Assembly: GCA_964464605.1 (NCBI GenBank)
Contig: CAYXJN010000002.1
Span: 124,001 to 188,000, forward strand
Origin: an uncultured Ignavibacteriales bacterium
GTDB taxonomy: Bacteria; Zixibacteria; MSB-5A5; GN15; FEB-12
Length of the DNA: 64,000 bases
Reading direction: 5' to 3'
The notes beneath the pieces were generated by a model. The model did not search any database, had not been told where the DNA came from, and was given only the letters and a program-made list of their open reading frames with translations. This document shows positions 1 through 64,000 of this stretch, in pieces. Both the position numbers and the translations under genes were made by a program. How positions within the stretch are numbered: the stretch's first letter is position 1; every line of letters starts with the position of its first letter.

Positions 1-1687
1 GAATAGCCGTTTCGATTTTGGTCTTGTCATCCGCTGAAACTTTGTCCCCATGCTCCTTGAGTGTTTTCTCAGTCGCATAGATCAACTGGTCAGACTCGTT
101 GCGCGCTTTGATAAGCTCACCGCGTTTTTTGTCTTCTTCCGCGTTTTTCTCGGCATCTTTGACCATCTTGTCGATTTCCTGATCACTCAAACCGGATGAG
201 GCCTGAATGCGAATCGACTGCTCTTTATTGGTCGCTTTATCTTTAGCCGAAACATGGACAATACCGTTTGCGTCTATATCAAATGTCACTTCAATCTGCG
301 GCATACCGCGCGGAGCTGAGGGAATACCGACTAAGTCGAACCGTCCTAAAGTTCGGTTATCAATCGCCATCTGACGTTCTCCCTGCAACACGTGAATAGT
401 CACGGAAGTCTGGTTGTCATCAGCGGTTGAGAATATCTGAGACTTTTTGGTCGGGATTGTCGTGTTACGGTCAATCAACTTCGTCATCACACCACCGAGG
501 GTTTCGATACCGAGCGAAAGCGGTGTAACATCGAGCAATACGACATCCTTCATTTCACCGGTCAATACACCGCCCTGAATAGCCGCGCCGATAGCAACGA
601 CTTCATCGGGGTTGACTCCCTTATGCGGTTCCTTGCCGAAGAACTGCTTAACGGTTTCGACAATTTTCGGCATACGGGTCATACCGCCGACCAAAACAAC
701 TTCGTCGATATCATTGACTGAAAGCTTGGCATCGGCAATTGCCGCTTTGCAGGGCGCAAGGGTGCGCTCGACCAGTTTTTCTACCAACTGTTCGTATTTT
801 GCTCTGGTCAAAGTCAAGTCCAAGTGTTTTGGACCGTTTTGATCTGCAGTAATGAACGGCAAATTTATATTCGTCTGTAAAGTCGATGACAGTTCGATCT
901 TCGCTTTTTCAGCCGCTTCTTTTAAGCGCTGCAACGCGATCAGATCTTTACGTAAATCAATCGCGTTCGATTTCAGGAATTCTTCTGCCATCCAGTCTAT
1001 AATCGCTTTATCGAAGTCATCGCCGCCTAAGTGGGTATCACCGTTGGTGGAACGAACTTCGAACACGCCATCTCCAATTTCCAACACGGAAACGTCGAAC
1101 GTACCGCCGCCCAAGTCATAGACGACTATTTTTTCATTTTTCTTTTTATCAAGTCCGTACGCTAATGACGCCGCAGTCGGTTCGTTGATAATGCGCAGCA
1201 CTTCCAACCCGGCAATTTTACCGGCATCCTTGGTCGCCTGACGCTGGGCATCATTGAAATATGCCGGCACAGTAATCACCGCCTGGGTGACTTCCTGGCC
1301 GAGATAGTTTTCTGCCGCTTTCTTAAGCGAACGCAAAATCATCGCCGAAATTTCGGGCGGCGAGTAGGTATCACCGTTGATATCTACCATCGCACCGCCG
1401 CGATCATTGGAAACTAATTTGTACGGAACGAGTTTTTCTTCACCCCGAACTTCATCGAGGTTACGTCCCATAAACCGTTTGATCGAGAACACGGTATTTT
1501 TCGGATTCGTTACCGCCTGACGTTTTGCCGCGGCTCCGACCAACCGTTCTCCATCCTTTGCGAAGGCGACGATCGACGGTGTCGTGCGCGCCCCTTCCGC
1601 ATTTGGGATAACGACCGGATCTTTTCCTTCAAGCACGGCCACACATGAGTTGGTCGTACCGAGGTCAATGCCAATTACCTTTCCCAT
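1..1687 (-). CDS. dnaK: Chaperone DnaK (Hsp70), runs off the window start
   Basis: Read manually from ATG at 1687: [19 protein letters not shown]...[23 protein letters not shown] motifs; follows grpE. Confidence 0.98.
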
Positions 1688-1734
1688 AAAACATCCTCCT
1701 TTATTATTTAGCTAACACATTCGAATTCATGCGC

Positions 1735-2295
1735 CTACTCTTTCGCTTTGCTGACGCCTACTTTGGCGTGGCGAAGCACCCGGTCCCCCTGCACATACGC
1801 TTTACTCAATTCAAGCGCGACAGAGCCAACCGGATAGGCATCGGTTTCAACTTCCATGATAGCATCATGCAGTTTCGGGTCGAACGGTTTGCCCAGTGAA
1901 TCAACCGCCGTTATACCTTCTTTAGTCAATACGCCCTGTAACTGCGAAAAAATCAGTTCCGTTCCTTTGACGATTGCCGACGGATCCCCGTTCCCTTGCG
2001 CATGATGCAGCGCCCGGTCGAAGTTATCGATAACATCGAGCAAATCACCCAACAGCCGGTCATTGGCCGCTTTCGCCATATCATCATATAACCGGGCTGT
2101 TCGCTTTTTGTAATTTTCAAATTCAGCTGCAGCGCGAAGCAGTTGGTCTTCTAATGCTTTGACCCGGAGTTCCAGTGTTTCAGCCGTATCGGATGTGCTC
2201 TCATCCGCAGGCGTCGGATGCGCTCCTTCCGCTTCAAAGGCTGCTTTTTGCATCTGTTCTTCCATGGCTTCCTGTGCGCGTTCTTTATTACTCAT
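1735..2295 (-). CDS. grpE: Nucleotide exchange factor GrpE
   Basis: LRAAAEFENYKKR, FDPKLHDAI, RVLRHAKVGVS; start placed at the ATG overlapping the hrcA stop. Confidence 0.96.
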   Translation of the reverse strand: MSNKERAQEAMEEQMQKAAFEAEGAHPTPADESTSDTAETLELRVKALEDQLLRAAAEFENYKKRTARLYDDMAKAANDRLLGDLLDVIDNFDRALHHAQGNGDPSAIVKGTELIFSQLQGVLTKEGITAVDSLGKPFDPKLHDAIMEVETDAYPVGSVALELSKAYVQGDRVLRHAKVGVSKAKE

Positions 2296-3337
2296 TCGTT
2301 GTATCCTTTTTTGCTCCCCCAAGCGCCTCAGTAATCGTTTTGGCTGTGTATTCAACGACCGACACCAGTTTGTTGTACGGCATCCGGGTCGGGCCAATAA
2401 CTCCGATTGAACCAGCGATATCTCCCACTCGATATGTCGAGGTCACCACCGAGCAGCTCATGATCTGGTCGACTTTGTTTTCATGGCCGATGGTAATTAC
2501 CAAGCCTTCCTCACTCGCATTATGCAGAAAATCCGTGAGAATTCGGTCATCTTCTAACAGTTTGACCAACGCCGATACTTTATCCCGCTCATGAAACTCA
2601 GGTTGGCTTAACAGATTGTCCGCACCGGATAGATTGATATTCGTCGAGGGGGCATTCTGCAGCAGTTTATCTTTTGCATCTAAAATCAATTTGATCAAGC
2701 GTCCGTGTCCGACGACATCCGCAAGCCGCTTGGTCATCGTGTCTCTGATAACCCCAAGCGACAAGCCGGATAGTTTCTCATTGAGGATCGATTCGAACTC
2801 ACGAAGCATCGATTCTGAAATTGTCGCTTCCACCTCGATAATCACGCTACGGACAATTCCGGATGAGAGAATTACGACAACCATAATTCGCCCTGCAGCG
2901 ACTGGAATCAGATCCATCCGCTTTAGCACACCCGATTCGAAACGTGGTGCTATAGTTACGCCGAGTTCTTTCGTAATTTCACTCAACACTTTGCAGGTCT
3001 GGCCGAGGATCTCTTTCAATCCTGTCCCATCCTGCGTAACAGCGGATTTAATAGCTTCCTTTTCCGCAGGCGTAAGCTCTTCCGGTTTCAAAAGCGAATC
3101 GACATAGAAACGGTATCCCAAATCAGTTGGAATCCGCCCCGCCGAGGTATGCGGCTGCTGCACCAAGCCGAATTCTTCGAGGTCCTGTAGGGTGTTGCGA
3201 ATCGTGGCCGAGGAAATACCCATCCCAAACCGGTTGGCAATTACCCGCGACCCGACTGGATCCGCTGAGGCGATATAGTAATTGACCAGATTGGCCAAAA
3301 TCTGTTTTTCCCGCTCACTTAGATTCTCGAAAGACAT
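2288..3337 (-). CDS. hrcA: Heat-inducible transcription repressor HrcA
   Basis: PVGSR, SSATIRN, PHTSAGRIPTDLGYRFYVD, IGVIGPTRMPY. Confidence 0.97.
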   Translation of the reverse strand: MSFENLSEREKQILANLVNYYIASADPVGSRVIANRFGMGISSATIRNTLQDLEEFGLVQQPHTSAGRIPTDLGYRFYVDSLLKPEELTPAEKEAIKSAVTQDGTGLKEILGQTCKVLSEITKELGVTIAPRFESGVLKRMDLIPVAAGRIMVVVILSSGIVRSVIIEVEATISESMLREFESILNEKLSGLSLGVIRDTMTKRLADVVGHGRLIKLILDAKDKLLQNAPSTNINLSGADNLLSQPEFHERDKVSALVKLLEDDRILTDFLHNASEEGLVITIGHENKVDQIMSCSVVTSTYRVGDIAGSIGVIGPTRMPYNKLVSVVEYTAKTITEALGGAKKDTTNE

Positions 3338-3394
3338 TGCCTTACTTCGCAATCTGCCACATTGGCAGTTTTTACATGTCAGTTTAGTTCTCTC

Positions 3395-3422
3395 AATTTA
3401 GCGCATTTATAACACGCGTCAA
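3395..3422 (-). promoter_or_regulatory. Candidate sigma70 promoter of hrcA-grpE-dnaK
   Basis: Minus strand TTGACG-N16-TAAATT about 60 bp upstream of hrcA. Confidence 0.5.
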
Positions 3423-3448
3423 GACAAAACGGTTCATGCCCAAACAAC

Positions 3449-3473
3449 AAAAAACCCTCATTCGAGGGCTTTT
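3449..3473 (-). terminator. Intrinsic terminator
   Basis: CCCTC/GAGGG stem with A/T tracts downstream of the 3504 gene. Confidence 0.55.
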
Positions 3474-3503
3474 GTGGACGTTAATGAAATATGAGTAGCT
3501 GAA

Positions 3504-3818
3504 TTACTTCGGAGACTTTGGCTGCTGCGGCGGTTTTTCTTTCGGCTTCTGATTCTCTTTTCGATCATCGATGCCGTTGTTGTTTTTGTCTACAAAGTTG
3601 TCATACCGTTTCGCCGTTTGATTCGTGCGCGGTTTCTGCTGCGCTTTCGGGTCAGCAGGTTTCTTCACGCTATCAGGGCGCGGAGCCGGCGCCTGTTGCG
3701 CAGGTTGCTGCTGCTCCGTTTTCTTTTTCTCTGCAGTCTTTTCTGTTTTCTCAACAGCACAAACCGAGAGATTACATGCGAAACATACCGCGAGTGTTAA
3801 AGTAAGTATCTGTTTCAT
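3504..3818 (-). CDS. Small secreted low-complexity protein with an EF-hand-like loop
   Basis: Signal-peptide-like N-terminus; FVDKNNNGIDD motif; K/Q/P-rich. Confidence 0.65.
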   Translation of the reverse strand: MKQILTLTLAVCFACNLSVCAVEKTEKTAEKKKTEQQQPAQQAPAPRPDSVKKPADPKAQQKPRTNQTAKRYDNFVDKNNNGIDDRKENQKPKEKPPQQPKSPK

Positions 3819-3881
3819 ATTGTTGCTCACTTTCGCAATCTATCGACAGCCTCCGTGAACGCAACCTTAAAAGAAAGGGGG

Positions 3882-5417
3882 TTAGTCCCCTTTCTTCTTT
3901 CCATAACTACCGGGGTTACGTTTCGAGGCACCGCCGCCATCATTCGATTTTGGCGCAGGTTGTGACACTTTTCCTTCTGCTTTCTTCTGTGGAGCCGTCG
4001 GTTTCGCCTGAGCCGGTTTGTCACTGTCGTCAGACACCTTCGGCTGCGCTTTCTTCACGGCCGATCCTTTTTTGCTCGGCGATTTGGTGGCACCGGACTC
4101 TTTACCGGATGTCGTTCCGTTATTCACGGATGAGTTTCCATTCTGAGTCTTTCGCGGTGCCGGTGAATAACCTGAACCGTTGTTATCCGATTTTTCTCTA
4201 CGATAGCTGCTCGTGCTGCCATCACTTTTGCTATTCACGCCAGAACGTTGTTTCCGTTCGTAACCGGAACCTGCGGCGCTGCCGCCTTTGGTTTCATAAC
4301 CGCGATCGGTCTTTGTCACGCTGCCGTCGCCATACAAGTACTTCTTCGGTAATACCATATTGTCACCGTCGAAGTTATTGCTCTTTCCTTTTTGCGACGG
4401 AACTATCTGCTTTTTATCGATACCGGTCTTGCTCAGATTCGATGACCCCATCGCGATCTTCTGCTTTTCAGCAAACTTCGGATAGCCGTTTTTCACCGGG
4501 TCTCTGTAACCGGAAGTACGAACTTCTTTGTACTTTGACACATTGTTCACGGAAGTATGAACAATAGTCTTATTCAACACCACCGTGCGATAGCGGGAAA
4601 TATGGATATCATCTTCCCAACAATATCCCCACGGATCATAAATAGTCACCGTCTGCCATCCGCACAGAATACGCGGGATATAGAGCGGAGCGCATCCCCA
4701 GTAAATACCGTTGATATACACCGTCGCGCCGTACGGATAATCGATATAGACATTACCGCAGACCGACCAGGACGGATAATCCGGATAATAGACCGGCTGA
4801 TAATAAACGGGCTCCCATTCGTTCACATATAACGCCGCGCGATCATAGGCGAAACGCTGACCATCATAGCGAACGAAATAGCGGGCGTTGATATATTCCA
4901 TAAAGTCGGAACGGTCTTCTTCATCGGTCGTAATACCGGAGTTCGGATACCAGTCCGGAATAGGAATACGCTCGCGCGAAGCAATGATCTGAATGTTCTC
5001 CGTGCCTGACGGGCCGGTTACTTTCAGATCATAGTTGCTGTTAACGCTCGGCAAGCGATACGTCACGCCCCCGGAAACAAAGTTGTCATCACCCGGATCA
5101 GCCGGATACAACAGTTCTACCCGGCCGCGTGTGTCGATCGAGTAGATCACCACAAACGCATCCCGGTTGGCCATAAAGGAAATAGTGATATTATCTCCTT
5201 CGTAATATTCCCCGTCTCTATGGTTAGTCCAAACCTGCACATCCAAGTATCGATCGATCAACGGCTGATTGTCATACCGGTTGTCCGAACGATCCACTGG
5301 CTCATCATCGCCGTAGTCGCGCACGATATTATCCTGCGCCACGGCACTCGTCAGAAGCATCCCCATACTCAGTATGGTTGAGCTAATCAGAGTTTTCATC
5401 CACGATTTCATAATCAT
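3882..5417 (-). CDS. Secreted DUF4384-domain protein with PEGA-like segment and low-complexity tail
   Basis: Signal peptide; VQVWTN..YYEGDNITISF..DAFVVIYSIDTRGRVELLYP resembles DUF4384; PYGATVYING is PEGA-like. Confidence 0.75.
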   Translation of the reverse strand: MIMKSWMKTLISSTILSMGMLLTSAVAQDNIVRDYGDDEPVDRSDNRYDNQPLIDRYLDVQVWTNHRDGEYYEGDNITISFMANRDAFVVIYSIDTRGRVELLYPADPGDDNFVSGGVTYRLPSVNSNYDLKVTGPSGTENIQIIASRERIPIPDWYPNSGITTDEEDRSDFMEYINARYFVRYDGQRFAYDRAALYVNEWEPVYYQPVYYPDYPSWSVCGNVYIDYPYGATVYINGIYWGCAPLYIPRILCGWQTVTIYDPWGYCWEDDIHISRYRTVVLNKTIVHTSVNNVSKYKEVRTSGYRDPVKNGYPKFAEKQKIAMGSSNLSKTGIDKKQIVPSQKGKSNNFDGDNMVLPKKYLYGDGSVTKTDRGYETKGGSAAGSGYERKQRSGVNSKSDGSTSSYRREKSDNNGSGYSPAPRKTQNGNSSVNNGTTSGKESGATKSPSKKGSAVKKAQPKVSDDSDKPAQAKPTAPQKKAEGKVSQPAPKSNDGGGASKRNPGSYGKKKGD

Positions 5418-5440
5418 ATCTCCGTGTTGCATTGTTTTCG

Positions 5441-6313
5441 TTACTTAGTGGCGCCTTTGCGCATCTGAACATACTGCTCTTTAGTCATCGAGCTGGTATT
5501 CATCGGCTGCGTCGGGTGCTCTTTGGGCAAACTCAGTTCCGGATTACCGGGGTCAGTCTGGTATGCCCAGTGCAAATCGACATATGAATTTGCAAAGCTA
5601 ATGTTATCAATCTGAATCTTGGCGTAGTTGTTGTCGGCTGTCCAGATGACATAGACGTGACCATCGACCACTTCGGCAAATGATCCGTTAATCCATCCAT
5701 CCGTCGGAGCGACATTGACTGCATCGAGTGAGGAATGCCATCCCATATCCTGCATATCCGTATCAGTGCGTCCTTTGTTGATGAACATGATACCGCCAAC
5801 CTGGTCGAACCAGATATCCGCTGCCGTGCTGTTCCAGGCAACTGTGTTTTCGGCGGCGAAGCTATAACCGGAAGTTGCATAGGAACCGGTAGTATCAAGC
5901 ACGCGGATGGTTCCTTCCGGACGCGGCGTATCGAACACCTCTTCAGCCGAGAGATCAGAAATCTGGCCGCTTCGATCGACACTGGCAACGGCGTAGTAAT
6001 AGGTTTGACCGTTCTGCGCGCTGTTGTCGACAAACTCATATTGGATTAAGTCGAGTGAGCCATTAGAAAGTGCATCCCGTCGACCGATTTCATTGTAGTT
6101 GTCGATCGGGTCGAAAGAACGAAAAATGATATACTCTTCGATATCCGATTCATACGGACCGTTCCAATAGAGATACACGGCATGGTCACCGGTAATTGAA
6201 AACACTCCCTGTGGTGCGGCCGGTACTGAATCCCCAAGAATCTGGTCATCTTCACAACCGGTGAGGGTGAACACTGCTACGGCAACCATCAAACTTCCAA
6301 TTATCTTCTTCAT
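5441..6313 (-). CDS. Lipoprotein with fibronectin type III-like domain
   Basis: Lipobox LTGC; PAAPQG..VYLYW..FVDNSAQNGQTYYYAVASVD..S. Confidence 0.8.
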   Translation of the reverse strand: MKKIIGSLMVAVAVFTLTGCEDDQILGDSVPAAPQGVFSITGDHAVYLYWNGPYESDIEEYIIFRSFDPIDNYNEIGRRDALSNGSLDLIQYEFVDNSAQNGQTYYYAVASVDRSGQISDLSAEEVFDTPRPEGTIRVLDTTGSYATSGYSFAAENTVAWNSTAADIWFDQVGGIMFINKGRTDTDMQDMGWHSSLDAVNVAPTDGWINGSFAEVVDGHVYVIWTADNNYAKIQIDNISFANSYVDLHWAYQTDPGNPELSLPKEHPTQPMNTSSMTKEQYVQMRKGATK

Positions 6314-6352
6314 ATATACTCCTGAGCACATCGCTCGTTATGTCAGTATATA

Positions 6353-6400
6353 AACAGAAACTGTGCCAGAAGCCGTAAGGTGTGTATTTCCAATGAGTTG
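6353..6400 (-). promoter_or_regulatory. Candidate sigma54 promoter with adjacent IHF-like site for the 6313-3504 operon
   Basis: Minus strand CTGGCACAGTTTCTGTT (GG-N10-GT, non-canonical -12); TTCCAATGAGTTG at 6388-6400 resembles IHF WATCAAN4TTR. Confidence 0.5.
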
Positions 6401-6452
6401 GTGTTTTTTGCGTACCCCGAAAGGCAGCTATGACGCACTGTTATTGTGCATG

Positions 6453-6659
6453 GGTTTTAGGTATGCCCCAATTTGGTGCGTGAATATGAAGCTGGACTGC
6501 TTACAGGCCGCTATTGACGTCAATTTTTGGCATTACAACTATATGCGGAAACACTCAAGTATCGGAACCACTCCTGCAATAAAAGCTGGAATAGTTGATC
6601 GGGTGCAAACTTGGTCTGTGGTGATTAACGAACCAGCATTTAACAGCTTGGCGGCTTAA
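6453..6659 (+). repeat. 207-bp direct repeat, copy 1 (copy 2 at 7028-7234)
   Basis: Manual alignment: first 98 nt identical, then 15 substitutions in 109 nt, no indels. Confidence 0.97.
6486..6659 (+). pseudogene. C-terminal fragment of an IS1-family-like DDE transposase (57 aa)
   Basis: KLDCLQAAIDVNFWHYNYMRKHSSIGTTPAIKAGI fits the YN..R.H.S...TPA..AG tail of IS1-related transposases; catalytic region absent. Confidence 0.75.
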
Positions 6660-6676
6660 TGAAAATGATATATAAT
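6648..6676 (+). promoter_or_regulatory. Candidate sigma70 promoter spanning the repeat/cargo boundary
   Basis: TTGGCG-N17-TATAAT. Confidence 0.55.
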
Positions 6677-6830
6677 TTAATATGGAGGCAGGAGTACGCA
6701 AGAGCGGCTCCCCATCTTGGTTATCCCTACTTAGTTATTAGCACTCCCCCCTTCCCTCCGCCGGAAGCTCATGGCTTTCGACGGGGGTCGAAGGGGCAGA
6801 GACTTTTAACACTTAAGGAGGTGATGACCA

Positions 6831-6962
6831 TTGGCGAAGAGCGCTAAACCTGATAAGGGTTTAGTAGAAGTGTTTTGTCGTTACATAACCGTAAAAGGCA
6901 AACGCATCTACCCGAAAAACGCTCAGTTCTTCCATTTCTGGGTTCAACCCAAGAAACGGTAG
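6831..6962 (+). CDS. Small basic protein, 43 aa (MAKSAKPDKGLVEVFCRYITVKGKRIYPKNAQFFHFWVQPKKR)
   Basis: Strong SD TAAGGAGGT before a TTG start; below the ORF-track size cutoff. Confidence 0.7.
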   Translation: MAKSAKPDKGLVEVFCRYITVKGKRIYPKNAQFFHFWVQPKKR

Positions 6963-7027
6963 CTTCTGAGTGAACGCGTCTCCTCCTCCAAATTCAAAAA
7001 AGCCTCATTTCAAATTAGGCCAGTACC

Positions 7028-7234
7028 GGTTTTAGGTATGCCCCAATTTGGTGCGTGAATATGAAGCTGGACTGCTTACAGGCCGCTATTGACGTCAATT
7101 TTTGGCATTACAACTATATGCGGAAGCATTCAAGTATTGGAACCACTCCGGCAGTAAAGGCCGGAATAGTTGATCGGGTGCAAACGTGGGCGGTAGTGAT
7201 TAACGAACCAGCAATGAATAGCTTGGCGGCTTAG
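7028..7234 (+). repeat. 207-bp direct repeat, copy 2
   Basis: Aligns with 6453-6659 at an offset of 575. Confidence 0.97.
7061..7234 (+). pseudogene. Second transposase C-terminal fragment (57 aa)
   Basis: MKLDCLQAAIDVNFWHYNYMRKHSSIGTTPAVKAGIVDRVQTWAVVINEPAMNSLAA. Confidence 0.75.
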
Positions 7235-7470
7235 GGTAATTTTACATTCGGGAAATAAGGAATTGCCTTGAGTTGCCCACGCTTTTTCTTTCGTGAATAA
7301 TTAACAATTGTAAACCCGACAATCTCGTTTGTTTTTATATCGCGTCGGATAAGAACACCATTACTCGTTTCTTCGCTAATTGCAGGCGTACTTTCACCTA
7401 TGAAAGCGTAAAGCACATCACCAGATTTGTCGTAATCGTACTTTATTTGAGTTGACCTTTTGGCATCCAT
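7231..7470 (-). CDS. DUF2283-family protein (putative antitoxin)
   Basis: YDKSGDVLYAF..EETSNGVLIRRD..EIVGFTI pattern. Confidence 0.8.
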   Translation of the reverse strand: MDAKRSTQIKYDYDKSGDVLYAFIGESTPAISEETSNGVLIRRDIKTNEIVGFTIVNYSRKKKRGQLKAIPYFPNVKLP

Positions 7471-7790
7471 ATAATTCTCGTTACGGGCAAGTCAGATGTC
7501 AGATGAGCGGTTACTATACTACCTTTATCGGTAATATCGAATTTTACTACAACCTTACCGAATAAATGAGGAAAGTCAGAATGTAACCCCTTGACGGAGT
7601 ATACGTTTGTATCTATATCGTGAACGTCCTCTTGAATGTATGTCGGTGACGAAATACAAGTCTGTAGTGAATCAAGAGGAAATTCTTTATGTCCCTGCCT
7701 AATATGCTTTACGCGCTCAGACCTCAACTCAACAGGACGCCCCATAGGGTCTGAGACTACCCATAGCACTTTAGGGCTGAACTTTGACAT
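7443..7790 (-). CDS. Putative RelE/BECR-fold-like toxin (DUF4258/PBECR-like)
   Basis: DPMGRPVEL..ER.KHI..GH..P.YI..KVVVKF..IVTAH pattern; overlaps the DUF2283 gene. Confidence 0.55.
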   Translation of the reverse strand: MSKFSPKVLWVVSDPMGRPVELRSERVKHIRQGHKEFPLDSLQTCISSPTYIQEDVHDIDTNVYSVKGLHSDFPHLFGKVVVKFDITDKGSIVTAHLTSDLPVTRIIWMPKGQLK

Positions 7791-7800
7791 ATAACCCAGC

Positions 7801-8127
7801 TTATTGTTGGGTCTTTTTTTCTTCGGGAATTGAAATGACCCCGAATTGTTTTTCGTATTTTTCTAATTGTCTCGCGAGAACTTCACTAAGAACTTTGAAG
7901 TGTTGTGGACTCATCTGGAGAATAAATTTTGGCTCAACGATCTGATACGCCGGTTCAGCAACTGAGTTAATAGTAGCACTGGCTACAATCATCTGAAATT
8001 CAAAAAGTGTAAAGTTTACCTTAATTGTATTACTGTATACCTTAGGTATAGTAACAAATGGGTCTATTGTAGAAGACTCAACTTCAGGCTCTGCCGCCAT
8101 TGAATTATCCCTTACCTTTTGTTCCAT
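7801..8127 (-). CDS. DUF3467-family protein
   Basis: VYSN..V.FT.FEF..MSPQHFK.L..L..QLEKYEKQFGVI. Confidence 0.8.
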   Translation of the reverse strand: MEQKVRDNSMAAEPEVESSTIDPFVTIPKVYSNTIKVNFTLFEFQMIVASATINSVAEPAYQIVEPKFILQMSPQHFKVLSEVLARQLEKYEKQFGVISIPEEKKTQQ

Positions 8128-8136
8128 TGTATAATA

Positions 8137-8165
8137 AAAATATACTTAAGAAATCACTTTGTCAA
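8137..8165 (-). promoter_or_regulatory. Candidate promoter of the unit 2 cargo operon
   Basis: Minus strand TTGACA followed by an AT-rich TATATT/TATTTT element, just inside the right end. Confidence 0.45.
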
Positions 8166-8236
8166 CCTATACTATGCAACCCATTGCACTTCCAAATTAG
8201 GACAGTACCCACTCAGTTCAACGCACAAAAAACGTG

Positions 8237-9583
8237 TTAGTCACGTTCGAGCTTGTATTCAGATATCTTCAGGCGGAGAGTGTTGCGATGGATGCCAAGG
8301 GAGTCGGCGGCTTTCCCCATATTCCAGTCGAGCTTATCAAGAGTCGCTTTAATATGCCGGCTTTCGAGCTCTGAAAGTGTAAGATCAGACGGCGCTGATA
8401 AAGGGGCTGACACTGCTTTGGGGAGCAAATCGGTCAGTTCTTGCGGCGTTATTCTATCGTGGTCACTTAGAATCACGGCGCGTTCAATCGTATGCTGCAA
8501 CTCGCGCACGTTGCCGGGCCAGTCATAACGGAGTAAGATATCAGCCGCTTTTTGGTCGATTTTCGTCACCTGTTTTCGGAATCGTATCGAAGCCCGTTTC
8601 AAAAATTCCTGCGCTAACAACAGTATATCCCCTTCCCGCTCACGAAGCGGCGGGAGATCGATTAAAACAGTATTTAGGCGATACAATAAATCCTGCCGGA
8701 ACAAACCCGAGGCAACTTGCGATTCCAAATTGCGATTCGTCGCCGACACCAAGCGGAAATCGACAAAGATCGGTTTCGTACCGCCAACACGGGTAACTTC
8801 TTTATGCTCCAGTACCCGCAGCAGTTTCGCTTGCAGTGTTAACGGCAATTCACCGATTTCATCCAAGAACAATGTGCCGCCATCGGCCAGTTCGATATGC
8901 CCGACTTTCTGTTTATCCGCGCCGGTAAACGCACCTTTTTCATGCCCAAACAATTCCGATTCTAACAATCCTTCCGGAAACGCAGAGCAATTGATAGCAA
9001 CGAGCCGTTTGTCAGCACGATCCGAAACAGCATGCAACGCACGGGCGACTAACTCTTTCCCTGTTCCCGTCGGCCCGGTGATTAACACGGTCGCATCCGT
9101 TTTGCCGAACCGGGCGATATTCTCTTTCGCTTTTCGTATCGATTCCGAGTTGCCGATTATTTCTGAATCAGGAAAGAGTTCATCGAGTTTCCGGCTCATG
9201 ATCTGATGTTCAACAAGAATGCGATTCTGCTGCGATGCTTTGGTAATCTTCGCAAGCAGTTCATCCAAATCCTGTACGGGCTTGGTGAGAAAATCATACG
9301 CGCCGGAACGCATCGCCGTTACTGCCGTATCGATTGTCCCGTACGCGGTCAGAATAATGACCTGCACGAACGGATTGATTTCTCGCAAATGCACGAGCAG
9401 ATCGAGTCCTGACATTCCCCCCATTTTCATATCACTGATTACCACCGGAGAAAAATGCTCACGATACGAAGCTAATGCCTGTTCTCCGCTTTCGGCCTGA
9501 TGCACAGTAAACCCCTGCTTGGCCAGAAAACCGGCAAGCAGCGACCGCTGGGATGATTCATCATCGGCTAAGAGTATTCGCAT
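8237..9583 (-). CDS. NtrC-family sigma54-dependent response regulator
   Basis: REC domain, Walker A GPTGTGKE, GAFTGA, WPGNVREL, Fis-type HTH. Confidence 0.96.
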   Translation of the reverse strand: MRILLADDESSQRSLLAGFLAKQGFTVHQAESGEQALASYREHFSPVVISDMKMGGMSGLDLLVHLREINPFVQVIILTAYGTIDTAVTAMRSGAYDFLTKPVQDLDELLAKITKASQQNRILVEHQIMSRKLDELFPDSEIIGNSESIRKAKENIARFGKTDATVLITGPTGTGKELVARALHAVSDRADKRLVAINCSAFPEGLLESELFGHEKGAFTGADKQKVGHIELADGGTLFLDEIGELPLTLQAKLLRVLEHKEVTRVGGTKPIFVDFRLVSATNRNLESQVASGLFRQDLLYRLNTVLIDLPPLREREGDILLLAQEFLKRASIRFRKQVTKIDQKAADILLRYDWPGNVRELQHTIERAVILSDHDRITPQELTDLLPKAVSAPLSAPSDLTLSELESRHIKATLDKLDWNMGKAADSLGIHRNTLRLKISEYKLERD

Positions 9584-9595
9584 AACAGGTATACA

Positions 9596-9627
9596 ATAAA
9601 AATGCGGCTACGAATCCGCAGCCGCAT
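9596..9627 (-). terminator. Intrinsic terminator-like hairpin
   Basis: ATGCGGCT/AGCCGCAT stem with a U-tract on the minus strand. Confidence 0.55.
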
Positions 9628-9653
9628 CTAAAATTTTCATGCAGTAAACTAAA

Positions 9654-10316
9654 TCAGTCGCCGGAACCGAAGAGCACCCGCAGACCGAAACGAATATCCA
9701 GCACACCGATTGTACCGTCGACCTTGTATGTTTCGCCGGTATAATTCTTTTCAGAATTCTTGGTCATTGCGGTGTGGTACCCGACTTCTACAAACGGGCC
9801 GCTGTAATCGGCCGTGTAGTAGGTCAAACCGGCTGAAATACCGAGTGAAAGCGCCGGGTCATAGCTGATTTCACGGAAACGGTCACCGCCCGGATTGTCG
9901 ACCGGCGTAACCAAACGGGGATTTTCAATACCGATATGCGCTTTGATAAACGGCTCCAAGTTGCTGTTCATGGAAATGGTACGGCGGACATAAAGCCGCG
10001 GTGAAAACAGGCGATGTTTCAGATCACCGAAATCTCCCGCCCGGTGAACACCAAATTGATAATAGGAAAAGCCGAGACCGACTACCCAGTTTGGAGTCAG
10101 AAAATAGCCACCCTCAATACCGACGGAATAGCCGATTCGGGCGCCGATTGTATCTGCAAAGGTTGCAAAATCAGCAGCCGGGACCGATGCTCCACCTATC
10201 AGATGAATTTCTAAGGCATCCTTTTCTTCGTCGGCTTCTTCCTGAGCATCCTGTCCGAAAACGGGCACAGCCGTCACAAACGCTGTCAACACACTGAGTA
10301 GTAACCACTTCTTCAT
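9654..10316 (-). CDS. Outer-membrane beta-barrel protein
   Basis: Signal peptide, alternating amphipathic strands, terminal IRFGLRVLF strand. Confidence 0.75.
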   Translation of the reverse strand: MKKWLLLSVLTAFVTAVPVFGQDAQEEADEEKDALEIHLIGGASVPAADFATFADTIGARIGYSVGIEGGYFLTPNWVVGLGFSYYQFGVHRAGDFGDLKHRLFSPRLYVRRTISMNSNLEPFIKAHIGIENPRLVTPVDNPGGDRFREISYDPALSLGISAGLTYYTADYSGPFVEVGYHTAMTKNSEKNYTGETYKVDGTIGVLDIRFGLRVLFGSGD

Positions 10317-10421
10317 GTACCGTATCCTCTTCCTCGTTCATGTCGTACCTCATCCCGCAATTCGCCCCATTATGCCCAATTCCGGTGCGGCGGTAAAGCG
10401 GTCAAGTAATTCGGTAAGACC

Positions 10422-11069
10422 CTACTTGTCAATAGTTTCGTTGACGGCTATCCCCCCGGATTTGTTGAACGCCGCATAGCGAATTTCACGCCCCAAAGAG
10501 CGCCATTTCTGCTCGAAATAGGTCGGCTGATACATAGCAATAGGACAAACATTGGGAGAATCAGGGTTCAAGTGAGTAAGCCCTGTTATCCCCTTTGCAT
10601 TGTTCACGACCCAGTCGACATAGCCGCCGACATCCGATGCGACAAACAATGTCCCGTTTACTTTGAGCTTGTCGACGAGAAATTGCAGCACTTCCTGCTT
10701 TAACAACCGATTGTGCACATGCCGGTTTTTCGGCCAGGGATCGGGAAAGAGCACATACACCTGCTGCAGCGAAGTAGGTTCGATGTATTTCGGAACGATA
10801 ACGCGGGCATCACCGTGAACGACCAGGACATTTTTAAGTCCCCGTTTTTCGATTCGCGTGGAAAGTTTGGTGAACCGTGTCCGGCCGATTTCGACGCCGA
10901 CAAAACGGACATCCGGATTTGCCTCCGCCGATTGAAACAGAAAATCACCGCGCCCGGGGCCGATTTCGAGCACATCGGCGTGAATAACCTCAACGTGCTC
11001 CGGATAAAACTGGAGCGGTTGTGTTTTGCGGTATTCAAGCGGGAACTGGCGGTATATCAGCTTCGGCAT
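10422..11069 (-). CDS. trmB: tRNA (guanine-N7)-methyltransferase
   Basis: LEIGPGRG, FPDPWPKNRH, TYFEQKW. Confidence 0.92.
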   Translation of the reverse strand: MPKLIYRQFPLEYRKTQPLQFYPEHVEVIHADVLEIGPGRGDFLFQSAEANPDVRFVGVEIGRTRFTKLSTRIEKRGLKNVLVVHGDARVIVPKYIEPTSLQQVYVLFPDPWPKNRHVHNRLLKQEVLQFLVDKLKVNGTLFVASDVGGYVDWVVNNAKGITGLTHLNPDSPNVCPIAMYQPTYFEQKWRSLGREIRYAAFNKSGGIAVNETIDK

Positions 11070-11127
11070 CTTCGAATCAAGATATGAAAAATTCCCATCA
11101 ATCTCAACCCGCCGTGACAGACAAAAG

Positions 11128-11155
11128 AAAAAGGACGTGCCAACAGGCACATCCT
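11128..11155 (-). terminator. Intrinsic terminator
   Basis: AGGACGTGCC/GGCACATCCT stem with a U-tract on the minus strand. Confidence 0.55.
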
Positions 11156-11181
11156 CTCTCTGAATTTATTATATAAACAGG

Positions 11182-11925
11182 TTAGAACTGACGACGGTCT
11201 TCCCGGGTTTCGCGGCGATCTTCGCGTAACTCACGATGATCTTCGCGCAGTTCACGGTGCCCCAAGGTAATTTCACGGCGAGAAAGCACTAAGTAGCTGT
11301 TATAAAGCTCTTCCTGTCTGCGATACCCTTCATCTTCATTGATGACACCCCTGTCAATCTTCGATTGGACATTCCGCAATTCGAGCGCCACTTCCCGTTT
11401 TGCAGCAAGAATTTCTTCGGCCTTGACCATGTCACGAACATCGTCGCGGCGATCACGACGGTCATCTCGCAAATCATGACGTTCATTTTGAACCTGAGCA
11501 TTGGCACGCGCGGCATTTTCCTTTTCTTGATTAGCCAGCGCATTAGCTTCTACCCGTTGGCGTTCTGCCAAGTCATCACGCTCGCTATATATTTCACGGG
11601 TACTCTGGCGCACTTCACGTTTAGCCAGAGCTGCCTGATTCGCGGCTTCAGCAAGATCACGACGAAGCTCTTTCGCAATTTGCCGTTGAACGTCTCGCAT
11701 TTTTTTTGTGTTCCCTTGTGAGCGGTAATCATCCCACTTCTCGATCAAACTTGATAGACGGTCAAGGTCGGCACGGTCGTCCGCAATTGCCACTCTATCC
11801 TGACGGATCTGCTGACGGTCCTCCGCTTTTTCCCATGCGTTTTTCGCCTGCTGGGCTGAGGTGGTACCTGCTGCCAAGATGAGACAGGAGATAATCGCTG
11901 CGAGTGACTTGCTGCTTCTTTTCAT
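11182..11925 (-). CDS. Secreted charged coiled-coil protein with D/E-R-R-D/E repeats
   Basis: Signal peptide; DLRDDRRDRRDD and ELREDHRELREDRRETREDRR repeats. Confidence 0.75.
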   Translation of the reverse strand: MKRSSKSLAAIISCLILAAGTTSAQQAKNAWEKAEDRQQIRQDRVAIADDRADLDRLSSLIEKWDDYRSQGNTKKMRDVQRQIAKELRRDLAEAANQAALAKREVRQSTREIYSERDDLAERQRVEANALANQEKENAARANAQVQNERHDLRDDRRDRRDDVRDMVKAEEILAAKREVALELRNVQSKIDRGVINEDEGYRRQEELYNSYLVLSRREITLGHRELREDHRELREDRRETREDRRQF

Positions 11926-11977
11926 ACTTTCTCCTCTAACTACGTCTGTTAACGAGGCACGTTAATACGCAGATAAA

Positions 11978-12036
11978 AGCGAAGCAGATGCCAAGCCCCG
12001 CGACTAACGGATAACGCACTGATTTTCAATGAATTA
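11978..12036 (-). promoter_or_regulatory. Candidate sigma54 promoter plus IHF-like site
   Basis: Minus strand TTGGCATCTGCTTCGCT (GG-N10-GC); TTTCAATGAATTA at 12024-12036. Confidence 0.55.
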
Positions 12037-12161
12037 CGGACAACGACTAAAGCGACAACACCGTCCGGTTTTGGCCCGTTCGGTACAGAGTACTGTACCT
12101 ATGTCCATTTTTTGTGGCAATGTTAGGTCGGGAACTGAGCGGTGGGGATTTGGAAATTGTA

Positions 12162-12248
12162 TGCCGGAGACCGGACTCGAACCGGTACGCCCCTTTCGGA
12201 AGCAAGGGATTTTAAGTCCCTGGTGTCTACCAATTCCACCACTCCGGC
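12162..12248 (-). tRNA. tRNA-Leu (anticodon TAA)
   Basis: GCCGGAG acceptor stem, CT-TAA-AA loop, long variable arm, GGTTCGAGTCC. Confidence 0.97.
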
Positions 12249-12382
12249 AAGGACTGCTAGGATAATGGCTTTCTGGTCTGTGCGCAACTCTGCGAATTTG
12301 ATTTCAAAAAAGTCAGTCCGCAGAACACAAAACAAGGAAATCAGAACATTGGTTACCGCGCTTTCTTCCTGAGAAATGTCTC

Positions 12383-13033
12383 TCAGTATAAATGCTTAAG
12401 TTCTGAATACGCCCCTTTCACGTGAAGCGTCACGTTAACGGTATTCGCATTTCTGTTGCGCCAGAACCAACCGTGACTCCCGTCGAAGGCCGCCTCCAGT
12501 ATCCCACCGCCGCTCTGTTCAGACCCTTTTTCATAGCTGTGATACTCTATGTTCAGCGGTTTTGAATCGGCGTGTGTGTCAAAAATCACTTTTCCGCCAT
12601 CCGACCACCAGACGTATTCGACCTTATGCCCCTTATTCATGATCAATTTGATTTCTTTCCCTTCATCCGGCTGCAAACTGATCGTGACACTGTCACTCCG
12701 TATATTGACATTCACTGAAGCAGTGACCTGCGTATCAGGCGCAGATACGGCTGGGTGCTCCACTTTCTGCGATAGTGTGTTTTCTTTGCTTTCTGCCGAT
12801 TCGTGTTGCATTTGATGATCCCATTTCGCTTCGGCTGCCAATGATGCCTTTATCTCCCCCATACGCGTCAAACCGAGAATGTTTCCAACACCGGTATAGT
12901 CGATTCCGTATTCGGCGGGTAGAATGACAGTAAAAAAGAGGGTAATAGCAGCGCCGATAGCCAGAATAGTTGACTGCATGAGCGTACGTTTCGAGGGAAG
13001 CGTCACATTCGGTGGTATATTTGTATTTTCCAT
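12383..13033 (-). CDS. Transmembrane anchor protein associated with HupE/UreJ
   Basis: VILPAEYGIDYTG.G, FDGSHGWFWRNR motifs; one TM helix. Confidence 0.8.
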   Translation of the reverse strand: MENTNIPPNVTLPSKRTLMQSTILAIGAAITLFFTVILPAEYGIDYTGVGNILGLTRMGEIKASLAAEAKWDHQMQHESAESKENTLSQKVEHPAVSAPDTQVTASVNVNIRSDSVTISLQPDEGKEIKLIMNKGHKVEYVWWSDGGKVIFDTHADSKPLNIEYHSYEKGSEQSGGGILEAAFDGSHGWFWRNRNANTVNVTLHVKGAYSELKHLY

Positions 13034-13048
13034 TTTTAATCCTTTTTG

Positions 13049-13774
13049 TTACGACCGGAAGAAACCCGCCATCTGATACCCAGCCAGGAAGAATCCACAG
13101 AGCATCAATACGACATTCGCCGAATAGGCGTGCTTATTAAATTGCTGTGAGCGGCGCCAGTACCCCATCGCGATGAGAATCATGGCCAATCCCATCAACT
13201 GTCCTAACTCGACACCGACATTGAAAGCAACCAGATTAGGGATTAAGCCATCCGGTGACATTTGATAATCGAGTATCTTCGTCGCTAATCCAAAGCCGTG
13301 AAACAGTCCAAAAATAAGCGTAGCGATTTTGGTGTTCGGTTGAAATCCAAACCATTTCTGATAGACACCCATATTATCAAGCGCCTTGTAGACAACCGAT
13401 AAACCGATGATTGCATCGATGATGTACGCATTAACACCGGTATTCATCAACACACCAAGCAGCAGAGTGATTGAATGTCCAAGGGCAAAGAGTGTAACGT
13501 AAAGACCGACATCTCTCAACCGGTATAAAAAGAAGATAACGCCAAACAGAAACAGAAGGTGATCGTAGCCGGTCACCATATGCTTAGCGCCGAGATAAAT
13601 GAACGGGATGAGCATTATACCGGAGCTTTCCTGAATGAAGCCTTTATCTCCGTCCGTGACACCATGCGCGAACACATCTGCGCTCAGACCGCAAAGCAAT
13701 ACAAAGGCTATCCCCACGACCATATACAAAAATAGGTGCCTATGACTCAATAATTGTTTCATCATTTCAGACAT
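13049..13774 (-). CDS. HupE/UreJ-family metal transporter
   Basis: GAKHMVTGYDHLLF, GHSITL, FGLFHGFG, FNVGVELGQ. Confidence 0.92.
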   Translation of the reverse strand: MSEMMKQLLSHRHLFLYMVVGIAFVLLCGLSADVFAHGVTDGDKGFIQESSGIMLIPFIYLGAKHMVTGYDHLLFLFGVIFFLYRLRDVGLYVTLFALGHSITLLLGVLMNTGVNAYIIDAIIGLSVVYKALDNMGVYQKWFGFQPNTKIATLIFGLFHGFGLATKILDYQMSPDGLIPNLVAFNVGVELGQLMGLAMILIAMGYWRRSQQFNKHAYSANVVLMLCGFFLAGYQMAGFFRS

Positions 13775-13872
13775 ATAATAATTTTCCTCTCACAATCGTA
13801 GCGAACAAAGCACAGGCATATATCTATGCCTATTCTTTGCGCAATCTATATGGTAAAAAGAAACACGAGGTA

Positions 13873-14280
13873 TTAGGCAAAAAATGGTGGACTGCGAAGA
13901 GAAGCGGACGAGGGTAAATCAGGCAATCGCCATTGCCGCTCATAGTCATATAGGTAAATCGCTGAAACCTGATTCGATGTTTCATTCAGTGACCAGATAA
14001 CAGCCGCTACCAATTGGGGTGAAAATTGAATGGTGATGACTTGCTGGCGGTGCGGCAGACCGCGTTCGGTATACTGTTGATACGTATGGTGGTGGTCGTC
14101 ATGATGGTGAACAGGGATATGCTCCGGCTCCACATCCATTGGGTGCAAACTCAGCTCGAACGGCCATGAAGTAATTTCGTGAGAATGATGAAAATGGATA
14201 TAAGGTTGCACCTGCCCGAAGTAGGTTAATAGCACTACCACAAACATACCGAACAGCGGGGGTTGGGTTCTTCTAATCAT
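13873..14280 (-). CDS. His-rich small protein
   Basis: HFHHSH and HHHDDHHH runs; C-terminal RSPP as in DUF2946-like proteins upstream of metal-uptake genes. Confidence 0.6.
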   Translation of the reverse strand: MIRRTQPPLFGMFVVVLLTYFGQVQPYIHFHHSHEITSWPFELSLHPMDVEPEHIPVHHHDDHHHTYQQYTERGLPHRQQVITIQFSPQLVAAVIWSLNETSNQVSAIYLYDYERQWRLPDLPSSASLRSPPFFA

Positions 14281-14655
14281 GGTTACGGCTTATACATTCC
14301 ATGAGCTGGTTTATATATGCCCGCTCGAATTGTAAGTCAACTTTTTATCTATATAGGGAAACGGTACAAAAAAGGATACGAAGTACGCGATGGCAAGCGG
14401 CGTACTGTTTTTTGTGCCATACACTTATACCATATCTGTTACGGACATATGTCAGCATCTAAAACTTATTCTGTATATCAGCAGTCTGTTTCCACATGAA
14501 ACAGCTTAAAATCGACCGATTCACAACACTGACCATTTCGTAACACAAAAAAATCAGAACCGGTTATCGAACATGGGCTTTCCCTTCAGTTTTTAGTGCT
14601 TTCGCCGAATAATTATCTAAGAGGACGGAAACGTATTTGAGGGATACAAGACAAC

Positions 14656-15300
14656 ATGCGGACACACAGCATATTTACAGGCAGTAACAATTCAATCAAT
14701 AAAAACGAAGCGCATTTTCCTGCTGTCGCTACTGCCGTGCTTTTTATCTTCTTTGCCTCATCCGGTTCTACCGACGCCTACGAAACACTCCCTTCACCGA
14801 GTGAACTTAAGAAACTGAGCGTTGAGGAACTGATGAACCTTGAGGTCACTTCAGTTACTAAAACTCCTAAGAAACTCTCTGCGGCTCCTTCTGCCATTCA
14901 GGTAATCACCGCACAGGAGATACGCCGCTCCGGAGCCACTACTATTCCGGAAGCATTACGACTCGCCACCAACCTGCATGTTGCGCAAAAAGGAACGCAT
15001 GAGTGGGGCATCGCTGCTCGAGGATTCAATACCAGCCTGGCAAACAAACTGCTCGTATTGATTGATGGCCGCACGGTCTACACGCCGCTGTATTCCGGTG
15101 TTTTCTGGGAACGGCAGGATTATCTGCTTGAAGATATCGACCGGATAGAAGTTATCAGCCGTCACGGCGGCAAAATTTGGGCGGAGGGCAAAGTCAACGA
15201 AGGAGCCAGTTTCTATTTCACCCTCGAATTATCGAATGGATCATATTCATCACAAGGAGTCGCTCATGACCAGCAAGAGTATACTGCTAGTCGAGGATAA
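14656..15300 (+). pseudogene. Chimeric ORF: TonB-dependent receptor plug fused to a histidine-kinase C-terminal tail
   Basis: Plug: LSVEELMNLEVTSV..LIDGRTVY..DIDRIEVIS; then HATPase end RHGGKIWAEGKVNEGASFYFTL. Confidence 0.85.
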
Positions 15301-15721
15301 CGAAAACGATATCCAGCTAACGCTGCGTGCACTTAAGAAAAATGGGATATTCAACGAAATCGTTATCGCCCGTAACGGCGAGGAAGCGCTTGAGTATTTA
15401 CACGGTACCGGACAGTATGCGGGCCGCAATTCCGACCAACTTCCGCAGGTTGTTCTGCTTGATTTGAAACTGCCGAAAGTTGACGGACATGAAGTGCTTC
15501 AGCATATCCGCTCCACCGAACGGACCCGTTATTTGCCGGTTGTTATCATGACATCATCGAAAGAGGAACAAGATATTCTCTCAAGCTATCACTTGGGAGC
15601 TAACAGCTATATCCGCAAGCCGGTTGATTTCGAACAATTTTCCGAAGCAGTCAGAAGTTTAGGGTTGTATTGGTTGTTGCTGAATGAGGTAGCATCCAAA
15701 AGCGAAACAGTAGCCAAATAG
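15266..15721 (+). CDS. Single-domain response regulator (Rcp1-like)
   Basis: ILLVEDN, LLDLKLPKVDG, GANSYIRKPVDF; SD AAGGAG. Confidence 0.93.
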   Translation: MTSKSILLVEDNENDIQLTLRALKKNGIFNEIVIARNGEEALEYLHGTGQYAGRNSDQLPQVVLLDLKLPKVDGHEVLQHIRSTERTRYLPVVIMTSSKEEQDILSSYHLGANSYIRKPVDFEQFSEAVRSLGLYWLLLNEVASKSETVAK

Positions 15722-15740
15722 CGGTGACATGCGATCCAAC

Positions 15741-15772
15741 AAAAAAAGCCCGATACTCTGTATCGGGCTTTT
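15741..15772. terminator. Bidirectional intrinsic terminator
   Basis: AAAAGCCCGATAC/GTATCGGGCTTTT between convergent genes. Confidence 0.8.
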
Positions 15773-15790
15773 GATTTTATGAACAGTATA

Positions 15791-17587
15791 TCACGGACAA
15801 TTGAGCGGCGGACCATCGTTAAACAGATACGCCACTAAATAGGTCAAATCGGCGACCGTAATTCCACCCAACCCGTTGACGTTTGCCAAATCTAAGTTAC
15901 CGGGTGTCGGACCGTTATTAAACAAATACGCGACTAAGAACACGAGATCCTGAATAGTCGGGCCAATCCCGTTTCCGTTCACGTCGCCGCAAATTCCCAT
16001 ATCAAGTTCGACATTACCCGAAAGTCCGGTTGGTTCGTAGCTGCCCACTTCACTATGAAACTGCAGATCCTGACCGGGATACGATTGAACAACAACCGGA
16101 TTCGGACCACCAGTTGCACCGCCCGGGACGATAAAGACAAGGGTTAAAATCGGACCTGAACCGGGTAACAAAGCCGTTCCGGCCCCTTTCGCCAAACGAT
16201 AGGCGGCCTGTTCATTACCGGGAATATATGAAGTTATTGATTTAGAGCCCATAGTATTAGAACGAAGACCGGTCGTTCTGAAATCCACCAAGGTCATTCC
16301 AAACGGGCCTGCCCAAGTGAACGGAATCTTCAAATCTTCAATCGGAACATAGTTACGGCAGTAGATGTTTACAAACGCCGTGTCACCGGGAGCAGCTTCC
16401 ACGTCGACTGGGATAACCGAGTCAGCATGAGCGGCAATAAACGGAGCCCGTTTGGTGGTGAATGGGCCATCATTGGTCTGAATCGTCACTTCAACGTCAT
16501 ACAAACCGGGGGTGGTGTACTGATGCACCGGGGCCTGGGAAGCGCCGTTGCCACCATCGCCGAAGTCCCAGTCCCACGAGTTTACCGACTTTGCGGTAAG
16601 TCCGGTAAATGTTACGTCAAACGGAACGCGACCGACTTGTACATCAGCCTCGATTCGTACATTTGCAACCCATGAAGACAATTCATCATTCGTCCAGCAG
16701 TGCATTCTCCCCATCTGCTGGGGGGTGAAAAACTCTGTGCAGCTGGAATATGCCATGTAGCTATGCAGGTTGTTAAAGGCTGCTCCCCATGATAAACCGC
16801 TGCAGGGATCATTGCCGCTGGTTGAACAGCCGCTGATTGTCGGTGCCGGTTCAGTATCAGAGCAGCGATCACCGCGAACATCCCGATCCGGTGAATTCAC
16901 TGCTTCGTAGCAGGCGCCGCAGGAACTGACTTCATCCACGCCGTTGAAGGTATGATATAGACCAAGACAGTGCCCCATCTCGTGGGCGAATACATCGCTG
17001 TTGACGTTCCAATGGAAATGTCCCATAACGATACCGCTCTGCGGCGTTAATGCATCCGGATCCCACGGGAATGTCCCGTACGAGTAACCGAAATCAACCT
17101 GTGTAGCCCAGACGTTGATAAAGGAATCCGGTTTAATCGCCGTGGCTGCTTTCATTGCGGAAATTTCACCTTCGGAAAGCAGGCGCCATGCGGTTGAGTT
17201 CACGTAGTTGACAGTCGCTTCGAATTGGATTCGACTCGGCAGAAAATCTCCGTTGAGATTATCAATAATGATTTGCGTGGCGGCGTCATTGCTGATCGGG
17301 TTGCTGCCGTCATCGTTGCGGAGAATGTGCACCATCAAACGGATATACGTTATCGGCGTGGTTGAATCCGGAATCATTGCATCGCGTTCTCCCGGCAAGT
17401 CGCATGGACCGCTGGGTGTACATGCCTGCGCATCACTGAGCGGCATCCCCAGTTTTTGTGTCCAGATTTCCTGGGTTGCGCATCCGGCTCCGTTCGGAAA
17501 ACGAAGACTGCCTTCCGCAGAACTTGCCTGACTCAGAATCGGGAGCGCCAAAAGCGCCAGTGCAAATCGTAGTGTCCTCAGTCCCAT
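15791..17587 (-). CDS. Secreted M43 (pappalysin-like) metalloprotease with PKD, cohesin-like and dockerin domains
   Basis: HEMGHCLGLYHTF; WDWDFGDG..P.HQY..PG.Y.V (PKD); duplicated GDVNG..DL..LVAYLF repeat. Confidence 0.88.
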   Translation of the reverse strand: MGLRTLRFALALLALPILSQASSAEGSLRFPNGAGCATQEIWTQKLGMPLSDAQACTPSGPCDLPGERDAMIPDSTTPITYIRLMVHILRNDDGSNPISNDAATQIIIDNLNGDFLPSRIQFEATVNYVNSTAWRLLSEGEISAMKAATAIKPDSFINVWATQVDFGYSYGTFPWDPDALTPQSGIVMGHFHWNVNSDVFAHEMGHCLGLYHTFNGVDEVSSCGACYEAVNSPDRDVRGDRCSDTEPAPTISGCSTSGNDPCSGLSWGAAFNNLHSYMAYSSCTEFFTPQQMGRMHCWTNDELSSWVANVRIEADVQVGRVPFDVTFTGLTAKSVNSWDWDFGDGGNGASQAPVHQYTTPGLYDVEVTIQTNDGPFTTKRAPFIAAHADSVIPVDVEAAPGDTAFVNIYCRNYVPIEDLKIPFTWAGPFGMTLVDFRTTGLRSNTMGSKSITSYIPGNEQAAYRLAKGAGTALLPGSGPILTLVFIVPGGATGGPNPVVVQSYPGQDLQFHSEVGSYEPTGLSGNVELDMGICGDVNGNGIGPTIQDLVFLVAYLFNNGPTPGNLDLANVNGLGGITVADLTYLVAYLFNDGPPLNCP

Positions 17588-17764
17588 AGAGTTCTTTTGT
17601 CCTTTGTGTATGGTGGTACTCAATTGTTCTTTCTCATGTTTAAAAAATAATAGAATCCCCCCGAGCTGGATGGAGGTACTCATTGGACAGGGCGGACTGT
17701 CTGCGGGACTTAATATACGAACTTTTTGGTATATGCAAAGATTTTTTGACCGGTGGTCAACGGC

Positions 17765-19708
17765 TCAGGAACGCGTAAAAACAAGGATTCCCAGCGGCGG
17801 CAGGGTAAGAATCAAAGACTGATCATACCCGTGGCTCCCGCGTGATTCGGTTTGCAAGGCTCCGCCGTTGCCGACATCTGTTCCACCGTATATTGAAGCG
17901 TCGCTGTTTAGCGCTTCCCGCCAAAGTCCTGCCGATGGGACACCGAGCCGGTATTGCTCCCTCGACACCGGCGTGAAATTAGCAACTATCAGCAGCGTAT
18001 CCTGCTCTGTTTCACCGAATCTGAGCCAACCGACAATACTTTGCTGCCAATCTTCGCAATCGATCCAGCGAAATCCGGCTGGCTCAAAATCACGGGTATG
18101 GAGTCCAATTTCTGACCGGTACAAGTGGTTCAAGTCCCGAACCCAAGTTTGGATGCCCTGATGGTCGGCGTACTGCAACAGATGCCATTCCAGACTATGC
18201 TCATGATTCCACTCCGCTCGCTGGGCAAACTCCCCTCCCATGAACAATAGCTTCTTCCCCGGATGGGTGAACATATACCCCAAAAGCAGGCGTAGATTCG
18301 CAAATTTCTGCCAGTCATCCCCCGGCATTTTGCCGATTAACGAACCCTTGCCATGCACCACTTCGTCGTGTGACAACGGCAAAACGAAATTCTCAAAGAA
18401 AGCATACCAAATGCTGAAGGTTATCTGATTATGATGATGTTTCCGATAAACCGGGTCCTTTGACATGTAGACCAGCGTGTCATGCATCCATCCCATATTC
18501 CATTTCATCCCGAAACCAAGTCCACCCATCGACACTGGCCGGGAAACCATCGGCCAGGCGGTTGATTCTTCCGCGATCATCTGAACATCCGGAAATCTTT
18601 CATAAATCAACTGATTGCACTGACGAATAAACTCAAGCGCTTCCAGATTTTCGCGCCCACCCTGCCGATTCGGAATCCACTCTCCCGTCTGCCGGGAATA
18701 ATCCAAGTAAAGCATTGAAGCAACGGCATCGACGCGTAACCCATCAGCATGATATTTATCTAACCAAAACAGTGCGCTGCTGGTCAAAAATGAACGGACT
18801 TCGTGGCGATCATAATTGAAGATCGAGCTTTTCCAGTCGGGATGGTACCCTTGCTTTGGATCGGCATGCTCGAATAAGTGAGTGCCGTCGAAATAAGCCA
18901 GTCCATGTTCATCCGCTGGAAAATGTGAGGGTACCCAGTCGAGAATGACGCCTATTCCCTGTTGGTGCAGATAATCGATAAGGGACATAAAATCCTGCGG
19001 TGTGCCGTATCGACTGGACGGGGCAAAATAACCGACGGTCTGATATCCCCATGACCCATAAAACGGATGCTCCATAACGGGCAGAAATTCAACATGCGTA
19101 AAACCCATCATCTTGACATACTCGGCAAGCGGTTGCGCTAATTCTTGGCAGGAGAGTAATCGGCTTGGATCGCGGGGATCACGTCGCCAGGAACCGAGAT
19201 GTACTTCATAAACCGACATCGGTGCACGGAGATCGTTCTGCCGCTTCCGTTCTCCCATCCACATCTCATCATGCCAGTGGTAATCCAATGACCAGACTTT
19301 TGAACCGGTACGCGGCGGCAGCTCCCACCAGAACGCGAACGGGTCTCCCTTATCGACACGGTAATTGTTGTGGTGGGAGACAATATGATATTTATAAATC
19401 TCACCGGATGAAATGCCAGGGATGAACCCTTCCCAAATTCCGGAACCATCCCAGCGCACACCCAACGGATGAGCCACCGGATTCCAGCCGTTAAAATCGC
19501 CAATGACAGCTACCGACTTGGCCGCCGGCGCCCACACGGAAAAGAGCGCTCCTTTTGTCCCCTCATGTTCAATTTGATGTGAACCCAATTTGTCGTACAA
19601 ATTCGCGTGACGACCCTGCCTGAACAGATGCAGATCGAAATCGGTCAGACGGCTGATGCCGTGTACAACCGAACCGACTGCTGAAGGCTTGGAAACTGAT
19701 TTGGGCAT
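17765..19708 (-). CDS. glgB: 1,4-alpha-glucan branching enzyme
   Basis: [45 protein letters not shown]. Confidence 0.97.
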
Positions 19709-19781
19709 ACCGGGAATATCGCACAGCAAGCAGGCAGGCTCAAGATTTGATTTTATGTGAATAACTGACTATTCTTTCGTC

Positions 19782-20327
19782 ATGGAACAGCAAGTCCGGG
19801 CGCTTTTCATAAGCGAAGCAGTTTTCGAGTTCGAGAAAATGAAAAAACTCGCTGAAGGAGCATTAGCACAAATTAGCGATGATGACTTTTTCCGGCTGAT
19901 CGACAATGAGTCGAACAGCATCGCCCTGATTATCAAGCATATAGTCGGTAATATGCGTTCCCGCTGGACCGATTTTCTGACCAGCGACGGTGAAAAACCG
20001 TGGAGAAACCGGGATTCCGAGTTTGTTATCACTTCTCAAGACACTCGTACCTCCCTCATGCAGGGTTGGGAAACGAGCTGGCAGTTAGTAATAAGCACTA
20101 TCAAAAATCTTCAGCCGGATGACCTGTTAAAAGAAATCACCATTCGCGGTGAAAAGCATGTAGTACTCAAAGCCATTAACCGACAGTTAACACACTATTC
20201 CTATCATGTCGGGCAAATCGTGTTTCTGGCAAAACATCTAAAATCAGATAACTGGACATCGCTCAGTATTCCGAAAGGAAAATCGGAGGAGAAAAACAAA
20301 GCAATGTTCGGCAAGTATCACAAATAA
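19782..20327 (+). CDS. DUF1572 / DinB-superfamily protein
   Basis: NSIALIIKH..GNMRSRWTDFLTSDGEK.WR.RD.EF; HY.YHVGQIV. Confidence 0.88.
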   Translation: MEQQVRALFISEAVFEFEKMKKLAEGALAQISDDDFFRLIDNESNSIALIIKHIVGNMRSRWTDFLTSDGEKPWRNRDSEFVITSQDTRTSLMQGWETSWQLVISTIKNLQPDDLLKEITIRGEKHVVLKAINRQLTHYSYHVGQIVFLAKHLKSDNWTSLSIPKGKSEEKNKAMFGKYHK

Positions 20328-20353
20328 AAAAGGCCGCTGTAAAGCGGCCTTTT
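20326..20353. terminator. Bidirectional intrinsic terminator
   Basis: AAAAGGCCGCT/AGCGGCCTTTT. Confidence 0.8.
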
Positions 20354-20373
20354 CATTTTCAATCAAACTCGTA

Positions 20374-22623
20374 TTAGATAAACAGCGGCGCCATCACGAG
20401 CGTGATAGTCGACAACAGTTTGATCAACACGTGCAGCGACGGACCGGCAGTATCCTTAAACGGATCACCAACCGTGTCACCGACAACAGCAGCGCCGTGA
20501 ACGGGATTCTTCGCCTTGCTGCCGTCAGGAAGGGTCAGGTACTTACCGCCGTGAGCGCCGGTTTCGACATATTTCTTGGCGTTATCCCAAGCACCGCCGG
20601 CGTTGTTTAAGAACAACGCGGCTAAAATACCACCGATAGTACCGACCATAAGCATAGCGGCGACCGATTCAGCGGCAATCAGCTTATCACCTTCAGAGAT
20701 GAAGGCACGGAACAAAAGACCAACCACAATCGGCGCACCGACGACCAACACGCCCGGAAGCACCATCTGGCGCAGAGCGGATTTGGTAACGATATCGACG
20801 CAGGCGCCGTAATCGGGACGAAAATCATCGGGGAACTGGATAATATCGTTCTTGCGGGTCAGCTTCGAATACTGACGGCGAACTTCACCGATAATCGACT
20901 GTGCCGCTCTTCCCACCGCACGAATACAGAGGGCAGAGAACAGGAACACTAACATACAACCCAAAAGGGCACCGACGAACACGACCGGTTTGGAAAGGTT
21001 AACCGAGAAGGCATGCCCATGTCCCATACCGGCGTAGTTCATGACTTCATCCATATACGCCTGGAACAACAGGAAAGCAGCAAGACCGGCAGAACCGATT
21101 GCGTACCCTTTGGTGAGCGCTTTAGTCGTGTTACCGACTGAATCTAAGCGGTCAGTACGTTCACGAATTTCATGTGGCTGACCGGACATTTCAACGATAC
21201 CACCTGCGTTATCCGTAATCGGACCAAAGGTATCCATAGCCAAAATATAGGCCGCTGTTGCAAGCATACCCATCGTCGCCACAGCCGTACCGAACAAACC
21301 GCCGTTAATGGCGTATCCTTCCGGAAATGCATTCACGCCGAGATAGTATGAGATCAGCAGGGCCGCGCCCATCACGATAACCGGCAAGGCGGTCGATTCA
21401 AAACCGACGGCAACGCCGGAAATGATATTGGTAGCCGGACCGGTAGTGGATGCTTCCGCGATCTCTTTAACAGGACGATACCGGTATTCAGTGTAGTATT
21501 GCGTGATAAACACAAAAAGAACCGAGGTAACAACCCCGACAATACCACAGAGCAGGAAATGCCACCAGGCATCCGGCGCTTCCGATGAACCGAGCAGCCA
21601 GTAGGCGGCGGCACCGAAGGCGATCATTGCGAGAAAAGAAGCAAAGAAATATCCGCGATTGAGCGCAACCATCGGATCTTCGGATTCATTTTTCAATTTT
21701 ACGGAAACGATACCGACAATCGAAGCCACAATACCAAAAGCACGGGCAACGAGCGGGAACATCATTACGCCCAACACACCGGCGGTAAAATTAACACCGG
21801 CCTGTGCGGCGGCTGAGGCCAATGTAGCGGCAAGAATCATCGCACCGATATTTTCAGCGGCGGTAGATTCGAACAAGTCAGCACCACGACCGGCGCAGTC
21901 ACCGACATTATCACCAACCAAGTCAGCAATAACAGCCGGATTACGGGGATCATCTTCCGGAATACCGGCTTCTACCTTACCGACAAGATCCGCACCCACG
22001 TCAGCCGCTTTGGTATAAATACCGCCGCCAACCTGAGCAAAGAGCGCAACAAATGAAGCGCCGAAGCCGTAACCGACGATCAAAAGCGGAATTTTAACCG
22101 GTTCAATATCAGTAAAGAACGTTACGGCAGCATATAAACCCGCGACGCCCAAAAGCGACATCGCAACGACTAATAAGCCGGATACTGCGCCGCCGCGAAG
22201 CGCAACGCGCATAGCATCATTCAAACTGGTCAAAGCAGCGGAAGCAGTACGAATGTTCGAACGAATCGACACCCACATACCAACATACCCTGCAACCAGT
22301 GAGCAGAGCGCTCCGAGAATGAAGGAGATCGTTATCCAGCCTGCCAAGGCCATGGCCGAATCGACCGGGTCAAACGGTTTCGGTGAACGGACAACTCCGT
22401 ATCCAATAAACAATAGCGCCGCTACCAAGAGTGATAACAGAAAAATCGTTTTGTTCTGGCGGCGCATGAACGCTTCCGCCCCATCCTTAATCGCATTGGA
22501 AATAGACTGCATCTTTTCGGTACCGATACCGCGGGACAATACCCAGCGAGCCAACCAGACCGAAGCGAGCAATCCGATAATGCTAAATACAAAAATCAGT
22601 CCTAATAACGAGGACTCACCCAT
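20374..22623 (-). CDS. hppA: Membrane-bound pyrophosphatase, K+-independent type
   Basis: DVGADLVGKVE, DNVGD, GDTVGDPFKD; GNTTKA (Lys form). Confidence 0.96.
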   Translation of the reverse strand: MGESSLLGLIFVFSIIGLLASVWLARWVLSRGIGTEKMQSISNAIKDGAEAFMRRQNKTIFLLSLLVAALLFIGYGVVRSPKPFDPVDSAMALAGWITISFILGALCSLVAGYVGMWVSIRSNIRTASAALTSLNDAMRVALRGGAVSGLLVVAMSLLGVAGLYAAVTFFTDIEPVKIPLLIVGYGFGASFVALFAQVGGGIYTKAADVGADLVGKVEAGIPEDDPRNPAVIADLVGDNVGDCAGRGADLFESTAAENIGAMILAATLASAAAQAGVNFTAGVLGVMMFPLVARAFGIVASIVGIVSVKLKNESEDPMVALNRGYFFASFLAMIAFGAAAYWLLGSSEAPDAWWHFLLCGIVGVVTSVLFVFITQYYTEYRYRPVKEIAEASTTGPATNIISGVAVGFESTALPVIVMGAALLISYYLGVNAFPEGYAINGGLFGTAVATMGMLATAAYILAMDTFGPITDNAGGIVEMSGQPHEIRERTDRLDSVGNTTKALTKGYAIGSAGLAAFLLFQAYMDEVMNYAGMGHGHAFSVNLSKPVVFVGALLGCMLVFLFSALCIRAVGRAAQSIIGEVRRQYSKLTRKNDIIQFPDDFRPDYGACVDIVTKSALRQMVLPGVLVVGAPIVVGLLFRAFISEGDKLIAAESVAAMLMVGTIGGILAALFLNNAGGAWDNAKKYVETGAHGGKYLTLPDGSKAKNPVHGAAVVGDTVGDPFKDTAGPSLHVLIKLLSTITLVMAPLFI

Positions 22624-22786
22624 GAGAAGCTCCTTCTGCTAACAGGTTTATATGACCATCACTTATTTTTCATTAACATGATGAGGCTGCGCGGGTGTGT
22701 ACAGTGCACTTCCCTGCGTTTCAGACAAGCAGGCATCACCTGCTTTCACCTATCATCTCTTGATGTCCGGAATTGCGTTAAAAAAG

Positions 22787-22869
22787 TGGTGGGGGAAGGA
22801 TTCGAACCTTCGAAGGCGTTAGCCGACAGATTTACAGTCTGTTCCCGTTGGCCACTTGGGTACCCCACC
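22787..22869 (-). tRNA. tRNA-Tyr (anticodon GTA)
   Basis: GGTGGGG/CCCCACC acceptor stem, CT-GTA-AA loop, variable arm, GGTTCGAATCC. Confidence 0.97.
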
Positions 22870-23023
22870 ATGGAGTCAAATCAAGCTATGCGGCGTACCG
22901 CATATAAGGCAATTTTCGGCCAATTTCCGGACTTTTCAAGGCGGCCATGATACAGCCATAACGAGTAAAAAGCAACGGAAAAATGCCGTCGAAACTATAA
23001 ATACAACAAGGGGTTATCAGTAA

Positions 23024-24082
23024 TTATACGACTTCTTTTTGGGCTAAAATGCGAGCCATGCGGGAAATCGGCTCCGGAAGCCGTACCTGAGCGCTCTCTT
23101 GTTTAGCTTCTACTTCCCCATTTTCAAGCCGTTTGAAAACTGTGGCAAGCAGGATAAGTGTGCCCATGACAAAGAGCGCAGCCATCCCGGCGAAGAGCAC
23201 CCAGACGAGCCGCTTCGGACCGGATTTAACGGTCGGAACGGAAGGGGCATCCAAGACCTGAACAATCGGAATATCCTTTTGTGCATCAAATTTAGCGATC
23301 TCATACTGCTGATTCAAAAAGAGCACGGCGGAAGAACGCACCTCTATCTCACGCTGTAAACGGGCGATTCCTTTGACGATTTCCGGATTGGTAGTCGCAG
23401 CCCAGTCACGGTTTTCAGCCTGAAACTGTTCGAGATTATCTTCAGCGGTTGCTAATTGTGCATTCTGTTCCTGAAGTTGGCGGTTCAGATAATCGGCATT
23501 CAGTTTCCCCTGAGAGCGGCGCTTGTACATGTTGTACTTTTCCAACTCATTGAGGTATTCCTGTGCTATTGCCTGCGACAACATCGGGATTTCGGTTTCG
23601 ACACTGAGTGATACCACTCCCGTTTTCCGTTCAGTGGAAACACCAGTGATACCGGTCAAGGCTTCCCGTAATTTGTCGGGATTTTCTTCGTTAAAGTATT
23701 CAGCGAGAGTCAATGAGCCGGTCTCGATGGTAAAGCGATGGTTTAACAAAGCATCCTGCACTGTGCGTGAGTAAAGAATCGTCGGGAAAAGTTCAGAGGA
23801 ATTTTCACTCGATGATCCTCCCCCCTTGATTCCGGCCAATGCTTTTAGATCGGCGAATTTATCACCGGTGCTGGTCGGCAGGATGATAGCGGTTGAAGCA
23901 TATTTATTGGGCACCAGAAAAAGCAGCCCAGCGGTTACCACAGCAACGGTGAAAGAAGTAACGGTGATTAGTTTCCTGCGTGACCAGAGAATAGCAAACA
24001 GATCAAAGCCGCTCATCGCGGCAAAGAGTGAGCTTTCCCGGGCGTTTCCGGTTTCTTCGTTTTTCTGTAAAGTCAGCTTCAT
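23024..24082 (-). CDS. Polysaccharide chain-length determinant (Wzz/GNVR domain)
   Basis: Two TM helices flanking a coiled coil; VLDAPSVP..KSGPKR. Confidence 0.85.
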   Translation of the reverse strand: MKLTLQKNEETGNARESSLFAAMSGFDLFAILWSRRKLITVTSFTVAVVTAGLLFLVPNKYASTAIILPTSTGDKFADLKALAGIKGGGSSSENSSELFPTILYSRTVQDALLNHRFTIETGSLTLAEYFNEENPDKLREALTGITGVSTERKTGVVSLSVETEIPMLSQAIAQEYLNELEKYNMYKRRSQGKLNADYLNRQLQEQNAQLATAEDNLEQFQAENRDWAATTNPEIVKGIARLQREIEVRSSAVLFLNQQYEIAKFDAQKDIPIVQVLDAPSVPTVKSGPKRLVWVLFAGMAALFVMGTLILLATVFKRLENGEVEAKQESAQVRLPEPISRMARILAQKEVV

Positions 24083-24173
24083 GCTATTTTCCTATTCACT
24101 TACTTATCAAATCACGTGCCGCTTTTGGGTGTTGACTAACGTATGGTTTCGCATTGTCGGACAACAGCTTTTG

Positions 24174-25376
24174 CTATTCAACAACAACCAGATCTTCGGT
24201 GGCCGGAAATTCCTTCCTGAACACGCCGTCATTTGTTTCCGCTTTTGTTGCTAAGCGATATTGCGGGTTTTGGCCCCTAGCGAGCTGGTAATAGGCTTCA
24301 GAAACCGCATCCCAACTGTAATGGGACGTAACCCGGTTAAACAATTGGGAGCGTTGCTCCGCTTGTTTTAGCACGGTTCGCAAATCATTGGCAATGGTAT
24401 CGGTCGTAAAGTAAAATCCGGTTTCGGCTAACGCTTCCCTGCTGAACGGGGATTCGATCGCCAGCACGCGAGGGCAGCAGGCCATAGCCTCAAGCAATGC
24501 GGGATTTGTTCCGCCGACTGAGTTGCCATGAACATAACAGAAACAGTTTTGCCGTAACGCCGCTAAGATTTCTGCATCGTAGATTGCATTCAGAATGCGA
24601 ATACCGTTTTGCCCATCGTGTGATTTGATTTCAAGACTATAGGATGATTGATGGCTGAATCCCACGAGTACCATTTGGTAACCCTGCTGCGCTAAGTTGG
24701 CGTCAACAAATCCCTGTACGACGTTCAATGGTAAATTGTCCGGCTCGAAGCGGGTTATTTGCAGGAAGTATTTTTGCCGCTCCAGATTAAGGGAAGCAAG
24801 AATTCCGTTGCGATTTTCTTGCGACAACTGTGGAATTGTAGGTGAACCATATGGAATGAAATGCGAATCGGCAGCAAATGTCTGACGATAGAAATTCTGA
24901 ATACCGATAGAGTCAGCTATCAATGATTTTGAAATTTTAGCGATAACAAATGACGCTAACCAATAATACAGTTTAAACGGCCATGACCATTTCGCCCGGC
25001 GCCATTCTAGCCCGTCGGTGTTAACCGAAAAAGGAATCCGGCTTAGCCACGTGAGCAAAATTCCCGGCAGGTTGGCATTATTGAACCAGAAAACATGCGC
25101 GTATTCCCGGCGATGCTTGAACAGATACCAGCCGGTTTGAATCGACGAGACAAACGTATCGAGCGAACGAACAGTGCTGCCCTTAACGTACACAAGTGAA
25201 CGCCCCTCAAACGAGGTTCTCGCTTCTTCGGTCGAGGAATACCGGCAAAATACTTCACAGATGACGCCGTTCGTGGTCATTCGTTTGGTAATTTCATCCA
25301 CCGCTGTTTCAAACCCACCATACCGGGCAGGCAGGCCGCGGGTACCGCAAAATGCGATTTTCGGCTGGTCAGGCAT
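24174..25376 (-). CDS. GT4 glycosyltransferase with DUF1972-type N-terminus
   Basis: GTRGLPARYGGFET, NTDGLEWRRAKW, VGGTNPALLEAM. Confidence 0.9.
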   Translation of the reverse strand: MPDQPKIAFCGTRGLPARYGGFETAVDEITKRMTTNGVICEVFCRYSSTEEARTSFEGRSLVYVKGSTVRSLDTFVSSIQTGWYLFKHRREYAHVFWFNNANLPGILLTWLSRIPFSVNTDGLEWRRAKWSWPFKLYYWLASFVIAKISKSLIADSIGIQNFYRQTFAADSHFIPYGSPTIPQLSQENRNGILASLNLERQKYFLQITRFEPDNLPLNVVQGFVDANLAQQGYQMVLVGFSHQSSYSLEIKSHDGQNGIRILNAIYDAEILAALRQNCFCYVHGNSVGGTNPALLEAMACCPRVLAIESPFSREALAETGFYFTTDTIANDLRTVLKQAEQRSQLFNRVTSHYSWDAVSEAYYQLARGQNPQYRLATKAETNDGVFRKEFPATEDLVVVE

Positions 25377-25382
25377 AATTGC

Positions 25383-26513
25383 CTAACGGGCTAATTGTGC
25401 GGAGGAAGTATAAAGCGGCTCCAATTCGGAAAGCGCCTTGATGTATCGTTCGGCTGATTGTTTCCATGTCCATTCTTGTATGCGTTGTATCCCGCAGTCA
25501 ATAAGCGAAGCTTGCAATGCCGAATCACCAAGAACTTTTAGGATAGCGGCAGTCAATTCTTCGCTGTTTTTCGGATCGATCTGTATCGTCGCGCCGGTGG
25601 TGGTTTCTTTGAGCGCGGTTGAATTGGAGGTTATAACCGGTACGCCGGAAGCCATCGCTTCAAGCGGCGGTATCCCGAACCCTTCGGCATATGATGGATA
25701 GACAAACAGCGAAGCTGCCCGGTACAAATGGGAAAGCATTCCCTGATCGGCGGCTTCAATCAACCGGACATGCGTATTGAACGGCTTTTGATTAAGCATG
25801 GTAAGCAACGCTTCAAAACCAAAATCTCGCTGACCTACGATAACTAACTGAGGCAAATCCGGCCGAATCGCCAGCGCTTCTTTGTATGCCTGCAATAACC
25901 CCAAATGATTTTTGCGGGGTTCTAATCTTCCGACAGTAAGCAGGTAATCAGTAACGTCGAATTTTTTCTGAATAATTGCCTTCGATTCCGCTTTTCCATC
26001 CGGATTGAATTCTTTCATACTGACGCCGCTCGGGACAATGTGCATCCGCTCTTTAGGAATGCCATACCGCTCGGTCAGTTGTTCGCGGGTGTATTCTGAA
26101 CCGGCATGAATCTGTGTCGCGCTTGAAGCGGTGATGCGAACGAGCAGACGGTTGCGCATCCGTTCGGCCTTCGTGAAAAACTGCGGATGGGTTTCGAACA
26201 AAATATCGTGAATCGTTACGATCCGGTCGCAGGCAAGTTTTAACGGAGCGATATACGTACAGTGATAGCAATCGATATCATGTTCACGGATTAACGGCGC
26301 GGTTTGGTAGGTCATCCGCCGCCAGCGGGAGGTGGAATGAAAATCGATGTGCGGATATTCGCGGCCGAACGGCGTTGCACCATCCCAATGACCAAAAAAG
26401 CAGAACTCATGGTTCTGCTTTTGGTCGAGAATTGCTGAATAGATTTGCGTCAAATAGGTGCGTGATCCCTGATACTTCCCTGCCAGTACATGACAATCGA
26501 CACCAATCCGCAT
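25383..26513 (-). CDS. GT4 glycosyltransferase
   Basis: GRLEPRKN, FVYPSYAEGFGIPPLEAMASG. Confidence 0.93.
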   Translation of the reverse strand: MRIGVDCHVLAGKYQGSRTYLTQIYSAILDQKQNHEFCFFGHWDGATPFGREYPHIDFHSTSRWRRMTYQTAPLIREHDIDCYHCTYIAPLKLACDRIVTIHDILFETHPQFFTKAERMRNRLLVRITASSATQIHAGSEYTREQLTERYGIPKERMHIVPSGVSMKEFNPDGKAESKAIIQKKFDVTDYLLTVGRLEPRKNHLGLLQAYKEALAIRPDLPQLVIVGQRDFGFEALLTMLNQKPFNTHVRLIEAADQGMLSHLYRAASLFVYPSYAEGFGIPPLEAMASGVPVITSNSTALKETTTGATIQIDPKNSEELTAAILKVLGDSALQASLIDCGIQRIQEWTWKQSAERYIKALSELEPLYTSSAQLAR

Positions 26514-26519
26514 TCGTTG

Positions 26520-27815
26520 TTACCGGCCGGTAAAGACCGTTTTCCGTTTGGAAGCAAACGAGGAATTCGCCGCCAGCTCCCGCGCCCGTTCCTGCCAGTC
26601 GGATTCATAGTAATGCTTGCAGGCAAACACGAGGGTAACGAACCAGAACAACTGGGTATTGAAATTGGCGTTAAAAAGCATCGAAAGAAAAATCAAAAAG
26701 GGCAAACTGATCGCCTTCCGTGAAATCAGTTTTCGCAGGAAGTACAACACGGCGAAGGCGCCGAAGATACCGTAATCAAACAGGAACGACGGAACAAAAC
26801 CGAGATTGAGCACACCGGTTTTCGAATCCGGATTCAGATGGGCAAAATACGTGTCCGTAAAATATAGCTGCGACTGTCCGCCACCGTGACCGAGCCAGGT
26901 TTTCCAGTAGGTGAAATCAAGGTTCATCCAGTATTCGGCAAGCGGGACAATACGAATAGCAGAGCTGGAGTCGACTTCCTTAAGCACGTTCAAATCAGGA
27001 TTGCGAACCGCTTCCCAAAGGGAACCTAAACGTTCTATTCCCCCACCGGTCAACTGCAGATCAAACATGTACACGAGTCCGAGGAAACCGAAGCCGAAGG
27101 CAAGGGCTGCCCAGCTATACCGGCGAAACAGAAAATAGCTGCCGACCGCGGCAAACAGCAGATAGCCGTAAATCGACTGAATCAAGAGAATTTCAGCAAC
27201 AACCAGCGCTGTAATCGGCCAGCCCGCTTTTGTGCCTGTGTATTCAGATAATTTTAGATAGGCATACCAAGCGCAGATGACAATAAAGGCTGCATAGGAA
27301 GGTTCACTCGCGAAACCGCAGAAACGGGTCGCGGCAACACGGCGGTCAAACTCGGTACGGAAAATTTCGGAAAGCGCCGGCTCTTTGATATCGAACATAT
27401 ACAGAATCGCCGCGATAGCGATATTGATACCGAAAAGCGCAATCACCCAGCGCATCGCCCGGCGGAATGTTTCCGGCGGACAGACCGGCAGAATACTCAG
27501 GACAACTACGAGCAAACTCAAAAACATGAACGTGTAGCCGACCGAAGTCCACTTCACCGAGCCTGAGTTCAGGACCGTGGTTACTAAGACACAAAGCCCG
27601 ATTGCCCCCGCTATTTTGTAGTTCAGCGATAAGCGATACCAGATACCGGAAGAGATTGCCACCGGCAAAGAAAGGGCAAAGATGATCAGAAAAAGGGATA
27701 TGCCGGCTAATCCGGCATCGAAGAGAATCAGCTTGGTGAAAGACAGCGTCACTAAAAGCATGGTCAAAATTGCCGCTAATAGTGAACTGTCGTTAAGTAC
27801 TCCGGTTCGGTTCAT
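26520..27815 (-). CDS. Polytopic membrane protein, probable Wzy polymerase or ligase
   Basis: About 10-12 TM segments, R..GF.SEPS motif, located in the polysaccharide cluster. Confidence 0.7.
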   Translation of the reverse strand: MNRTGVLNDSSLLAAILTMLLVTLSFTKLILFDAGLAGISLFLIIFALSLPVAISSGIWYRLSLNYKIAGAIGLCVLVTTVLNSGSVKWTSVGYTFMFLSLLVVVLSILPVCPPETFRRAMRWVIALFGINIAIAAILYMFDIKEPALSEIFRTEFDRRVAATRFCGFASEPSYAAFIVICAWYAYLKLSEYTGTKAGWPITALVVAEILLIQSIYGYLLFAAVGSYFLFRRYSWAALAFGFGFLGLVYMFDLQLTGGGIERLGSLWEAVRNPDLNVLKEVDSSSAIRIVPLAEYWMNLDFTYWKTWLGHGGGQSQLYFTDTYFAHLNPDSKTGVLNLGFVPSFLFDYGIFGAFAVLYFLRKLISRKAISLPFLIFLSMLFNANFNTQLFWFVTLVFACKHYYESDWQERARELAANSSFASKRKTVFTGR

Positions 27816-27820
27816 TTACT

Positions 27821-28873
27821 TTACTCCAGCAAGTCCCAGGTTAGAGGGGTTCCCTTCTTAACATCGGCACGAGCGGTCTTCCCCATAACGACCTCGGCGT
27901 ACTTAGGCGGGAGACCAAACCCGGGGCGGATCACCCGAACATTCTCAGAACTGAATCGTTCTCCGGCTTTCATATCTTTTGAGATATAGAGTGAACGGCG
28001 AAACTGGAGTGATTTTTTTTCAGATTCAGTCGGCCCATAGCTGATTTTCCCCAGCGCCTGCCAAGCCCGAGTGGTCTCTTCGACCAATTGTTTCATTTCG
28101 GCCGGTTCAAGGGAAAAGGCGGAATCGACTCCTCCCTCAGCACGGGATAACGTAAAGTGTTTTTCGATAACGGTCGCCCCAAAGGCTACAGCGGCCACCG
28201 CTACTCCTGTACCCATCGTATGGTCAGACAAGCCGACTTCGGTACCGAACAGATCCCGCATATGCGCAATCGTCCGAACATTGCTGTTTTCCGGTGTAGC
28301 CGGGTAGGTGCTGGTACATTTCAGTAAAATTAATTCTTTGCATCCGGCTAACTGCGCGGTACGAACCGTTTCATCCAGTTCAGCCACTGTCGCCATACCG
28401 GTGGAAATAATCATCGGCTTACCGGTCGCAGCGACTTTTTTGATAAGCGGCAGGTCGGTATTTTCAAACGAAGCGACTTTGTACAGCGGCATATCGAGTG
28501 ATTCAAGAAAATCAACGGCAGTGGCATCGAACGGTGTGCTGAATCCGATCATCCCATGTTTGGCGCATCTATCGAAAATCGGCTTATGCCACTCCCACGG
28601 GGTATGCGCCTCCTGATACAAATCGTACAGGCTTCTCCCCTTCCATAAGCTGTTGGGATCAGTGATGCTGAATTCACGATCACGCAAATCAAGCGTCATC
28701 GTGTCTGCCGTATAGGTTTGGATTTTGAGAGCATCGACACCGGTTGCGGCAGCGGCGTCTACTATTTGCAATGCCCGATCAAGAGATTGATTATGGTTAC
28801 CGGACATCTCCGCGATAATAAACGGACTGTGAGCCTGCCCTATTAATTTTTGACCAACACGGATTTCTCGCAT
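27821..28873 (-). CDS. pseI: Pseudaminic acid synthase (NeuB family)
   Basis: IIAEMSGNHNQ, KIQTYTADTMT, GLSDHT, IEKHFTL, C-terminal SAF domain. Confidence 0.9.
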   Translation of the reverse strand: MREIRVGQKLIGQAHSPFIIAEMSGNHNQSLDRALQIVDAAAATGVDALKIQTYTADTMTLDLRDREFSITDPNSLWKGRSLYDLYQEAHTPWEWHKPIFDRCAKHGMIGFSTPFDATAVDFLESLDMPLYKVASFENTDLPLIKKVAATGKPMIISTGMATVAELDETVRTAQLAGCKELILLKCTSTYPATPENSNVRTIAHMRDLFGTEVGLSDHTMGTGVAVAAVAFGATVIEKHFTLSRAEGGVDSAFSLEPAEMKQLVEETTRAWQALGKISYGPTESEKKSLQFRRSLYISKDMKAGERFSSENVRVIRPGFGLPPKYAEVVMGKTARADVKKGTPLTWDLLE

Positions 28874-28925
28874 ACGAAAAACGTATGCGTCACGCCAAAG
28901 CGAACCAAGTTAAAACTTTGCGGAA

Positions 28926-29396
28926 TTATTCGACGCGAAACGGGGAGTTCGGATCCTGTTCATGCCGGATTTCATCGACCTCTTCCACCCGCCCCGGCCC
29001 TTTGTAGAGTTTGTTAGGAAGATTGATAACGATCCCATCGGTCGTTCCGATATTTTTGTACGCATGCACCACTCCCGGCGGGATGATGACCATAGCGTTT
29101 AAGGCAACGCCGACATCATCGGTCGTGTGCAGGCCAAACGTCGGTGAAGCTTTCCGGTTATCCCAGAGATATAAGCGAAAGGTCGAGGGGCCGACAAAGC
29201 AGAACAGATCGGTCTGGAATTTATGCTCATGCGGACCGCGCACGATTCCAGGGCGGGTCATGGAGATATACCCCATGGTCGGGAGCGCATCATCGTAGAT
29301 TTCATCCTGCCGGAACAACTCGGTCAGCCAGCCGCGTTCATCGAAAAATTTGCTGAGTTTGCGAATCACGACCCCATCTATCAATTGTTCAGGCAT
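28926..29396 (-). CDS. rfbC: dTDP-4-dehydrorhamnose 3,5-epimerase family
   Basis: DERGWL.E, RGPHEH, LWDNR..SPTFG, IPPGVVH. Confidence 0.85.
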   Translation of the reverse strand: MPEQLIDGVVIRKLSKFFDERGWLTELFRQDEIYDDALPTMGYISMTRPGIVRGPHEHKFQTDLFCFVGPSTFRLYLWDNRKASPTFGLHTTDDVGVALNAMVIIPPGVVHAYKNIGTTDGIVINLPNKLYKGPGRVEEVDEIRHEQDPNSPFRVE

Positions 29397-30285
29397 AGCT
29401 AAATGTTTCCTTGTAGCTTTGTAAAAACCGAATGAGTGAATCTTCAAAATGCGGCATCCGGTTCAGTTGTCGTTCCTTCAGCCGTTTATTTTCAAGCGAT
29501 GAATTAGCCGGACGTTTGGCCGGTCGGGGAAACTGTTCGGAACTGCACGGGATAATATCGACCGTGAGTCCAACTTCAGCGAATATCGCCGTTGCAAAAT
29601 TATACCAGGTGGTTTCCCCCTCGGATGTTGTATGCACAATTCCGGTGATATCAGATACCGCCAACACACGAATCTGCTCAGCTAAATCGAGTGTCCAAGT
29701 TGGATTTCCTTTTTGGTCATTGACTACTTTTATCGGCGCCGGTTTTTCTCCGGATTCGGCTTTGGAACGCCAGTCAGTACCAAGTTTCAGCATCGTTTTA
29801 ACGAAGTTCTTTCCAAACTGTCCATACACCCATGCTGTACGAAGTATGAGATGATTTGGCAATGTCGCCGCTACCCGCTCTTCCCCGGCGAGTTTGCTTT
29901 TACCGTATTGGTTAATAGGATTAGTAACATCACTCTCGACATAAGAGTGCTGTAAGCACCCATCGAAAACATAGTCGGTTGATATATGCAGCAGACGTGC
30001 GTTGATTTGTTTACATGCTTTGGCAACATTTTCCGCCCCCTCGGCATTGATACGAAACGCTAAGTCAGGATTGGATTCTGCGCCGTCGACATCGGTATAA
30101 GCGGCACAGTTAATAACGATATTCGGTTTATCATGAGAGAAAACTGCAACGACTTGCTGTTGATTGCTGATATTACAACGCTCACGACCAACCGGTATTA
30201 CGTCAAAGGAACGACCAAAGGCCGCAGAGATGTCTCGGCCTAATTGTCCGGCCGCACCGGTGATAAGAACCTTAGGCGGCACCAT
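29389..30285 (-). CDS. rfbD: dTDP-4-dehydrorhamnose reductase
   Basis: [21 protein letters not shown]. Confidence 0.95.
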
Positions 30286-31165
30286 CTACCTCAGCGACGA
30301 CATCAAGCAGATATTGCTTATAACTGTTATCCGCCATTTTGTTCAGCAAACCGGTCATCCCCTGCCGGTTGATAAAGCGCATTCGGTAAGCGATCTCTTC
30401 GATACAGGCGATTTTCTGTCCCTGTCGTTTTTCGATAGTCGCAATAAAGTTTCCGGCCTCAAGCATGCTGTCATGCGTTCCGGTATCGAGCCAGGCGATG
30501 CCGCGCCCTAAGCGAACAACCTGCAGTTGGCTGCGCTCTAAATATGCTTTGTTGACATCGGTGATTTCCAATTCACCGCGCGCCGATGGTTTCAGCGATT
30601 CGGCGATTGATACTACCTGGTTATCGTAGAGATATAATCCGGTTACGGCATAATGCGATTTCGGTTTGGCCGGTTTTTCTTCGATAGATAATACTTTGCC
30701 GTTCGGATCGAATTCCACCACGCCATAGCGCTCCGGATCACTGACATAGTATCCGAACACGAGCGCACCGCCGACAAACCCGCGCGCTTCACGAAGGAAA
30801 TCATATACGCCGTAAAAGATATTATCCCCCAAAATCAACGCGACTGAGTCGTTGCCGATAAACTCTTTCCCTAAAATGAATGCCTGTGCGATTCCGGCCG
30901 GTTTCGGCTGTACTTTGTAGGAGATACGCAAACCAAGTTCTTCACCGGTGCCGATGAGCGCTTCGATTTTCGGCGTGTCGGAAGGTGTGGAGATGATAAG
31001 AATATCGGTAATACCGAAGAGCATCAGCGTTGAAAGCGGATAATAGATCATCGGTTTGTCATACACCGGCAAGAGCTGCTTGCAGGCAACCTGTGTTACC
31101 GGATACAACCGGGTGCCGCTTCCACCGGCCAAAATAATTCCTTTATGCACACCAGTTTTCGCCAT
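30272..31165 (-). CDS. rfbA: Glucose-1-phosphate thymidylyltransferase
   Basis: [32 protein letters not shown]. Confidence 0.97.
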
Positions 31166-31171
31166 CAGTCA

Positions 31172-32227
31172 TCACCGTCCTGCATACTGTTTTTCATAGT
31201 ATTGTCGATATTCGCCGGTGATACAACCATCCAGCCATCGGCCATGCTCTAAATACCACTTCACCGTTTTTTTAATGCCATCCTGAAAACTATGTTTCGG
31301 CTGCCATCCGAGCTCTCGTTGTATTTTGCCCGCGTCGATAGCGTAGCGCCTGTCATGCCCCGGGCGATCGGCAACGAACGTTATCAGGCGTTCATGTTTC
31401 TCTCCGCCGACTAATTCATCCAGAATCCGGCAGAGCAAGCGAACCAGTTCGATATTTTCAATTTCATTATTGCCGCCAAGTGCATAGGTCTCCCCGGCTT
31501 TTCCTTTGTGAAAAACGGTGTCGAGTCCATGACAGTGATCTTCGACGTACAACCAGTCCCGCACATGTTTGCCGTCACCGTAAACCGGAAGCTGTATACC
31601 TGCTTTCGCATTGCGAATAATCAGCGGAATCAGTTTTTCCGGAAATTGGTACGGACCATAGTTGTTCGAGCAATTGGTCGTCACGATATCAAGTTTGTAC
31701 GTGTGAAAATAAGCGCGGACTAAATGATCCGCTGATGCTTTTGACGCCGAATACGGTGAGTTCGGTCGGTACGGGCTTTCTTCAGTAAATTTTCCGCTTT
31801 TGCCAAGCGAGCCGAATACTTCATCGGTCGAGACATGCAAAAAGCGAAAGGGGCGAGTTGTTGAAATAGCGCGTGCGATTTCAAGCAAATGAAATGTTCC
31901 CATCACGTTGGTTTGGATAAAGCGATCCGGCCCAAGAATCGAACGGTCAACGTGCGATTCAGCCGCGAGATGAATGATACCGTCTATCCGGTTTTCTTCA
32001 GCGCATTCCCTAATCGCGGCGGAATCCTGAATATCGACTTTGGCGAAACGATAATTGGGAGCTTTTTCGATATCATGCAGATTGGAAAGATTGCCGGCAT
32101 AGGTCAGGCAGTCGACATTGACGAACTGATACTGCGGGTAGTTCGGCACCATTTGCAACAGCAGATTGGAACCGATAAATCCGGCTCCTCCGGTGACCAT
32201 AATACGACGCTCAAATTGCATGCTCAT
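31172..32227 (-). CDS. rfbB: dTDP-glucose 4,6-dehydratase
   Basis: GGAGFIG, AAESHVDRS, STDEV, YSASK, RPGHDRRY. Confidence 0.97.
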   Translation of the reverse strand: MSMQFERRIMVTGGAGFIGSNLLLQMVPNYPQYQFVNVDCLTYAGNLSNLHDIEKAPNYRFAKVDIQDSAAIRECAEENRIDGIIHLAAESHVDRSILGPDRFIQTNVMGTFHLLEIARAISTTRPFRFLHVSTDEVFGSLGKSGKFTEESPYRPNSPYSASKASADHLVRAYFHTYKLDIVTTNCSNNYGPYQFPEKLIPLIIRNAKAGIQLPVYGDGKHVRDWLYVEDHCHGLDTVFHKGKAGETYALGGNNEIENIELVRLLCRILDELVGGEKHERLITFVADRPGHDRRYAIDAGKIQRELGWQPKHSFQDGIKKTVKWYLEHGRWLDGCITGEYRQYYEKQYAGR

Positions 32228-32315
32228 TAGTTTACTCGCAGGATCTATTTTGCGCTAAGGTGAAGAAAAGCGGGGTGAAATCAACCTTTTTTCTTCTCCC
32301 CCCAAAAATAAGAAA

Positions 32316-32388
<73 letters not shown>

Positions 32389-32440
32389 AGCAAAAAATCG
32401 GAAGTTTGAAATTAACCGTGCAAATGGCGGGACTGTCAAT

Positions 32441-32818
32441 CTAATTCTTCGGCGTGTGCGCCAGATATGACCGAGTTGCCGGAGCAAAAAGGAAATACAA
32501 AACGACGGCGGAAAGCGCGAACAAGATAATGCTTTCGTAGCGGCTGAAGTCGAAAACAGCCAGCACAGCGACGGCAATATGCGCCGCAATCATTCCATAC
32601 CAGCCCCACTGCTTGTGATCTTTATAGGCAAGCGCGAAAGAGACCAGAATAATGCCAACTGCTGCGTAAATCAGCGAGGTCTCAATCGATGAATACTGCC
32701 GATCCAGCACCGCCAGCACGATATTAACACCGCCATAGAGTAAAAAGGTCAGCGAAAATAAAAGACCATACCAATACGACAGGCGAAAAGTTATCGGTTG
32801 GGCAACTGAAGCGGTCAT
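32441..32818 (-). CDS. Small membrane protein, about 4 TM
   Basis: Hydrophobic ORF with SD GGAGG. Confidence 0.7.
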   Translation of the reverse strand: MTASVAQPITFRLSYWYGLLFSLTFLLYGGVNIVLAVLDRQYSSIETSLIYAAVGIILVSFALAYKDHKQWGWYGMIAAHIAVAVLAVFDFSRYESIILFALSAVVLYFLFAPATRSYLAHTPKN

Positions 32819-32839
32819 CGTGTATCCTCCATTCAAGAA

Positions 32840-33805
32840 TTACAGGCTTTCACCCAAAAGTCCGGCGCCGATAAAACCGGCGTCATTACCTAATACCGCC
32901 CGCGTGACCAATAGTTTCTCGGTCGCGGACGGAAAGGCATGTTTTTTTATCGTGGCAGTGACCGCTTCCAAAAAGCCGCCGCCGCCATCCACAATCCCTC
33001 CGCCGATAACAATTACCTGCGGATTTAACAAATTAACTACACCGGCCAAGCCTATGCCTAAATACCCGGCCGTTTCTTCGACTACTTCTTTTGCGATTAC
33101 ATCCCCTTTTTTCAAAGCGGCAAAGACCCGTTTAATACTCAGATTGTTGATACTCCCCTCAAGTGCCTCTTCAAACTCCGGGGTGAGGCCATGCTCCAAG
33201 CGCCCCCGTACCCGGCCGATTATTGCCTGCGAAGAACAATACCCCTCGATTGAGCCTTTGATTCCGGCATGTTCGGGGCCGTTGAAGTTGATCGTCATAT
33301 GTCCCAGTTCTCCGGCCGAGAAATTCGCTCCCCGCCAGAGCTTGCCGTCGAGTATCACCGCTCCGCCGACTCCAGTCCCGACGGTCACACAGACCACCGA
33401 GCGGGCTCCTGTGGCGGCTCCAAAGCGAAGTTCTGCCAAGGCCATGGCATTGGCATCGTTGTCGACGTAGACAGGCATGTTAAGTCTATCTTTGAGGTTA
33501 TCACCTATCGCCATACCGTTCCAACCTGGAATGTTCGGTGCGGCACCGATAACTTTTCCGGTGCGATTGTCAACGCAGCCCGGGGTTCCGACTCCAATGT
33601 ATTTTACCGGATAATCCTCTTCAGCGGCATGGTACATCAGCTTTTCAGCGATATTGGTCACTAAATGCATCAGGGGGGTCGCTCCCTTTTCCGCCAAAGT
33701 CGGACGGAGCTCCCGATAGAGTACTTTCCCCTTTTCGTCAACTAAACCGTATTTGATGTTTGTTCCGCCAATATCAATACCGGCGTAAACAGTTTGGTGG
33801 GACAT
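32840..33805 (-). CDS. ROK-family sugar kinase (glucokinase-like)
   Basis: GIDIGGTN, VDNDANA, GTGVGG, GELGH, LGNDAG. Confidence 0.92.
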   Translation of the reverse strand: MSHQTVYAGIDIGGTNIKYGLVDEKGKVLYRELRPTLAEKGATPLMHLVTNIAEKLMYHAAEEDYPVKYIGVGTPGCVDNRTGKVIGAAPNIPGWNGMAIGDNLKDRLNMPVYVDNDANAMALAELRFGAATGARSVVCVTVGTGVGGAVILDGKLWRGANFSAGELGHMTINFNGPEHAGIKGSIEGYCSSQAIIGRVRGRLEHGLTPEFEEALEGSINNLSIKRVFAALKKGDVIAKEVVEETAGYLGIGLAGVVNLLNPQVIVIGGGIVDGGGGFLEAVTATIKKHAFPSATEKLLVTRAVLGNDAGFIGAGLLGESL

Positions 33806-33915
33806 CGTGAAAAGCCGTTACAATTCTTTACAACTTCAACGCTCGTAAGTGGTTACAGTTAACAATGCGGCGACAGTATAGCGGTTGTTGAAAGTAGAGT
33901 CAAGTAAAACAAAGA

Positions 33916-34815
33916 TTAGGAAACGGCTACTCGCTTTTGTCTGCGCTCACGATATAATTGCCCGATTACCGCGCCGGTTACGAATGTCGCCGCGCTGTAA
34001 TAGACCCACAACGCGACAACGATTAAGAAAACATAGACTCCGTAGAGTTCCGTGAAATTCGCCCACTCAGTGATATACCAGCCAAACAATCGGCGCGCCA
34101 ACTCCCAAAAAATCGTCGCCCAAAGGGCGCTGACAAGTCCGACCTTGCGGCCGATATCGGCAAGCGAAACTAAACGATACAACCAGTAAAACAGACCGAG
34201 GATAACGACCGAGGAAAAAACAGAGAGAAACAATTCGATAACTGGTGTCAGATAGACCGCCTCTACCCAGTTGTCATGAATAGGGATTTGATTAATCAGA
34301 CTGACGAGCGGAAACGCGATAGTCGCCGCGAGAAAAAAGACCAATACCAAAACGACCATCAAGAGATTTTCCAACTGCGCCATAATAAATGACCTGGGAC
34401 GGTATCCGGTAAAAATCATATTCAGCACGGTGCGCATGCTGCTGAACAATCCGCTCGCGGCGAACAACAACCCGATTACGCCGACAATACCGACCGTTCC
34501 GCCGATCGTTCGCGCCTCATCGACGCGGGAAAACAACTGCTCCTGTATATAGGCCGCGTAGTCCGGATACGGAATTGTCCGTTCGATAAAAAAAATGATC
34601 TGATCCCGCACCGCACCCTGCCCTACAATAAATCCGGCGAATGAAAAAAGGACTAACACGAAGGGGACAATACAGGTGAAGAGCGAAAAGGCCAGCCCGC
34701 CACAGAGCAGAAACAAATTGTACATATTCAACCGGTCAAGTGTGCCTATGACATAGTAGCGGTAAAAATCGTTGAGACGTTTTTGATACTGATACAAGCG
34801 CTTCACAGATATCAT
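33916..34815 (-). CDS. YihY/BrkB-family membrane protein
   Basis: Six-TM pattern, LAFSLF..PF, YG..LWVYY motifs. Confidence 0.88.
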   Translation of the reverse strand: MISVKRLYQYQKRLNDFYRYYVIGTLDRLNMYNLFLLCGGLAFSLFTCIVPFVLVLFSFAGFIVGQGAVRDQIIFFIERTIPYPDYAAYIQEQLFSRVDEARTIGGTVGIVGVIGLLFAASGLFSSMRTVLNMIFTGYRPRSFIMAQLENLLMVVLVLVFFLAATIAFPLVSLINQIPIHDNWVEAVYLTPVIELFLSVFSSVVILGLFYWLYRLVSLADIGRKVGLVSALWATIFWELARRLFGWYITEWANFTELYGVYVFLIVVALWVYYSAATFVTGAVIGQLYRERRQKRVAVS

Positions 34816-34818
34816 GAC

Positions 34819-36252
34819 TTACTTATGAAGCTGCTGTCGAATAAACAAAACCAATTGGGTGCGCGGGATAGTTTGCTGGACGCTCGAGGCTTTCAGCCAT
34901 TCTTCCCGGTCAGTAGTCTGTTCTGATAATTTTCGTCCGGCTATCAAGTTTTTGACGGTTATTTCTCCGCGCGCAAATTCATCTGACCCAGCGATCACAA
35001 CGAGCGGAATGCCGATTTTGTCGGCATAGGCAATCTGTTTGGTGATATTCTTCGTGTCACCGCTGAAGATTTCGGCTGCGATTCCTTCATTGCGCAGTTC
35101 ACGCAGCATTTCCAAGTAATCAGTCAGCCGATCACGATCCATAACCGTAACTAACACCTTTGCCGTTGCTGATTGCATAGTGAGCGCTTTGAGATGAATC
35201 AAAGCCGCCAGCAATCGGTCGACCCCTATCGATGCCCCTACTGCCGGAAACGTCCGATTCAAGAATCGCTCGACCAAATTGTCATACCGTCCGCCTGAGA
35301 AGACCGAACCAAATTCAGGCAGATCTAAAAGCGTCGTTTCGAATACCGGGCCGGTGTAATAGCCAAGACCGCGCACGATAGTCAGATCAATTGACAGCTT
35401 CGATGCATCGACATTCATCCCGGAAAGAATAGTCTGTATATCCCGCAATTCCTGAATACCAGCTTTTGCAATTTCGATATCGCCAAGTATCGCTTCGACA
35501 CGAGCAAGCGGGTCCCCCTCATTTTGCGACGCTATATTCAGAAATGATTCGATATTCTGAATATGCGTATCGGATAGGTTGAGTCCTTTGATTTTATCAC
35601 CTGATGAGTCCACTCTTCCCGGTCCTAACTCCAACAGAACAGCTGCCTTCCCCTGTTTTTCGAGTTTGTCGATTACACGGAGCACATCTGCTCCCTGTTC
35701 GCTTGGAATGCCGACATGCTGCAACAAACCATTCAAAATTTTGCGATTTGAAAAACGGACAACAAAACGGTCGATACCGAGAAACTTGAAAATCGTGACC
35801 ATCGCGGCGATGATTTCGGCATCGGCCAACAGGTTCTGCGTCCCGACGATATCGAGATCGAACTGCATGAACTCCCGGTACCGCCCCGGTCCCGGTTTAT
35901 CCACCCGCCAGACATTTCCGTATTGATAGCGGCGAAAGGGCAGCGCCAAAGTCGGCGAACCAGCGACATAACGGGCCAGCGAAAGCGTGAATTCATAACG
36001 AAGGGCCATATCGACTTCATCCGGCCCGGCAAAACCGAACAGCTCGCCGAGTGAATCTTCACTGTAATGCGAGCCAAGAAGCACATCGGCCCGCTCGATA
36101 GAAGGTGTTTGCAGCGGCAGAAAGCCCATCAATTCGCAGACATGCTGGACGTTTGTCAGCATCCGGTTTCGGGCGATCATCTCATCCGGAGGATAATCCC
36201 GAAATCCTTTCAGAATCTGCGGTTTTACTTTTTGCGCTTTCCTGTCACTCAT
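34819..36252 (-). CDS. hisS: Histidine-tRNA ligase
   Basis: KGFRD, GRYREFMQFD, VRGLGYYTG, GGRYD. Confidence 0.97.
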   Translation of the reverse strand: MSDRKAQKVKPQILKGFRDYPPDEMIARNRMLTNVQHVCELMGFLPLQTPSIERADVLLGSHYSEDSLGELFGFAGPDEVDMALRYEFTLSLARYVAGSPTLALPFRRYQYGNVWRVDKPGPGRYREFMQFDLDIVGTQNLLADAEIIAAMVTIFKFLGIDRFVVRFSNRKILNGLLQHVGIPSEQGADVLRVIDKLEKQGKAAVLLELGPGRVDSSGDKIKGLNLSDTHIQNIESFLNIASQNEGDPLARVEAILGDIEIAKAGIQELRDIQTILSGMNVDASKLSIDLTIVRGLGYYTGPVFETTLLDLPEFGSVFSGGRYDNLVERFLNRTFPAVGASIGVDRLLAALIHLKALTMQSATAKVLVTVMDRDRLTDYLEMLRELRNEGIAAEIFSGDTKNITKQIAYADKIGIPLVVIAGSDEFARGEITVKNLIAGRKLSEQTTDREEWLKASSVQQTIPRTQLVLFIRQQLHK

Positions 36253-36349
36253 CGTTTCTCAGTCCTTTTTGAAATACGTAATCAGTAAAAATTAACTTGG
36301 TAGAGCCATTGGGAAAGCTTTTTCTTCCGCCATAGATGATACCGCGGAC

Positions 36350-37732
36350 ATGTCCAAAACGAACCAAATGAGCACAAAAGCTATCGATCAGCTCCATTCA
36401 TTGCTTTCCAATGAGCAGATATCGACACATGCCGGTCATCTGGCGGTGGCGGCAAAGGATGAATCTTCCCTTGAACCGGTCACGCCAAGCGCAGTCGTAT
36501 GGGCAAAAAATGCTACGGATATCCAAAAAGTCATTCGCGTTTGTTATGAAACCGAAACTTCAGTTACACTGCGCGGCGGCGGGTCAGCTTTGGAAGGGTC
36601 AGCAATTCCTTCACCCAACAGCATTGTTCTCGATACAAGCCTAATGACTAAAGTTATCGAATATTGGCCGGATGATTTGCAGGTGAAAGTTGATCCGGGG
36701 ATTATTTATGACAATCTGAATGCGTACCTGAAAAAAGACGGGCTCTTTTTCCCGCCTTCACCGGGTGGTTCAGGAAACCTTGCCACTATCGGCGGCATGG
36801 TTTCAACCAATGCGAGCGGTATTTACACCGTCAAGTATGGCGCCACGAAAGAGTATCTGCTTTCACTCGATATTATAACCGGCACAGGCAAAGCGATGAC
36901 CATCGGCAGTCGGGCGTTGAAACGCTCGAGTGGATATAATCTGGTCGATCTTATCTGCGGCTCGGAAGGAACGCTCGCCGCAATTACAGCCGTTACGCTC
37001 AAAGTAGCCGGTTTGCCAGAAACAAGAAAGCAGAGCGCCTTTACCTTCAAAAATGAATCATCCGCGGCAAAAGCAGTTTCGATTATTCGCCAATACGGTA
37101 TCGATATCGCCGCAATCGAATTTCTCGACCGACGGGTAATGGAAGCATTGAACCTGCTCAAAAACTATCAACTGGCCGAAGCCACGTCTTTGTTTTTGGA
37201 ATTTCACGGTTCCACCGAAACCTGCACCGCATCCGACACTGCAACTACCGAAATTTGCACAGATTTGGGCGGTGAACGGATTACGCTGCCGAATAACCAG
37301 AATCCATGGGAAATACGGCATTACGTAACCGAGTCCATCAAACATCGCAAACCGGGTTACGCAATTATCCGCAATGATATCGCCTTCCCGATTTCTGCTT
37401 TACCCCGTGTGGTTGAATATTGTCTAACTGAAGCGGAAAAAGATGGGCTGATGATTCACACCTTCGGACATGTCGGTATGGGGCTGCTCCACGCGCTTAT
37501 TCTCGCCAGAAGAAATGATACGCAGGAATGGGAAAAGGGGATGGCCTTAAATACCCGGATTATCCGAAAGGCGATCGCTGAAAGCGGAACAATTTCCGGC
37601 GAGCATGGGATCGGGTTAAGCCATGTTCATCTGCTATCTGAAGAGCACGGAGATTCGGTTTCCCTCATGCGGGCGATGAAGTCACAATTTGACCCGCGCA
37701 ATATCCTGAATCCGGGCAAACTGTTCGGATAA
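36350..37732 (+). CDS. FAD-linked oxidase (GlcD / D-lactate dehydrogenase family)
   Basis: RGGGS, ATIGGM..TNASG, GSEGTL, GEHGIG, DPRNILNPGK. Confidence 0.92.
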   Translation: MSKTNQMSTKAIDQLHSLLSNEQISTHAGHLAVAAKDESSLEPVTPSAVVWAKNATDIQKVIRVCYETETSVTLRGGGSALEGSAIPSPNSIVLDTSLMTKVIEYWPDDLQVKVDPGIIYDNLNAYLKKDGLFFPPSPGGSGNLATIGGMVSTNASGIYTVKYGATKEYLLSLDIITGTGKAMTIGSRALKRSSGYNLVDLICGSEGTLAAITAVTLKVAGLPETRKQSAFTFKNESSAAKAVSIIRQYGIDIAAIEFLDRRVMEALNLLKNYQLAEATSLFLEFHGSTETCTASDTATTEICTDLGGERITLPNNQNPWEIRHYVTESIKHRKPGYAIIRNDIAFPISALPRVVEYCLTEAEKDGLMIHTFGHVGMGLLHALILARRNDTQEWEKGMALNTRIIRKAIAESGTISGEHGIGLSHVHLLSEEHGDSVSLMRAMKSQFDPRNILNPGKLFG

Positions 37733-37819
37733 ACCGGGCCATTCTCTTTCCTTGCCAAGTTACGGGAAAACCGTACCTTAGCGGTCGAAACCATTAGGGA
37801 AACAGGTGTATAATAGTAT

Positions 37820-38524
37820 ATGAAAATGAAGGCTGCGGTTTTTGCTCTTTTGACGTGCTTAACTATCGGTTCGCTTTTGGCGGAACCGGCGCTTGAAATC
37901 AAGGGAAACCGCTATGATTTCGGTATTGTCCCCCAAAACGCAAAAATCTGCCAGTATTTCTGGTTCAAATCAATCGGTACGGATACGCTTCGTATCTCGG
38001 AAGTAAAAACCGGGTGCGATTGTGTAACGATGCCTGTCGAAAAAATGTGGATTGCACCGAACGACAGCATGTTAGTCGGACTAAGCTGGGAAACGGAACG
38101 GCGCATCGGCGGCATTGGGCGCTATCCCTATGTGATGACCAACGCCCGTACCGAACCATATCGTATTTCCTTAACGGCTGATGTTACCGTCAAACCGGAC
38201 TCGGCATTTCCGATCTGCTCCCGGCCTTTCATTCTTTCTTTGGCAAAGACAGCGACCGCATCAATCGATAGCATGAGCTTTCGCTTGGTGAACCGAAGCG
38301 ACCAGGATATCACCTTACGGGTGATGTCGTATCCGCCGATTCAGGTTGATATCAATATCCCCACGCATATCAAGGCAAATTCAGAAATAGTTTCGTATGT
38401 GAAGGTAAAACCGGATTTTGTGAATCAGGAGTTTTCCACATCGATAACCCTGATGACTGACGACGCCAATGAAACGCGCCTGACGATTCCGATAGCCAGA
38501 AAAAATTACACGACGACAAAATGA
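37820..38524 (+). CDS. Secreted DUF1573 protein, paralog 1 (CDC motif)
   Basis: Signal peptide; YDFG..F.FKSIGTDTL.I..VKTGCDC. Confidence 0.85.
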   Translation: MKMKAAVFALLTCLTIGSLLAEPALEIKGNRYDFGIVPQNAKICQYFWFKSIGTDTLRISEVKTGCDCVTMPVEKMWIAPNDSMLVGLSWETERRIGGIGRYPYVMTNARTEPYRISLTADVTVKPDSAFPICSRPFILSLAKTATASIDSMSFRLVNRSDQDITLRVMSYPPIQVDINIPTHIKANSEIVSYVKVKPDFVNQEFSTSITLMTDDANETRLTIPIARKNYTTTK

Positions 38525-39282
38525 AAAAGGTTTTGACCAGAGCATTGTTCATCGGCTGGTTTGCCGTATTCGCACAATCAGTATTCGCCGCACCGCGGCT
38601 CACGATGTATGAAGATGCTTTCAATTTCGGATATATTCCCCGTCAGGTAGCTGTCAGCCATGATTTTTGGCTTTTTTCCACCGGTGATGAGCCGCTTCTG
38701 GTTTTGCAGGTAGTACCCGGTTGCAGCTGCACCCAGATGCCGCTTGAAAAGCGACAGATACCGGTCGGCGACAGTTCACGGCTGGAAATCATTTTTCACT
38801 CCCGCACCTTTACCCGTGGAATCACAAAACGACCGACAATTCAGACCAATGCCGGACCGGACGCAAAAGTATTGCAGGTGATTTCTTACGTAGTCACTGA
38901 TCCGGATTCTACCTACCCGATCAAGATTGCACCGTGGCTTATCGAACTGAAAGGTTCACCGGAAGCTGCCAATATGGAAGCTTCTTTCACCCTCACCAAT
39001 TTGACCGGCACTCCGCTTTCTACCGACATAATCGCGCTGCCAGGCGCCTTTGTGGATGTCGAATTGCCGGCGACTATTCCGGCCAACGGCTCGGTCAGGG
39101 GAAGCATTCGCGCCAAAGAAAACCAGGCGAAAAAAACATTTGAAAAATCGATTACTTTTGAGTTAAATGATGAAGCAAAAAGCCGATTTACTATACCAGT
39201 GAAGCGTACCTACCGAAGCGGAACAACAAGTTCCGGTACTGAAGATACGCAGAACCATGTAGCCGGAACCGGCAGCAAGTAA
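38521..39282 (+). CDS. Secreted DUF1573 protein, paralog 2 (CSC motif)
   Basis: FNFGYIP..HDFWL.STGDEPL..VVPGCSCT. Confidence 0.88.
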   Translation: MKKVLTRALFIGWFAVFAQSVFAAPRLTMYEDAFNFGYIPRQVAVSHDFWLFSTGDEPLLVLQVVPGCSCTQMPLEKRQIPVGDSSRLEIIFHSRTFTRGITKRPTIQTNAGPDAKVLQVISYVVTDPDSTYPIKIAPWLIELKGSPEAANMEASFTLTNLTGTPLSTDIIALPGAFVDVELPATIPANGSVRGSIRAKENQAKKTFEKSITFELNDEAKSRFTIPVKRTYRSGTTSSGTEDTQNHVAGTGSK

Positions 39283-39301
39283 ACACTGTTATACGATGTA
39301 T

Positions 39302-40048
39302 ATGAAAAAACAATTCCGTTTAGCCTTGGTCTTTACCGTGTTTGCCGTTCTATCCGTAGAGGCAGCTCCACGGTTGACCATGGATAATTCCACATTCGAT
39401 TTTGGGTACGTGCCGCAGAATTCGGCTATCAGCCATGATTTCTGGCTGAAATCAGCCGGTACCGACACGCTCAAGATACTGAAAGTAGTGCCTGGCTGAG
39501 GATGCACCAAGGCGCCTCTTGAAAAAGAGGTCATTGCTGTCGGTGACAGCACCCGGTTAGAAATTATCTTCCATACCAAAACGTACTCAGGTCCGACGAG
39601 TAAGCGCCCTTCTATTCAAACCAACGAAGGACCGCCGGATAAAAGCGTCCAGATCATGGCCCATGTAGTATCCCGTCCGGATTCTACCTATCCCGTTATT
39701 CTGAATCCCTACAAACTGGATATGTCCCAGTTCACCGAGAAAGTGCGGGAGAAAGTGACATTTAAAATCAATAACGTTTCTGAAAAGAAAATAAAACCGA
39801 CCCTTGTTTCGGGCGCGAGTGATTATTTCACTATCAAACTGCCCGCTTCCATAAATCCCGGTGGTTCTGCCGAAGGAACCTTAACGCTTAAACCGGCAGG
39901 GTTAAAAGGCGGGTTTGAAAAATCATTCACAATTCAACTGGATGATGACAAAAAGAGCCGGTTCACTATCCCGGTCAAACGGACCGTTAACAATGTCGGC
40001 GCTGACAGCAATAGCGTCAAGGCAACTACCTCATCTTCCGGTCATTAA
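39302..40048 (+). CDS. Secreted DUF1573 protein, paralog 3, with in-frame TGA at 39497 (probable selenocysteine, UGC motif)
   Basis: VVPG*GCTKAPLEK aligns with VVPGCSCTQMPLEK of paralog 2; the frame stays open to 40048 and joins two ORF-track fragments. Confidence 0.85.
39514..39531 (+). promoter_or_regulatory. Candidate bacterial SECIS hairpin
   Basis: GCCTCTT-GAAA-AAGAGGT; G-first loop begins 22 nt after the TGA. Confidence 0.65.
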
Positions 40049-40072
40049 ATCGTACTGAGTAGCTACCAATAA

Positions 40073-40104
40073 AAAACGGGTTACGTGTACACGTAACCCG
40101 TTTT
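40073..40104. terminator. Bidirectional terminator, perfect 32-bp palindrome
   Basis: AAAACGGGTTACGTGT/ACACGTAACCCGTTTT between convergent genes. Confidence 0.8.
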
Positions 40105-40126
40105 GCATATTAGGTGTTTTGATTGT

Positions 40127-41557
40127 TTAGTCTTGATCCTGGCGTTTGATCATGTCTGTCAGCGCTTCCTGCCAGACCTCGCTGTATACTTCCCCTTGAA
40201 CGTTGGAGTGCACTAACCGGAAATCATTGTAGCCAGTACGGTCTTCGAAGATAAAGAACTTACCTTCCTTAACTTGACGGTAATTCCAAACCTGGTACGG
40301 ATTCCCCGTACGCGGCGTCGGGAAATCATCAAGTTCATCCGGCGCGCCATAGGTCATATAAATTCGGCCCCGATCAGTCAGATAGCCGTCTGTTTTTGCT
40401 TCCCCGGTAGAAAACAATTGATTCACTTTCCGGTACCGCGCAACTAATTCTGTTTTGGTTGTATGATTGGCGGTAAGGCTTCCGGCAGCGACATCTTTCC
40501 AGTATTGATCCAGAAAGTTTCCCTGCCCTCGCTGGTCAAGGCGGTTTAACGTCTGCTTTTGGTCGGGAGTCAATATGTACATGACAATCTTCACCCGTTC
40601 CGGCAATGGTAAACTGTCATAGGCTGTTGCGATCACCTGTGTTGTGGCACCGGGTTGATCAACACGTGGGGCAATAATATGAAATGAGGCAAACACCGTG
40701 TCACGTCTGTTATTCGCTTTATCAAGCACACTGACTTCAAGAAAATAAGAACCGATCGGCCAGCCGCGAATGTCAAATTGGTCGGAGATCACAGCCGACG
40801 TACCAACTGTTGCACGGGTACGTTCCCCCAACGAAAGAAATTCGGTGCCAGCATCGTTGAGTATCCGATAGGAAACGACATGTGAACTCGGTTTGGCGGC
40901 ATCATACGAAAGATTATAAATTTCACCGTACACTGCGCCAATGCTGTCAACAGAACTAAACACAGCGCGTGGATTAGGGCGAATTCTCAATCCGTTTTTC
41001 GTCAAGCGACCGGGAATCTCCCCTTCCTCTTCTCCGATATACTCGATTCCTTCGGCAATAAGCAGACCACCCAGGGTAAGCGTATCCTTGTTCGGGGCGG
41101 GTACCATTACCCGCGGGGAAAATGCTTCCCCCTCACGCTTGCTAACCACATCGATAATGGTCAGGCGTATAGAATACAGACCCGGCTTTACCAGAATGCC
41201 TATTTTATTGAACACTGCCACCGGTACATTGGCATTGCTGTCGGCTTCAAAGGCGAAATAAGTCGTTCCGGAATCAACAGGACGTCCGAGCGAATCGATA
41301 ATGTCCAACTGCACGAAAACCCGGGTTGTTTGGTATGTTGATGCGCTATCCGGGTAGGATTGAAATTCGTGTTTTAAGACAGAGAAATATGATTCCAGCA
41401 AGGTCAGTGAATCATATTCCGGATTCGGAAATGCAACCACTCCCGCCTGCACGGTAAGGCGTCCTCCATTTTGCGCATGCGCAAATGAGATAAATGAAGC
41501 AAAAGCTACAGCAAAAAGAAAGGTGAAGCGGGACAGCTTAGAAATCAGGACGTTCAT
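40127..41557 (-). CDS. GWxTD-domain protein (GYLTD variant)
   Basis: GYLTDRGRIYMTYGAPD..PYQVWNY; signal-peptide-like N-terminus; start uncertain. Confidence 0.85.
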   Translation of the reverse strand: MNVLISKLSRFTFLFAVAFASFISFAHAQNGGRLTVQAGVVAFPNPEYDSLTLLESYFSVLKHEFQSYPDSASTYQTTRVFVQLDIIDSLGRPVDSGTTYFAFEADSNANVPVAVFNKIGILVKPGLYSIRLTIIDVVSKREGEAFSPRVMVPAPNKDTLTLGGLLIAEGIEYIGEEEGEIPGRLTKNGLRIRPNPRAVFSSVDSIGAVYGEIYNLSYDAAKPSSHVVSYRILNDAGTEFLSLGERTRATVGTSAVISDQFDIRGWPIGSYFLEVSVLDKANNRRDTVFASFHIIAPRVDQPGATTQVIATAYDSLPLPERVKIVMYILTPDQKQTLNRLDQRGQGNFLDQYWKDVAAGSLTANHTTKTELVARYRKVNQLFSTGEAKTDGYLTDRGRIYMTYGAPDELDDFPTPRTGNPYQVWNYRQVKEGKFFIFEDRTGYNDFRLVHSNVQGEVYSEVWQEALTDMIKRQDQD

Positions 41558-42884
41558 TAAGACCATCATACGGGTAGGCAAGGCGGTAATCTCCATCTCC
41601 TATTTCATCGGTAAACGTAAAGCGCCGGTAATTCCCTTTTTTGTAGTAATGCCATACCTGATAGGGATAGGTGTTGACGCTATACGGGTAATCATCAATT
41701 TTGTCCGGCTCTCCGAAACGAATGAACACTTTCCCCCGGTCAGTGCGCCATCCGGCCTGCTGTAAAAAGGCGAAACGGTCATTGGCGATTTCGATACGCA
41801 GATAAAACTCATCCCGCATCTCATTGTCCGGTGTTCCCGGGGTCGGGTCGCGTTCCTGCCAGAACCGCTCGAAGGCCTGTTTACGGGCTTCGTACGTTTC
41901 CGCTTTTTTCATCTCTTTAATGACGTCCGACTCGGTGATATAGCTTAATTGCTGCAGCGCAGTTTCGTAATCATGCTTTAAGAGCGCTTCACGCGTCCAT
42001 TGGATGTAAAAGGTCCGGATGCGGGCGTCGATTGCTTTGTATCGCTTACCGCGCAGGGTAACGGCAAGCTCATATTCACCGGGCGTGAACCCGTCGAGGG
42101 AAACCTGACGGAACTGTTTCATAGTCGGATTGGTGAAGGTTAAGTGCAGCGTATCCCGATAGACCATCTTACTCCGGTTGCGGACAATGCTTTCGACAAC
42201 AATCGTCGAATCCTTGTTTTCATCTCCGCGATACACTTCAAGGTAGTACGAAAGCCGTCCGGAATCATCGACGGAAAAGGTATGAGCGATCGACGGGATA
42301 ATCGTCATGCTCCCTTTCACGAACGTATTGGTGGTGTCCTCTGTCGCCGCTCCGGTCATTTGTACCAATTCAAGCCCCGACAAACTCGGCTTATCTTTGG
42401 TCGGTTTTTCAAGCTTCACTTTCAGTTCACGCGTTAGTACCTGCTGGCTGTTTTTGTCTCGGAGGGTAACCTCTACTTCATACTTACCGGGTGGAAGATC
42501 AAAAGCGACTTGCAGTACCCGGAAATCGGTTGCCGAGTGGGTGCGATGTTCGTTCGGAACGCGAATAGACCGGTCGATAGTTTTCGACCCGAATACCTGA
42601 TCGTCATTCCCCCGAACTACTGTCGTAATCTCGCAGGATGCCTCGTAAACGCCGTTCACGAGGTTAAAGGTTAAAAGACTCTGAAAGAGCTGATAATAGA
42701 TCTCAAGCCGAATCATACCCGCGCTGTCGGATTTAAAATCGGCATAGTCAACCAGCAATCCGGCCTTGTTTGCCGGAGCCAAAGAGCGGTGCTGAGGCGG
42801 TTCCTGCGCATTCCCTGCCGCGGCAATACAAAGCGTAACAAGGGACAGACATACTATGCGTTTGAACGGATGAAAACTCTTCAT
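41538..42884 (-). CDS. GWxTD-domain protein
   Basis: FWQERDPTPGT..NE, GWRTDRGKVFIRFGEPD. Confidence 0.9.
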   Translation of the reverse strand: MKSFHPFKRIVCLSLVTLCIAAAGNAQEPPQHRSLAPANKAGLLVDYADFKSDSAGMIRLEIYYQLFQSLLTFNLVNGVYEASCEITTVVRGNDDQVFGSKTIDRSIRVPNEHRTHSATDFRVLQVAFDLPPGKYEVEVTLRDKNSQQVLTRELKVKLEKPTKDKPSLSGLELVQMTGAATEDTTNTFVKGSMTIIPSIAHTFSVDDSGRLSYYLEVYRGDENKDSTIVVESIVRNRSKMVYRDTLHLTFTNPTMKQFRQVSLDGFTPGEYELAVTLRGKRYKAIDARIRTFYIQWTREALLKHDYETALQQLSYITESDVIKEMKKAETYEARKQAFERFWQERDPTPGTPDNEMRDEFYLRIEIANDRFAFLQQAGWRTDRGKVFIRFGEPDKIDDYPYSVNTYPYQVWHYYKKGNYRRFTFTDEIGDGDYRLAYPYDGLNERPDF

Positions 42885-42976
42885 GATACTCTTTCAACCG
42901 ACGTACAGCCGGTCAGTTCCAACTAACTGAATCAACGGGAAATCTGCAAGATTTTAATAAAATGCGGGGATTGCGC

Positions 42977-44230
42977 TTATTCGTAGCGCAGGGACTCGAT
43001 CGGGTCAAGGTTCGCCGCGCGATAGGCTGGATACAACCCGGAAACCAGACCGACTGAAACGGCGACGGTAAACCCGATAATTATCCAAAAGAGTGAAATG
43101 CCCAAAGGAAAGCCTATCAGTGCATTGATAGATACGCCCAAAATAACCCCAACCACGATACCGACAACACCGCCGGTTCCGGAAAGCGTAATTGCTTCGG
43201 TCAAAAACTGAAAAATGATATTTGCCTTTTTGGCTCCGACTGCTTTACGAATACCAATTTCCCGCGTCCTCTCGGTAACCGAAACAAGCATGATATTCAT
43301 CACCCCGATTCCGCCGACCATCAGACCGACTGAGGTAATAACCATCATCCCGATGTATATCCATTTCGTGAAATTCGCCACCATATCCTTAACGGTATCC
43401 TGCGTCGATAAATGAAAATTGTTCACTTTGTTAAAGGGAACCTGGCGGTATACACGCAGCGCGTTTATGATTTCTTCTTTCGCTGTTTCCATCTTTTCTT
43501 TCGATTCGGCCTGGGCGATCAAAAAGAGTTCTTCCTCCCAGGGATGCAGCTTTGAAAACGTAGATAAGGGAATGGCCACGGCATTGTTATCACCGTCACC
43601 TTCATCGAAATTCGCTTTTTTCTCTTCAAATACACCGATCACCAAAAAGAGGTTGCCGTTAATTCTAATCTCTTTCCCGACTGCGCTCCCGCCTTCGAAA
43701 AGCGCGCTGGAAACTTTTGAGCCGATTACACAGACCGCAGCCCGGCTGTTTTCCTCCATGTCGCTGAAAAATCTCCCCTCGCTCATTTCCTGATTTACGA
43801 CTCTCGGATACGCAGGCCAGGTACCGAACAAGTTTGGGCGGCTTGCTTTATTGCTGCCGTATTTGACCTCATTCCCGCCTGGTTTAAAATAGAAATTCTG
43901 CGGGGCAACGCCGCTAATAGCCGGACAGTTATCTAAGATAGCCCGCGCTTCCCCTTCCGTAATAGCCGGACGGTTTCGATCCTCTTCGGACAATTCATCC
44001 CAATCGACGTTAAAGGGGAGCTTGGTTATGTATATGCTGTTACCGCCCCAAGAATCAATCTGCTCATTAAGCGCACCGTTCAAGCCGTTGATAACTGATG
44101 CAAACGTGATGACGGAACAGACACCGATCATAACACCCAAAATAGTCAGTCCGGCGCGGAATTTATTCGAACGCAGTGAGCCGAATGCCATCAGCATTGC
44201 TTCCCGCGCTTCTGTCCATGACATCAACAT
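42977..44230 (-). CDS. MacB/FtsX-type ABC permease
   Basis: [29 protein letters not shown]. Confidence 0.93.
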   Translation of the reverse strand: MLMSWTEAREAMLMAFGSLRSNKFRAGLTILGVMIGVCSVITFASVINGLNGALNEQIDSWGGNSIYITKLPFNVDWDELSEEDRNRPAITEGEARAILDNCPAISGVAPQNFYFKPGGNEVKYGSNKASRPNLFGTWPAYPRVVNQEMSEGRFFSDMEENSRAAVCVIGSKVSSALFEGGSAVGKEIRINGNLFLVIGVFEEKKANFDEGDGDNNAVAIPLSTFSKLHPWEEELFLIAQAESKEKMETAKEEIINALRVYRQVPFNKVNNFHLSTQDTVKDMVANFTKWIYIGMMVITSVGLMVGGIGVMNIMLVSVTERTREIGIRKAVGAKKANIIFQFLTEAITLSGTGGVVGIVVGVILGVSINALIGFPLGISLFWIIIGFTVAVSVGLVSGLYPAYRAANLDPIESLRYE

Positions 44231-44238
44231 ATCGTTTT

Positions 44239-45462
44239 CTACTCGTAACTTAAGGCTTTAATCGGGTCCAGTCGAGCCGCTTTCATGGCAGGATAAATTC
44301 CGAAAATCAGTCCGATGCCGGTCGAAACCGAAAGCCCCGAGAAAATAGCGAACGCGGAGGGAGAAATATCCATCCCCAGCGCTCCCAATCCCCATTTGGC
44401 CAGCATATAACCGACTAAGATTCCAATCAACCCGCCGGTAAGCGTAGTAATCAATGATTCAAAAAGAAACTGCAGCATAATATGCCCCTGCTTGGCACCG
44501 ACTGATTTGCGAATACCGATTTCCCGCGTCCGTTCGGTGACCGACACCATCATGATATTCATCACCACGATTCCTCCCACAACAAGCGAAATAGAGGAAA
44601 TACCGACCAGTGCAACCCGAAAGGTCCGGGTAATACTATTTAACGTATCGATGACGTTGTCGGCAGTAAGGATATCAAAATCATCAGGTTTGTTAAACGG
44701 AACGTTACGATAGGAGCGAAGAATGACCCGCACCTGGTCAATCGCCTCTTGCATCCGCTCTTCGGAGACTGCTTTAACAAAGTAGGTAAGCCGCTCCCGA
44801 CGTTCACCGAACACCCGGTTAAAGGTCGAAATCGGAATACGCACAAAGTTATCCTGATTGTTCCCGAATGACGATCCCTTTTTCTTGGCTACGCCGATAA
44901 CCGTAAACGGATAGCCGTTGATTCGAATTTCCTTGCCGATCGGGTCGACGCCGGAGAAAAACTCTTCCCGCACAAAATCACCGATATAGGCAACCGGACG
45001 ATGGTATAAATCGTCTTCCCGAGTGATGAACCTCCCTTGAACGACATTCATGTCTACGATATCGACCAGAGTATGTTCGCTGCCGCCGATGGAAACATTG
45101 TTTAAGCTCTTAGTACCCGCTTTGAGTTTCGCGGAGGCAGAATTACGCAGTGACATGGTTTCACACAAGTCACAGCCTTCTTGGATGTACAACGGAGCAC
45201 GGTAATCAAGCTGCTTGCGCTTCATTTTCTCCCACCACATTTCGTCTGAGAGTACCATTCCCATCTTGCTGACGACAAAAGTCGCAGGTCCCATCGCCCG
45301 GATATCTTTCACTATTTCTTCCTGGATTCCTTCCAGGGCAGATACGATAGTCATAACAGACATGACGCCGACAAGTACGCCTAAGAGCGTTAAACCGCTA
45401 CGAAGCTTATTCGCCCACAGTGACTGAAAGGCCAGCCCTAAAAGCGGTGCGATCATGCTCAT
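44239..45462 (-). CDS. MacB/FtsX-type ABC permease
   Basis: [29 protein letters not shown]. Confidence 0.93.
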
Positions 45463-46169
45463 GCGATTAACTTAGCGCGTTTTTCTTCGGGAATTAGTTC
45501 ATCACTTGCGATCTGGCCGTCACGAATCGACAGAATCCGTTTAGCGTGTTCAGCGATATCACGTTCGTGGGTCACGACGATAATCGTATTCCCTTGCCGA
45601 TGCAGGTGTTCAACCAGCCGCATGATTTCCAGTGAGGTTTTACTGTCCAAATTACCGGTCGGCTCGTCTGCAAGTAACAATGACGGATTATTCACTAAAG
45701 CTCGTGCAATCGCAACACGTTGGCGCTGACCGCCGGAAAGTTCATTGGGTTTGTGGGTCATACGGTCAGTCAGTTCAACTTTTTTAAGCGCCTGAATCGC
45801 CATCTCTTTTCGTTCATGCGCCGGAGTACCGTTGTAAATAAGCGGAAGCTCGACATTGCTCAGTGCCGTAGCTCTGGCTAACAAGTTAAATGTCTGGAAC
45901 ACGAAACCGATTTCACGATTGCGGATCGCCGCCAGTTCATCATCACTCATCGTGCTGACTTTTTTTCCGTTGAGAATATAGTCACCCTGTGTAGGCGTAT
46001 CGAGGCAGCCGATCAAGTTCATAAGCGTCGATTTGCCGGAACCGGAAGGTCCCATGATGGCGACATACTCCCCTTTTTGGATGGAGATAGATACACCGCG
46101 AAGCGCGTGCACCTCTTCGCTTCCCATCTTATAGGTTTTCCACAGATCGTGCGTTTCAATAAGCGCCAT
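45459..46169 (-). CDS. ABC ATP-binding protein (MacB/LolD type)
   Basis: [28 protein letters not shown]. Confidence 0.96.
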
Positions 46170-46170
46170 A

Positions 46171-47517
46171 TCAGTTATTGCCTTCGCCTGATTCTTTATT
46201 GCCTTCCAGCTTAGGAGCAAGCTTCACGAAGTCACCATCTTTGATAGTACGCAGTTTTGCATACGGACCGGTGATGACAGTATCAGATGCAGTAAGACCA
46301 TTAGTAACTTCAATATGCTGGCGGTCGGCGATGCCGGTTTCAACTTTTACGAACACCGCTTTACCGTCACGAACAACGTACACGCCCTTGATTTCTTCTT
46401 TTTCTTTTTCATCTCCGGGCAAGAGTTCATCGTTTTCATTCGCTTCGGCGGCATGAGCAGTAGCGACAGTACTACTTTCAGAACTGTCTTGAGAAGATGC
46501 CGTTACCTCGCTTTTTGCTTTATTCAGCGAGTCTTTGTCGAACTCACGGACAACCACCGAACTGTACGGAACCGAAAGTGAGTTTTCGCGTGCATTGGTT
46601 GTAATATCCACGTTCGCCGACATACCGGGACGAAGTTTAACCGTCGGCTGCTTGAATACTACTTTCACCCGGAAATTGGTCGATTGCTCCGAGCTGCCGG
46701 TATTCGCCAAGATAGCGGTGTTGCCGATTTCAACCACTTCACCCTTAAAGACTGAATCCGGAAATGCATCGACTTCGATATCGGAAGCCTGTCCCATTTC
46801 GACCAGGCCGACTTCTGTTTCGTCGACTTCCACTTCAACTTCATACGAATCCAGATTGGAGATTGTCATGAGCGTTTTGCCCTGCGTGAACGATGTCTGC
46901 GCAGGTGCGATTTCTCCAACTTCACAGTCGACAAGAGTAATAATGCCGGTCATCGGCGCTTTGATACGGGTCTTGCGCAGGTTGTCGACCTGTTGTTCAT
47001 ATCTGGCGTTTGCCTGTTTGGCTTGCGCCTGAAGCGCCAAGTATGAGGACTTCGCATTTGTGTATTCATACTTGGCATCGGTAAATGCCTGCTCCGAGGT
47101 CAGCTTGGACTCATGCAGTTTTTCCTGACGCTTGAATTCAGTTTCCGCCTGTTCCAGAAATGATTTCTGACCTTCAAGCCGGGCGTTGATTTCAGTCATA
47201 GAAAAGGCCGCCTGTTCGACATCCGAATGAAGCTGAATGGTATCAAGAACGATGAGCAGATCACCTTCCTTCACGTAATCCCCTTCTTTCGCCGCCAACT
47301 GGATAATCTGTCCGTTAATCTGAGACGTAATATCCACTTTAGTCTGCGGCTGGATTCGCCCGGAAGCAGAGACTTTCTGCACCAGTTTTCGTTCAATGGC
47401 TTTTTCGGCCTGAATTTCCACTCCTTTGGTCGTATCCCTTGTTAACTGGATAACAACGACAGCGATTATTAACAGGGCGAGTGGAATTCCTACCAGAAGT
47501 TTCGTTCGTTTGGTCAT
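46171..47517 (-). CDS. Periplasmic adaptor (MacA/HlyD-type membrane fusion protein)
   Basis: N-terminal TM, lipoyl/hairpin architecture, LRPGMSA. Confidence 0.92.
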
Positions 47518-47556
47518 ACGTGAGGCACCTAAGCTTTCATCTCTATTGCAATAATC

Positions 47557-48819
47557 CTATTTCTTACCCATCGCATTTTCAAGCTGCGCGACCGCGACAT
47601 TCAAATCGAAGTTCGCCTGTACTAAATCGGTTTCCGCCTGCTTGAGCGAAACCTGCGCATTCAACAGATCGAGAATCGTTGCTGCACCGAGATTGTATTT
47701 CTCCTGTGTGATCTTCAAATCCTCTTCCGCCGACGCGACATTTTCCTGTGCAACCTGTCTTTGTTCTTTCAACTGCTCAATGTTCAGATACGCGGCTTTA
47801 ATTGTCTGCACCGTCGCGTTCTTCGTATCTGAATAGACAGCCATAGCATTGTTACGGAAAACACGGGCAGATGTTACCTGCTGTTCCCGCCGAAATCCGT
47901 CAAAAATCGTCCAATTGATGCCTAATCCTAACGTGAAGCTCTTACTTTCAAAGCTCGGATCAGAAAGGTTATAGCTGGCGGAGCCACCAATGGTGGGCAG
48001 ATATAAAGAACGGGCTGCCCGCAGATCACTTTTAGTCACACTGACTTCTTTTTCAGCCGCGAGAACGTCCGGGCTGTTTTCCAAACCGAACTTGATGGCA
48101 TCATCAAGCGTCCCGGCAAAATCACCCGATTCATTGCTGCGAACGAAAGTAACGTCAACATTCGGGTCCATGCCGATGGTGTACGATAGATCAGCACGGG
48201 AAGTTACTACCGCATTTTTTGCACGAAGCAATTCCAATTGATCACTGCCTGACTGCACCCGCTGTTTGAGCACGTCGGATTTGGAAGCTGAACCTAAATC
48301 AAATTTAGACTGGATGAGCTTTAACTGCTCTTCACTCCGCTTAACTGCCTCTTCCTGCACTGCTACATTTTCGATGCTGTTTAAGTGGGCATAAAATGCC
48401 AACTTAACCGAATAAATTAAATCCTGCTCGGAACTGAGAACATCGAGCTTGGCCCGTTCCAGTGATGCTTTCGCCGAGGCATACGAAAAGAAATTCGAGA
48501 AATCCAAAAGCGCCATATCCGATGATATGGAGATAGATCTGCCGTCGGTTTTCAGATCATTGCCGCTTGAATCAACATCATAAAACTTCGTTTCCGACCA
48601 GTTGTATCGGGCAGACAGTGACGGTAAAAACGCACCTAAGGCACTTCTTTTTCCGGCCGCTGCTATTTCAGCAGAACCGCGAGCCTGAATAATCGAGGCA
48701 CGTGTTTTCAGCGCCTGCTCAATGCTTTGCTCCAATGTCATTTCCGCAGCCGAAACAACCCCGCCGGCCAACAACCCAACTGCGGTAAGTAATGTCAATC
48801 CAATGTAACGCAATTTCAT
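47557..48819 (-). CDS. TolC-family outer-membrane channel
   Basis: Signal peptide; two OEP repeats (LPSLS / YLPTIG; KYNLGAATILDLL.AQ). Confidence 0.92.
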   Translation of the reverse strand: MKLRYIGLTLLTAVGLLAGGVVSAAEMTLEQSIEQALKTRASIIQARGSAEIAAAGKRSALGAFLPSLSARYNWSETKFYDVDSSGNDLKTDGRSISISSDMALLDFSNFFSYASAKASLERAKLDVLSSEQDLIYSVKLAFYAHLNSIENVAVQEEAVKRSEEQLKLIQSKFDLGSASKSDVLKQRVQSGSDQLELLRAKNAVVTSRADLSYTIGMDPNVDVTFVRSNESGDFAGTLDDAIKFGLENSPDVLAAEKEVSVTKSDLRAARSLYLPTIGGSASYNLSDPSFESKSFTLGLGINWTIFDGFRREQQVTSARVFRNNAMAVYSDTKNATVQTIKAAYLNIEQLKEQRQVAQENVASAEEDLKITQEKYNLGAATILDLLNAQVSLKQAETDLVQANFDLNVAVAQLENAMGKK

Positions 48820-48830
48820 TCCTATTCTCC

Positions 48831-49550
48831 TTATGCGGCTAAACTCATTACCCAAGAAAACAGTACGTGAATCACCGCCAGTAAACCCATCGATAAGACC
48901 GACATGAGGTAACCTTTGTTGCGGGGGAAACCGTACATAATTGCCAATCCGATTCCGATGACAATAATTTCCCATATATGAAAGACACTTATTTTGGACA
49001 GTGCTATAAAAAGCGGGCTTTCCAAGCTCGGATCAGGCAAAAGCGCCGCTAATGAAAATGATACAAACAATGATTCTTTCATCAGTGCGAGCGGAGCCGT
49101 GATCAGCATTCCGGTCAGAAAGACAATCTCGCCATACAATGTCACTGAAAGGACTCGCTTAAAGGAAGATTTACCTGCAAACACGAAGTTTCCCCAAAAC
49201 AAGGCCAAGAGCGCACCGAGTAATGGAATAAGCATCAGGGTAAATGTCCCAAAACCGAGAATCATCCCCTTCATCGTTGAGTCTCCCGGCATCAACTCAC
49301 CTTGTGTTTCCATCTGACGTTGATACTGCGGAGCGGCTTTTTGCGCTTCAAGAATAAGATCAACCAGCAAAAATAATCCGATCAGCCCGATTAACGCCAA
49401 TACGAGATAGGGAACGAGAACTTTTGGGTTTTCTTTCAGCTCGGTAAATAAACGGGATGGTGCATAAAACACTTCCGCTATCCCCCGCAAAGACAATGAT
49501 CCGGATCTTTTGGCTTCAGACTGCGCTGCTCCTGCCTCATTACCGTTCAT
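48831..49550 (-). CDS. Yip1-family membrane protein
   Basis: VFYAPSRLF, 4-5 TM segments, SVFHIW; first gene of the exporter operon. Confidence 0.8.
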   Translation of the reverse strand: MNGNEAGAAQSEAKRSGSLSLRGIAEVFYAPSRLFTELKENPKVLVPYLVLALIGLIGLFLLVDLILEAQKAAPQYQRQMETQGELMPGDSTMKGMILGFGTFTLMLIPLLGALLALFWGNFVFAGKSSFKRVLSVTLYGEIVFLTGMLITAPLALMKESLFVSFSLAALLPDPSLESPLFIALSKISVFHIWEIIVIGIGLAIMYGFPRNKGYLMSVLSMGLLAVIHVLFSWVMSLAA

Positions 49551-49680
49551 AACAATTTCCTCCATGTTCCTTGTAAACGGAATCACCTAGTCAAAGTTTC
49601 AAACAGAATGAGAAAGATACACAGGAACAGCCAGTGGCACAAGGGAATCCGAAGTAAGTAATTTGCCGGAAAACCCCCAA

Positions 49681-49715
49681 AAAAGAACCGCCGGTCAAAT
49701 GAAACCGGCGGTTCT
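49681..49715 (-). terminator. Intrinsic terminator
   Basis: AGAACCGCCGGT/ACCGGCGGTTCT stem with a U-tract on the minus strand. Confidence 0.7.
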
Positions 49716-49735
49716 CTTAACATTCAAGTTTCGTT

Positions 49736-51145
49736 TTACAACCGCTCAACGTTGACGATAACCAGCGGGAAACCCTGCAGATCATTATGGGTGGCTGACG
49801 TCCAATTACGCATCGTGATAAACACGCTGTTATTGGTCACCGTTCCCTGATTGGTCGGCACATTGCCAACAAGTACGACAAGAGGGAAATTCGTGGCTGT
49901 AGGCAATGAGAAGTTCTTGGGTTCAATGGCAATGAATACACATCCGTTAGCACCTGCCGGACCACCACCGGCCGGAACAAAACCACCCGCCGGAAGCCCG
50001 CCACCGCACGGCAAGCCGGTCAGGAAATCTTCACCGGGGAAATTCGGCACACGTGAGCTAAGCGAGTATGGATTCGGATTCGCACCAATATCCTTTTGGT
50101 CATAGGCCGTAAACGCACCGGCGGTTAGCATCATGCTTCCGTTTTGCGGGAAATACTGATTAATAGCAGTTTCATTGACCCATGCAGGCTCGCTAAAGGT
50201 CGCGTTGCCGCAGCCACCATCAAGAATTGGAGACATCACCCAGGTACGATACACCCATCCAAAAGGTGATAAATTCGGTAAGTAGAGTGACGGCTGTACA
50301 AAGTTTTCCCGTATGAATTCCGTGTTGACGTTACTGTTCGGTTCGATATCGTAATCAATTGTGATCTCATCAACGGTAAAGGGCGGGGTTGTTTGGTATT
50401 CAACTACCGAATCAAATCGAACATACTGAACGGTGAATGTATCGAAACCGATAACACGCTCATCTGTCACCGTTCTAATATTAATCAGGTCCCGAACCAC
50501 GATACTGTCGCAAACCGGATTACTGACAGACGGCGTACATTCACTGGAACTGTCAATCGAATAACTTACTATACCTACCGTATCCCTAATTGAATCGACT
50601 TTCTCTTCATACCCGCTTAACCAGACTCCGTAGCCGTCATTAGTTGTCAGGTCGCTATCCGACGGCGTACTCATATTGAAAAACATGAATCCGTTATACA
50701 GCGAATCGGAGCGCGGGAATTTCAAACGGGTCGTTTCCGGTTCAAGGGTTATCACCGTATCCAAAAGCATGATTGCATTCGGCTTGTTGGCGTTGTTGTC
50801 CGGAACCGGTTCAACGGAAATGATAACCGTTCGGTAGCTGAAAATGTCATCGGGAAGAATGAAGGAATTGGAATCAGCCCGGCGGGTCGTTCCATTCGTT
50901 TCAAAAAAGGCATTGGAATCGAAATTCCAAGCAAACTTTGCCATCGGGATGGTATCGGTTCCGTTGGCAGCCCAGAGTTGGTAAACCGTACCCGGTGGGT
51001 TAGTGGGAAGCCGTTCCGGGGTCAGGGTCAACCGACTGCTCGAAACCGGGGTGATGACATCTTCCGGCTGGCTACAGCCCCAGTACATCAACAGAGCAAA
51101 TATCGCTAAAGCAAGTAATCCCAATCTGTTAGCGCGCGATGACAT
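49736..51145 (-). CDS. Hypothetical lipoprotein
   Basis: Lipobox-like YWGC; duplicated LP..P.G.VY..W and ..SVEP/IAIEP motifs. Confidence 0.7.
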   Translation of the reverse strand: MSSRANRLGLLALAIFALLMYWGCSQPEDVITPVSSSRLTLTPERLPTNPPGTVYQLWAANGTDTIPMAKFAWNFDSNAFFETNGTTRRADSNSFILPDDIFSYRTVIISVEPVPDNNANKPNAIMLLDTVITLEPETTRLKFPRSDSLYNGFMFFNMSTPSDSDLTTNDGYGVWLSGYEEKVDSIRDTVGIVSYSIDSSSECTPSVSNPVCDSIVVRDLINIRTVTDERVIGFDTFTVQYVRFDSVVEYQTTPPFTVDEITIDYDIEPNSNVNTEFIRENFVQPSLYLPNLSPFGWVYRTWVMSPILDGGCGNATFSEPAWVNETAINQYFPQNGSMMLTAGAFTAYDQKDIGANPNPYSLSSRVPNFPGEDFLTGLPCGGGLPAGGFVPAGGGPAGANGCVFIAIEPKNFSLPTATNFPLVVLVGNVPTNQGTVTNNSVFITMRNWTSATHNDLQGFPLVIVNVERL

Positions 51146-51377
51146 CAACTATTTCCTCCTGAACCGTCCAATCACGAATTCCAAATCATCCAGTATAAGC
51201 AAGGAGTATAACACCCCCCGAAAAAGGGTGTCAAGCCATTATTTGCTCTACTGTTAGCTCCTGTATCCCAGACGGCTGAACCGGCCTGTTCATCTAAAGA
51301 TTTTTTCGTCAAAGTCGATATTCAGAATGGCCCCTTAGCAGGAAAGAAATCGATAGAACATAACAGGATAGAGTAAC

Positions 51378-53495
51378 TTGAAAAAAGATTCACCCCACAC
51401 TAATCGGAAAGTTGAACCTAATAACGGCAATCAGAGCACAGCCAATTCAACGGCCGGCAATGTTGACCGGGATGGGGACGACTTTGTAATCTCAGAAGCA
51501 TCCGGACGAGATGTCGAATTTGTCGGTGGCGAAAAGGAATTCGCAGGTTCTAATCAATCCAAAGATTCAGGCTCCAAACGATCGGATTCAATGCGGGATC
51601 ATCAGCAGTTGAATCTGGACGATGAGGATATCATCTCAGAACAGGCAATCGGAGCCTCGGCCGCTGAACCGAGCAGCAAAAACTCGTTCAAGGCCTCCCC
51701 TGCCTCACAAACTCCGCCCGATTCGAAGCCGGACTCTGTCCGTAAGAACGGTGAAGGGGTAAAACGTCTCTCTACCGATCAGGTGAAAGAAATCGAAAAG
51801 AATATGTATTCCAACAAACCGGAAATGGTGAGCAGCAAAGACAAAGAAGAACTGCTCAAAAAAGTGCAAACACACCTGACCGGTAATGAAAAAGCCCTCG
51901 CGGCACAGGCCAAAGAAACCCCGGCCCGGACGGCCGCACCGATGGCGTTCGATCAGGACGCTCCTCGTCCGACTATGGCCAAGAAGACACGCGGTATTGC
52001 GTATTATTACAAGAATTACATTCAGATCGTCGGCAGTATCGAAATGCACGACAACGATGAACTGATCGTGAACGAACGTCCGTATGCACTCAAGAAAAAA
52101 CGGATGAGTTCTCATGTCGGCTGGGGGCTCGGTATCGGCGCGCTTTCCGTGGTGATGCTGATTTTTGCCTCCTTGTTCATCAAGGATGCCGGCAGCGGTT
52201 TAGGGGAAGTTACCGGTATTGTTTTGGATGAAAACTCACAGCCGTATGTACAGGGTGCGACAATCCGATTCCCCGACCTCGGTATTAATGTTGTTTCCAA
52301 CCCAGCCGGATTCTTCCGCTCGGGTGATGTTCCCGAAGGAACGCACAAGATTCAGTACTTCGTAAACGGCTCGATGATCGGCGAAGACTACGCCACGACG
52401 GTTAACGGTGATCTGACCATGGTTGCGTTGCGCCCGAAACAGACCTCTGAAAGCAACCATATCGCTCAAACCGAAACTCCGGAATTTCAGCAGGTAAACG
52501 ACATCGCCAGAGAGCAGCAAAATCTGTCGATGGCTCCCCCCCAATCACAGCAGGCATCACGCACTGAACCGACTCGCCAGAACAATAGCGAACAGACAGC
52601 TTCATCCACTACTTCCAATCTGGCGAAGCTAACCCTCGATGCAAACATTCCGCAGGCTAAGATCACTCTTGATGGTAAAGTGCTCGGCGCCGGAAATATG
52701 ACCTTTTCGAAAATTAAACCAGGCACAAAATCATATACGATTTCCCGTGACGGCTATCAGGACGTAAAGGGAACTATCAAACTGGTTGCCGGTGAAGAAG
52801 CTGTGCTGTCAGTCAACCTTGAGCCGGTTGCGGAAACGCAGAAAGCGGCTGAATATACGACCGGTGACTATTTCCATTCCGCAGAAGCAGCCCGTCAGGC
52901 CGGCGACATGAATCGCGCTATTCAGGATTACACACAGGCGATTGAACAGAAACAAAGCTATGCTGAAGCATATCAGGGACGCGGCGAAGCGAACATGTCA
53001 TCAGGAGACAAAACGGCTGCGCATGATGATTTCGTGCAGGCCGCCGAAATTTTCCAGATGCGCGGCGAGTATAACGCCGCCTCGACTTCATACAATCGCG
53101 CCATAGACGCCGATAAAAGGTCGGTCACAGCTTTTTTGGGACGCGCTAACCTCTACCTTGCCCGTGGCGAACAGATAGCAGCGCTGGCTGATTATGAATC
53201 AGTCGTGAAGCTCGACAAGAAGAATTTCGCCGCCCATTACGGTATGGGACAGGCACGCTACCAACAAGGCAACTACAAAAATGCGATCGATCATTTTAAA
53301 ACGGCCCGTTCGATCAATGAGTCGGATCCCCGGGTGCATCAGGCGCTGGTGCTCTGTTACATGGGAACCTCCGATTTCAAGAACATGAAAAAGAGCTGGG
53401 AAAAGTTCGAAACCATTGCCTCGGATAATGACAAGAGCCAGTTCCGTCAAAATGCCAACTATACGGCTGTGATGGCCGCGCTTGAACGTAACTAA
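51378..53495 (+). CDS. Membrane-anchored protein with carboxypeptidase-regulatory-like, PEGA and TPR domains
   Basis: One TM helix; VTGIVLDE..P..GATI; AKITLDG..ISRDGY; C-terminal TPRs; TTG start uncertain. Confidence 0.8.
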   Translation: MKKDSPHTNRKVEPNNGNQSTANSTAGNVDRDGDDFVISEASGRDVEFVGGEKEFAGSNQSKDSGSKRSDSMRDHQQLNLDDEDIISEQAIGASAAEPSSKNSFKASPASQTPPDSKPDSVRKNGEGVKRLSTDQVKEIEKNMYSNKPEMVSSKDKEELLKKVQTHLTGNEKALAAQAKETPARTAAPMAFDQDAPRPTMAKKTRGIAYYYKNYIQIVGSIEMHDNDELIVNERPYALKKKRMSSHVGWGLGIGALSVVMLIFASLFIKDAGSGLGEVTGIVLDENSQPYVQGATIRFPDLGINVVSNPAGFFRSGDVPEGTHKIQYFVNGSMIGEDYATTVNGDLTMVALRPKQTSESNHIAQTETPEFQQVNDIAREQQNLSMAPPQSQQASRTEPTRQNNSEQTASSTTSNLAKLTLDANIPQAKITLDGKVLGAGNMTFSKIKPGTKSYTISRDGYQDVKGTIKLVAGEEAVLSVNLEPVAETQKAAEYTTGDYFHSAEAARQAGDMNRAIQDYTQAIEQKQSYAEAYQGRGEANMSSGDKTAAHDDFVQAAEIFQMRGEYNAASTSYNRAIDADKRSVTAFLGRANLYLARGEQIAALADYESVVKLDKKNFAAHYGMGQARYQQGNYKNAIDHFKTARSINESDPRVHQALVLCYMGTSDFKNMKKSWEKFETIASDNDKSQFRQNANYTAVMAALERN

Positions 53496-53518
53496 GCCAA
53501 TCGTCAGCAAGTTATTAC

Positions 53519-53550
53519 AAAAAAGGCCGGTCGCATTGACCGGCCTTTTT
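53519..53550 (+). terminator. Intrinsic terminator
   Basis: AAAAGGCCGGTC/GACCGGCCTTTTT. Confidence 0.8.
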
Positions 53551-53627
53551 GCTTATTGTCTGTTGAACCTTTTGGCTCTACCTTGCGTCTAATTGTTGTG
53601 TTACAAGAACCAGCCAAAGGAGAACCC

Positions 53628-55583
53628 ATGCCCTTAGCACATCGGATATTTGTGCTTCTTGCCTGTCTTACCATTGCCGTTGCTGCTTCTGCCGACACCG
53701 GCCAGCGTCCCCCCTCACTTTTGGACACCGGACAGTATATTCCGGATATTTCGCAATTTTTGGAAATCGATGCCTGCTCCCCAGCCGGATATAGCTGGGA
53801 TGGGAAACAGGTTTACTTCACGACCTCAACCTCCGGTGCTTCGCAGGTCTACCGCTTAACAAAAGAGGGCTGGCCCTTTCAGCTAACCTCATTTGAAGAT
53901 GGAATCGACTTTTTCACCCTCTCCTGGGGAGGGCAGCTCGCGATTGTTGGTGCCTCGGTCGGTGGTTCGGAACAATCACAGCTTTTGCTGTTGGACACCG
54001 AAACCGGTCGCAATATCCAGCTGACCAATAATTCCAAAACACAGTTTCAGTCCGTTCTCTGGGCTCCTGATGACAAGAGCATTTACTACCGCTCGAACGA
54101 AGAAAACGGAAAAGACTTCTTCATTTATCAGATGGATATCTCGAATGGAAAATCAGAGAAAATTTTCGGCGATTCCACCACCGGCCCGCGCGGTTACAAC
54201 TCACCGGCCGGACTTTCGTCCGACGGCACAAAACTGCTTATCTACAATTTCACTTCGAACGTTCGTAATGATCTCTATCTGCTTGATATCGCTTCCCGCA
54301 AATGGAGTAAGCTAAATGCGAAGAAAGATTACGACGTCAAATATATCTCTCCGATTCTCATGCCGGACAACAAAACACTCTGGCTGGTCTGTAACGATAA
54401 TAAAGACGGTATCGGACGTCTTGCCAAGATGACTGTCGGATCAACGAAAGTCGAATTTATCAACGATGGCTGGCTCGATCCGAAATGGGACATCGAAGGA
54501 CTTTCCGTTTCCCGCGATTACACCCGGGTGGCGGCAGTATTAAATGAAGATGGTTACAACCGGCTCAAGCTGCGCATGATGAACACAGGCGAGGTTATAC
54601 CGACTCCGCAGCTCGATGGAATTCTCGGTTTCGGTGATTTCGATAAAGATGGCAATATGATTCTTTCATTCTATAGCGCCACCCGCGTTGCTGATGTTTG
54701 GTTCTGGAATCCGAAAGCCAACGAACTCAAGCAACTGACGTTCACGAGCTATTCCGGAATCGACCGCACCATGTTCCGTGAACCGAAGTTGATTCGTTAT
54801 GAAAGCTTCGATGGTCTGCAGATTCCTGCATTTCTTTATTTGCCGCCGAACTACCAGCCGGGTACACCGATACCGTTTGTTATCGATGCCCACGGCGGCC
54901 CGGAAAGCCAGTTTACGCCCGGGTTCATCCGCAATTTCCAATACCTGATGCTTAATGGTTTCGGTGTGCTTGCTCCTAATCCGCGCGGTTCAGACGGATA
55001 TGGACGGGATTATCTGAACCTGGATAATTACAAATTGCGCAAGAACTCGCTTAAGGACTACAAAGCTGCCGCTGACTATCTTATCAAAAACGGCTATTCA
55101 GCACAGGGAATGCTCAGCATTCGCGGCGGTTCGTACGGTGGGTATGTTGTACTCGGCATGATTACCGAGTATCCTGATCTCTTTTCAGCGGCAATCGAAA
55201 ATGTCGGTATTGCCAATTTCAAAACTTTTTTGGCGCAAACGGCTGCCTATCGAAGAGCATTGCGCGAAGCAGAATACGGCCCGCTTTCCGACAGCGCATT
55301 TCTCGATGAGATCTCCCCTATCAACAAAGCGCATTTGATCAAAACTCCGCTGTTAGTTGTTCATGGCGCTAATGACCCGCGCGTACCGATCGGTGAAGCG
55401 CGCCAGATTATCGCCGCCATTCAAAAGAACGGCGGCATTGTTGATTCGATGATTTTTGCCAACGAAGGACACGGTGCCGGGAAAACATCGAATACGATTA
55501 TGGAGTACCGGAAACAGGTCGAGTTCTTGAATACCTACTTGAATCCAAAACAGGAAATGACGGTTCCGAAAAAAGATGACTAA
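53628..55583 (+). CDS. Secreted S9-family (prolyl oligopeptidase-like) serine peptidase
   Basis: HGGP, PNPRGSDGYG, GGSYGG, HGANDPRVP, EGH; SD AAGGAG. Confidence 0.94.
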   Translation: MPLAHRIFVLLACLTIAVAASADTGQRPPSLLDTGQYIPDISQFLEIDACSPAGYSWDGKQVYFTTSTSGASQVYRLTKEGWPFQLTSFEDGIDFFTLSWGGQLAIVGASVGGSEQSQLLLLDTETGRNIQLTNNSKTQFQSVLWAPDDKSIYYRSNEENGKDFFIYQMDISNGKSEKIFGDSTTGPRGYNSPAGLSSDGTKLLIYNFTSNVRNDLYLLDIASRKWSKLNAKKDYDVKYISPILMPDNKTLWLVCNDNKDGIGRLAKMTVGSTKVEFINDGWLDPKWDIEGLSVSRDYTRVAAVLNEDGYNRLKLRMMNTGEVIPTPQLDGILGFGDFDKDGNMILSFYSATRVADVWFWNPKANELKQLTFTSYSGIDRTMFREPKLIRYESFDGLQIPAFLYLPPNYQPGTPIPFVIDAHGGPESQFTPGFIRNFQYLMLNGFGVLAPNPRGSDGYGRDYLNLDNYKLRKNSLKDYKAAADYLIKNGYSAQGMLSIRGGSYGGYVVLGMITEYPDLFSAAIENVGIANFKTFLAQTAAYRRALREAEYGPLSDSAFLDEISPINKAHLIKTPLLVVHGANDPRVPIGEARQIIAAIQKNGGIVDSMIFANEGHGAGKTSNTIMEYRKQVEFLNTYLNPKQEMTVPKKDD

Positions 55584-55603
55584 ATGATTCGACACTGATT
55601 AAG

Positions 55604-55633
55604 AAAAAACCCGCTTCAAAAGCGGGTTTTTTT
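55604..55633. terminator. Bidirectional intrinsic terminator
   Basis: AAAAAACCCGCT/AGCGGGTTTTTT. Confidence 0.8.
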
Positions 55634-55654
55634 ATCCCTGATTTTATCTATGCC

Positions 55655-56419
55655 TCAATGAATCGCTTCAGTTTCCCAATCTTGGCGAAGCGCCTGAAAG
55701 GCGGGAACGATAAGCTTTGTCCATGACGGCCAGTTTTCATCTTTGGCGACTTTGAACACAGGGTCTAACAACGAGCAATACACAATAAAGTGACTACCGA
55801 ACGTTAACCGGGCAAGCTGCTCATCGATTGCGCCGGTCTTACGAAGCATGGTCAGCAATTCATAAAACTCGACGACTTTCCACGTATGATACACCCAGTC
55901 ATCCTGACGGGATAAATCCTCCGGATCGAGGTCTTTGCGGGAGCGTAAATCCGGATTTAACTCAGAAAGGACATCAGGTTCACGCCGGTTTTCCCGCAAC
56001 CATATTTCAGAAATATCACGGGACTTAAGCATATCAAACGAAAAAAACTGCGCCGCCAATTCAATCGTACGGCGGGTACGGGTGGAATCATCCATCCGCT
56101 GAATCTGCTGTTCCTGTACGCGAAGCGCCTGATGATGCATCCGCCGGTTCGCTGCTATTTCCCGATGCTGTAAAACCACGGTGTAAACAAGTGCTATAAG
56201 CGTGAAGCCGGTGAGAATTGCGTTCATACCACCAAACATATCCCCAAACAATCCTGCCTTTGCCGGGTTAGTAAAAAAAAGAAAGAACCCGGTTCCCAAA
56301 TAGGAAACCGCGCACAGCACTAACAACGTGAAGGCGACATAGAGCATCCGGCGTGAAGCAATTACCGAAAAGAGTTCCGGTTGATGGAGCGGCGGTTTTT
56401 GCGGGTTGTGGGTATTCAT
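55655..56419 (-). CDS. Two-TM hypothetical protein with DUF4760-like C-terminus
   Basis: G.FGDMFGG.NA..TG..L..LVYT..LQ; VVEFYELL..L..GAIDE. Confidence 0.6.
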   Translation of the reverse strand: MNTHNPQKPPLHQPELFSVIASRRMLYVAFTLLVLCAVSYLGTGFFLFFTNPAKAGLFGDMFGGMNAILTGFTLIALVYTVVLQHREIAANRRMHHQALRVQEQQIQRMDDSTRTRRTIELAAQFFSFDMLKSRDISEIWLRENRREPDVLSELNPDLRSRKDLDPEDLSRQDDWVYHTWKVVEFYELLTMLRKTGAIDEQLARLTFGSHFIVYCSLLDPVFKVAKDENWPSWTKLIVPAFQALRQDWETEAIH

Positions 56420-56433
56420 GTGTTACTAAAGAG

Positions 56434-56466
56434 AAAACCGGTCAGGAGTTTCTTCCTAACCGGTTT
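56434..56466 (-). terminator. Terminator of the ribosomal operon
   Basis: AAACCGGTCAGGA/TCCTAACCGGTTT stem downstream of rplQ. Confidence 0.6.
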
Positions 56467-56491
56467 GTAATTTCAGATTATGTATCCCGCT

Positions 56492-57025
56492 TTATTTTGC
56501 GCCGGCTTTTTTCGCGGTCTTTTTTACGGCCGCTTTTTTGGCCGCTGCCTTTTTCGGTGTGGCGGCTGCGGCTTTCGCTTTTTTCGGAGCGGCTGCTGCT
56601 TGTGGTGCGGCGGCGGATTTAGCGTCTGCCTTCTTCCCTTTTTCCGGAGCTTCAATTGCCGCTACTGGACGCGGGGTCAACAGTTCGACCATCGAAACCG
56701 GGGCATTATCGCCGCGGCGGAAACCGAGTTTGAAAATCCGGGTGAAACCGGAGTTTCTGTCGGAGAAGTGCGGAAGAATTTCGTCGTAGAGTTTTTTAAA
56801 TACATCTTTTTGACGAATCGTACGCGCCACCTGACGCTTGGAAGCAAGCGTGTTCTCTTTGGCGGTAACTATCAAGCGATCGATAACCGGTGCGAGCGCT
56901 TTGGCTTTTGCTTCGGTCGTTTTGATAGTGCGGTGCAGGAATAATGACATAGCCATATTCCCGAGCATGGCATCACGGTGCGATGCGGTGCGGCCTAACT
57001 TAACTTTCTTGTCCCGATGTCCCAT
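56492..57025 (-). CDS. rplQ: 50S ribosomal protein L17 with Ala/Lys-rich tail
   Basis: KLGRTASHR, IKTTEAKAK, RRGDNA. Confidence 0.98.
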   Translation of the reverse strand: MGHRDKKVKLGRTASHRDAMLGNMAMSLFLHRTIKTTEAKAKALAPVIDRLIVTAKENTLASKRQVARTIRQKDVFKKLYDEILPHFSDRNSGFTRIFKLGFRRGDNAPVSMVELLTPRPVAAIEAPEKGKKADAKSAAAPQAAAAPKKAKAAAATPKKAAAKKAAVKKTAKKAGAK

Positions 57026-57033
57026 GATGTACT

Positions 57034-58020
57034 TTATTCGCCTTTTCTGTCGTTAAGCAGCTTGGTGACATCCATACCGAAATGCAGATCCATGCTTTCG
57101 AGGATCGCATTGATTTCATTGAGCGACTTACGGCCGAAGTTGCGGTATTTCAGCATTTCCGGCTCACTCTTGGTGACCAAGTCTTCAATAGTCTGTATAT
57201 TGGCGGCACGAAGGCAGTTAGATGACCGAACGGAAAGTTCGAGTTCCTCGACGCGGGTCTTAAGCAGATTCCGCATCCGGTTGATCCCTTCATCTTCAAG
57301 GGTCGGTTCATCCAACACGACTGCTTCATCCATATGGATAAACAGCTGCAGGTGATCTTTCATTAATTTAGCCGCATGGCTGAGCGCATCTTCCGGCGTA
57401 ATAGAACCGTCGGTGGTGACTTCCATAATCAAACGGTCATAGTCGGTACGCTGACCAACACGGGTATTTTCAACTTTGTAGGCAACTTTGCTGACCGGTG
57501 AGAACAGTGAATCGACGAAAATCGTGCCGACCGGTGCATCCGGGCGCTTGTTGTGCTCGGCCAAGTGGTAACCACGGCCGCCGTCAACGTCGATTTCCAT
57601 TTCGAAGTCGATATCATCGGTAATTTCGCAGATCAACTGATTCGGATTCAGAATTTCAACGTCGGCATCACCCTGGAACATGCCGGCGGTAATCTTCTTT
57701 TTGGAGTTTACCTGAACGCGAAGAGTTTTCATTTCTTCACCGTGCAAACGAACGCGAATCGATTTGACATTCAGGACGATACTGGTGACATCTTCATAGA
57801 CGCCTTTGAGCGAGGTGAACTCATGCTGGGCGCCTTTTATGCGCAACGAAACAACTGCCGCTCCCTGAATCGAGGAAAGCAGCACGCGGCGCAGTGAGTT
57901 GCCGATAGTTGACCCGAAACCGCGTTCCAGCGGTTCGACCGTAAAGCGGGAGTAGTTTTCCGACGCCGAGGTACGATCGTTGACAACTTCTTTCGGCAGG
58001 TTGAGTGGCTTAAATTTCAT
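57034..58020 (-). CDS. rpoA: RNA polymerase alpha subunit
   Basis: EPLERGFG..GNSLRRVLLSS, LSVRSSNCL, NFGRKSLNEI. Confidence 0.99.
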   Translation of the reverse strand: MKFKPLNLPKEVVNDRTSASENYSRFTVEPLERGFGSTIGNSLRRVLLSSIQGAAVVSLRIKGAQHEFTSLKGVYEDVTSIVLNVKSIRVRLHGEEMKTLRVQVNSKKKITAGMFQGDADVEILNPNQLICEITDDIDFEMEIDVDGGRGYHLAEHNKRPDAPVGTIFVDSLFSPVSKVAYKVENTRVGQRTDYDRLIMEVTTDGSITPEDALSHAAKLMKDHLQLFIHMDEAVVLDEPTLEDEGINRMRNLLKTRVEELELSVRSSNCLRAANIQTIEDLVTKSEPEMLKYRNFGRKSLNEINAILESMDLHFGMDVTKLLNDRKGE

Positions 58021-58062
58021 ATATCCAGGGCTCCTTCCGTTCTTTCTTACAAACGCAAATAA

Positions 58063-58467
58063 TTATACGCGGCGACGTTTCGGCGGACGGCATCCATTGT
58101 GCGGAATCGGCGTCACGTCCTTAATCAATGTCACTTCCAAACCGGTAGCAGAAAGGGACCGAATCGCTGCTTCGCGTCCGGAGCCCGGGCCCTTGACCCA
58201 GACTTCCACGCGGCGCAATCCCTGATCCATCGCTTCTTTCGCTGCGGTTGAGGCCGCTACCTGCGCTGCAAACGGGGTCGATTTCTTTGAGCCTTTGAAT
58301 CCGGATTTTCCGGAGGTGCTCCAAGAGATCGTACGACCCTGTGTGTCGGTTACCGTGACCATCGTGTTGTTAAACGATGCCAAAATATGCACCACACCGT
58401 TCGCTTCTATTTTGCGCTTGGCTTTTTTGACTCGTACTTTCTTTTTCTGTTGTGTCTGTTCAGCCAC
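58063..58467 (-). CDS. rpsK: 30S ribosomal protein S11
   Basis: [25 protein letters not shown]. Confidence 0.99.
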
Positions 58468-58494
58468 ACTATCCTCTATTCAATTCCAACAAAA

Positions 58495-58878
58495 TTATTT
58501 CACAGCTTTCTTACGATTCAGACCACCCACAGATTTGCGCGGACCCTTACGGGAACGGGCATTCGTTTTGGTGCGCTGGCCGCGAACCGGCAGGCCGCGA
58601 CGATGGCGCAGGCCGCGATATGAACCGATATCAACCAGGCGTTTGATATTCATGGAAATTTCAGCGCGCAGGTTTCCTTCTACCGTGTAATCGTTTTCGA
58701 TTACCTGACGCAGACGGGCGACTTCTTCATCGGTCAGCGTATTGACGCGCTTATCCGGATTGATATTGGTCTTCTTTAAAATCTGTCTTGCTGCGTACGG
58801 ACCGACACCGAACAAATACGGTAAGGCCGCTTCAACGCGTTTTTCGCGGGGTAAATCAACGCCAGCTATACGAGCCAT
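58495..58878 (-). CDS. rpsM: 30S ribosomal protein S13
   Basis: [25 protein letters not shown]. Confidence 0.99.
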
Positions 58879-58899
58879 ATCTTCTCTCTTCTTCCTTTG

Positions 58900-59016
58900 T
58901 TATCCCTGACGCTGCTTATGGCTTGCTTCACGAGAGCAAATCACGCGCAGTACGCCTCGGCGTCTGATGATTTTGCAGTATTCACACCGCTTCTTAATTG
59001 ATGACTTAACTTTCAT
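58900..59016 (-). CDS. rpmJ: 50S ribosomal protein L36 (zinc-ribbon form)
   Basis: Read manually: [38 protein letters not shown]. Confidence 0.97.
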
Positions 59017-59034
59017 ACGCTATCTCAATCCTTC

Positions 59035-59253
59035 TCATTTATATCGATACGTAATTCGTCCGCGGGTCAAATCGTATGGTGACAATTCAATCGTCACCTT
59101 GTCGCCGGGAAGAATCTTGATAAAGTTCATCCGCATCTTTCCGGATATATGCGCTAACACTGTGTGTCCATTATCCAGTTCGACTTTGAACATTGCATTT
59201 GGTAATGGTTCGATTACCTTTCCTTCTACAGTAATCGTATCTTCTTTGGCCAT
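59035..59253 (-). CDS. infA: Translation initiation factor IF-1
   Basis: [29 protein letters not shown]. Confidence 0.99.
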
Positions 59254-59260
59254 GCTCTCC

Positions 59261-60013
59261 TTACGCTGAGACCGTCAAAATGTCCGGACCGTTTTCGGTA
59301 ATGGCGACGGTATGTTCAAAATGCGCCGAGGCTTGACCATCAGCGGTTACAATCGTCCACCCATCCGGCATTGTCTTCACGCGGTGCGTTCCTAAATTGA
59401 TCATTGGTTCAATTGCCAACACCATTCCGGTTTGTAACACCGGACCTTCATCAGCAGAACCAAAATTAGGCACCTGGGGTTCTTCGTGCATTTCACGACC
59501 AATCCCATGCCCGACCAATTGACGAACAATGCCATAACCCTGCGTTTCGGCAACTTGCTGAACCGCAGAGGAAATGGCGCCTAATTTATTACCTTTTTTA
59601 GCTTTGTCAATACCAGCCATGAGGGCTTTTTGGGTAAAGTCCAAAAGCTTCCGTTTCTTCTCGTTCACCCGGCCGATGGCAAAAGTCCGGGCCGAGTCCC
59701 CGTGGAACCCATTTAGGTAGGCTCCGATATCGACCGAAACGACTTCCCCTTCCTGAATGACCCGTTTTCCCGGGATGCCATGGACGACTTCATCGTCTAT
59801 GGAGATACAGGCCGTGGCCGGGAAACCATGATACCCCTTAAACGACGGCTGAGCCCCACGATCACGGATAAACTCCTCCACGAGCTTATCGATGCGTTCG
59901 GTGGTCATGCCGTCCGTAATCTCCTCTTCGACCATATCAAGCGCCTCGGCAACAACGCGACCGGCGATTCGCATGATCTCAATTTCTTCTTTTGATTTCA
60001 GGAGTATCTTCAT
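59261..60013 (-). CDS. map: Methionine aminopeptidase type I
   Basis: VVHGIP, GDSART, GHGIG..HEEP, AIEPM, SAHFEHT. Confidence 0.97.
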
Positions 60014-60026
60014 GGTAAACATCAAT

Positions 60027-60659
60027 TTAGGAAATAGCTGCCTTTATCGACTGAAACACGGAATCCGGGGCTACGTTCCCGACGATTTCCTTCAGTTTTC
60101 CCTGTTTCCGGTAATAATCAACAATCGGGGCGGTCTGCTGGGCATAGACCGAAAGCCGTTTACGAACGACCGATTCTTCATCATCCGGACGCCGCTTGAG
60201 CTCGTTACCATCACAGGTCGTTCCCTGCGGGCCGTTGGGCAGGCTGTAGGTCTTCTGGCAGGCCGGGCAGTACCAGCGGCTGGATAGTCGCTTCACTATC
60301 TCCTCATCCGGAACTTTGAGCAATACGGCCTGTGAGATTGGCATATTCTGAGCTTGTAACATCTGGTCAAGGCTTTCAGCCTGAGGAATGGTGCGCGGGA
60401 AACCGTCAAAAATTACGCCGTTCCCGACTGTGCCACCCGACAACTTGGTTTTGATGAGCGCGATAAGCAACTCATCCGGCACTAATTCCCCTTTGGCCAT
60501 AAACTGTTCCGCTTTTTGACCAAGGTCTGTTTTTCTGCTAACCGCGTCCCGAAGAAGATCGCCGGTTGAGAGGTGTGTCAAACTGAGTTCTGAAGCTAAA
60601 CGTGCTGCCTGAGTACCTTTACCTGATCCGGGAGGGCCAAGAAAGACCACGTTCCTCAC
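60027..60659 (-). CDS. adk: Adenylate kinase
   Basis: GPPGSGKGTQA, STGDLLR, DGFPRT; Cys-containing LID. Confidence 0.97.
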   Translation of the reverse strand: MRNVVFLGPPGSGKGTQAARLASELSLTHLSTGDLLRDAVSRKTDLGQKAEQFMAKGELVPDELLIALIKTKLSGGTVGNGVIFDGFPRTIPQAESLDQMLQAQNMPISQAVLLKVPDEEIVKRLSSRWYCPACQKTYSLPNGPQGTTCDGNELKRRPDDEESVVRKRLSVYAQQTAPIVDYYRKQGKLKEIVGNVAPDSVFQSIKAAIS

Positions 60660-61966
60660 GACATAGATCTCCCGCGGATCCGCCCTTTCTTAAGGAAGCC
60701 GTCGTAGTGTCGCATCAACAGATGCGACTCAATCTGCTGGAGGGTATCAAGCGCCACACCAACAACAATCAGCAAACCGGTACCGCCGAAGAAATAGGTC
60801 GCACTGGTAAACTTAATGATGATCCAGGGCAGAATAGCGATTAAAGCAAAGAACAATGAGCCGGGCAGCGTGATACGCGTAAGCACCCGCTCGATGTAAT
60901 CGGACGTATTTTTGCCGGGACGAATACCCGGAATATAGCCGCCGTTCTTTCTCATGTTATCCGCAATTTCGATCGGATTGAATACGATTGCGGTGTAAAA
61001 GAAGGCGAAGAAAATAATGATCAACGAATAAATAATCATGTACGCCCAACCGGTCGGAGCTAAACTTCCCTGTACCAGACTTTGCAGCCATTCCGCACCC
61101 GGGAACAACTGCGCGACCGTTGCCGGCAGAAACATGATAGACTGTGCGAAAATAATCGGAATAACACCGGCGGCATTCACGGATAACGGCAAAAAGGTAG
61201 CGGCGCCGCCAAATACTCTACGACCGACAACACGGCGCGGATATTGAACCGGAATTTTACGCTGCGCGCGGGTAACCAGCACAACCGCCATAATCATGAG
61301 AACCATGATTGCAACGACGATGAGCGACAGAAGCAGTGAGCGAGTTCCGCCTAACACCATCTGTATTTCGCTGAACACCGCTTCTGGAAAGCGGGCGACA
61401 ATACCGATGAAAATGATCATCGAAATACCGTTGCCGATTCCACGTTCGGTTATCTGTTCACCGAGCCACATGACAAAAATCGTCCCGCACGTAAACGTAA
61501 GCACGGTTAACGGAACAAAACTCCATGAATCCATGGTAACGGCTGGAACTCCCTGATAGCTGATAGTCGAAATAAATCCTACCGTTGCCCATCCCTGTAA
61601 GACAGCAATAAGTACGGTGAGATACCGGGTGTACTGGGTAATCTTGCGACGGCCTTCTTCCCCTTCACGCTGTAACCGCTGAATGAACGGCACAACGGCC
61701 CCCATCAATTGCAGCATAATGGAAGCGGAGATATACGGCATAATGCCAAGCGCGAAAATAGTCGCCTTGGCAAACGCGCCGCCTGCGAACAGGTCGATCA
61801 TGCCGAAGATTGAACTGCGGGAGAGCGCCAACGTGAGAATTGTTCCATCAACTCCCGGCGTCGGTATATGCGAACCGATCCGGTACACGATGAGCAATCC
61901 CAGCGTGAACAGGATACGATTACGAAGTTCTTCTATTTTGAAAATCGATTGAAACGTCTGGATCAC
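60656..61966 (-). CDS. secY: Preprotein translocase SecY
   Basis: FALGIMPYISASI, GIGNGIS, IPGIRPG. Confidence 0.99.
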   Translation of the reverse strand: MIQTFQSIFKIEELRNRILFTLGLLIVYRIGSHIPTPGVDGTILTLALSRSSIFGMIDLFAGGAFAKATIFALGIMPYISASIMLQLMGAVVPFIQRLQREGEEGRRKITQYTRYLTVLIAVLQGWATVGFISTISYQGVPAVTMDSWSFVPLTVLTFTCGTIFVMWLGEQITERGIGNGISMIIFIGIVARFPEAVFSEIQMVLGGTRSLLLSLIVVAIMVLMIMAVVLVTRAQRKIPVQYPRRVVGRRVFGGAATFLPLSVNAAGVIPIIFAQSIMFLPATVAQLFPGAEWLQSLVQGSLAPTGWAYMIIYSLIIIFFAFFYTAIVFNPIEIADNMRKNGGYIPGIRPGKNTSDYIERVLTRITLPGSLFFALIAILPWIIIKFTSATYFFGGTGLLIVVGVALDTLQQIESHLLMRHYDGFLKKGRIRGRSMS

Positions 61967-62409
61967 TTGAGTACCTCGGCTTTACCTCCGGCGCCCTGCA
62001 GTTTTTCAACCGCTGAACGGGAGAATGCCGCAGCCTTCACTGTGAAGGCTTTCTTTACCTCACCTACTCCGAGAACTTTCACCGGAATAGTTGCTGACTG
62101 CACAAGTCCGGCTTTAAATAATGCTTCGGCGGTAATGTCCGTACTGGCGCAGCGTTCTAACTGACCGACGTTGACCACCTGAAATTCTTTTTTGAAAATG
62201 TTGGTGAAGCCAAATTTCGGCAAACGACGATGCATCGGCATCTGTCCGCCTTCATGGTAATGCTTGTGGCTGGTACCGCTGCGAGCGAACGCGCCTTTGT
62301 GACCGCGGGTGGATGTTTCACCCATTCCGCTACCGGCGCCACGGCCGATACGCTTGCGGTTCTTTTTGGAACCGGGGGCTGGCTTCAGATTGTGCAGTTT
62401 CAACGGCAT
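61963..62409 (-). CDS. rplO: 50S ribosomal protein L15
   Basis: RIGRG.GSG, EGGQMP..RRLPKFGF. Confidence 0.98.
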   Translation of the reverse strand: MPLKLHNLKPAPGSKKNRKRIGRGAGSGMGETSTRGHKGAFARSGTSHKHYHEGGQMPMHRRLPKFGFTNIFKKEFQVVNVGQLERCASTDITAEALFKAGLVQSATIPVKVLGVGEVKKAFTVKAAAFSRSAVEKLQGAGGKAEVLK

Positions 62410-62412
62410 TGC

Positions 62413-62595
62413 TTATTTGACCTCTTCAACTTTTACCAGATGCGTCACGGCGCGAATCATACCGCGAATCTGCGGGGTGTCGGCGTGAACAATCGATTTA
62501 TGCAACTTGCCCAACCCGAGCGCTTCGATAGTGCGCTTCTGCGGTTCCGGTTTGTTAATCGCGCTTTTGACCTGAGTAACTTTTAATTTTCCCAT
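62413..62595 (-). CDS. rpmD: 50S ribosomal protein L30
   Basis: [17 protein letters not shown]. Confidence 0.97.
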
Positions 62596-62620
62596 AGTTG
62601 TTCGTCGCTTTCGTCAGCGA

Positions 62621-63106
62621 TTAGGCGTCCTCGCGGAAACGCTGTTCCTGATCGCGGGTACGCAGAAGAGCCAAACCGTTCATGGTCGCTTTGACGACAT
62701 TGTTCGGATTGCGGCTGCCTAATGCTTTTGCCAAAATATCCTGTACGCCGACTGATTCCAAAATCGCGCGAACGGCGCCGCCGGCAATAACGCCGGTACC
62801 CGGTGAAGCCGGACGAAGCACAACTGTGGTGGCGGCAAATTTACCGTCGATACGATGCGGAATGGTTCCATTGACCAGATTCACTTTAGTCATGGCGCGT
62901 TTGGCAGCCTCAGTACCCTTGCGAATTGCATCTGACACTTCGGCCGCTTTTCCGTGACCGATACCGACTTTGCCGTGTCTGTCACCGACAGCCACCAGCG
63001 CGGTAAAGCTAAAGCGGCGTCCGCCTTTTACTACCTTCGCTACGCGGTTGACGAAAATGACTTTTTCCGCAAACTCCGAGTTCTCTGATTCAAATCTTCT
63101 GGCCAA
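62621..63106 (-). CDS. rpsE: 30S ribosomal protein S5
   Basis: [23 protein letters not shown]. Confidence 0.99.
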
Positions 63107-63142
63107 GCGCTACCTCATTCTCCCATCGGTTCTTTACAACGT

Positions 63143-63511
63143 TTAGAACTGTAATCCACCTTCACGGGCGCCGTCGGCAACTGCCTTGATGCGTCCATGA
63201 AAGCGAAACTGATTGCGATCAAACACGACCGCGTCGATACCTTTTTCTTTCGCCAGTCTGGCGATAGCCAAACCAACCTGTTTGGCGCGCTCTGTTTTCG
63301 TTCCCGTGAGTGTGCTGACGATCTGTTTGGAATCGGAGCTGACACCGACCAGGGTGACTTTGCTTTCGTCGTTGATAATCTGCACGTGGACGTGCTTGAG
63401 CGATTTGTTAACCGTCAAACGCGGACGAGCCTGTGTACCGAACACTTTACCGCGAACGCGACGACGACGACGTACGGAGCGTTGTTTCTTATTTTGTAAA
63501 ATAGATGCCAT
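63143..63511 (-). CDS. rplR: 50S ribosomal protein L18
   Basis: RPRL.V..S, VVFDR..FHGRIKA.AD.AREGGL. Confidence 0.98.
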   Translation of the reverse strand: MASILQNKKQRSVRRRRRVRGKVFGTQARPRLTVNKSLKHVHVQIINDESKVTLVGVSSDSKQIVSTLTGTKTERAKQVGLAIARLAKEKGIDAVVFDRNQFRFHGRIKAVADGAREGGLQF

Positions 63512-63525
63512 ACAACTTTATTCCA

Positions 63526-64000
63526 TTACTTACCGGCTGTCTTACCGGCTTTGAGCTTAACGGTCTCACCCAGGTAGCGAACACCCTTGCCTTTGTACGG
63601 CTCCGGTTCGCGCAGGGAGCGAATTTTCGCTGCGACCATTCCTACCAGTTCTTTATCGATGCCATCAACAACAATGCGATTTTCTTTTGACTGCGACGTC
63701 ACGGTCACGGCATCCGGCGGGAAGAACACGATCGGGTGCGAATACCCGAGATAAAAGACCAGATTCTTTCCTTTTTGTTCTGCACGGTAACCGATACCGA
63801 CCAGTTCAAGGGTCTTTTGATAGCCGGTAGTTACGCCGTTTACCATATTCTGCAGGAGCGCACGGGACATACCATGTAGGGCGCGATGGCTCTTGATGTC
63901 ACTCTTGCGGGTAACCTGAATCGTATTATCCTGAACCGTCGCGGTAATATCGGCCGGTAATTGCCAGGCAAGATTTCCTTTCGGACCTGTTACTTTGGCA
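63526..64000 (-). CDS. rplF: 50S ribosomal protein L6, N-terminus outside the window
   Basis: LGYSHP, EPYKGKGVRY, KAGK; frame continues upstream of the ORF-track start. Confidence 0.97.
   Translation of the reverse strand, partial: AKVTGPKGNLAWQLPADITATVQDNTIQVTRKSDIKSHRALHGMSRALLQNMVNGVTTGYQKTLELVGIGYRAEQKGKNLVFYLGYSHPIVFFPPDAVTVTSQSKENRIVVDGIDKELVGMVAAKIRSLREPEPYKGKGVRYLGETVKLKAGKTAGK

Follow-up and report, generated by a model that had tools for sequence, protein, structure and literature searches.

It is likely that the block at positions 6453-8209 (1757 nt) of the window, by which we mean the whole 64,000-nucleotide stretch of DNA analysed here, consists of two copies of an IS1-family insertion sequence (IS) of the transporter kind, which are arranged head-to-tail, have lost their 5' parts and now are probably immobile relics. 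The relic reading follows from a genome without a transposase, a leader with only two copies and a unique cargo. Unit 1 (6453-7027) and unit 2 (7028-8209) share the same order of parts: a damaged left repeat, a subterminal stretch of 13 nt, the final 57 transposase codons, passenger genes and a good right repeat. Both open with GGTTTTA followed by GGTATGCCCCAATTTG and close with CAAATTAGG(C/A)CAGTACC. The leader of 206 nt forms a direct repeat (6453-6658 and 7028-7233, 93% identity, 575 nt apart) and the end motif recurs at 7008-7027 and 8190-8209 (90% identity); the two abutting units with constant leader and right end (17 nt) described in the initial annotation are thus borne out, also by contigs. 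On the plus strand, GGTTTTA is read at 6453-6459 and again at 7028-7034, where it is the spacer from the end of unit 1 to the start of unit 2, the two copies making a 7-nt direct repeat that brackets unit 1.

The same strand carries the degenerate left inverted repeats, at 6460-6475 in unit 1 (GGTATGCCCCAATTTG, with one gap and two mismatches against the family repeat GGTACTGTCCTAATTTG) and at 7035-7050 in unit 2, as seen by comparison with the family repeat. The right inverted repeats lie on the minus strand, at 7011-7027 (reverse complement GGTACTGGCCTAATTTG, 16/17 against the family repeat) and 8193-8209 (reverse complement GGTACTGTCCTAATTTG, 17/17). The match of the left end to the reverse complement of the right end, which had been noticed before, stands with its one gap, to which two mismatches in unit 2 or three for the right end of unit 1 have to be added. 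While the right ends read GGTACTG and have the form GGnnnTG, the left end reads GGTATGC, one base short of this tip and at edit distance 3 from the consensus. A chance origin of the match at the unit boundary is very unlikely, because the whole genome (5.63 million positions, both strands) has about 31 sites at an edit distance of 3 or less from the 17-mer.

The leaders of the two units have no differences in nt 1-98 and 14 in nt 99-206 (13%). The 13 codon differences, 10 synonymous and 3 non-synonymous, all lie past nt 98. Further copies of the leader were not found in the genome beyond the two at this locus. The two cargoes have nothing in common, and blastn of each against the whole genome returned self-matches only, in line with the earlier description of them as unrelated.

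The IS1 origin of the tails is supported by comparison of proteins. The fragment of 57 codons plus stop (6486-6659 in unit 1 and 7061-7234 in unit 2, both on the plus strand and placed by alignment to relatives) corresponds to residues 230-275 of full-length relatives of 276-288 aa, and the unit 1 tail has 45-54% identity to their C-termini. The full-length relatives pass PF03400 (30.2-36.5 bits, cut-off 24.1), their best NCBIfam family is transpos_IS1 (68.6-77.3 bits), and plasmid homologues are annotated 'IS1 family transposase'. The 59-aa fragment alone, from which the catalytic part is missing, reaches 16-16.7 bits with rve_3, below the cut-off of 26.5, and has no NCBIfam match. Together with the 17-mer flanking transposase-bearing elements, these results uphold the assignment of ends and fragment to the IS1 family made in the initial annotation. 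The units were also rightly taken as non-autonomous, as they hold only C-terminal fragments of the transposase. An intact transposase was not seen in the window, as noted earlier, and a tblastn search of the 18 genome contigs with three full-length relatives matched the two C-terminal fragments only; a transposase gene located on a plasmid, or on DNA missing from the assembly, could escape such a search. The suggested search for a full-length parent or for more units returned none in the genome, in 159 other genomes of the order (two short, weak DNA matches to the leader) or in a metagenome scan, in which the best of eight loci had 64% amino-acid identity over 33 residues. A word-based protein search for longer parent proteins gave four unscored candidates, which is weak evidence.

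The exact 17-mer of the unit 2 right end was found in more than 122 stretches of public genomes, where it bounds transposase-bearing elements of 2.0-3.9 kb as well as miniature elements of 34-271 bp. A perfect target duplication of 8 bp was found in 34/61 repeat pairs, one of 9 bp in 1/61 and one of 7 in just 1/61. The ISfinder row for IS1 is quoted as 'GGnnnTG, 8-9 bp' (PMC10425158), and the GGTACTG tip fits it. A cultured example is an element on a plasmid of Acidiphilium multivorum (L198:1767-4400); its duplication is AAGCCGAG, and one of its genes carries the annotation 'IS1 family transposase'. The element in G047 has an 8-bp duplication and, from the transposase gene to the right repeat, room for an ORF of 289 aa. 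In G023 the order is left repeat, an ORF, a transposase tail of 87-94 aa, an unassigned ORF of 115 aa, a ParE-like toxin gene, others and the right repeat, and Panacea, NYN and HTH genes are passengers in further members of the group. The cargo in the window occupies the slot in which this IS group carries passenger genes. Inverted repeats sought within 1.5 kb of the relatives' transposase genes gave nothing convincing; their true left repeats lie 1-1.7 kb farther upstream. The transposase is truncated at other points elsewhere, at about residue 190 in G023, about 211 in G014 and apparently near the C-terminus in G015.

Cargo 1 contains a gene for a conserved 43-aa protein (6831-6962, plus strand) with six homologues of 65-74% identity to it, and the alignment has 20 invariant columns. 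The gene lies directly 3' of a full IS1-like transposase gene in G202 and 3' of a transposase fragment in G014. It is preceded in the window by a candidate sigma-70-like promoter (6648-6676, plus strand, 10/12 consensus match) and by a leader (6684-6830, plus strand) predicted to fold and to pair with the ribosome-binding site of the small gene. The fold of 6660-6835 has -69 kcal/mol (z = -4.34), and none of 200 shuffles was as good; the same structured leader precedes the homologues in four other genomes. Rfam matches for this stretch and for six related loci were confined to one microRNA hit ascribed to chance (E 0.95) and to hits of tRNA/tmRNA type in the flanks.

The genes of cargo 2 are all on the minus strand. 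A 79-aa DUF2283 protein (7231-7470; PF10049, 29.1 bits, cut-off 23) is encoded by a gene that overlaps by 28 nt with that of a 115-aa protein (7443-7790), an arrangement common among toxin-antitoxin pairs. The 115-aa protein matches PBECR2 weakly (15.2 bits, cut-off 27.1), had no NCBIfam or PADLOC family above cut-off and no relatives by word-based search; it is a possible candidate for a nuclease-type toxin partner. The third gene encodes a 108-aa DUF3467 protein (7801-8127; PF11950, 27.6 bits, cut-off 25), and a relationship of this gene to the first cargo ORF of G023 was rejected (E 0.14). A sigma-70-like sequence at 8137-8165 (minus strand, 10/12) lies before the cargo 2 genes, so that each cargo has its candidate promoter, in agreement with the initial annotation. 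The description of the cargo as AT-rich applies to cargo 2 (38.6% GC) but hardly to cargo 1 (46.4%), as the window has 49%.

The block sits in the intergenic region of a lipoprotein gene and a sigma-54-activator gene, between two conserved palindromes. On the minus strand of the host sequence, upstream of the lipoprotein gene (5441-6331), there is a sigma-54-like -24/-12 motif (TGGCACAGTTTCTGT, 6354-6368); a motif of such form occurs in 21/23 orthologous intergenic regions, the window counted, and is presumably functional. Palindrome 1 (GCAC-N7-GTG, 6435-6448), the left border, is present in 22/22 empty orthologous sites, and palindrome 2 (GCACAAAAAACGTG, 8223-8236) is read as the right border. 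The starts of the palindromes are 1788 nt apart, which minus the conserved 31 nt gives 1757 nt, exactly the length of the block. Of 29 other genomes of the same family, 22 have an empty site, three have IS1-type DNA there and four are uninformative (G026, G003, G010 and G062, due to rearrangement or contig ends). In the three occupied relatives the place and the orientation of the insertion agree with those in the window, and no array of more than two units was found at the orthologous site in any relative. The left repeat of unit 1 lies 11 nt past palindrome 1, close to its place in the relatives, 13-14 nt past the palindrome. In G018, a full-length element (L022:2435-4969) with a perfect 8-bp duplication, TCCTGGAG, abuts the outer end of an older left-repeat remnant, which is followed by hicBA-like genes. 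A quick tree of the activator protein (30 rows) was star-like, with 17/27 inner branches unsupported and G000 on a long branch. This single-gene tree does not separate a single old insertion, with the four occupied genomes as a clade, from repeated hits.

The idea that the left end of the IS bears the palindrome of the chromosomal site, and that such target mimicry accounts for the hot spot, was rejected as a general rule: the palindrome was seen in G047 and G023 and half of it in G018, but GCAC-N6-8-GTG occurs within 80 nt inside 5/175 ends and outside 5/175. The composite block is without target duplication (GGGTTTTA on the left, CACTCAGT on the right), and the repeat around unit 1 has 7 nt compared to the 8 bp usual in the group. 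Right repeats of 17/17 and 16/17 despite a decayed presumed duplication are odd for old, unselected relics, and may indicate recent renewal or a function in place.

In the explanation that we favour, an older element would have been the first resident at the site. A second, related element with other passengers would have inserted exactly at the outer left end of the resident and generated the 7-nt GGTTTTA repeat, as the full-length copy in G018 did with its perfect duplication. Unequal crossing-over or gene conversion between the transposase tails would then have brought the same truncated leader into both units, and we infer such recombination as the reason for the identical first 98 nt with mostly silent divergence after them. 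The passengers, i.e. the small protein with its structured leader and the DUF2283 pair with DUF3467, are probably maintained by a function of their own or by addiction, not by transposition. The order of these events is one that we infer, and a path without a second transposition fits most of the data.

Along that path, which we consider rather unlikely as a whole, a single truncated ancestor would have been duplicated in place, either by unequal crossing-over or as a dimer made by the transposase, with the 7 nt of the left flank copied into its junction. Recombination with a different IS copy would later have given one of the two its foreign cargo and its diverged transposase tail. The identity of the first 98 nt and of the 7-nt spacer would be explained directly, the spacer has the sequence that flanks the left-most unit, which a one-ended attack outside the left repeat would be expected to produce, and the length of 7 nt departs from the 8-bp duplication of the group. 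However, replacing the cargo together with the last 108 nt of the leader needs the 17-20 nt of the right end as the sole homology on one side, and the case of G018 is a true insertion beside a resident end at the very same site.

It is also conceivable, but improbable in its joint form, that the locus represents an IS-built cassette system without an integrase, combining a landing pad, array growth at the left end and shuffling of modules. The 13-nt spacer between the enhancer-like palindromes, upstream of a promoter of sigma-54 type, may be a landing pad for the widespread IS1-family group, with fixed position and orientation throughout the bacterial family. The end repeats of a resident may draw new copies, with arrays growing at the left end, and recombination in the retained transposase tail may shuffle passenger modules.

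The initial annotation had gone further in proposing a non-autonomous, integron-like platform that is mobilised in trans. As an active system, it would rely on a related IS1 transposase to move its leader-cargo-end cassettes, which would be gained or swapped. Its right repeats are intact, and the IS group does move transposase-less derivatives, as seen from miniature elements with 8-bp duplications; moreover, G023 holds a transposase-less, cargo-bearing element with two perfect repeats. An end-spacer-start junction is the geometry of IS circles and tandem dimers, and the leader peptide bears a sign of past purifying selection. Against this, neither a cognate transposase nor other copies of leader or cargo were found in the genome, the leader has no close parent in the order or in the metagenome scan, and the left tip is damaged. 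A Pfam scan of 15 ORFs with a length of 110 aa or more, covering 1735-19729 of the window, gave no recombinase (GrpE, HrcA, DUF4384, the sigma-54 activator, an outer-membrane protein, a methyltransferase and others were found), and the site holds at most two units in any relative. In addition, the units share one truncation point while relatives have others, as is more readily expected of a duplication in place than of a cassette type in circulation. We therefore regard the platform as very unlikely.

The end repeats between the palindromes could have been co-opted by the host to regulate the lipoprotein or the activator gene, and such a role would account for perfect repeats surviving while their flanks drift. 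Position and orientation are equal in four genera, perfect 17-mers in G023, in G015 and at 8193-8209 lie beside unrecognisable duplications, and the transposase tails stand at 54-57% between genera, similar to the neighbouring activator protein at 59%. Co-option is nevertheless highly improbable, as 22/29 relatives have no insertion, what lies between the repeats differs completely from genome to genome, and the fresh insertion with a perfect duplication in G018 indicates a hot spot and not a fixed functional part.

We confirmed that the repeat is genuine by comparing the stretch with public contigs from four runs of four studies, three of the runs being possibly sources of the assembly. In X1 and X4 a 98-nt contig equals the exactly identical stretch 6453-6550 at about twice the flank depth (46.4 versus 20.9/25.7 and 9.2 versus 4.7/6.0), and in X6 it is placed on the second copy, 7028-7125 (26.6 versus 14.5/18.5). 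A 537-nt contig (6521-7057) crosses the junction from the end of unit 1 over GGTTTTA into unit 2 in 4/4 runs, and the junction proposed earlier is thus real. The contigs of all four runs match the stretch, apart from one gap over unit 2 in X10 (no contig over 7152-8145), which proves nothing. An assembly error, in which the repeat was collapsed or wrongly joined or in which unit 1 is a free circle of 575 bp threaded into the chromosome by mistake, is extremely improbable: although no single contig spans the whole stretch, the contigs alone are compatible with such a circle and short-read graphs are the same for R-U1-R-U2 as for R-U2 plus a circle R-U1, the doubled depth in three runs, the unit-1-specific contig at 0.9-1.4 times the flank depth in the same runs (X1, X4 and X6), the junction contig in all runs and a ratio of about 1:1 that is steady across samples fit integration.

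Two partial tandem copies of an IS1-family transporter IS, as we read the block, make this mainly an annotation result, in which an apparent cassette array finds an explanation. The comparison also documents the IS1-family group marked by GGTACTGTCCTAATTTG, which occurs across many uncultured phyla and has many miniature derivatives and passengers of toxin-antitoxin type, and offers a natural example, backed by G018, of insertion at the end of a resident copy as a simple route to head-to-tail IS arrays. The palindrome pair upstream of a sigma-54-like promoter, split by 1.76 kb, is a natural test of the separation that can be tolerated. If the hot-spot reading is true, it would mean a precise target choice by a DDE transposase.

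The closest known systems include the single-ORF, long members of the IS1 family in ISfinder, which share the PF03400 relatives, GGnnnTG ends, 8-bp duplications and miniature derivatives. The window differs in having only the last 57 codons, twice, and left tips one base short. The full relatives are 2.5-3.9 kb, with one long transposase ORF, extra upstream genes and a structured leader; classical IS1 has 740-1180 bp and the insA/insB frameshift pair. Instead of the 8-9 bp duplication of IS1 there are 7 nt around unit 1 and none around the composite, and instead of multiple copies or movement there are two leader copies at one locus.

In tandem or intercalated IS copies and in circle or dimer junctions (IS1, IS30, IS911, IS21), a right end, a short spacer and a left end follow each other head-to-tail. 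The junction in the window resembles these, its spacer being the flank of the left-most end, whereas the units are non-identical, differ in cargo, are both truncated and give no sign of junction activity.

Transporter ISs and mobile insertion cassettes are defined by IS ends that enclose passengers with no role in transposition, the cassettes being without their own transposase (PMC3129680). The units are similar in holding passengers inside IS-derived ends without a transposase of their own. However, mobile insertion cassettes have both ends in working order and occur in several copies, while the window has one damaged end, single-copy units and no cognate transposase. The likeness to integron arrays is outward only, in that short cassettes with promoters follow each other and their boundary recurs. 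The block has two units and no more, with no integrase gene among the scanned ORFs, no attI and no common promoter. Where an integron has attC sites, the boundaries in the window are terminal repeats of IS1, which also bound transposase-bearing elements with target duplications.

The block at 6453-8209 consists of two tandem copies, both decayed, of an IS1-family element of the passenger-carrying kind, situated at a recurrent intergenic site between a lipoprotein gene (5441-6331, minus strand) and a sigma-54-dependent response regulator gene (8237-9583, minus strand). A repeat search of the window detected a direct repeat of 206 nt (6453-6658 and 7028-7233; 93% identity, spacing 575 nt) and an end motif present twice (7008-7027 and 8190-8209), giving unit 1 (6453-7027, 575 bp) and the abutting unit 2 (7028-8209, 1182 bp). 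By inspection, each unit begins with GGTTTTA, the left end GGTATGCCCCAATTTG, 13 nt and a 57-codon open frame starting with ATG (6486-6659 and 7061-7234), continues into unrelated DNA, the cargo, and closes with the right end CAAATTAGG(C/A)CAGTACC. Whole-genome search detected no similarity of the two cargoes to each other or to the rest of the genome.

On sequence comparison the open frame is the tail of an IS1-family transposase. The 59-aa product alone gave only an rve_3 match below threshold in the Pfam profile search. A six-frame search of 60 relatives and the window's own genome gave matches to the fragment in 13 of 61 genomes, this one included; several lie in open frames of 281-311 aa, and the ORFs of three relatives (G018, G047 and G044; 276-288 aa) pass Pfam DDE_Tnp_IS1 with 30.2, 36.2 and 36.5 bits (cut-off 24.1). 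The fragment aligns to residues 230-275 of such proteins with 47-54% identity. The NCBIfam scan covered G018 and G044 of the full-length relatives, with transpos_IS1 as the top family (77.3 and 68.6 bits, not reaching the equivalog cut-off of 100; runner-up 31-33), and homologues on plasmids of Mesorhizobium, Hoeflea and Acidiphilium carry the annotation 'IS1 family transposase'. In six relatives a conserved stretch of ~110 nt lies directly 5' of the IS1-like transposase start codon (L004:712-837, L008:700-825, L191:388-513, L025:4672-4795 and, on the minus strand, L021:5486-5610 and L024:6271-6405), often with a gene for a ~130-aa winged-helix-like protein just 5' of it. Two hairpins are predicted there, 7 of the 21 predicted pairs staying paired through two-sided changes across the six relatives, and no Rfam family was matched in the three loci scanned (L004, L008 and L191). 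The upstream part of the element with this stretch is deleted in the window.

The initial annotation had called the ends IS1-like, and this was right, as seen from DDE_Tnp_IS1 in the full-length relatives, the 17-mer ends and the 8-bp duplications. The reverse complement of 8193-8209, the 17-mer GGTACTGTCCTAATTTG, comes directly after the transposase stop in G044 and occurs in inverted pairs around the transposase genes of G044, G047 and G023, with a close variant in G022; by this likeness the right end of the units is a genuine IS terminus. A scan of a species-representative genome collection found the exact 17-mer in at least 122 stretches (L026-L147), the hosts among the matches listed being Acidobacteriota, Binatia, Planctomycetota, Verrucomicrobia, Chloroflexia, Alphaproteobacteria and others. 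Among 61 distinct inverted pairs from loci among the matches listed, direct repeats outside the ends were a perfect 8 bp in 34, 9 bp in one and 7 bp in one; the remaining 25 had 0-2 bp, several being, by eye, 8-mers with one mismatch. Pair spans among the matches listed ran from 34-271 bp (miniature elements) up to 2.0-3.9 kb, and the majority of these matches were miniature elements 70, 90-91 or 101 bp long, which have 8-bp duplications and frequently occur several times in one genome. The exactness of the 17-mer across very distant phyla is in striking contrast to the transposases, which are only ~35-60% identical. At L077:1494-4017 two tandem 347-aa IS1595-type transposase genes (PF12762, 126 bits, and zinc ribbon PF12760) replace the IS1-type gene inside the same terminal repeats, a pair without target duplication. 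A group member of 2634 bp, whose repeats are related and whose duplication is AAGCCGAG, occurs in a cultured Acidiphilium, on a complete plasmid. The ISfinder row for IS1, as tabulated in PMC10425158, gives ends 'GGnnnTG' and duplication '8-9', which the group's tip GGTACTG and 8-bp duplication fit. The left end of the units has two changes and one absent base (GGTA-TG), which falls within the GGnnnTG tip. As only ~31 sites in 5.63 million genome positions lie within edit distance 3 of the repeat, the left end is a left repeat in degenerate form, not a chance match.

Orthologues of the regulator were found in 29 other genomes of the family (54-61% identity; paralogues clearly lower, at most 45%), and in 22 genomes the site is empty, the lipoprotein gene following 159-243 nt after the regulator gene without insertion. 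A GCAC-N7-GTG palindrome is present in all 22 empty sites (L157-L185 set), and a second one 31-32 nt further on, start to start, is strict in nine and looser in the rest. A TGGCAC-type -24/-12-like motif precedes the lipoprotein gene in 21 of 23 sites, the window included. The palindromes are probably the regulator's enhancer, and the motif would be a sigma-54 promoter. In the window the palindromes start at 6435 and 8223, pushed 1.76 kb apart, and their distance of 1788 nt minus the conserved 31 nt is 1757, the length of 6453-8209. IS1-type DNA occupies the equal position and orientation in three other genera, the left repeat lying 13-14 nt after palindrome 1: G023 has a cargo-bearing element whose right repeat is located 12 nt ahead of where the second palindrome stands, just as in the window; G015 has ~230 nt in all, a perfect left repeat and then ATGCGTG, with a 15/16-nt match to the window's transposase tail in a nucleotide reading by eye; and G018 has a full-length element and an older remnant. 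Four genomes were uninformative on the site (contig ends or rearrangement), and in a single-gene tree 17 of 27 inner branches lacked support. Mimicry of the chromosomal palindrome by the IS end did not hold up as a general feature (5/175 inside vs 5/175 outside).

The G018 locus illustrates how a head-to-tail pair can arise. Its full-length element (L022:2435-4969) is bounded on either side by the repeat variant GGTACTGGTTCCG(A/T)TT and flanked by a perfect duplication of 8 bp, TCCTGGAG. Immediately beyond the right-hand duplication copy lies CACTGTCCTCATTTT-GTGCGTAT, a left repeat that is older and damaged, with subterminal GTGCGT as in the window's leader, followed downstream by HicB/HicA-like genes and the regulator gene. 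Since a clean duplication abuts a damaged left repeat, the newer copy was inserted exactly at the outer end of the resident remnant. The window shares this geometry: GGTTTTA stands on both sides of unit 1, its second copy directly adjoining the left repeat of unit 2.

Over their first 98 nt, which include GGTTTTA, the two leaders are identical, and over the following 108 nt they show 14 differences. The changes affect thirteen codons, ten synonymously (stop counted) and three not, and thus the diverged part evolved under selection on protein. Most simply, the divergence would have arisen when each tail was still part of a functional transposase gene in one of two related elements, and the identical 98 nt point to recent exchange. 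Truncation points in other genomes differ (~residue 190 in G023, ~211 in G014 and, in a nucleotide reading by eye, apparently near the C-terminus in G015), and the shared point in the window is therefore local. We suggest that a truncated resident element became unit 2, that a related element with a small-protein module inserted at its left end, and that unequal crossing-over or conversion inside the transposase tails followed, with the remainder lost. The main rival is that the pair formed without a second insertion. No target duplication can be recognised around the composite, yet its right repeats are perfect or nearly so, and G023 has the same contrast with perfect repeats. This could come from old insertions whose ends later copies renewed, from a local function of the ends, or from precise targeting of the intergenic spacer more than once.

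The two-unit structure noted in the initial annotation was confirmed, both in its 93% identical repeat and repeated ends and in contigs of public read sets. The stretch, whole or in part, is present in 20 runs from seven studies, 16 of them with at least half of the sampled words, and contigs were compared in four runs from four studies, three of which may be sources of this assembly. A 98-nt contig that is exactly the leader part identical in both copies (6453-6550) has in two runs a depth of about the sum of its neighbours (X1, 46.4 vs 20.9 and 25.7; X4, 9.2 vs 4.7 and 6.0); in a third, X6, it was placed on the second copy (7028-7125; 26.6 vs 14.5 and 18.5). Unit 1 is joined to unit 2 across the end-GGTTTTA-start junction by a 537-nt contig (6521-7057) in each of the four runs. 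Depth sums and bridging contig together mean that the repeat has two copies per genome and that the junction exists. A chromosome plus a free 575-bp circle would match a short-read graph equally; the depth near 1:1 in X1, X4 and X6 speaks for the tandem being integrated. The integron-like, trans-mobilised platform that had been proposed is not supported, as transposase, recombinase and further copies were all absent in the searches: the unit boundaries are transposon ends and not attC-type sites, a scan of 15 ORFs of 110 aa or longer (window 1735-19729) gave no recombinase, search with the full-length relatives found no transposase able to move the units in the genome (all remaining matches E > 1), the leader has two copies in the 2.8 Mb (18 contigs), both at the block, with no other copy of leader or cargo, the leader had no close relative in the metagenome scan or among 159 further genomes of the order, and at no site in any relative were there more than two units.

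The cargo occupies the position where passengers are found in this IS group. The G047 element (8-bp duplication) carries an ORF of 289 aa after the transposase gene and before the right repeat, G022 and a Kapaibacterium record have Panacea-domain antitoxin genes with a partner, and another record has NYN and HTH genes. In G023 the order is left repeat, 278-aa ORF, transposase tail (87-94 aligned residues), 115-aa ORF, ParE-like toxin gene, others and right repeat, both repeats being perfect although the full transposase is absent. On the Acidiphilium plasmid (L198:4383-5221) a RES-domain toxin and Xre-type antitoxin pair begins at the right end of the IS1-family member and overlaps the final 18 nt of that element; these are further toxin-antitoxin genes beside this IS group.

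Cargo 1 encodes a 43-aa protein (6831-6962) with six database homologues of 42-48 aa, 20 invariant columns across the seven sequences (core EVFCRYIT..GK.IYPKNA..FHF) and no Pfam, NCBIfam or Rfam match. Its leader RNA (6684 onward) folds far better than shuffles (z = -4.34), with predicted pairing with the ribosome-binding site. In the family (window 6684-6962; L189, L190, L191 and L192) a long structured leader over this site is always present, and a CCTCC-rich stretch follows the stop. The gene is patchily spread (6 of 285 genomes of the phylum, this one included), and IS1-like transposase DNA adjoins it in two cases: in G202 it lies ~170 nt after a full transposase gene and ~45 nt before an end-like motif, and in G014 it comes after a decayed transposase tail. 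Unit 1 thus resembles the right-hand portion of a variant IS in which the 43-aa module is normally carried. In G014 (L192:2116-2265) a tRNA gene and a stretch resembling a tRNA or tmRNA adjoin tail and gene; mobile DNA commonly inserts at tRNA genes. Cargo 2 (GC 38.6% vs 49% in the window) has three genes, all on the opposite strand: DUF3467 (27.6 bits, cut-off 25), a 115-aa protein whose sole match, a weak one, is nuclease-like, and DUF2283 (29.1 bits, cut-off 23), the latter two overlapping by 28 nt. PADLOC found nothing in cargo 2. Sigma-70-like sequence matches, candidate promoters, precede both cargoes.

The significance of the block is modest; it adds a member to an already known type of element. 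In the terms that the ISfinder authors use in PMC3129680, the passenger-bearing relatives of this group match transporter IS or, if without transposase, mobile insertion cassettes.

Follow-up and report, generated by a model that had tools for sequence, protein, structure and literature searches.

A DUF1573 gene with an in-frame UGA codon and two conserved downstream hairpins: a probable exported selenoprotein of the Zixibacteria

A tandem array of DUF1573 genes and its neighbourhood

The analyzed window is a 64,000-nucleotide stretch of a Zixibacteria genome whose assembly consists of 18 contigs (2.8 Mb). It contains a tandem array of three genes whose products all matched the DUF1573 profile (PF07610), and the third gene carries a TGA codon within its reading frame (Table 1). 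ORF calling with translation table 11 yielded two pieces of this gene, one of 67 aa (39296-39499) and one of 130 aa (39656-40048). When the frame 39302-40048 (+) was read through its only in-frame TGA, a single product of 248 aa was obtained, which ends at a TAA stop codon (40046-40048); a further ATG is located at 39296. The read-through protein had the best PF07610 score of the array (88.6 bits against a cut-off of 26.1, E = 2.9e-25), and, because the match covered residues 25-122, equivalent to positions 1-98 of the 98 in the profile, the domain extends across the TGA.

Table 1. Features of the DUF1573 array and the adjoining region (window coordinates).
Feature	Position	Strand	Basis
Cys paralog 1 (KTGCDC, 234 aa), opening the tandem array	37820-38524	+	29% identity to the Sec protein, full length
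Cys paralog 2 (VPGCSC, 253 aa)	38521-39282	+	44% identity to the Sec protein, full length
Predicted selenoprotein gene, 248-aa DUF1573 protein	39302-40048	+	Read-through ORF, PF07610 match across the TGA
Probable Sec-type signal peptide, residues 1-21, cleavage after VEA	39302-39364	+	Inspection by eye and predicted helix
Putative selenocysteine codon UGA (U66), opening the U-G-C motif	39497-39499	+	Homolog column and paralog alignment
TGC codon (Cys68), partner of U66 in UxC	39503-39505	+	Near-invariant C68 in the 72-protein alignment
Candidate SECIS hairpin 1, GCCTCTT-GAAA-AAGAGGT, 7-bp stem	39514-39531	+	Fold, covariation
Candidate SECIS hairpin 2, GCUGUC-GGU-GACAGC, 6-bp stem, encoding A-V-G-D-S	39536-39550	+	Invariance in Sec forms
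Terminator-like palindrome, 14 bp, separating the Sec gene from the convergent GWxTD gene	40073-40104		Consensus scan of the sequence only
GWxTD-domain gene (PF20094/TIGR04514)	40127-41596	-	Converges on the DUF1573 array
GWxTD-domain gene (PF20094/TIGR04514)	41538-42884	-	Converges on the DUF1573 array

The KTGCDC and VPGCSC motifs of paralogs 1 and 2 share alignment columns with the VPG-U-G-C of the read-through product, in which U66 has the context VVPG-U-G-C-TKAPLEK. The alignment therefore agrees with the initial annotation, which had placed the TGA in the column of the first cysteine of the paralogs' CxC motif. The same annotation had recognized one gene hidden as two ORFs and had described a frame that stays open and similar to paralog 2; the end-to-end DUF1573 match of the 248-aa product and its full-length identity to paralog 2 bear out both points. 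In addition, the stop codon of paralog 1 and the start codon of paralog 2 share 4 nt (ATGA, 38521-38524), and the genes of the tandem array may therefore be translationally coupled.

The signal peptide was read by eye as MKKQFRLALVFTVFAVLSVEA, followed by AP after the predicted cleavage site, and contains no lipobox cysteine; the product is probably exported and would reside outside the cytoplasm. The AlphaFold2 model, based on the 72-sequence alignment, reached a pLDDT of 93.3 and a pTM of 0.84 and comprised an N-terminal helix (residues 2-16) and two beta-sandwich domains (residues 25-123 and 132-227). In the first domain of this model, U66-G-C68 is predicted to occupy the loop that follows strand 57-63. 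The profile PF22544 (HYDIN/VesB/CFA65-like Ig) was matched as well. The Foldseek search returned generic ASH/HYDIN-type Ig domains and 2qsv, a Porphyromonas gingivalis protein with no function assigned (E values from 2.4e-12 to 8.1e-10, TM about 0.35), and no functional match, while the sequence search of the PDB gave 0 matches at E up to 1. Thus, the predicted two-domain beta-sandwich resembles 2qsv and the ASH/HYDIN Ig domains, whereas these structures lack selenocysteine and have no sequence-level match to the protein studied here. Overall, the single gene at 39302-40048 would encode an exported two-domain Ig-like DUF1573 protein.

A gene for a GlcD-like FAD oxidase lies upstream of the array, and downstream of it are the two convergent GWxTD-domain genes and a MacB/FtsX permease gene. 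Among the relatives' loci with flanks, a GWxTD homolog adjoins the DUF1573 gene in 26 of 30. DUF1573 and GWxTD genes thus form a conserved neighbourhood of two families that both lack a known function.

Decoding of the in-frame UGA codon

Genes of the selenocysteine (Sec) system were found in the genome. The tRNA-Sec gene scored 66.4 bits (gathering score, 47) and was reported by ARAGORN as tRNA-SeC with the anticodon TCA; selA, selB, and selD scored 526, 320, and 395 bits, respectively, each above its curated cut-off. The protein search covered the genome itself and 40 relatives belonging to a single order and to four of its families. At least 39 of these 41 genomes yielded a match that contains an in-frame TGA, none being listed for G001 and G006; among the 150 best phylum matches listed, counted by row, about 116 carried one TGA. 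An alignment was then made of 80 homologs cut from 45 loci of the relatives. Its U66 column contained TGA in 45 sequences, Cys in 32, and another residue in 3, and 0 in-frame TGA codons occurred outside that column.

The part of the gene located 3' of the TGA is under purifying selection. Its dN/dS ratio was 0.04-0.23 in pairs with unsaturated dS, and the mean amino acid identity to the window protein was 0.60 before the TGA and 0.53 after it. Contigs from four public runs, belonging to four studies of bioreactor, activated sludge, aquaculture, and sludge metagenomes, had 0 differences from the window over 39250-40100, although the DNA may itself stem from one of them. The public RNA runs that were found contained only 0.06 of the sampled words.

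The TGA codon also serves as an ordinary stop in this organism. It ends 383 of the 1292 open frames of at least 300 codons genome-wide and 5 of 27 in the window, and all 34 other same-frame TGA junctions that were inspected lay between separate genes or in non-coding junk. These counts uphold the view of the initial annotation that the code has not changed genome-wide. Its other expectations for a selenoprotein were likewise borne out: tRNA-Sec, selA, selB, and selD are all present, the orthologs do not uniformly carry TGY, since 45 of the 80 homologs have TGA, in the U66 column only, and selection is not relaxed 3' of the codon. The proposed 248-aa selenoprotein is accordingly well supported, as far as sequence evidence goes, by the machinery, the TGA column, and the downstream selection.

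Two readings other than selenocysteine were weighed against these data. Decoding of the UGA by a non-Sec route, namely a code change to Trp or Gly, near-cognate read-through, or Cys carried on tRNA-Sec, could be suspected from the four database homologs that were deposited with PGWGC at the motif. However, TGA ends long frames and divides genes at the 34 inspected junctions, the aligned residue of the paralogs is Cys and neither Trp nor Gly, the Sec system of the genome is complete, and Sec-specific hairpins follow the codon, all of which make such a route very improbable. The view that the two pieces from table-11 calling are remnants next to intact Cys paralogs, left by a nonsense mutation, a pseudogene lesion, or an assembly error, has a negligible probability, given that the TGA column recurs in 45 homologs of many genera and in 197 of 285 phylum genomes, that selection 3' of the TGA is purifying, and that the contigs of four studies carry the identical sequence.

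For practical purposes, nonsense mutation, sequencing error, and code change are therefore ruled out by the conservation of the TGA, the selection downstream of it, the identical contigs, and the ordinary use of TGA as a stop. Sequence comparison thus strongly supports the TGA at 39497-39499 as a genuine selenocysteine codon, and the UGA would be read as Sec by the genome's own SelA, SelB, SelD, and tRNA-Sec.

Two adjacent hairpins downstream of the UGA

The initial annotation had proposed one hairpin 3' of the UGA as the SECIS element. Its GAAA loop (39521-39524) lies 21 nt 3' of the UGA, and the 86-nt stretch around it folds with -30.6 kcal/mol (z = -2.85), a value equalled by 0 of 200 shuffles. 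For a comparison among relatives, the 66 nt from the TGA onward were aligned for 44 distinct Sec forms. Hairpin 1 folds in all 44 of them, the distance from the UGA to its loop being 17-21 nt; a G is present within the first two loop positions in 35 and is lacking there in 9. The sequence of the hairpin is variable among the orthologs, with 79% of cells paired and compensatory changes in 3 of the 8 pairs. The two-helix covariation score was 0.171, compared with 0.103 for shuffled alignments (reached by 0 of 500) and 0.058-0.091 for slid controls, and the mean MFE of hairpin 1 was -9.8 kcal/mol in Sec forms versus -3.9 kcal/mol in the 12 closest Cys paralogs; the compared Sec and Cys sequences are related, and the shuffle and rank tests overstate their independence. 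The hairpin proposed earlier is thus real, covarying, and specific to Sec forms, but it makes up only half of the conserved RNA element.

The other half, hairpin 2, has a GGU triloop at 39542-39544, 42 nt 3' of the UGA. It is identical in 43 of the 44 Sec forms, including synonymous sites and excepting a Y at two wobble sites, while four-fold codons near it vary freely in the same sequences. The exception, L069, lacks hairpin 2 and keeps hairpin 1 with a GGA loop. Hairpin 2 was not found in any of the 31 Cys forms examined, and close Cys paralogs that contain AVGDS use other codons for it, the hairpin being missing. In the Sec forms, 99.2% of cells of hairpin 2 are paired, and it is the one downstream helix that the RNAalifold consensus keeps. 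The region folds with -6.6 kcal/mol in Sec forms, compared with -2.1 kcal/mol in the same 12 Cys paralogs. Two metagenome runs contained contigs from other organisms that matched only positions 39490-39552 (with 2 and 4 differences) and diverged on both sides; the confinement of the match to this segment indicates that the element is more strongly conserved at the nucleotide level than the remainder of the gene. The Rfam search of 39300-39800 at permissive thresholds returned no SECIS family and three chance-level matches below their gathering scores.

We compared both hairpins with the bacterial SECIS (bSECIS) model as it is outlined in section 5 and the legend of Fig. 2 of PMC13188914, namely a loop of 3-9 nt with an early G, a stem of 4-16 bp, and a UGA-loop distance of 16-37 nt. 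The element resembles the model in being an in-frame stem-loop directly 3' of the UGA. Hairpin 1 of the window is within all of the limits (7 bp, GAAA, 21 nt, -9.3 kcal/mol), and hairpin 2 follows the stem and loop rules, with 6 bp and a 3-nt loop opening G-G-U, and folds with about -6.8 kcal/mol when taken alone. Unlike the outlined model, the element consists of two conserved adjacent hairpins, and the invariant one is located at 42 nt instead of 16-37 nt. The accessible parts of the literature on DUF1573/OS_HP2 selenoproteins contain no description of a two-hairpin SECIS; an earlier description may exist.

In our proposal, an in-frame SECIS of two adjacent hairpins just 3' of the UGA would direct its decoding, with hairpin 2 as the putative stem-loop contacted by SelB and hairpin 1 as a candidate structured spacer. 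We tentatively suggest that this represents a bipartite SECIS class of the phylum, in which the GGU-triloop hairpin might bind SelB while the covarying hairpin 1 folds away the spacer. It is also conceivable, if somewhat doubtful, that hairpin 1 alone is the SECIS and that hairpin 2 is kept for ribosome pausing, mRNA stability, or a codon constraint on AVGDS. Hairpin 1 has the bSECIS spacing in 44 of 44 Sec forms (17-21 nt) and an early loop G in 35 of 44, hairpin 2 lies beyond the bSECIS window, and L069 has retained hairpin 1, with its GGA loop, and not hairpin 2. However, the loop of hairpin 2 is the G-G/U preferred in the model, and its invariance at synonymous sites, seen in Sec forms only, is what would be expected of an element recognized by a protein.

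Should the bipartite arrangement be correct, SECIS searches with the canonical window would assign the SelB-binding element of this class wrongly, and they would miss the element where hairpin 1 has no loop G. Hairpin 2 would also constrain the protein: A-V-G-D-S is encoded in Sec forms versus mostly A-P-G-D-S in the Cys forms of relatives. Moreover, the two-hairpin element, being specific to Sec forms, offers a natural data set on what a SelB other than that of E. coli recognizes.

Family assignment, possible function, and distribution in the phylum

The initial annotation had left it undecided whether the family was already catalogued as a selenoprotein. The prokaryotic selenoprotein tables of PMC9312934 (2022) and PMC13188914 (2026) both contain the entry "DUF1573 domain-containing protein, PF07610, motif UGC" and credit it to Zhang and Gladyshev, 2007 (PMC1976440), where OS_HP2, from the deltaproteobacterial symbionts of the worm Olavius, is found in Table 2. 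According to these tables, the family has been listed since 2007, which lowers the novelty of the finding and leaves its correctness unaffected. All three array proteins matched the NCBIfam model NF041425 ("OS_HP2 family (seleno)protein") below its cut-off of 100 bits, the Sec form with 70 bits (E = 1.6e-19). By sequence score, the window protein is therefore related to this subfamily model and is not a member of it. The U66-G-C68 motif aligns with CDC and CSC of the paralogs and with CGC of database homologs; Sec stands at the first position of the conserved CxC, a motif that the review tables list as UGC. The likeness to the DUF1573/OS_HP2 selenoproteins, as tabulated, includes PF07610, the Sec position, the UGC motif, the existence of Cys homologs, and the logic of Sec/Cys pairs. 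In contrast to the tabulated originals, which came from deltaproteobacterial symbionts, the present clade is spread through the Zixibacteria phylum. The gene thus belongs to the already catalogued DUF1573/OS_HP2 selenoprotein family, and DUF1573 selenoproteins themselves are not new; new are an unannotated member of the family and a clade that falls below the cut-off of the curated subfamily model.

The annotation of the locus is hereby corrected to one 248-aa selenoprotein in place of two small hypothetical ORFs. The named homologs in protein databases are Cys forms, titled Zixibacteria/Zixiibacteriota or "bacterium," and these public Cys forms bear the names "DUF1573 domain-containing protein" or "hypothetical protein." PGWGC stands at the motif in 4 of the 120 homologs listed. 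In these four entries, the gene caller put Trp for the Sec TGA, and the selenoprotein is hidden under a wrong residue as well. Since the named homologs are Cys forms and four entries give Trp for the TGA, the split-ORF error probably recurs across the phylum.

Taken as a whole, the locus very probably encodes an exported DUF1573 selenoprotein that is served by the genome's own Sec system, with a proposed two-hairpin SECIS and a putative redox or metal site. As a general rule, selenocysteine replaces a catalytic redox cysteine, and on this basis U66-G-C68 may form a reversible selenylsulfide and act as a thiol/disulfide-type redox site outside the cytoplasm. Redox-active CxC motifs are represented by the CGC of Erv2 and the CPC of Mia40. 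By analogy, the U-G-C motif likewise has two chalcogen residues one apart, which could form a strained reactive ring, whereas the folds and compartments of Erv2 and Mia40 are unrelated, so that the comparison is one of analogy only.

Alternatively, the motif could be a site for soft metals or metalloids (Hg, Cu, Cd, As) and not a catalytic redox center, CxC being a metal-binding motif in other proteins. The review table, in the part available, sets DUF1573 beside MerT, a cation-transporting ATPase, a YHS-domain protein, and a putative mercuric reductase, and these metal-handling families are credited there, as DUF1573 is, to the 2007 study of Olavius symbionts. However, no metal-resistance genes adjoin the array, whose neighbours encode the GlcD-like FAD oxidase, the GWxTD proteins, and the MacB/FtsX permease, and a metal site is a possibility to which we give well under even chances. 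The available text of PMC10434189 and PMC10682907, which mention DUF1573 outside the context of selenoproteins, provided no functional lead. By virtue of the Sec/Cys pair, the likely active residue of DUF1573 can be placed at the first cysteine of its CxC motif, and this residue is a concrete starting point for a widespread domain without a known function.

Other selenoproteins of the genome were sought with a crude coding-TGA scan, which gave 336 candidates, or 35 after a best-frame filter. In the 34 non-target candidates, Pfam detected no domain that spans the TGA, and they represent adjacent same-frame genes or junk. The scan is insensitive, missing short ORFs, Sec near either end of a protein, and weak coding scores, and its outcome therefore does not make the target the only selenoprotein of the genome. 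The peroxiredoxin (PF00578) and FdhA (TIGR01591) homologs of this genome contain no in-frame TGA.

Across the phylum, the signature TGA-N3-TGY-N30-GCTGTCGGYGACAG, which joins the codon to hairpin 2, was found in 197 of 285 genomes, representing 93 of 130 genera and 13 of 20 families, and the reversed control pattern was found in 0 of the 285. The selA gene was present in 262 of the 285 genomes. In three families (f16, 10/10; f17, 14/14; f18, 5/5), selA occurred in all 29 genomes and the DUF1573 signature of TGA plus hairpin 2 in none. Either the Sec system of these families serves other selenoproteins, or their DUF1573 Sec form has a different SECIS. The idea that the Sec machinery is kept for the DUF1573 gene alone was disfavoured, because selA is also present in families without the signature; the Sec system of the phylum is thus not obviously retained for this gene alone. 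One selA match (G147:C64:9741-11075) contains an in-frame TGA, which may reflect an artefact of the frame, an error, or another cause. Two to three copies of the signature were observed in G201, G196, G198-G200, G267, G039, G035, and other genomes, and in most genomes of family f10; these multiple copies indicate that the Sec form itself has been duplicated in places.
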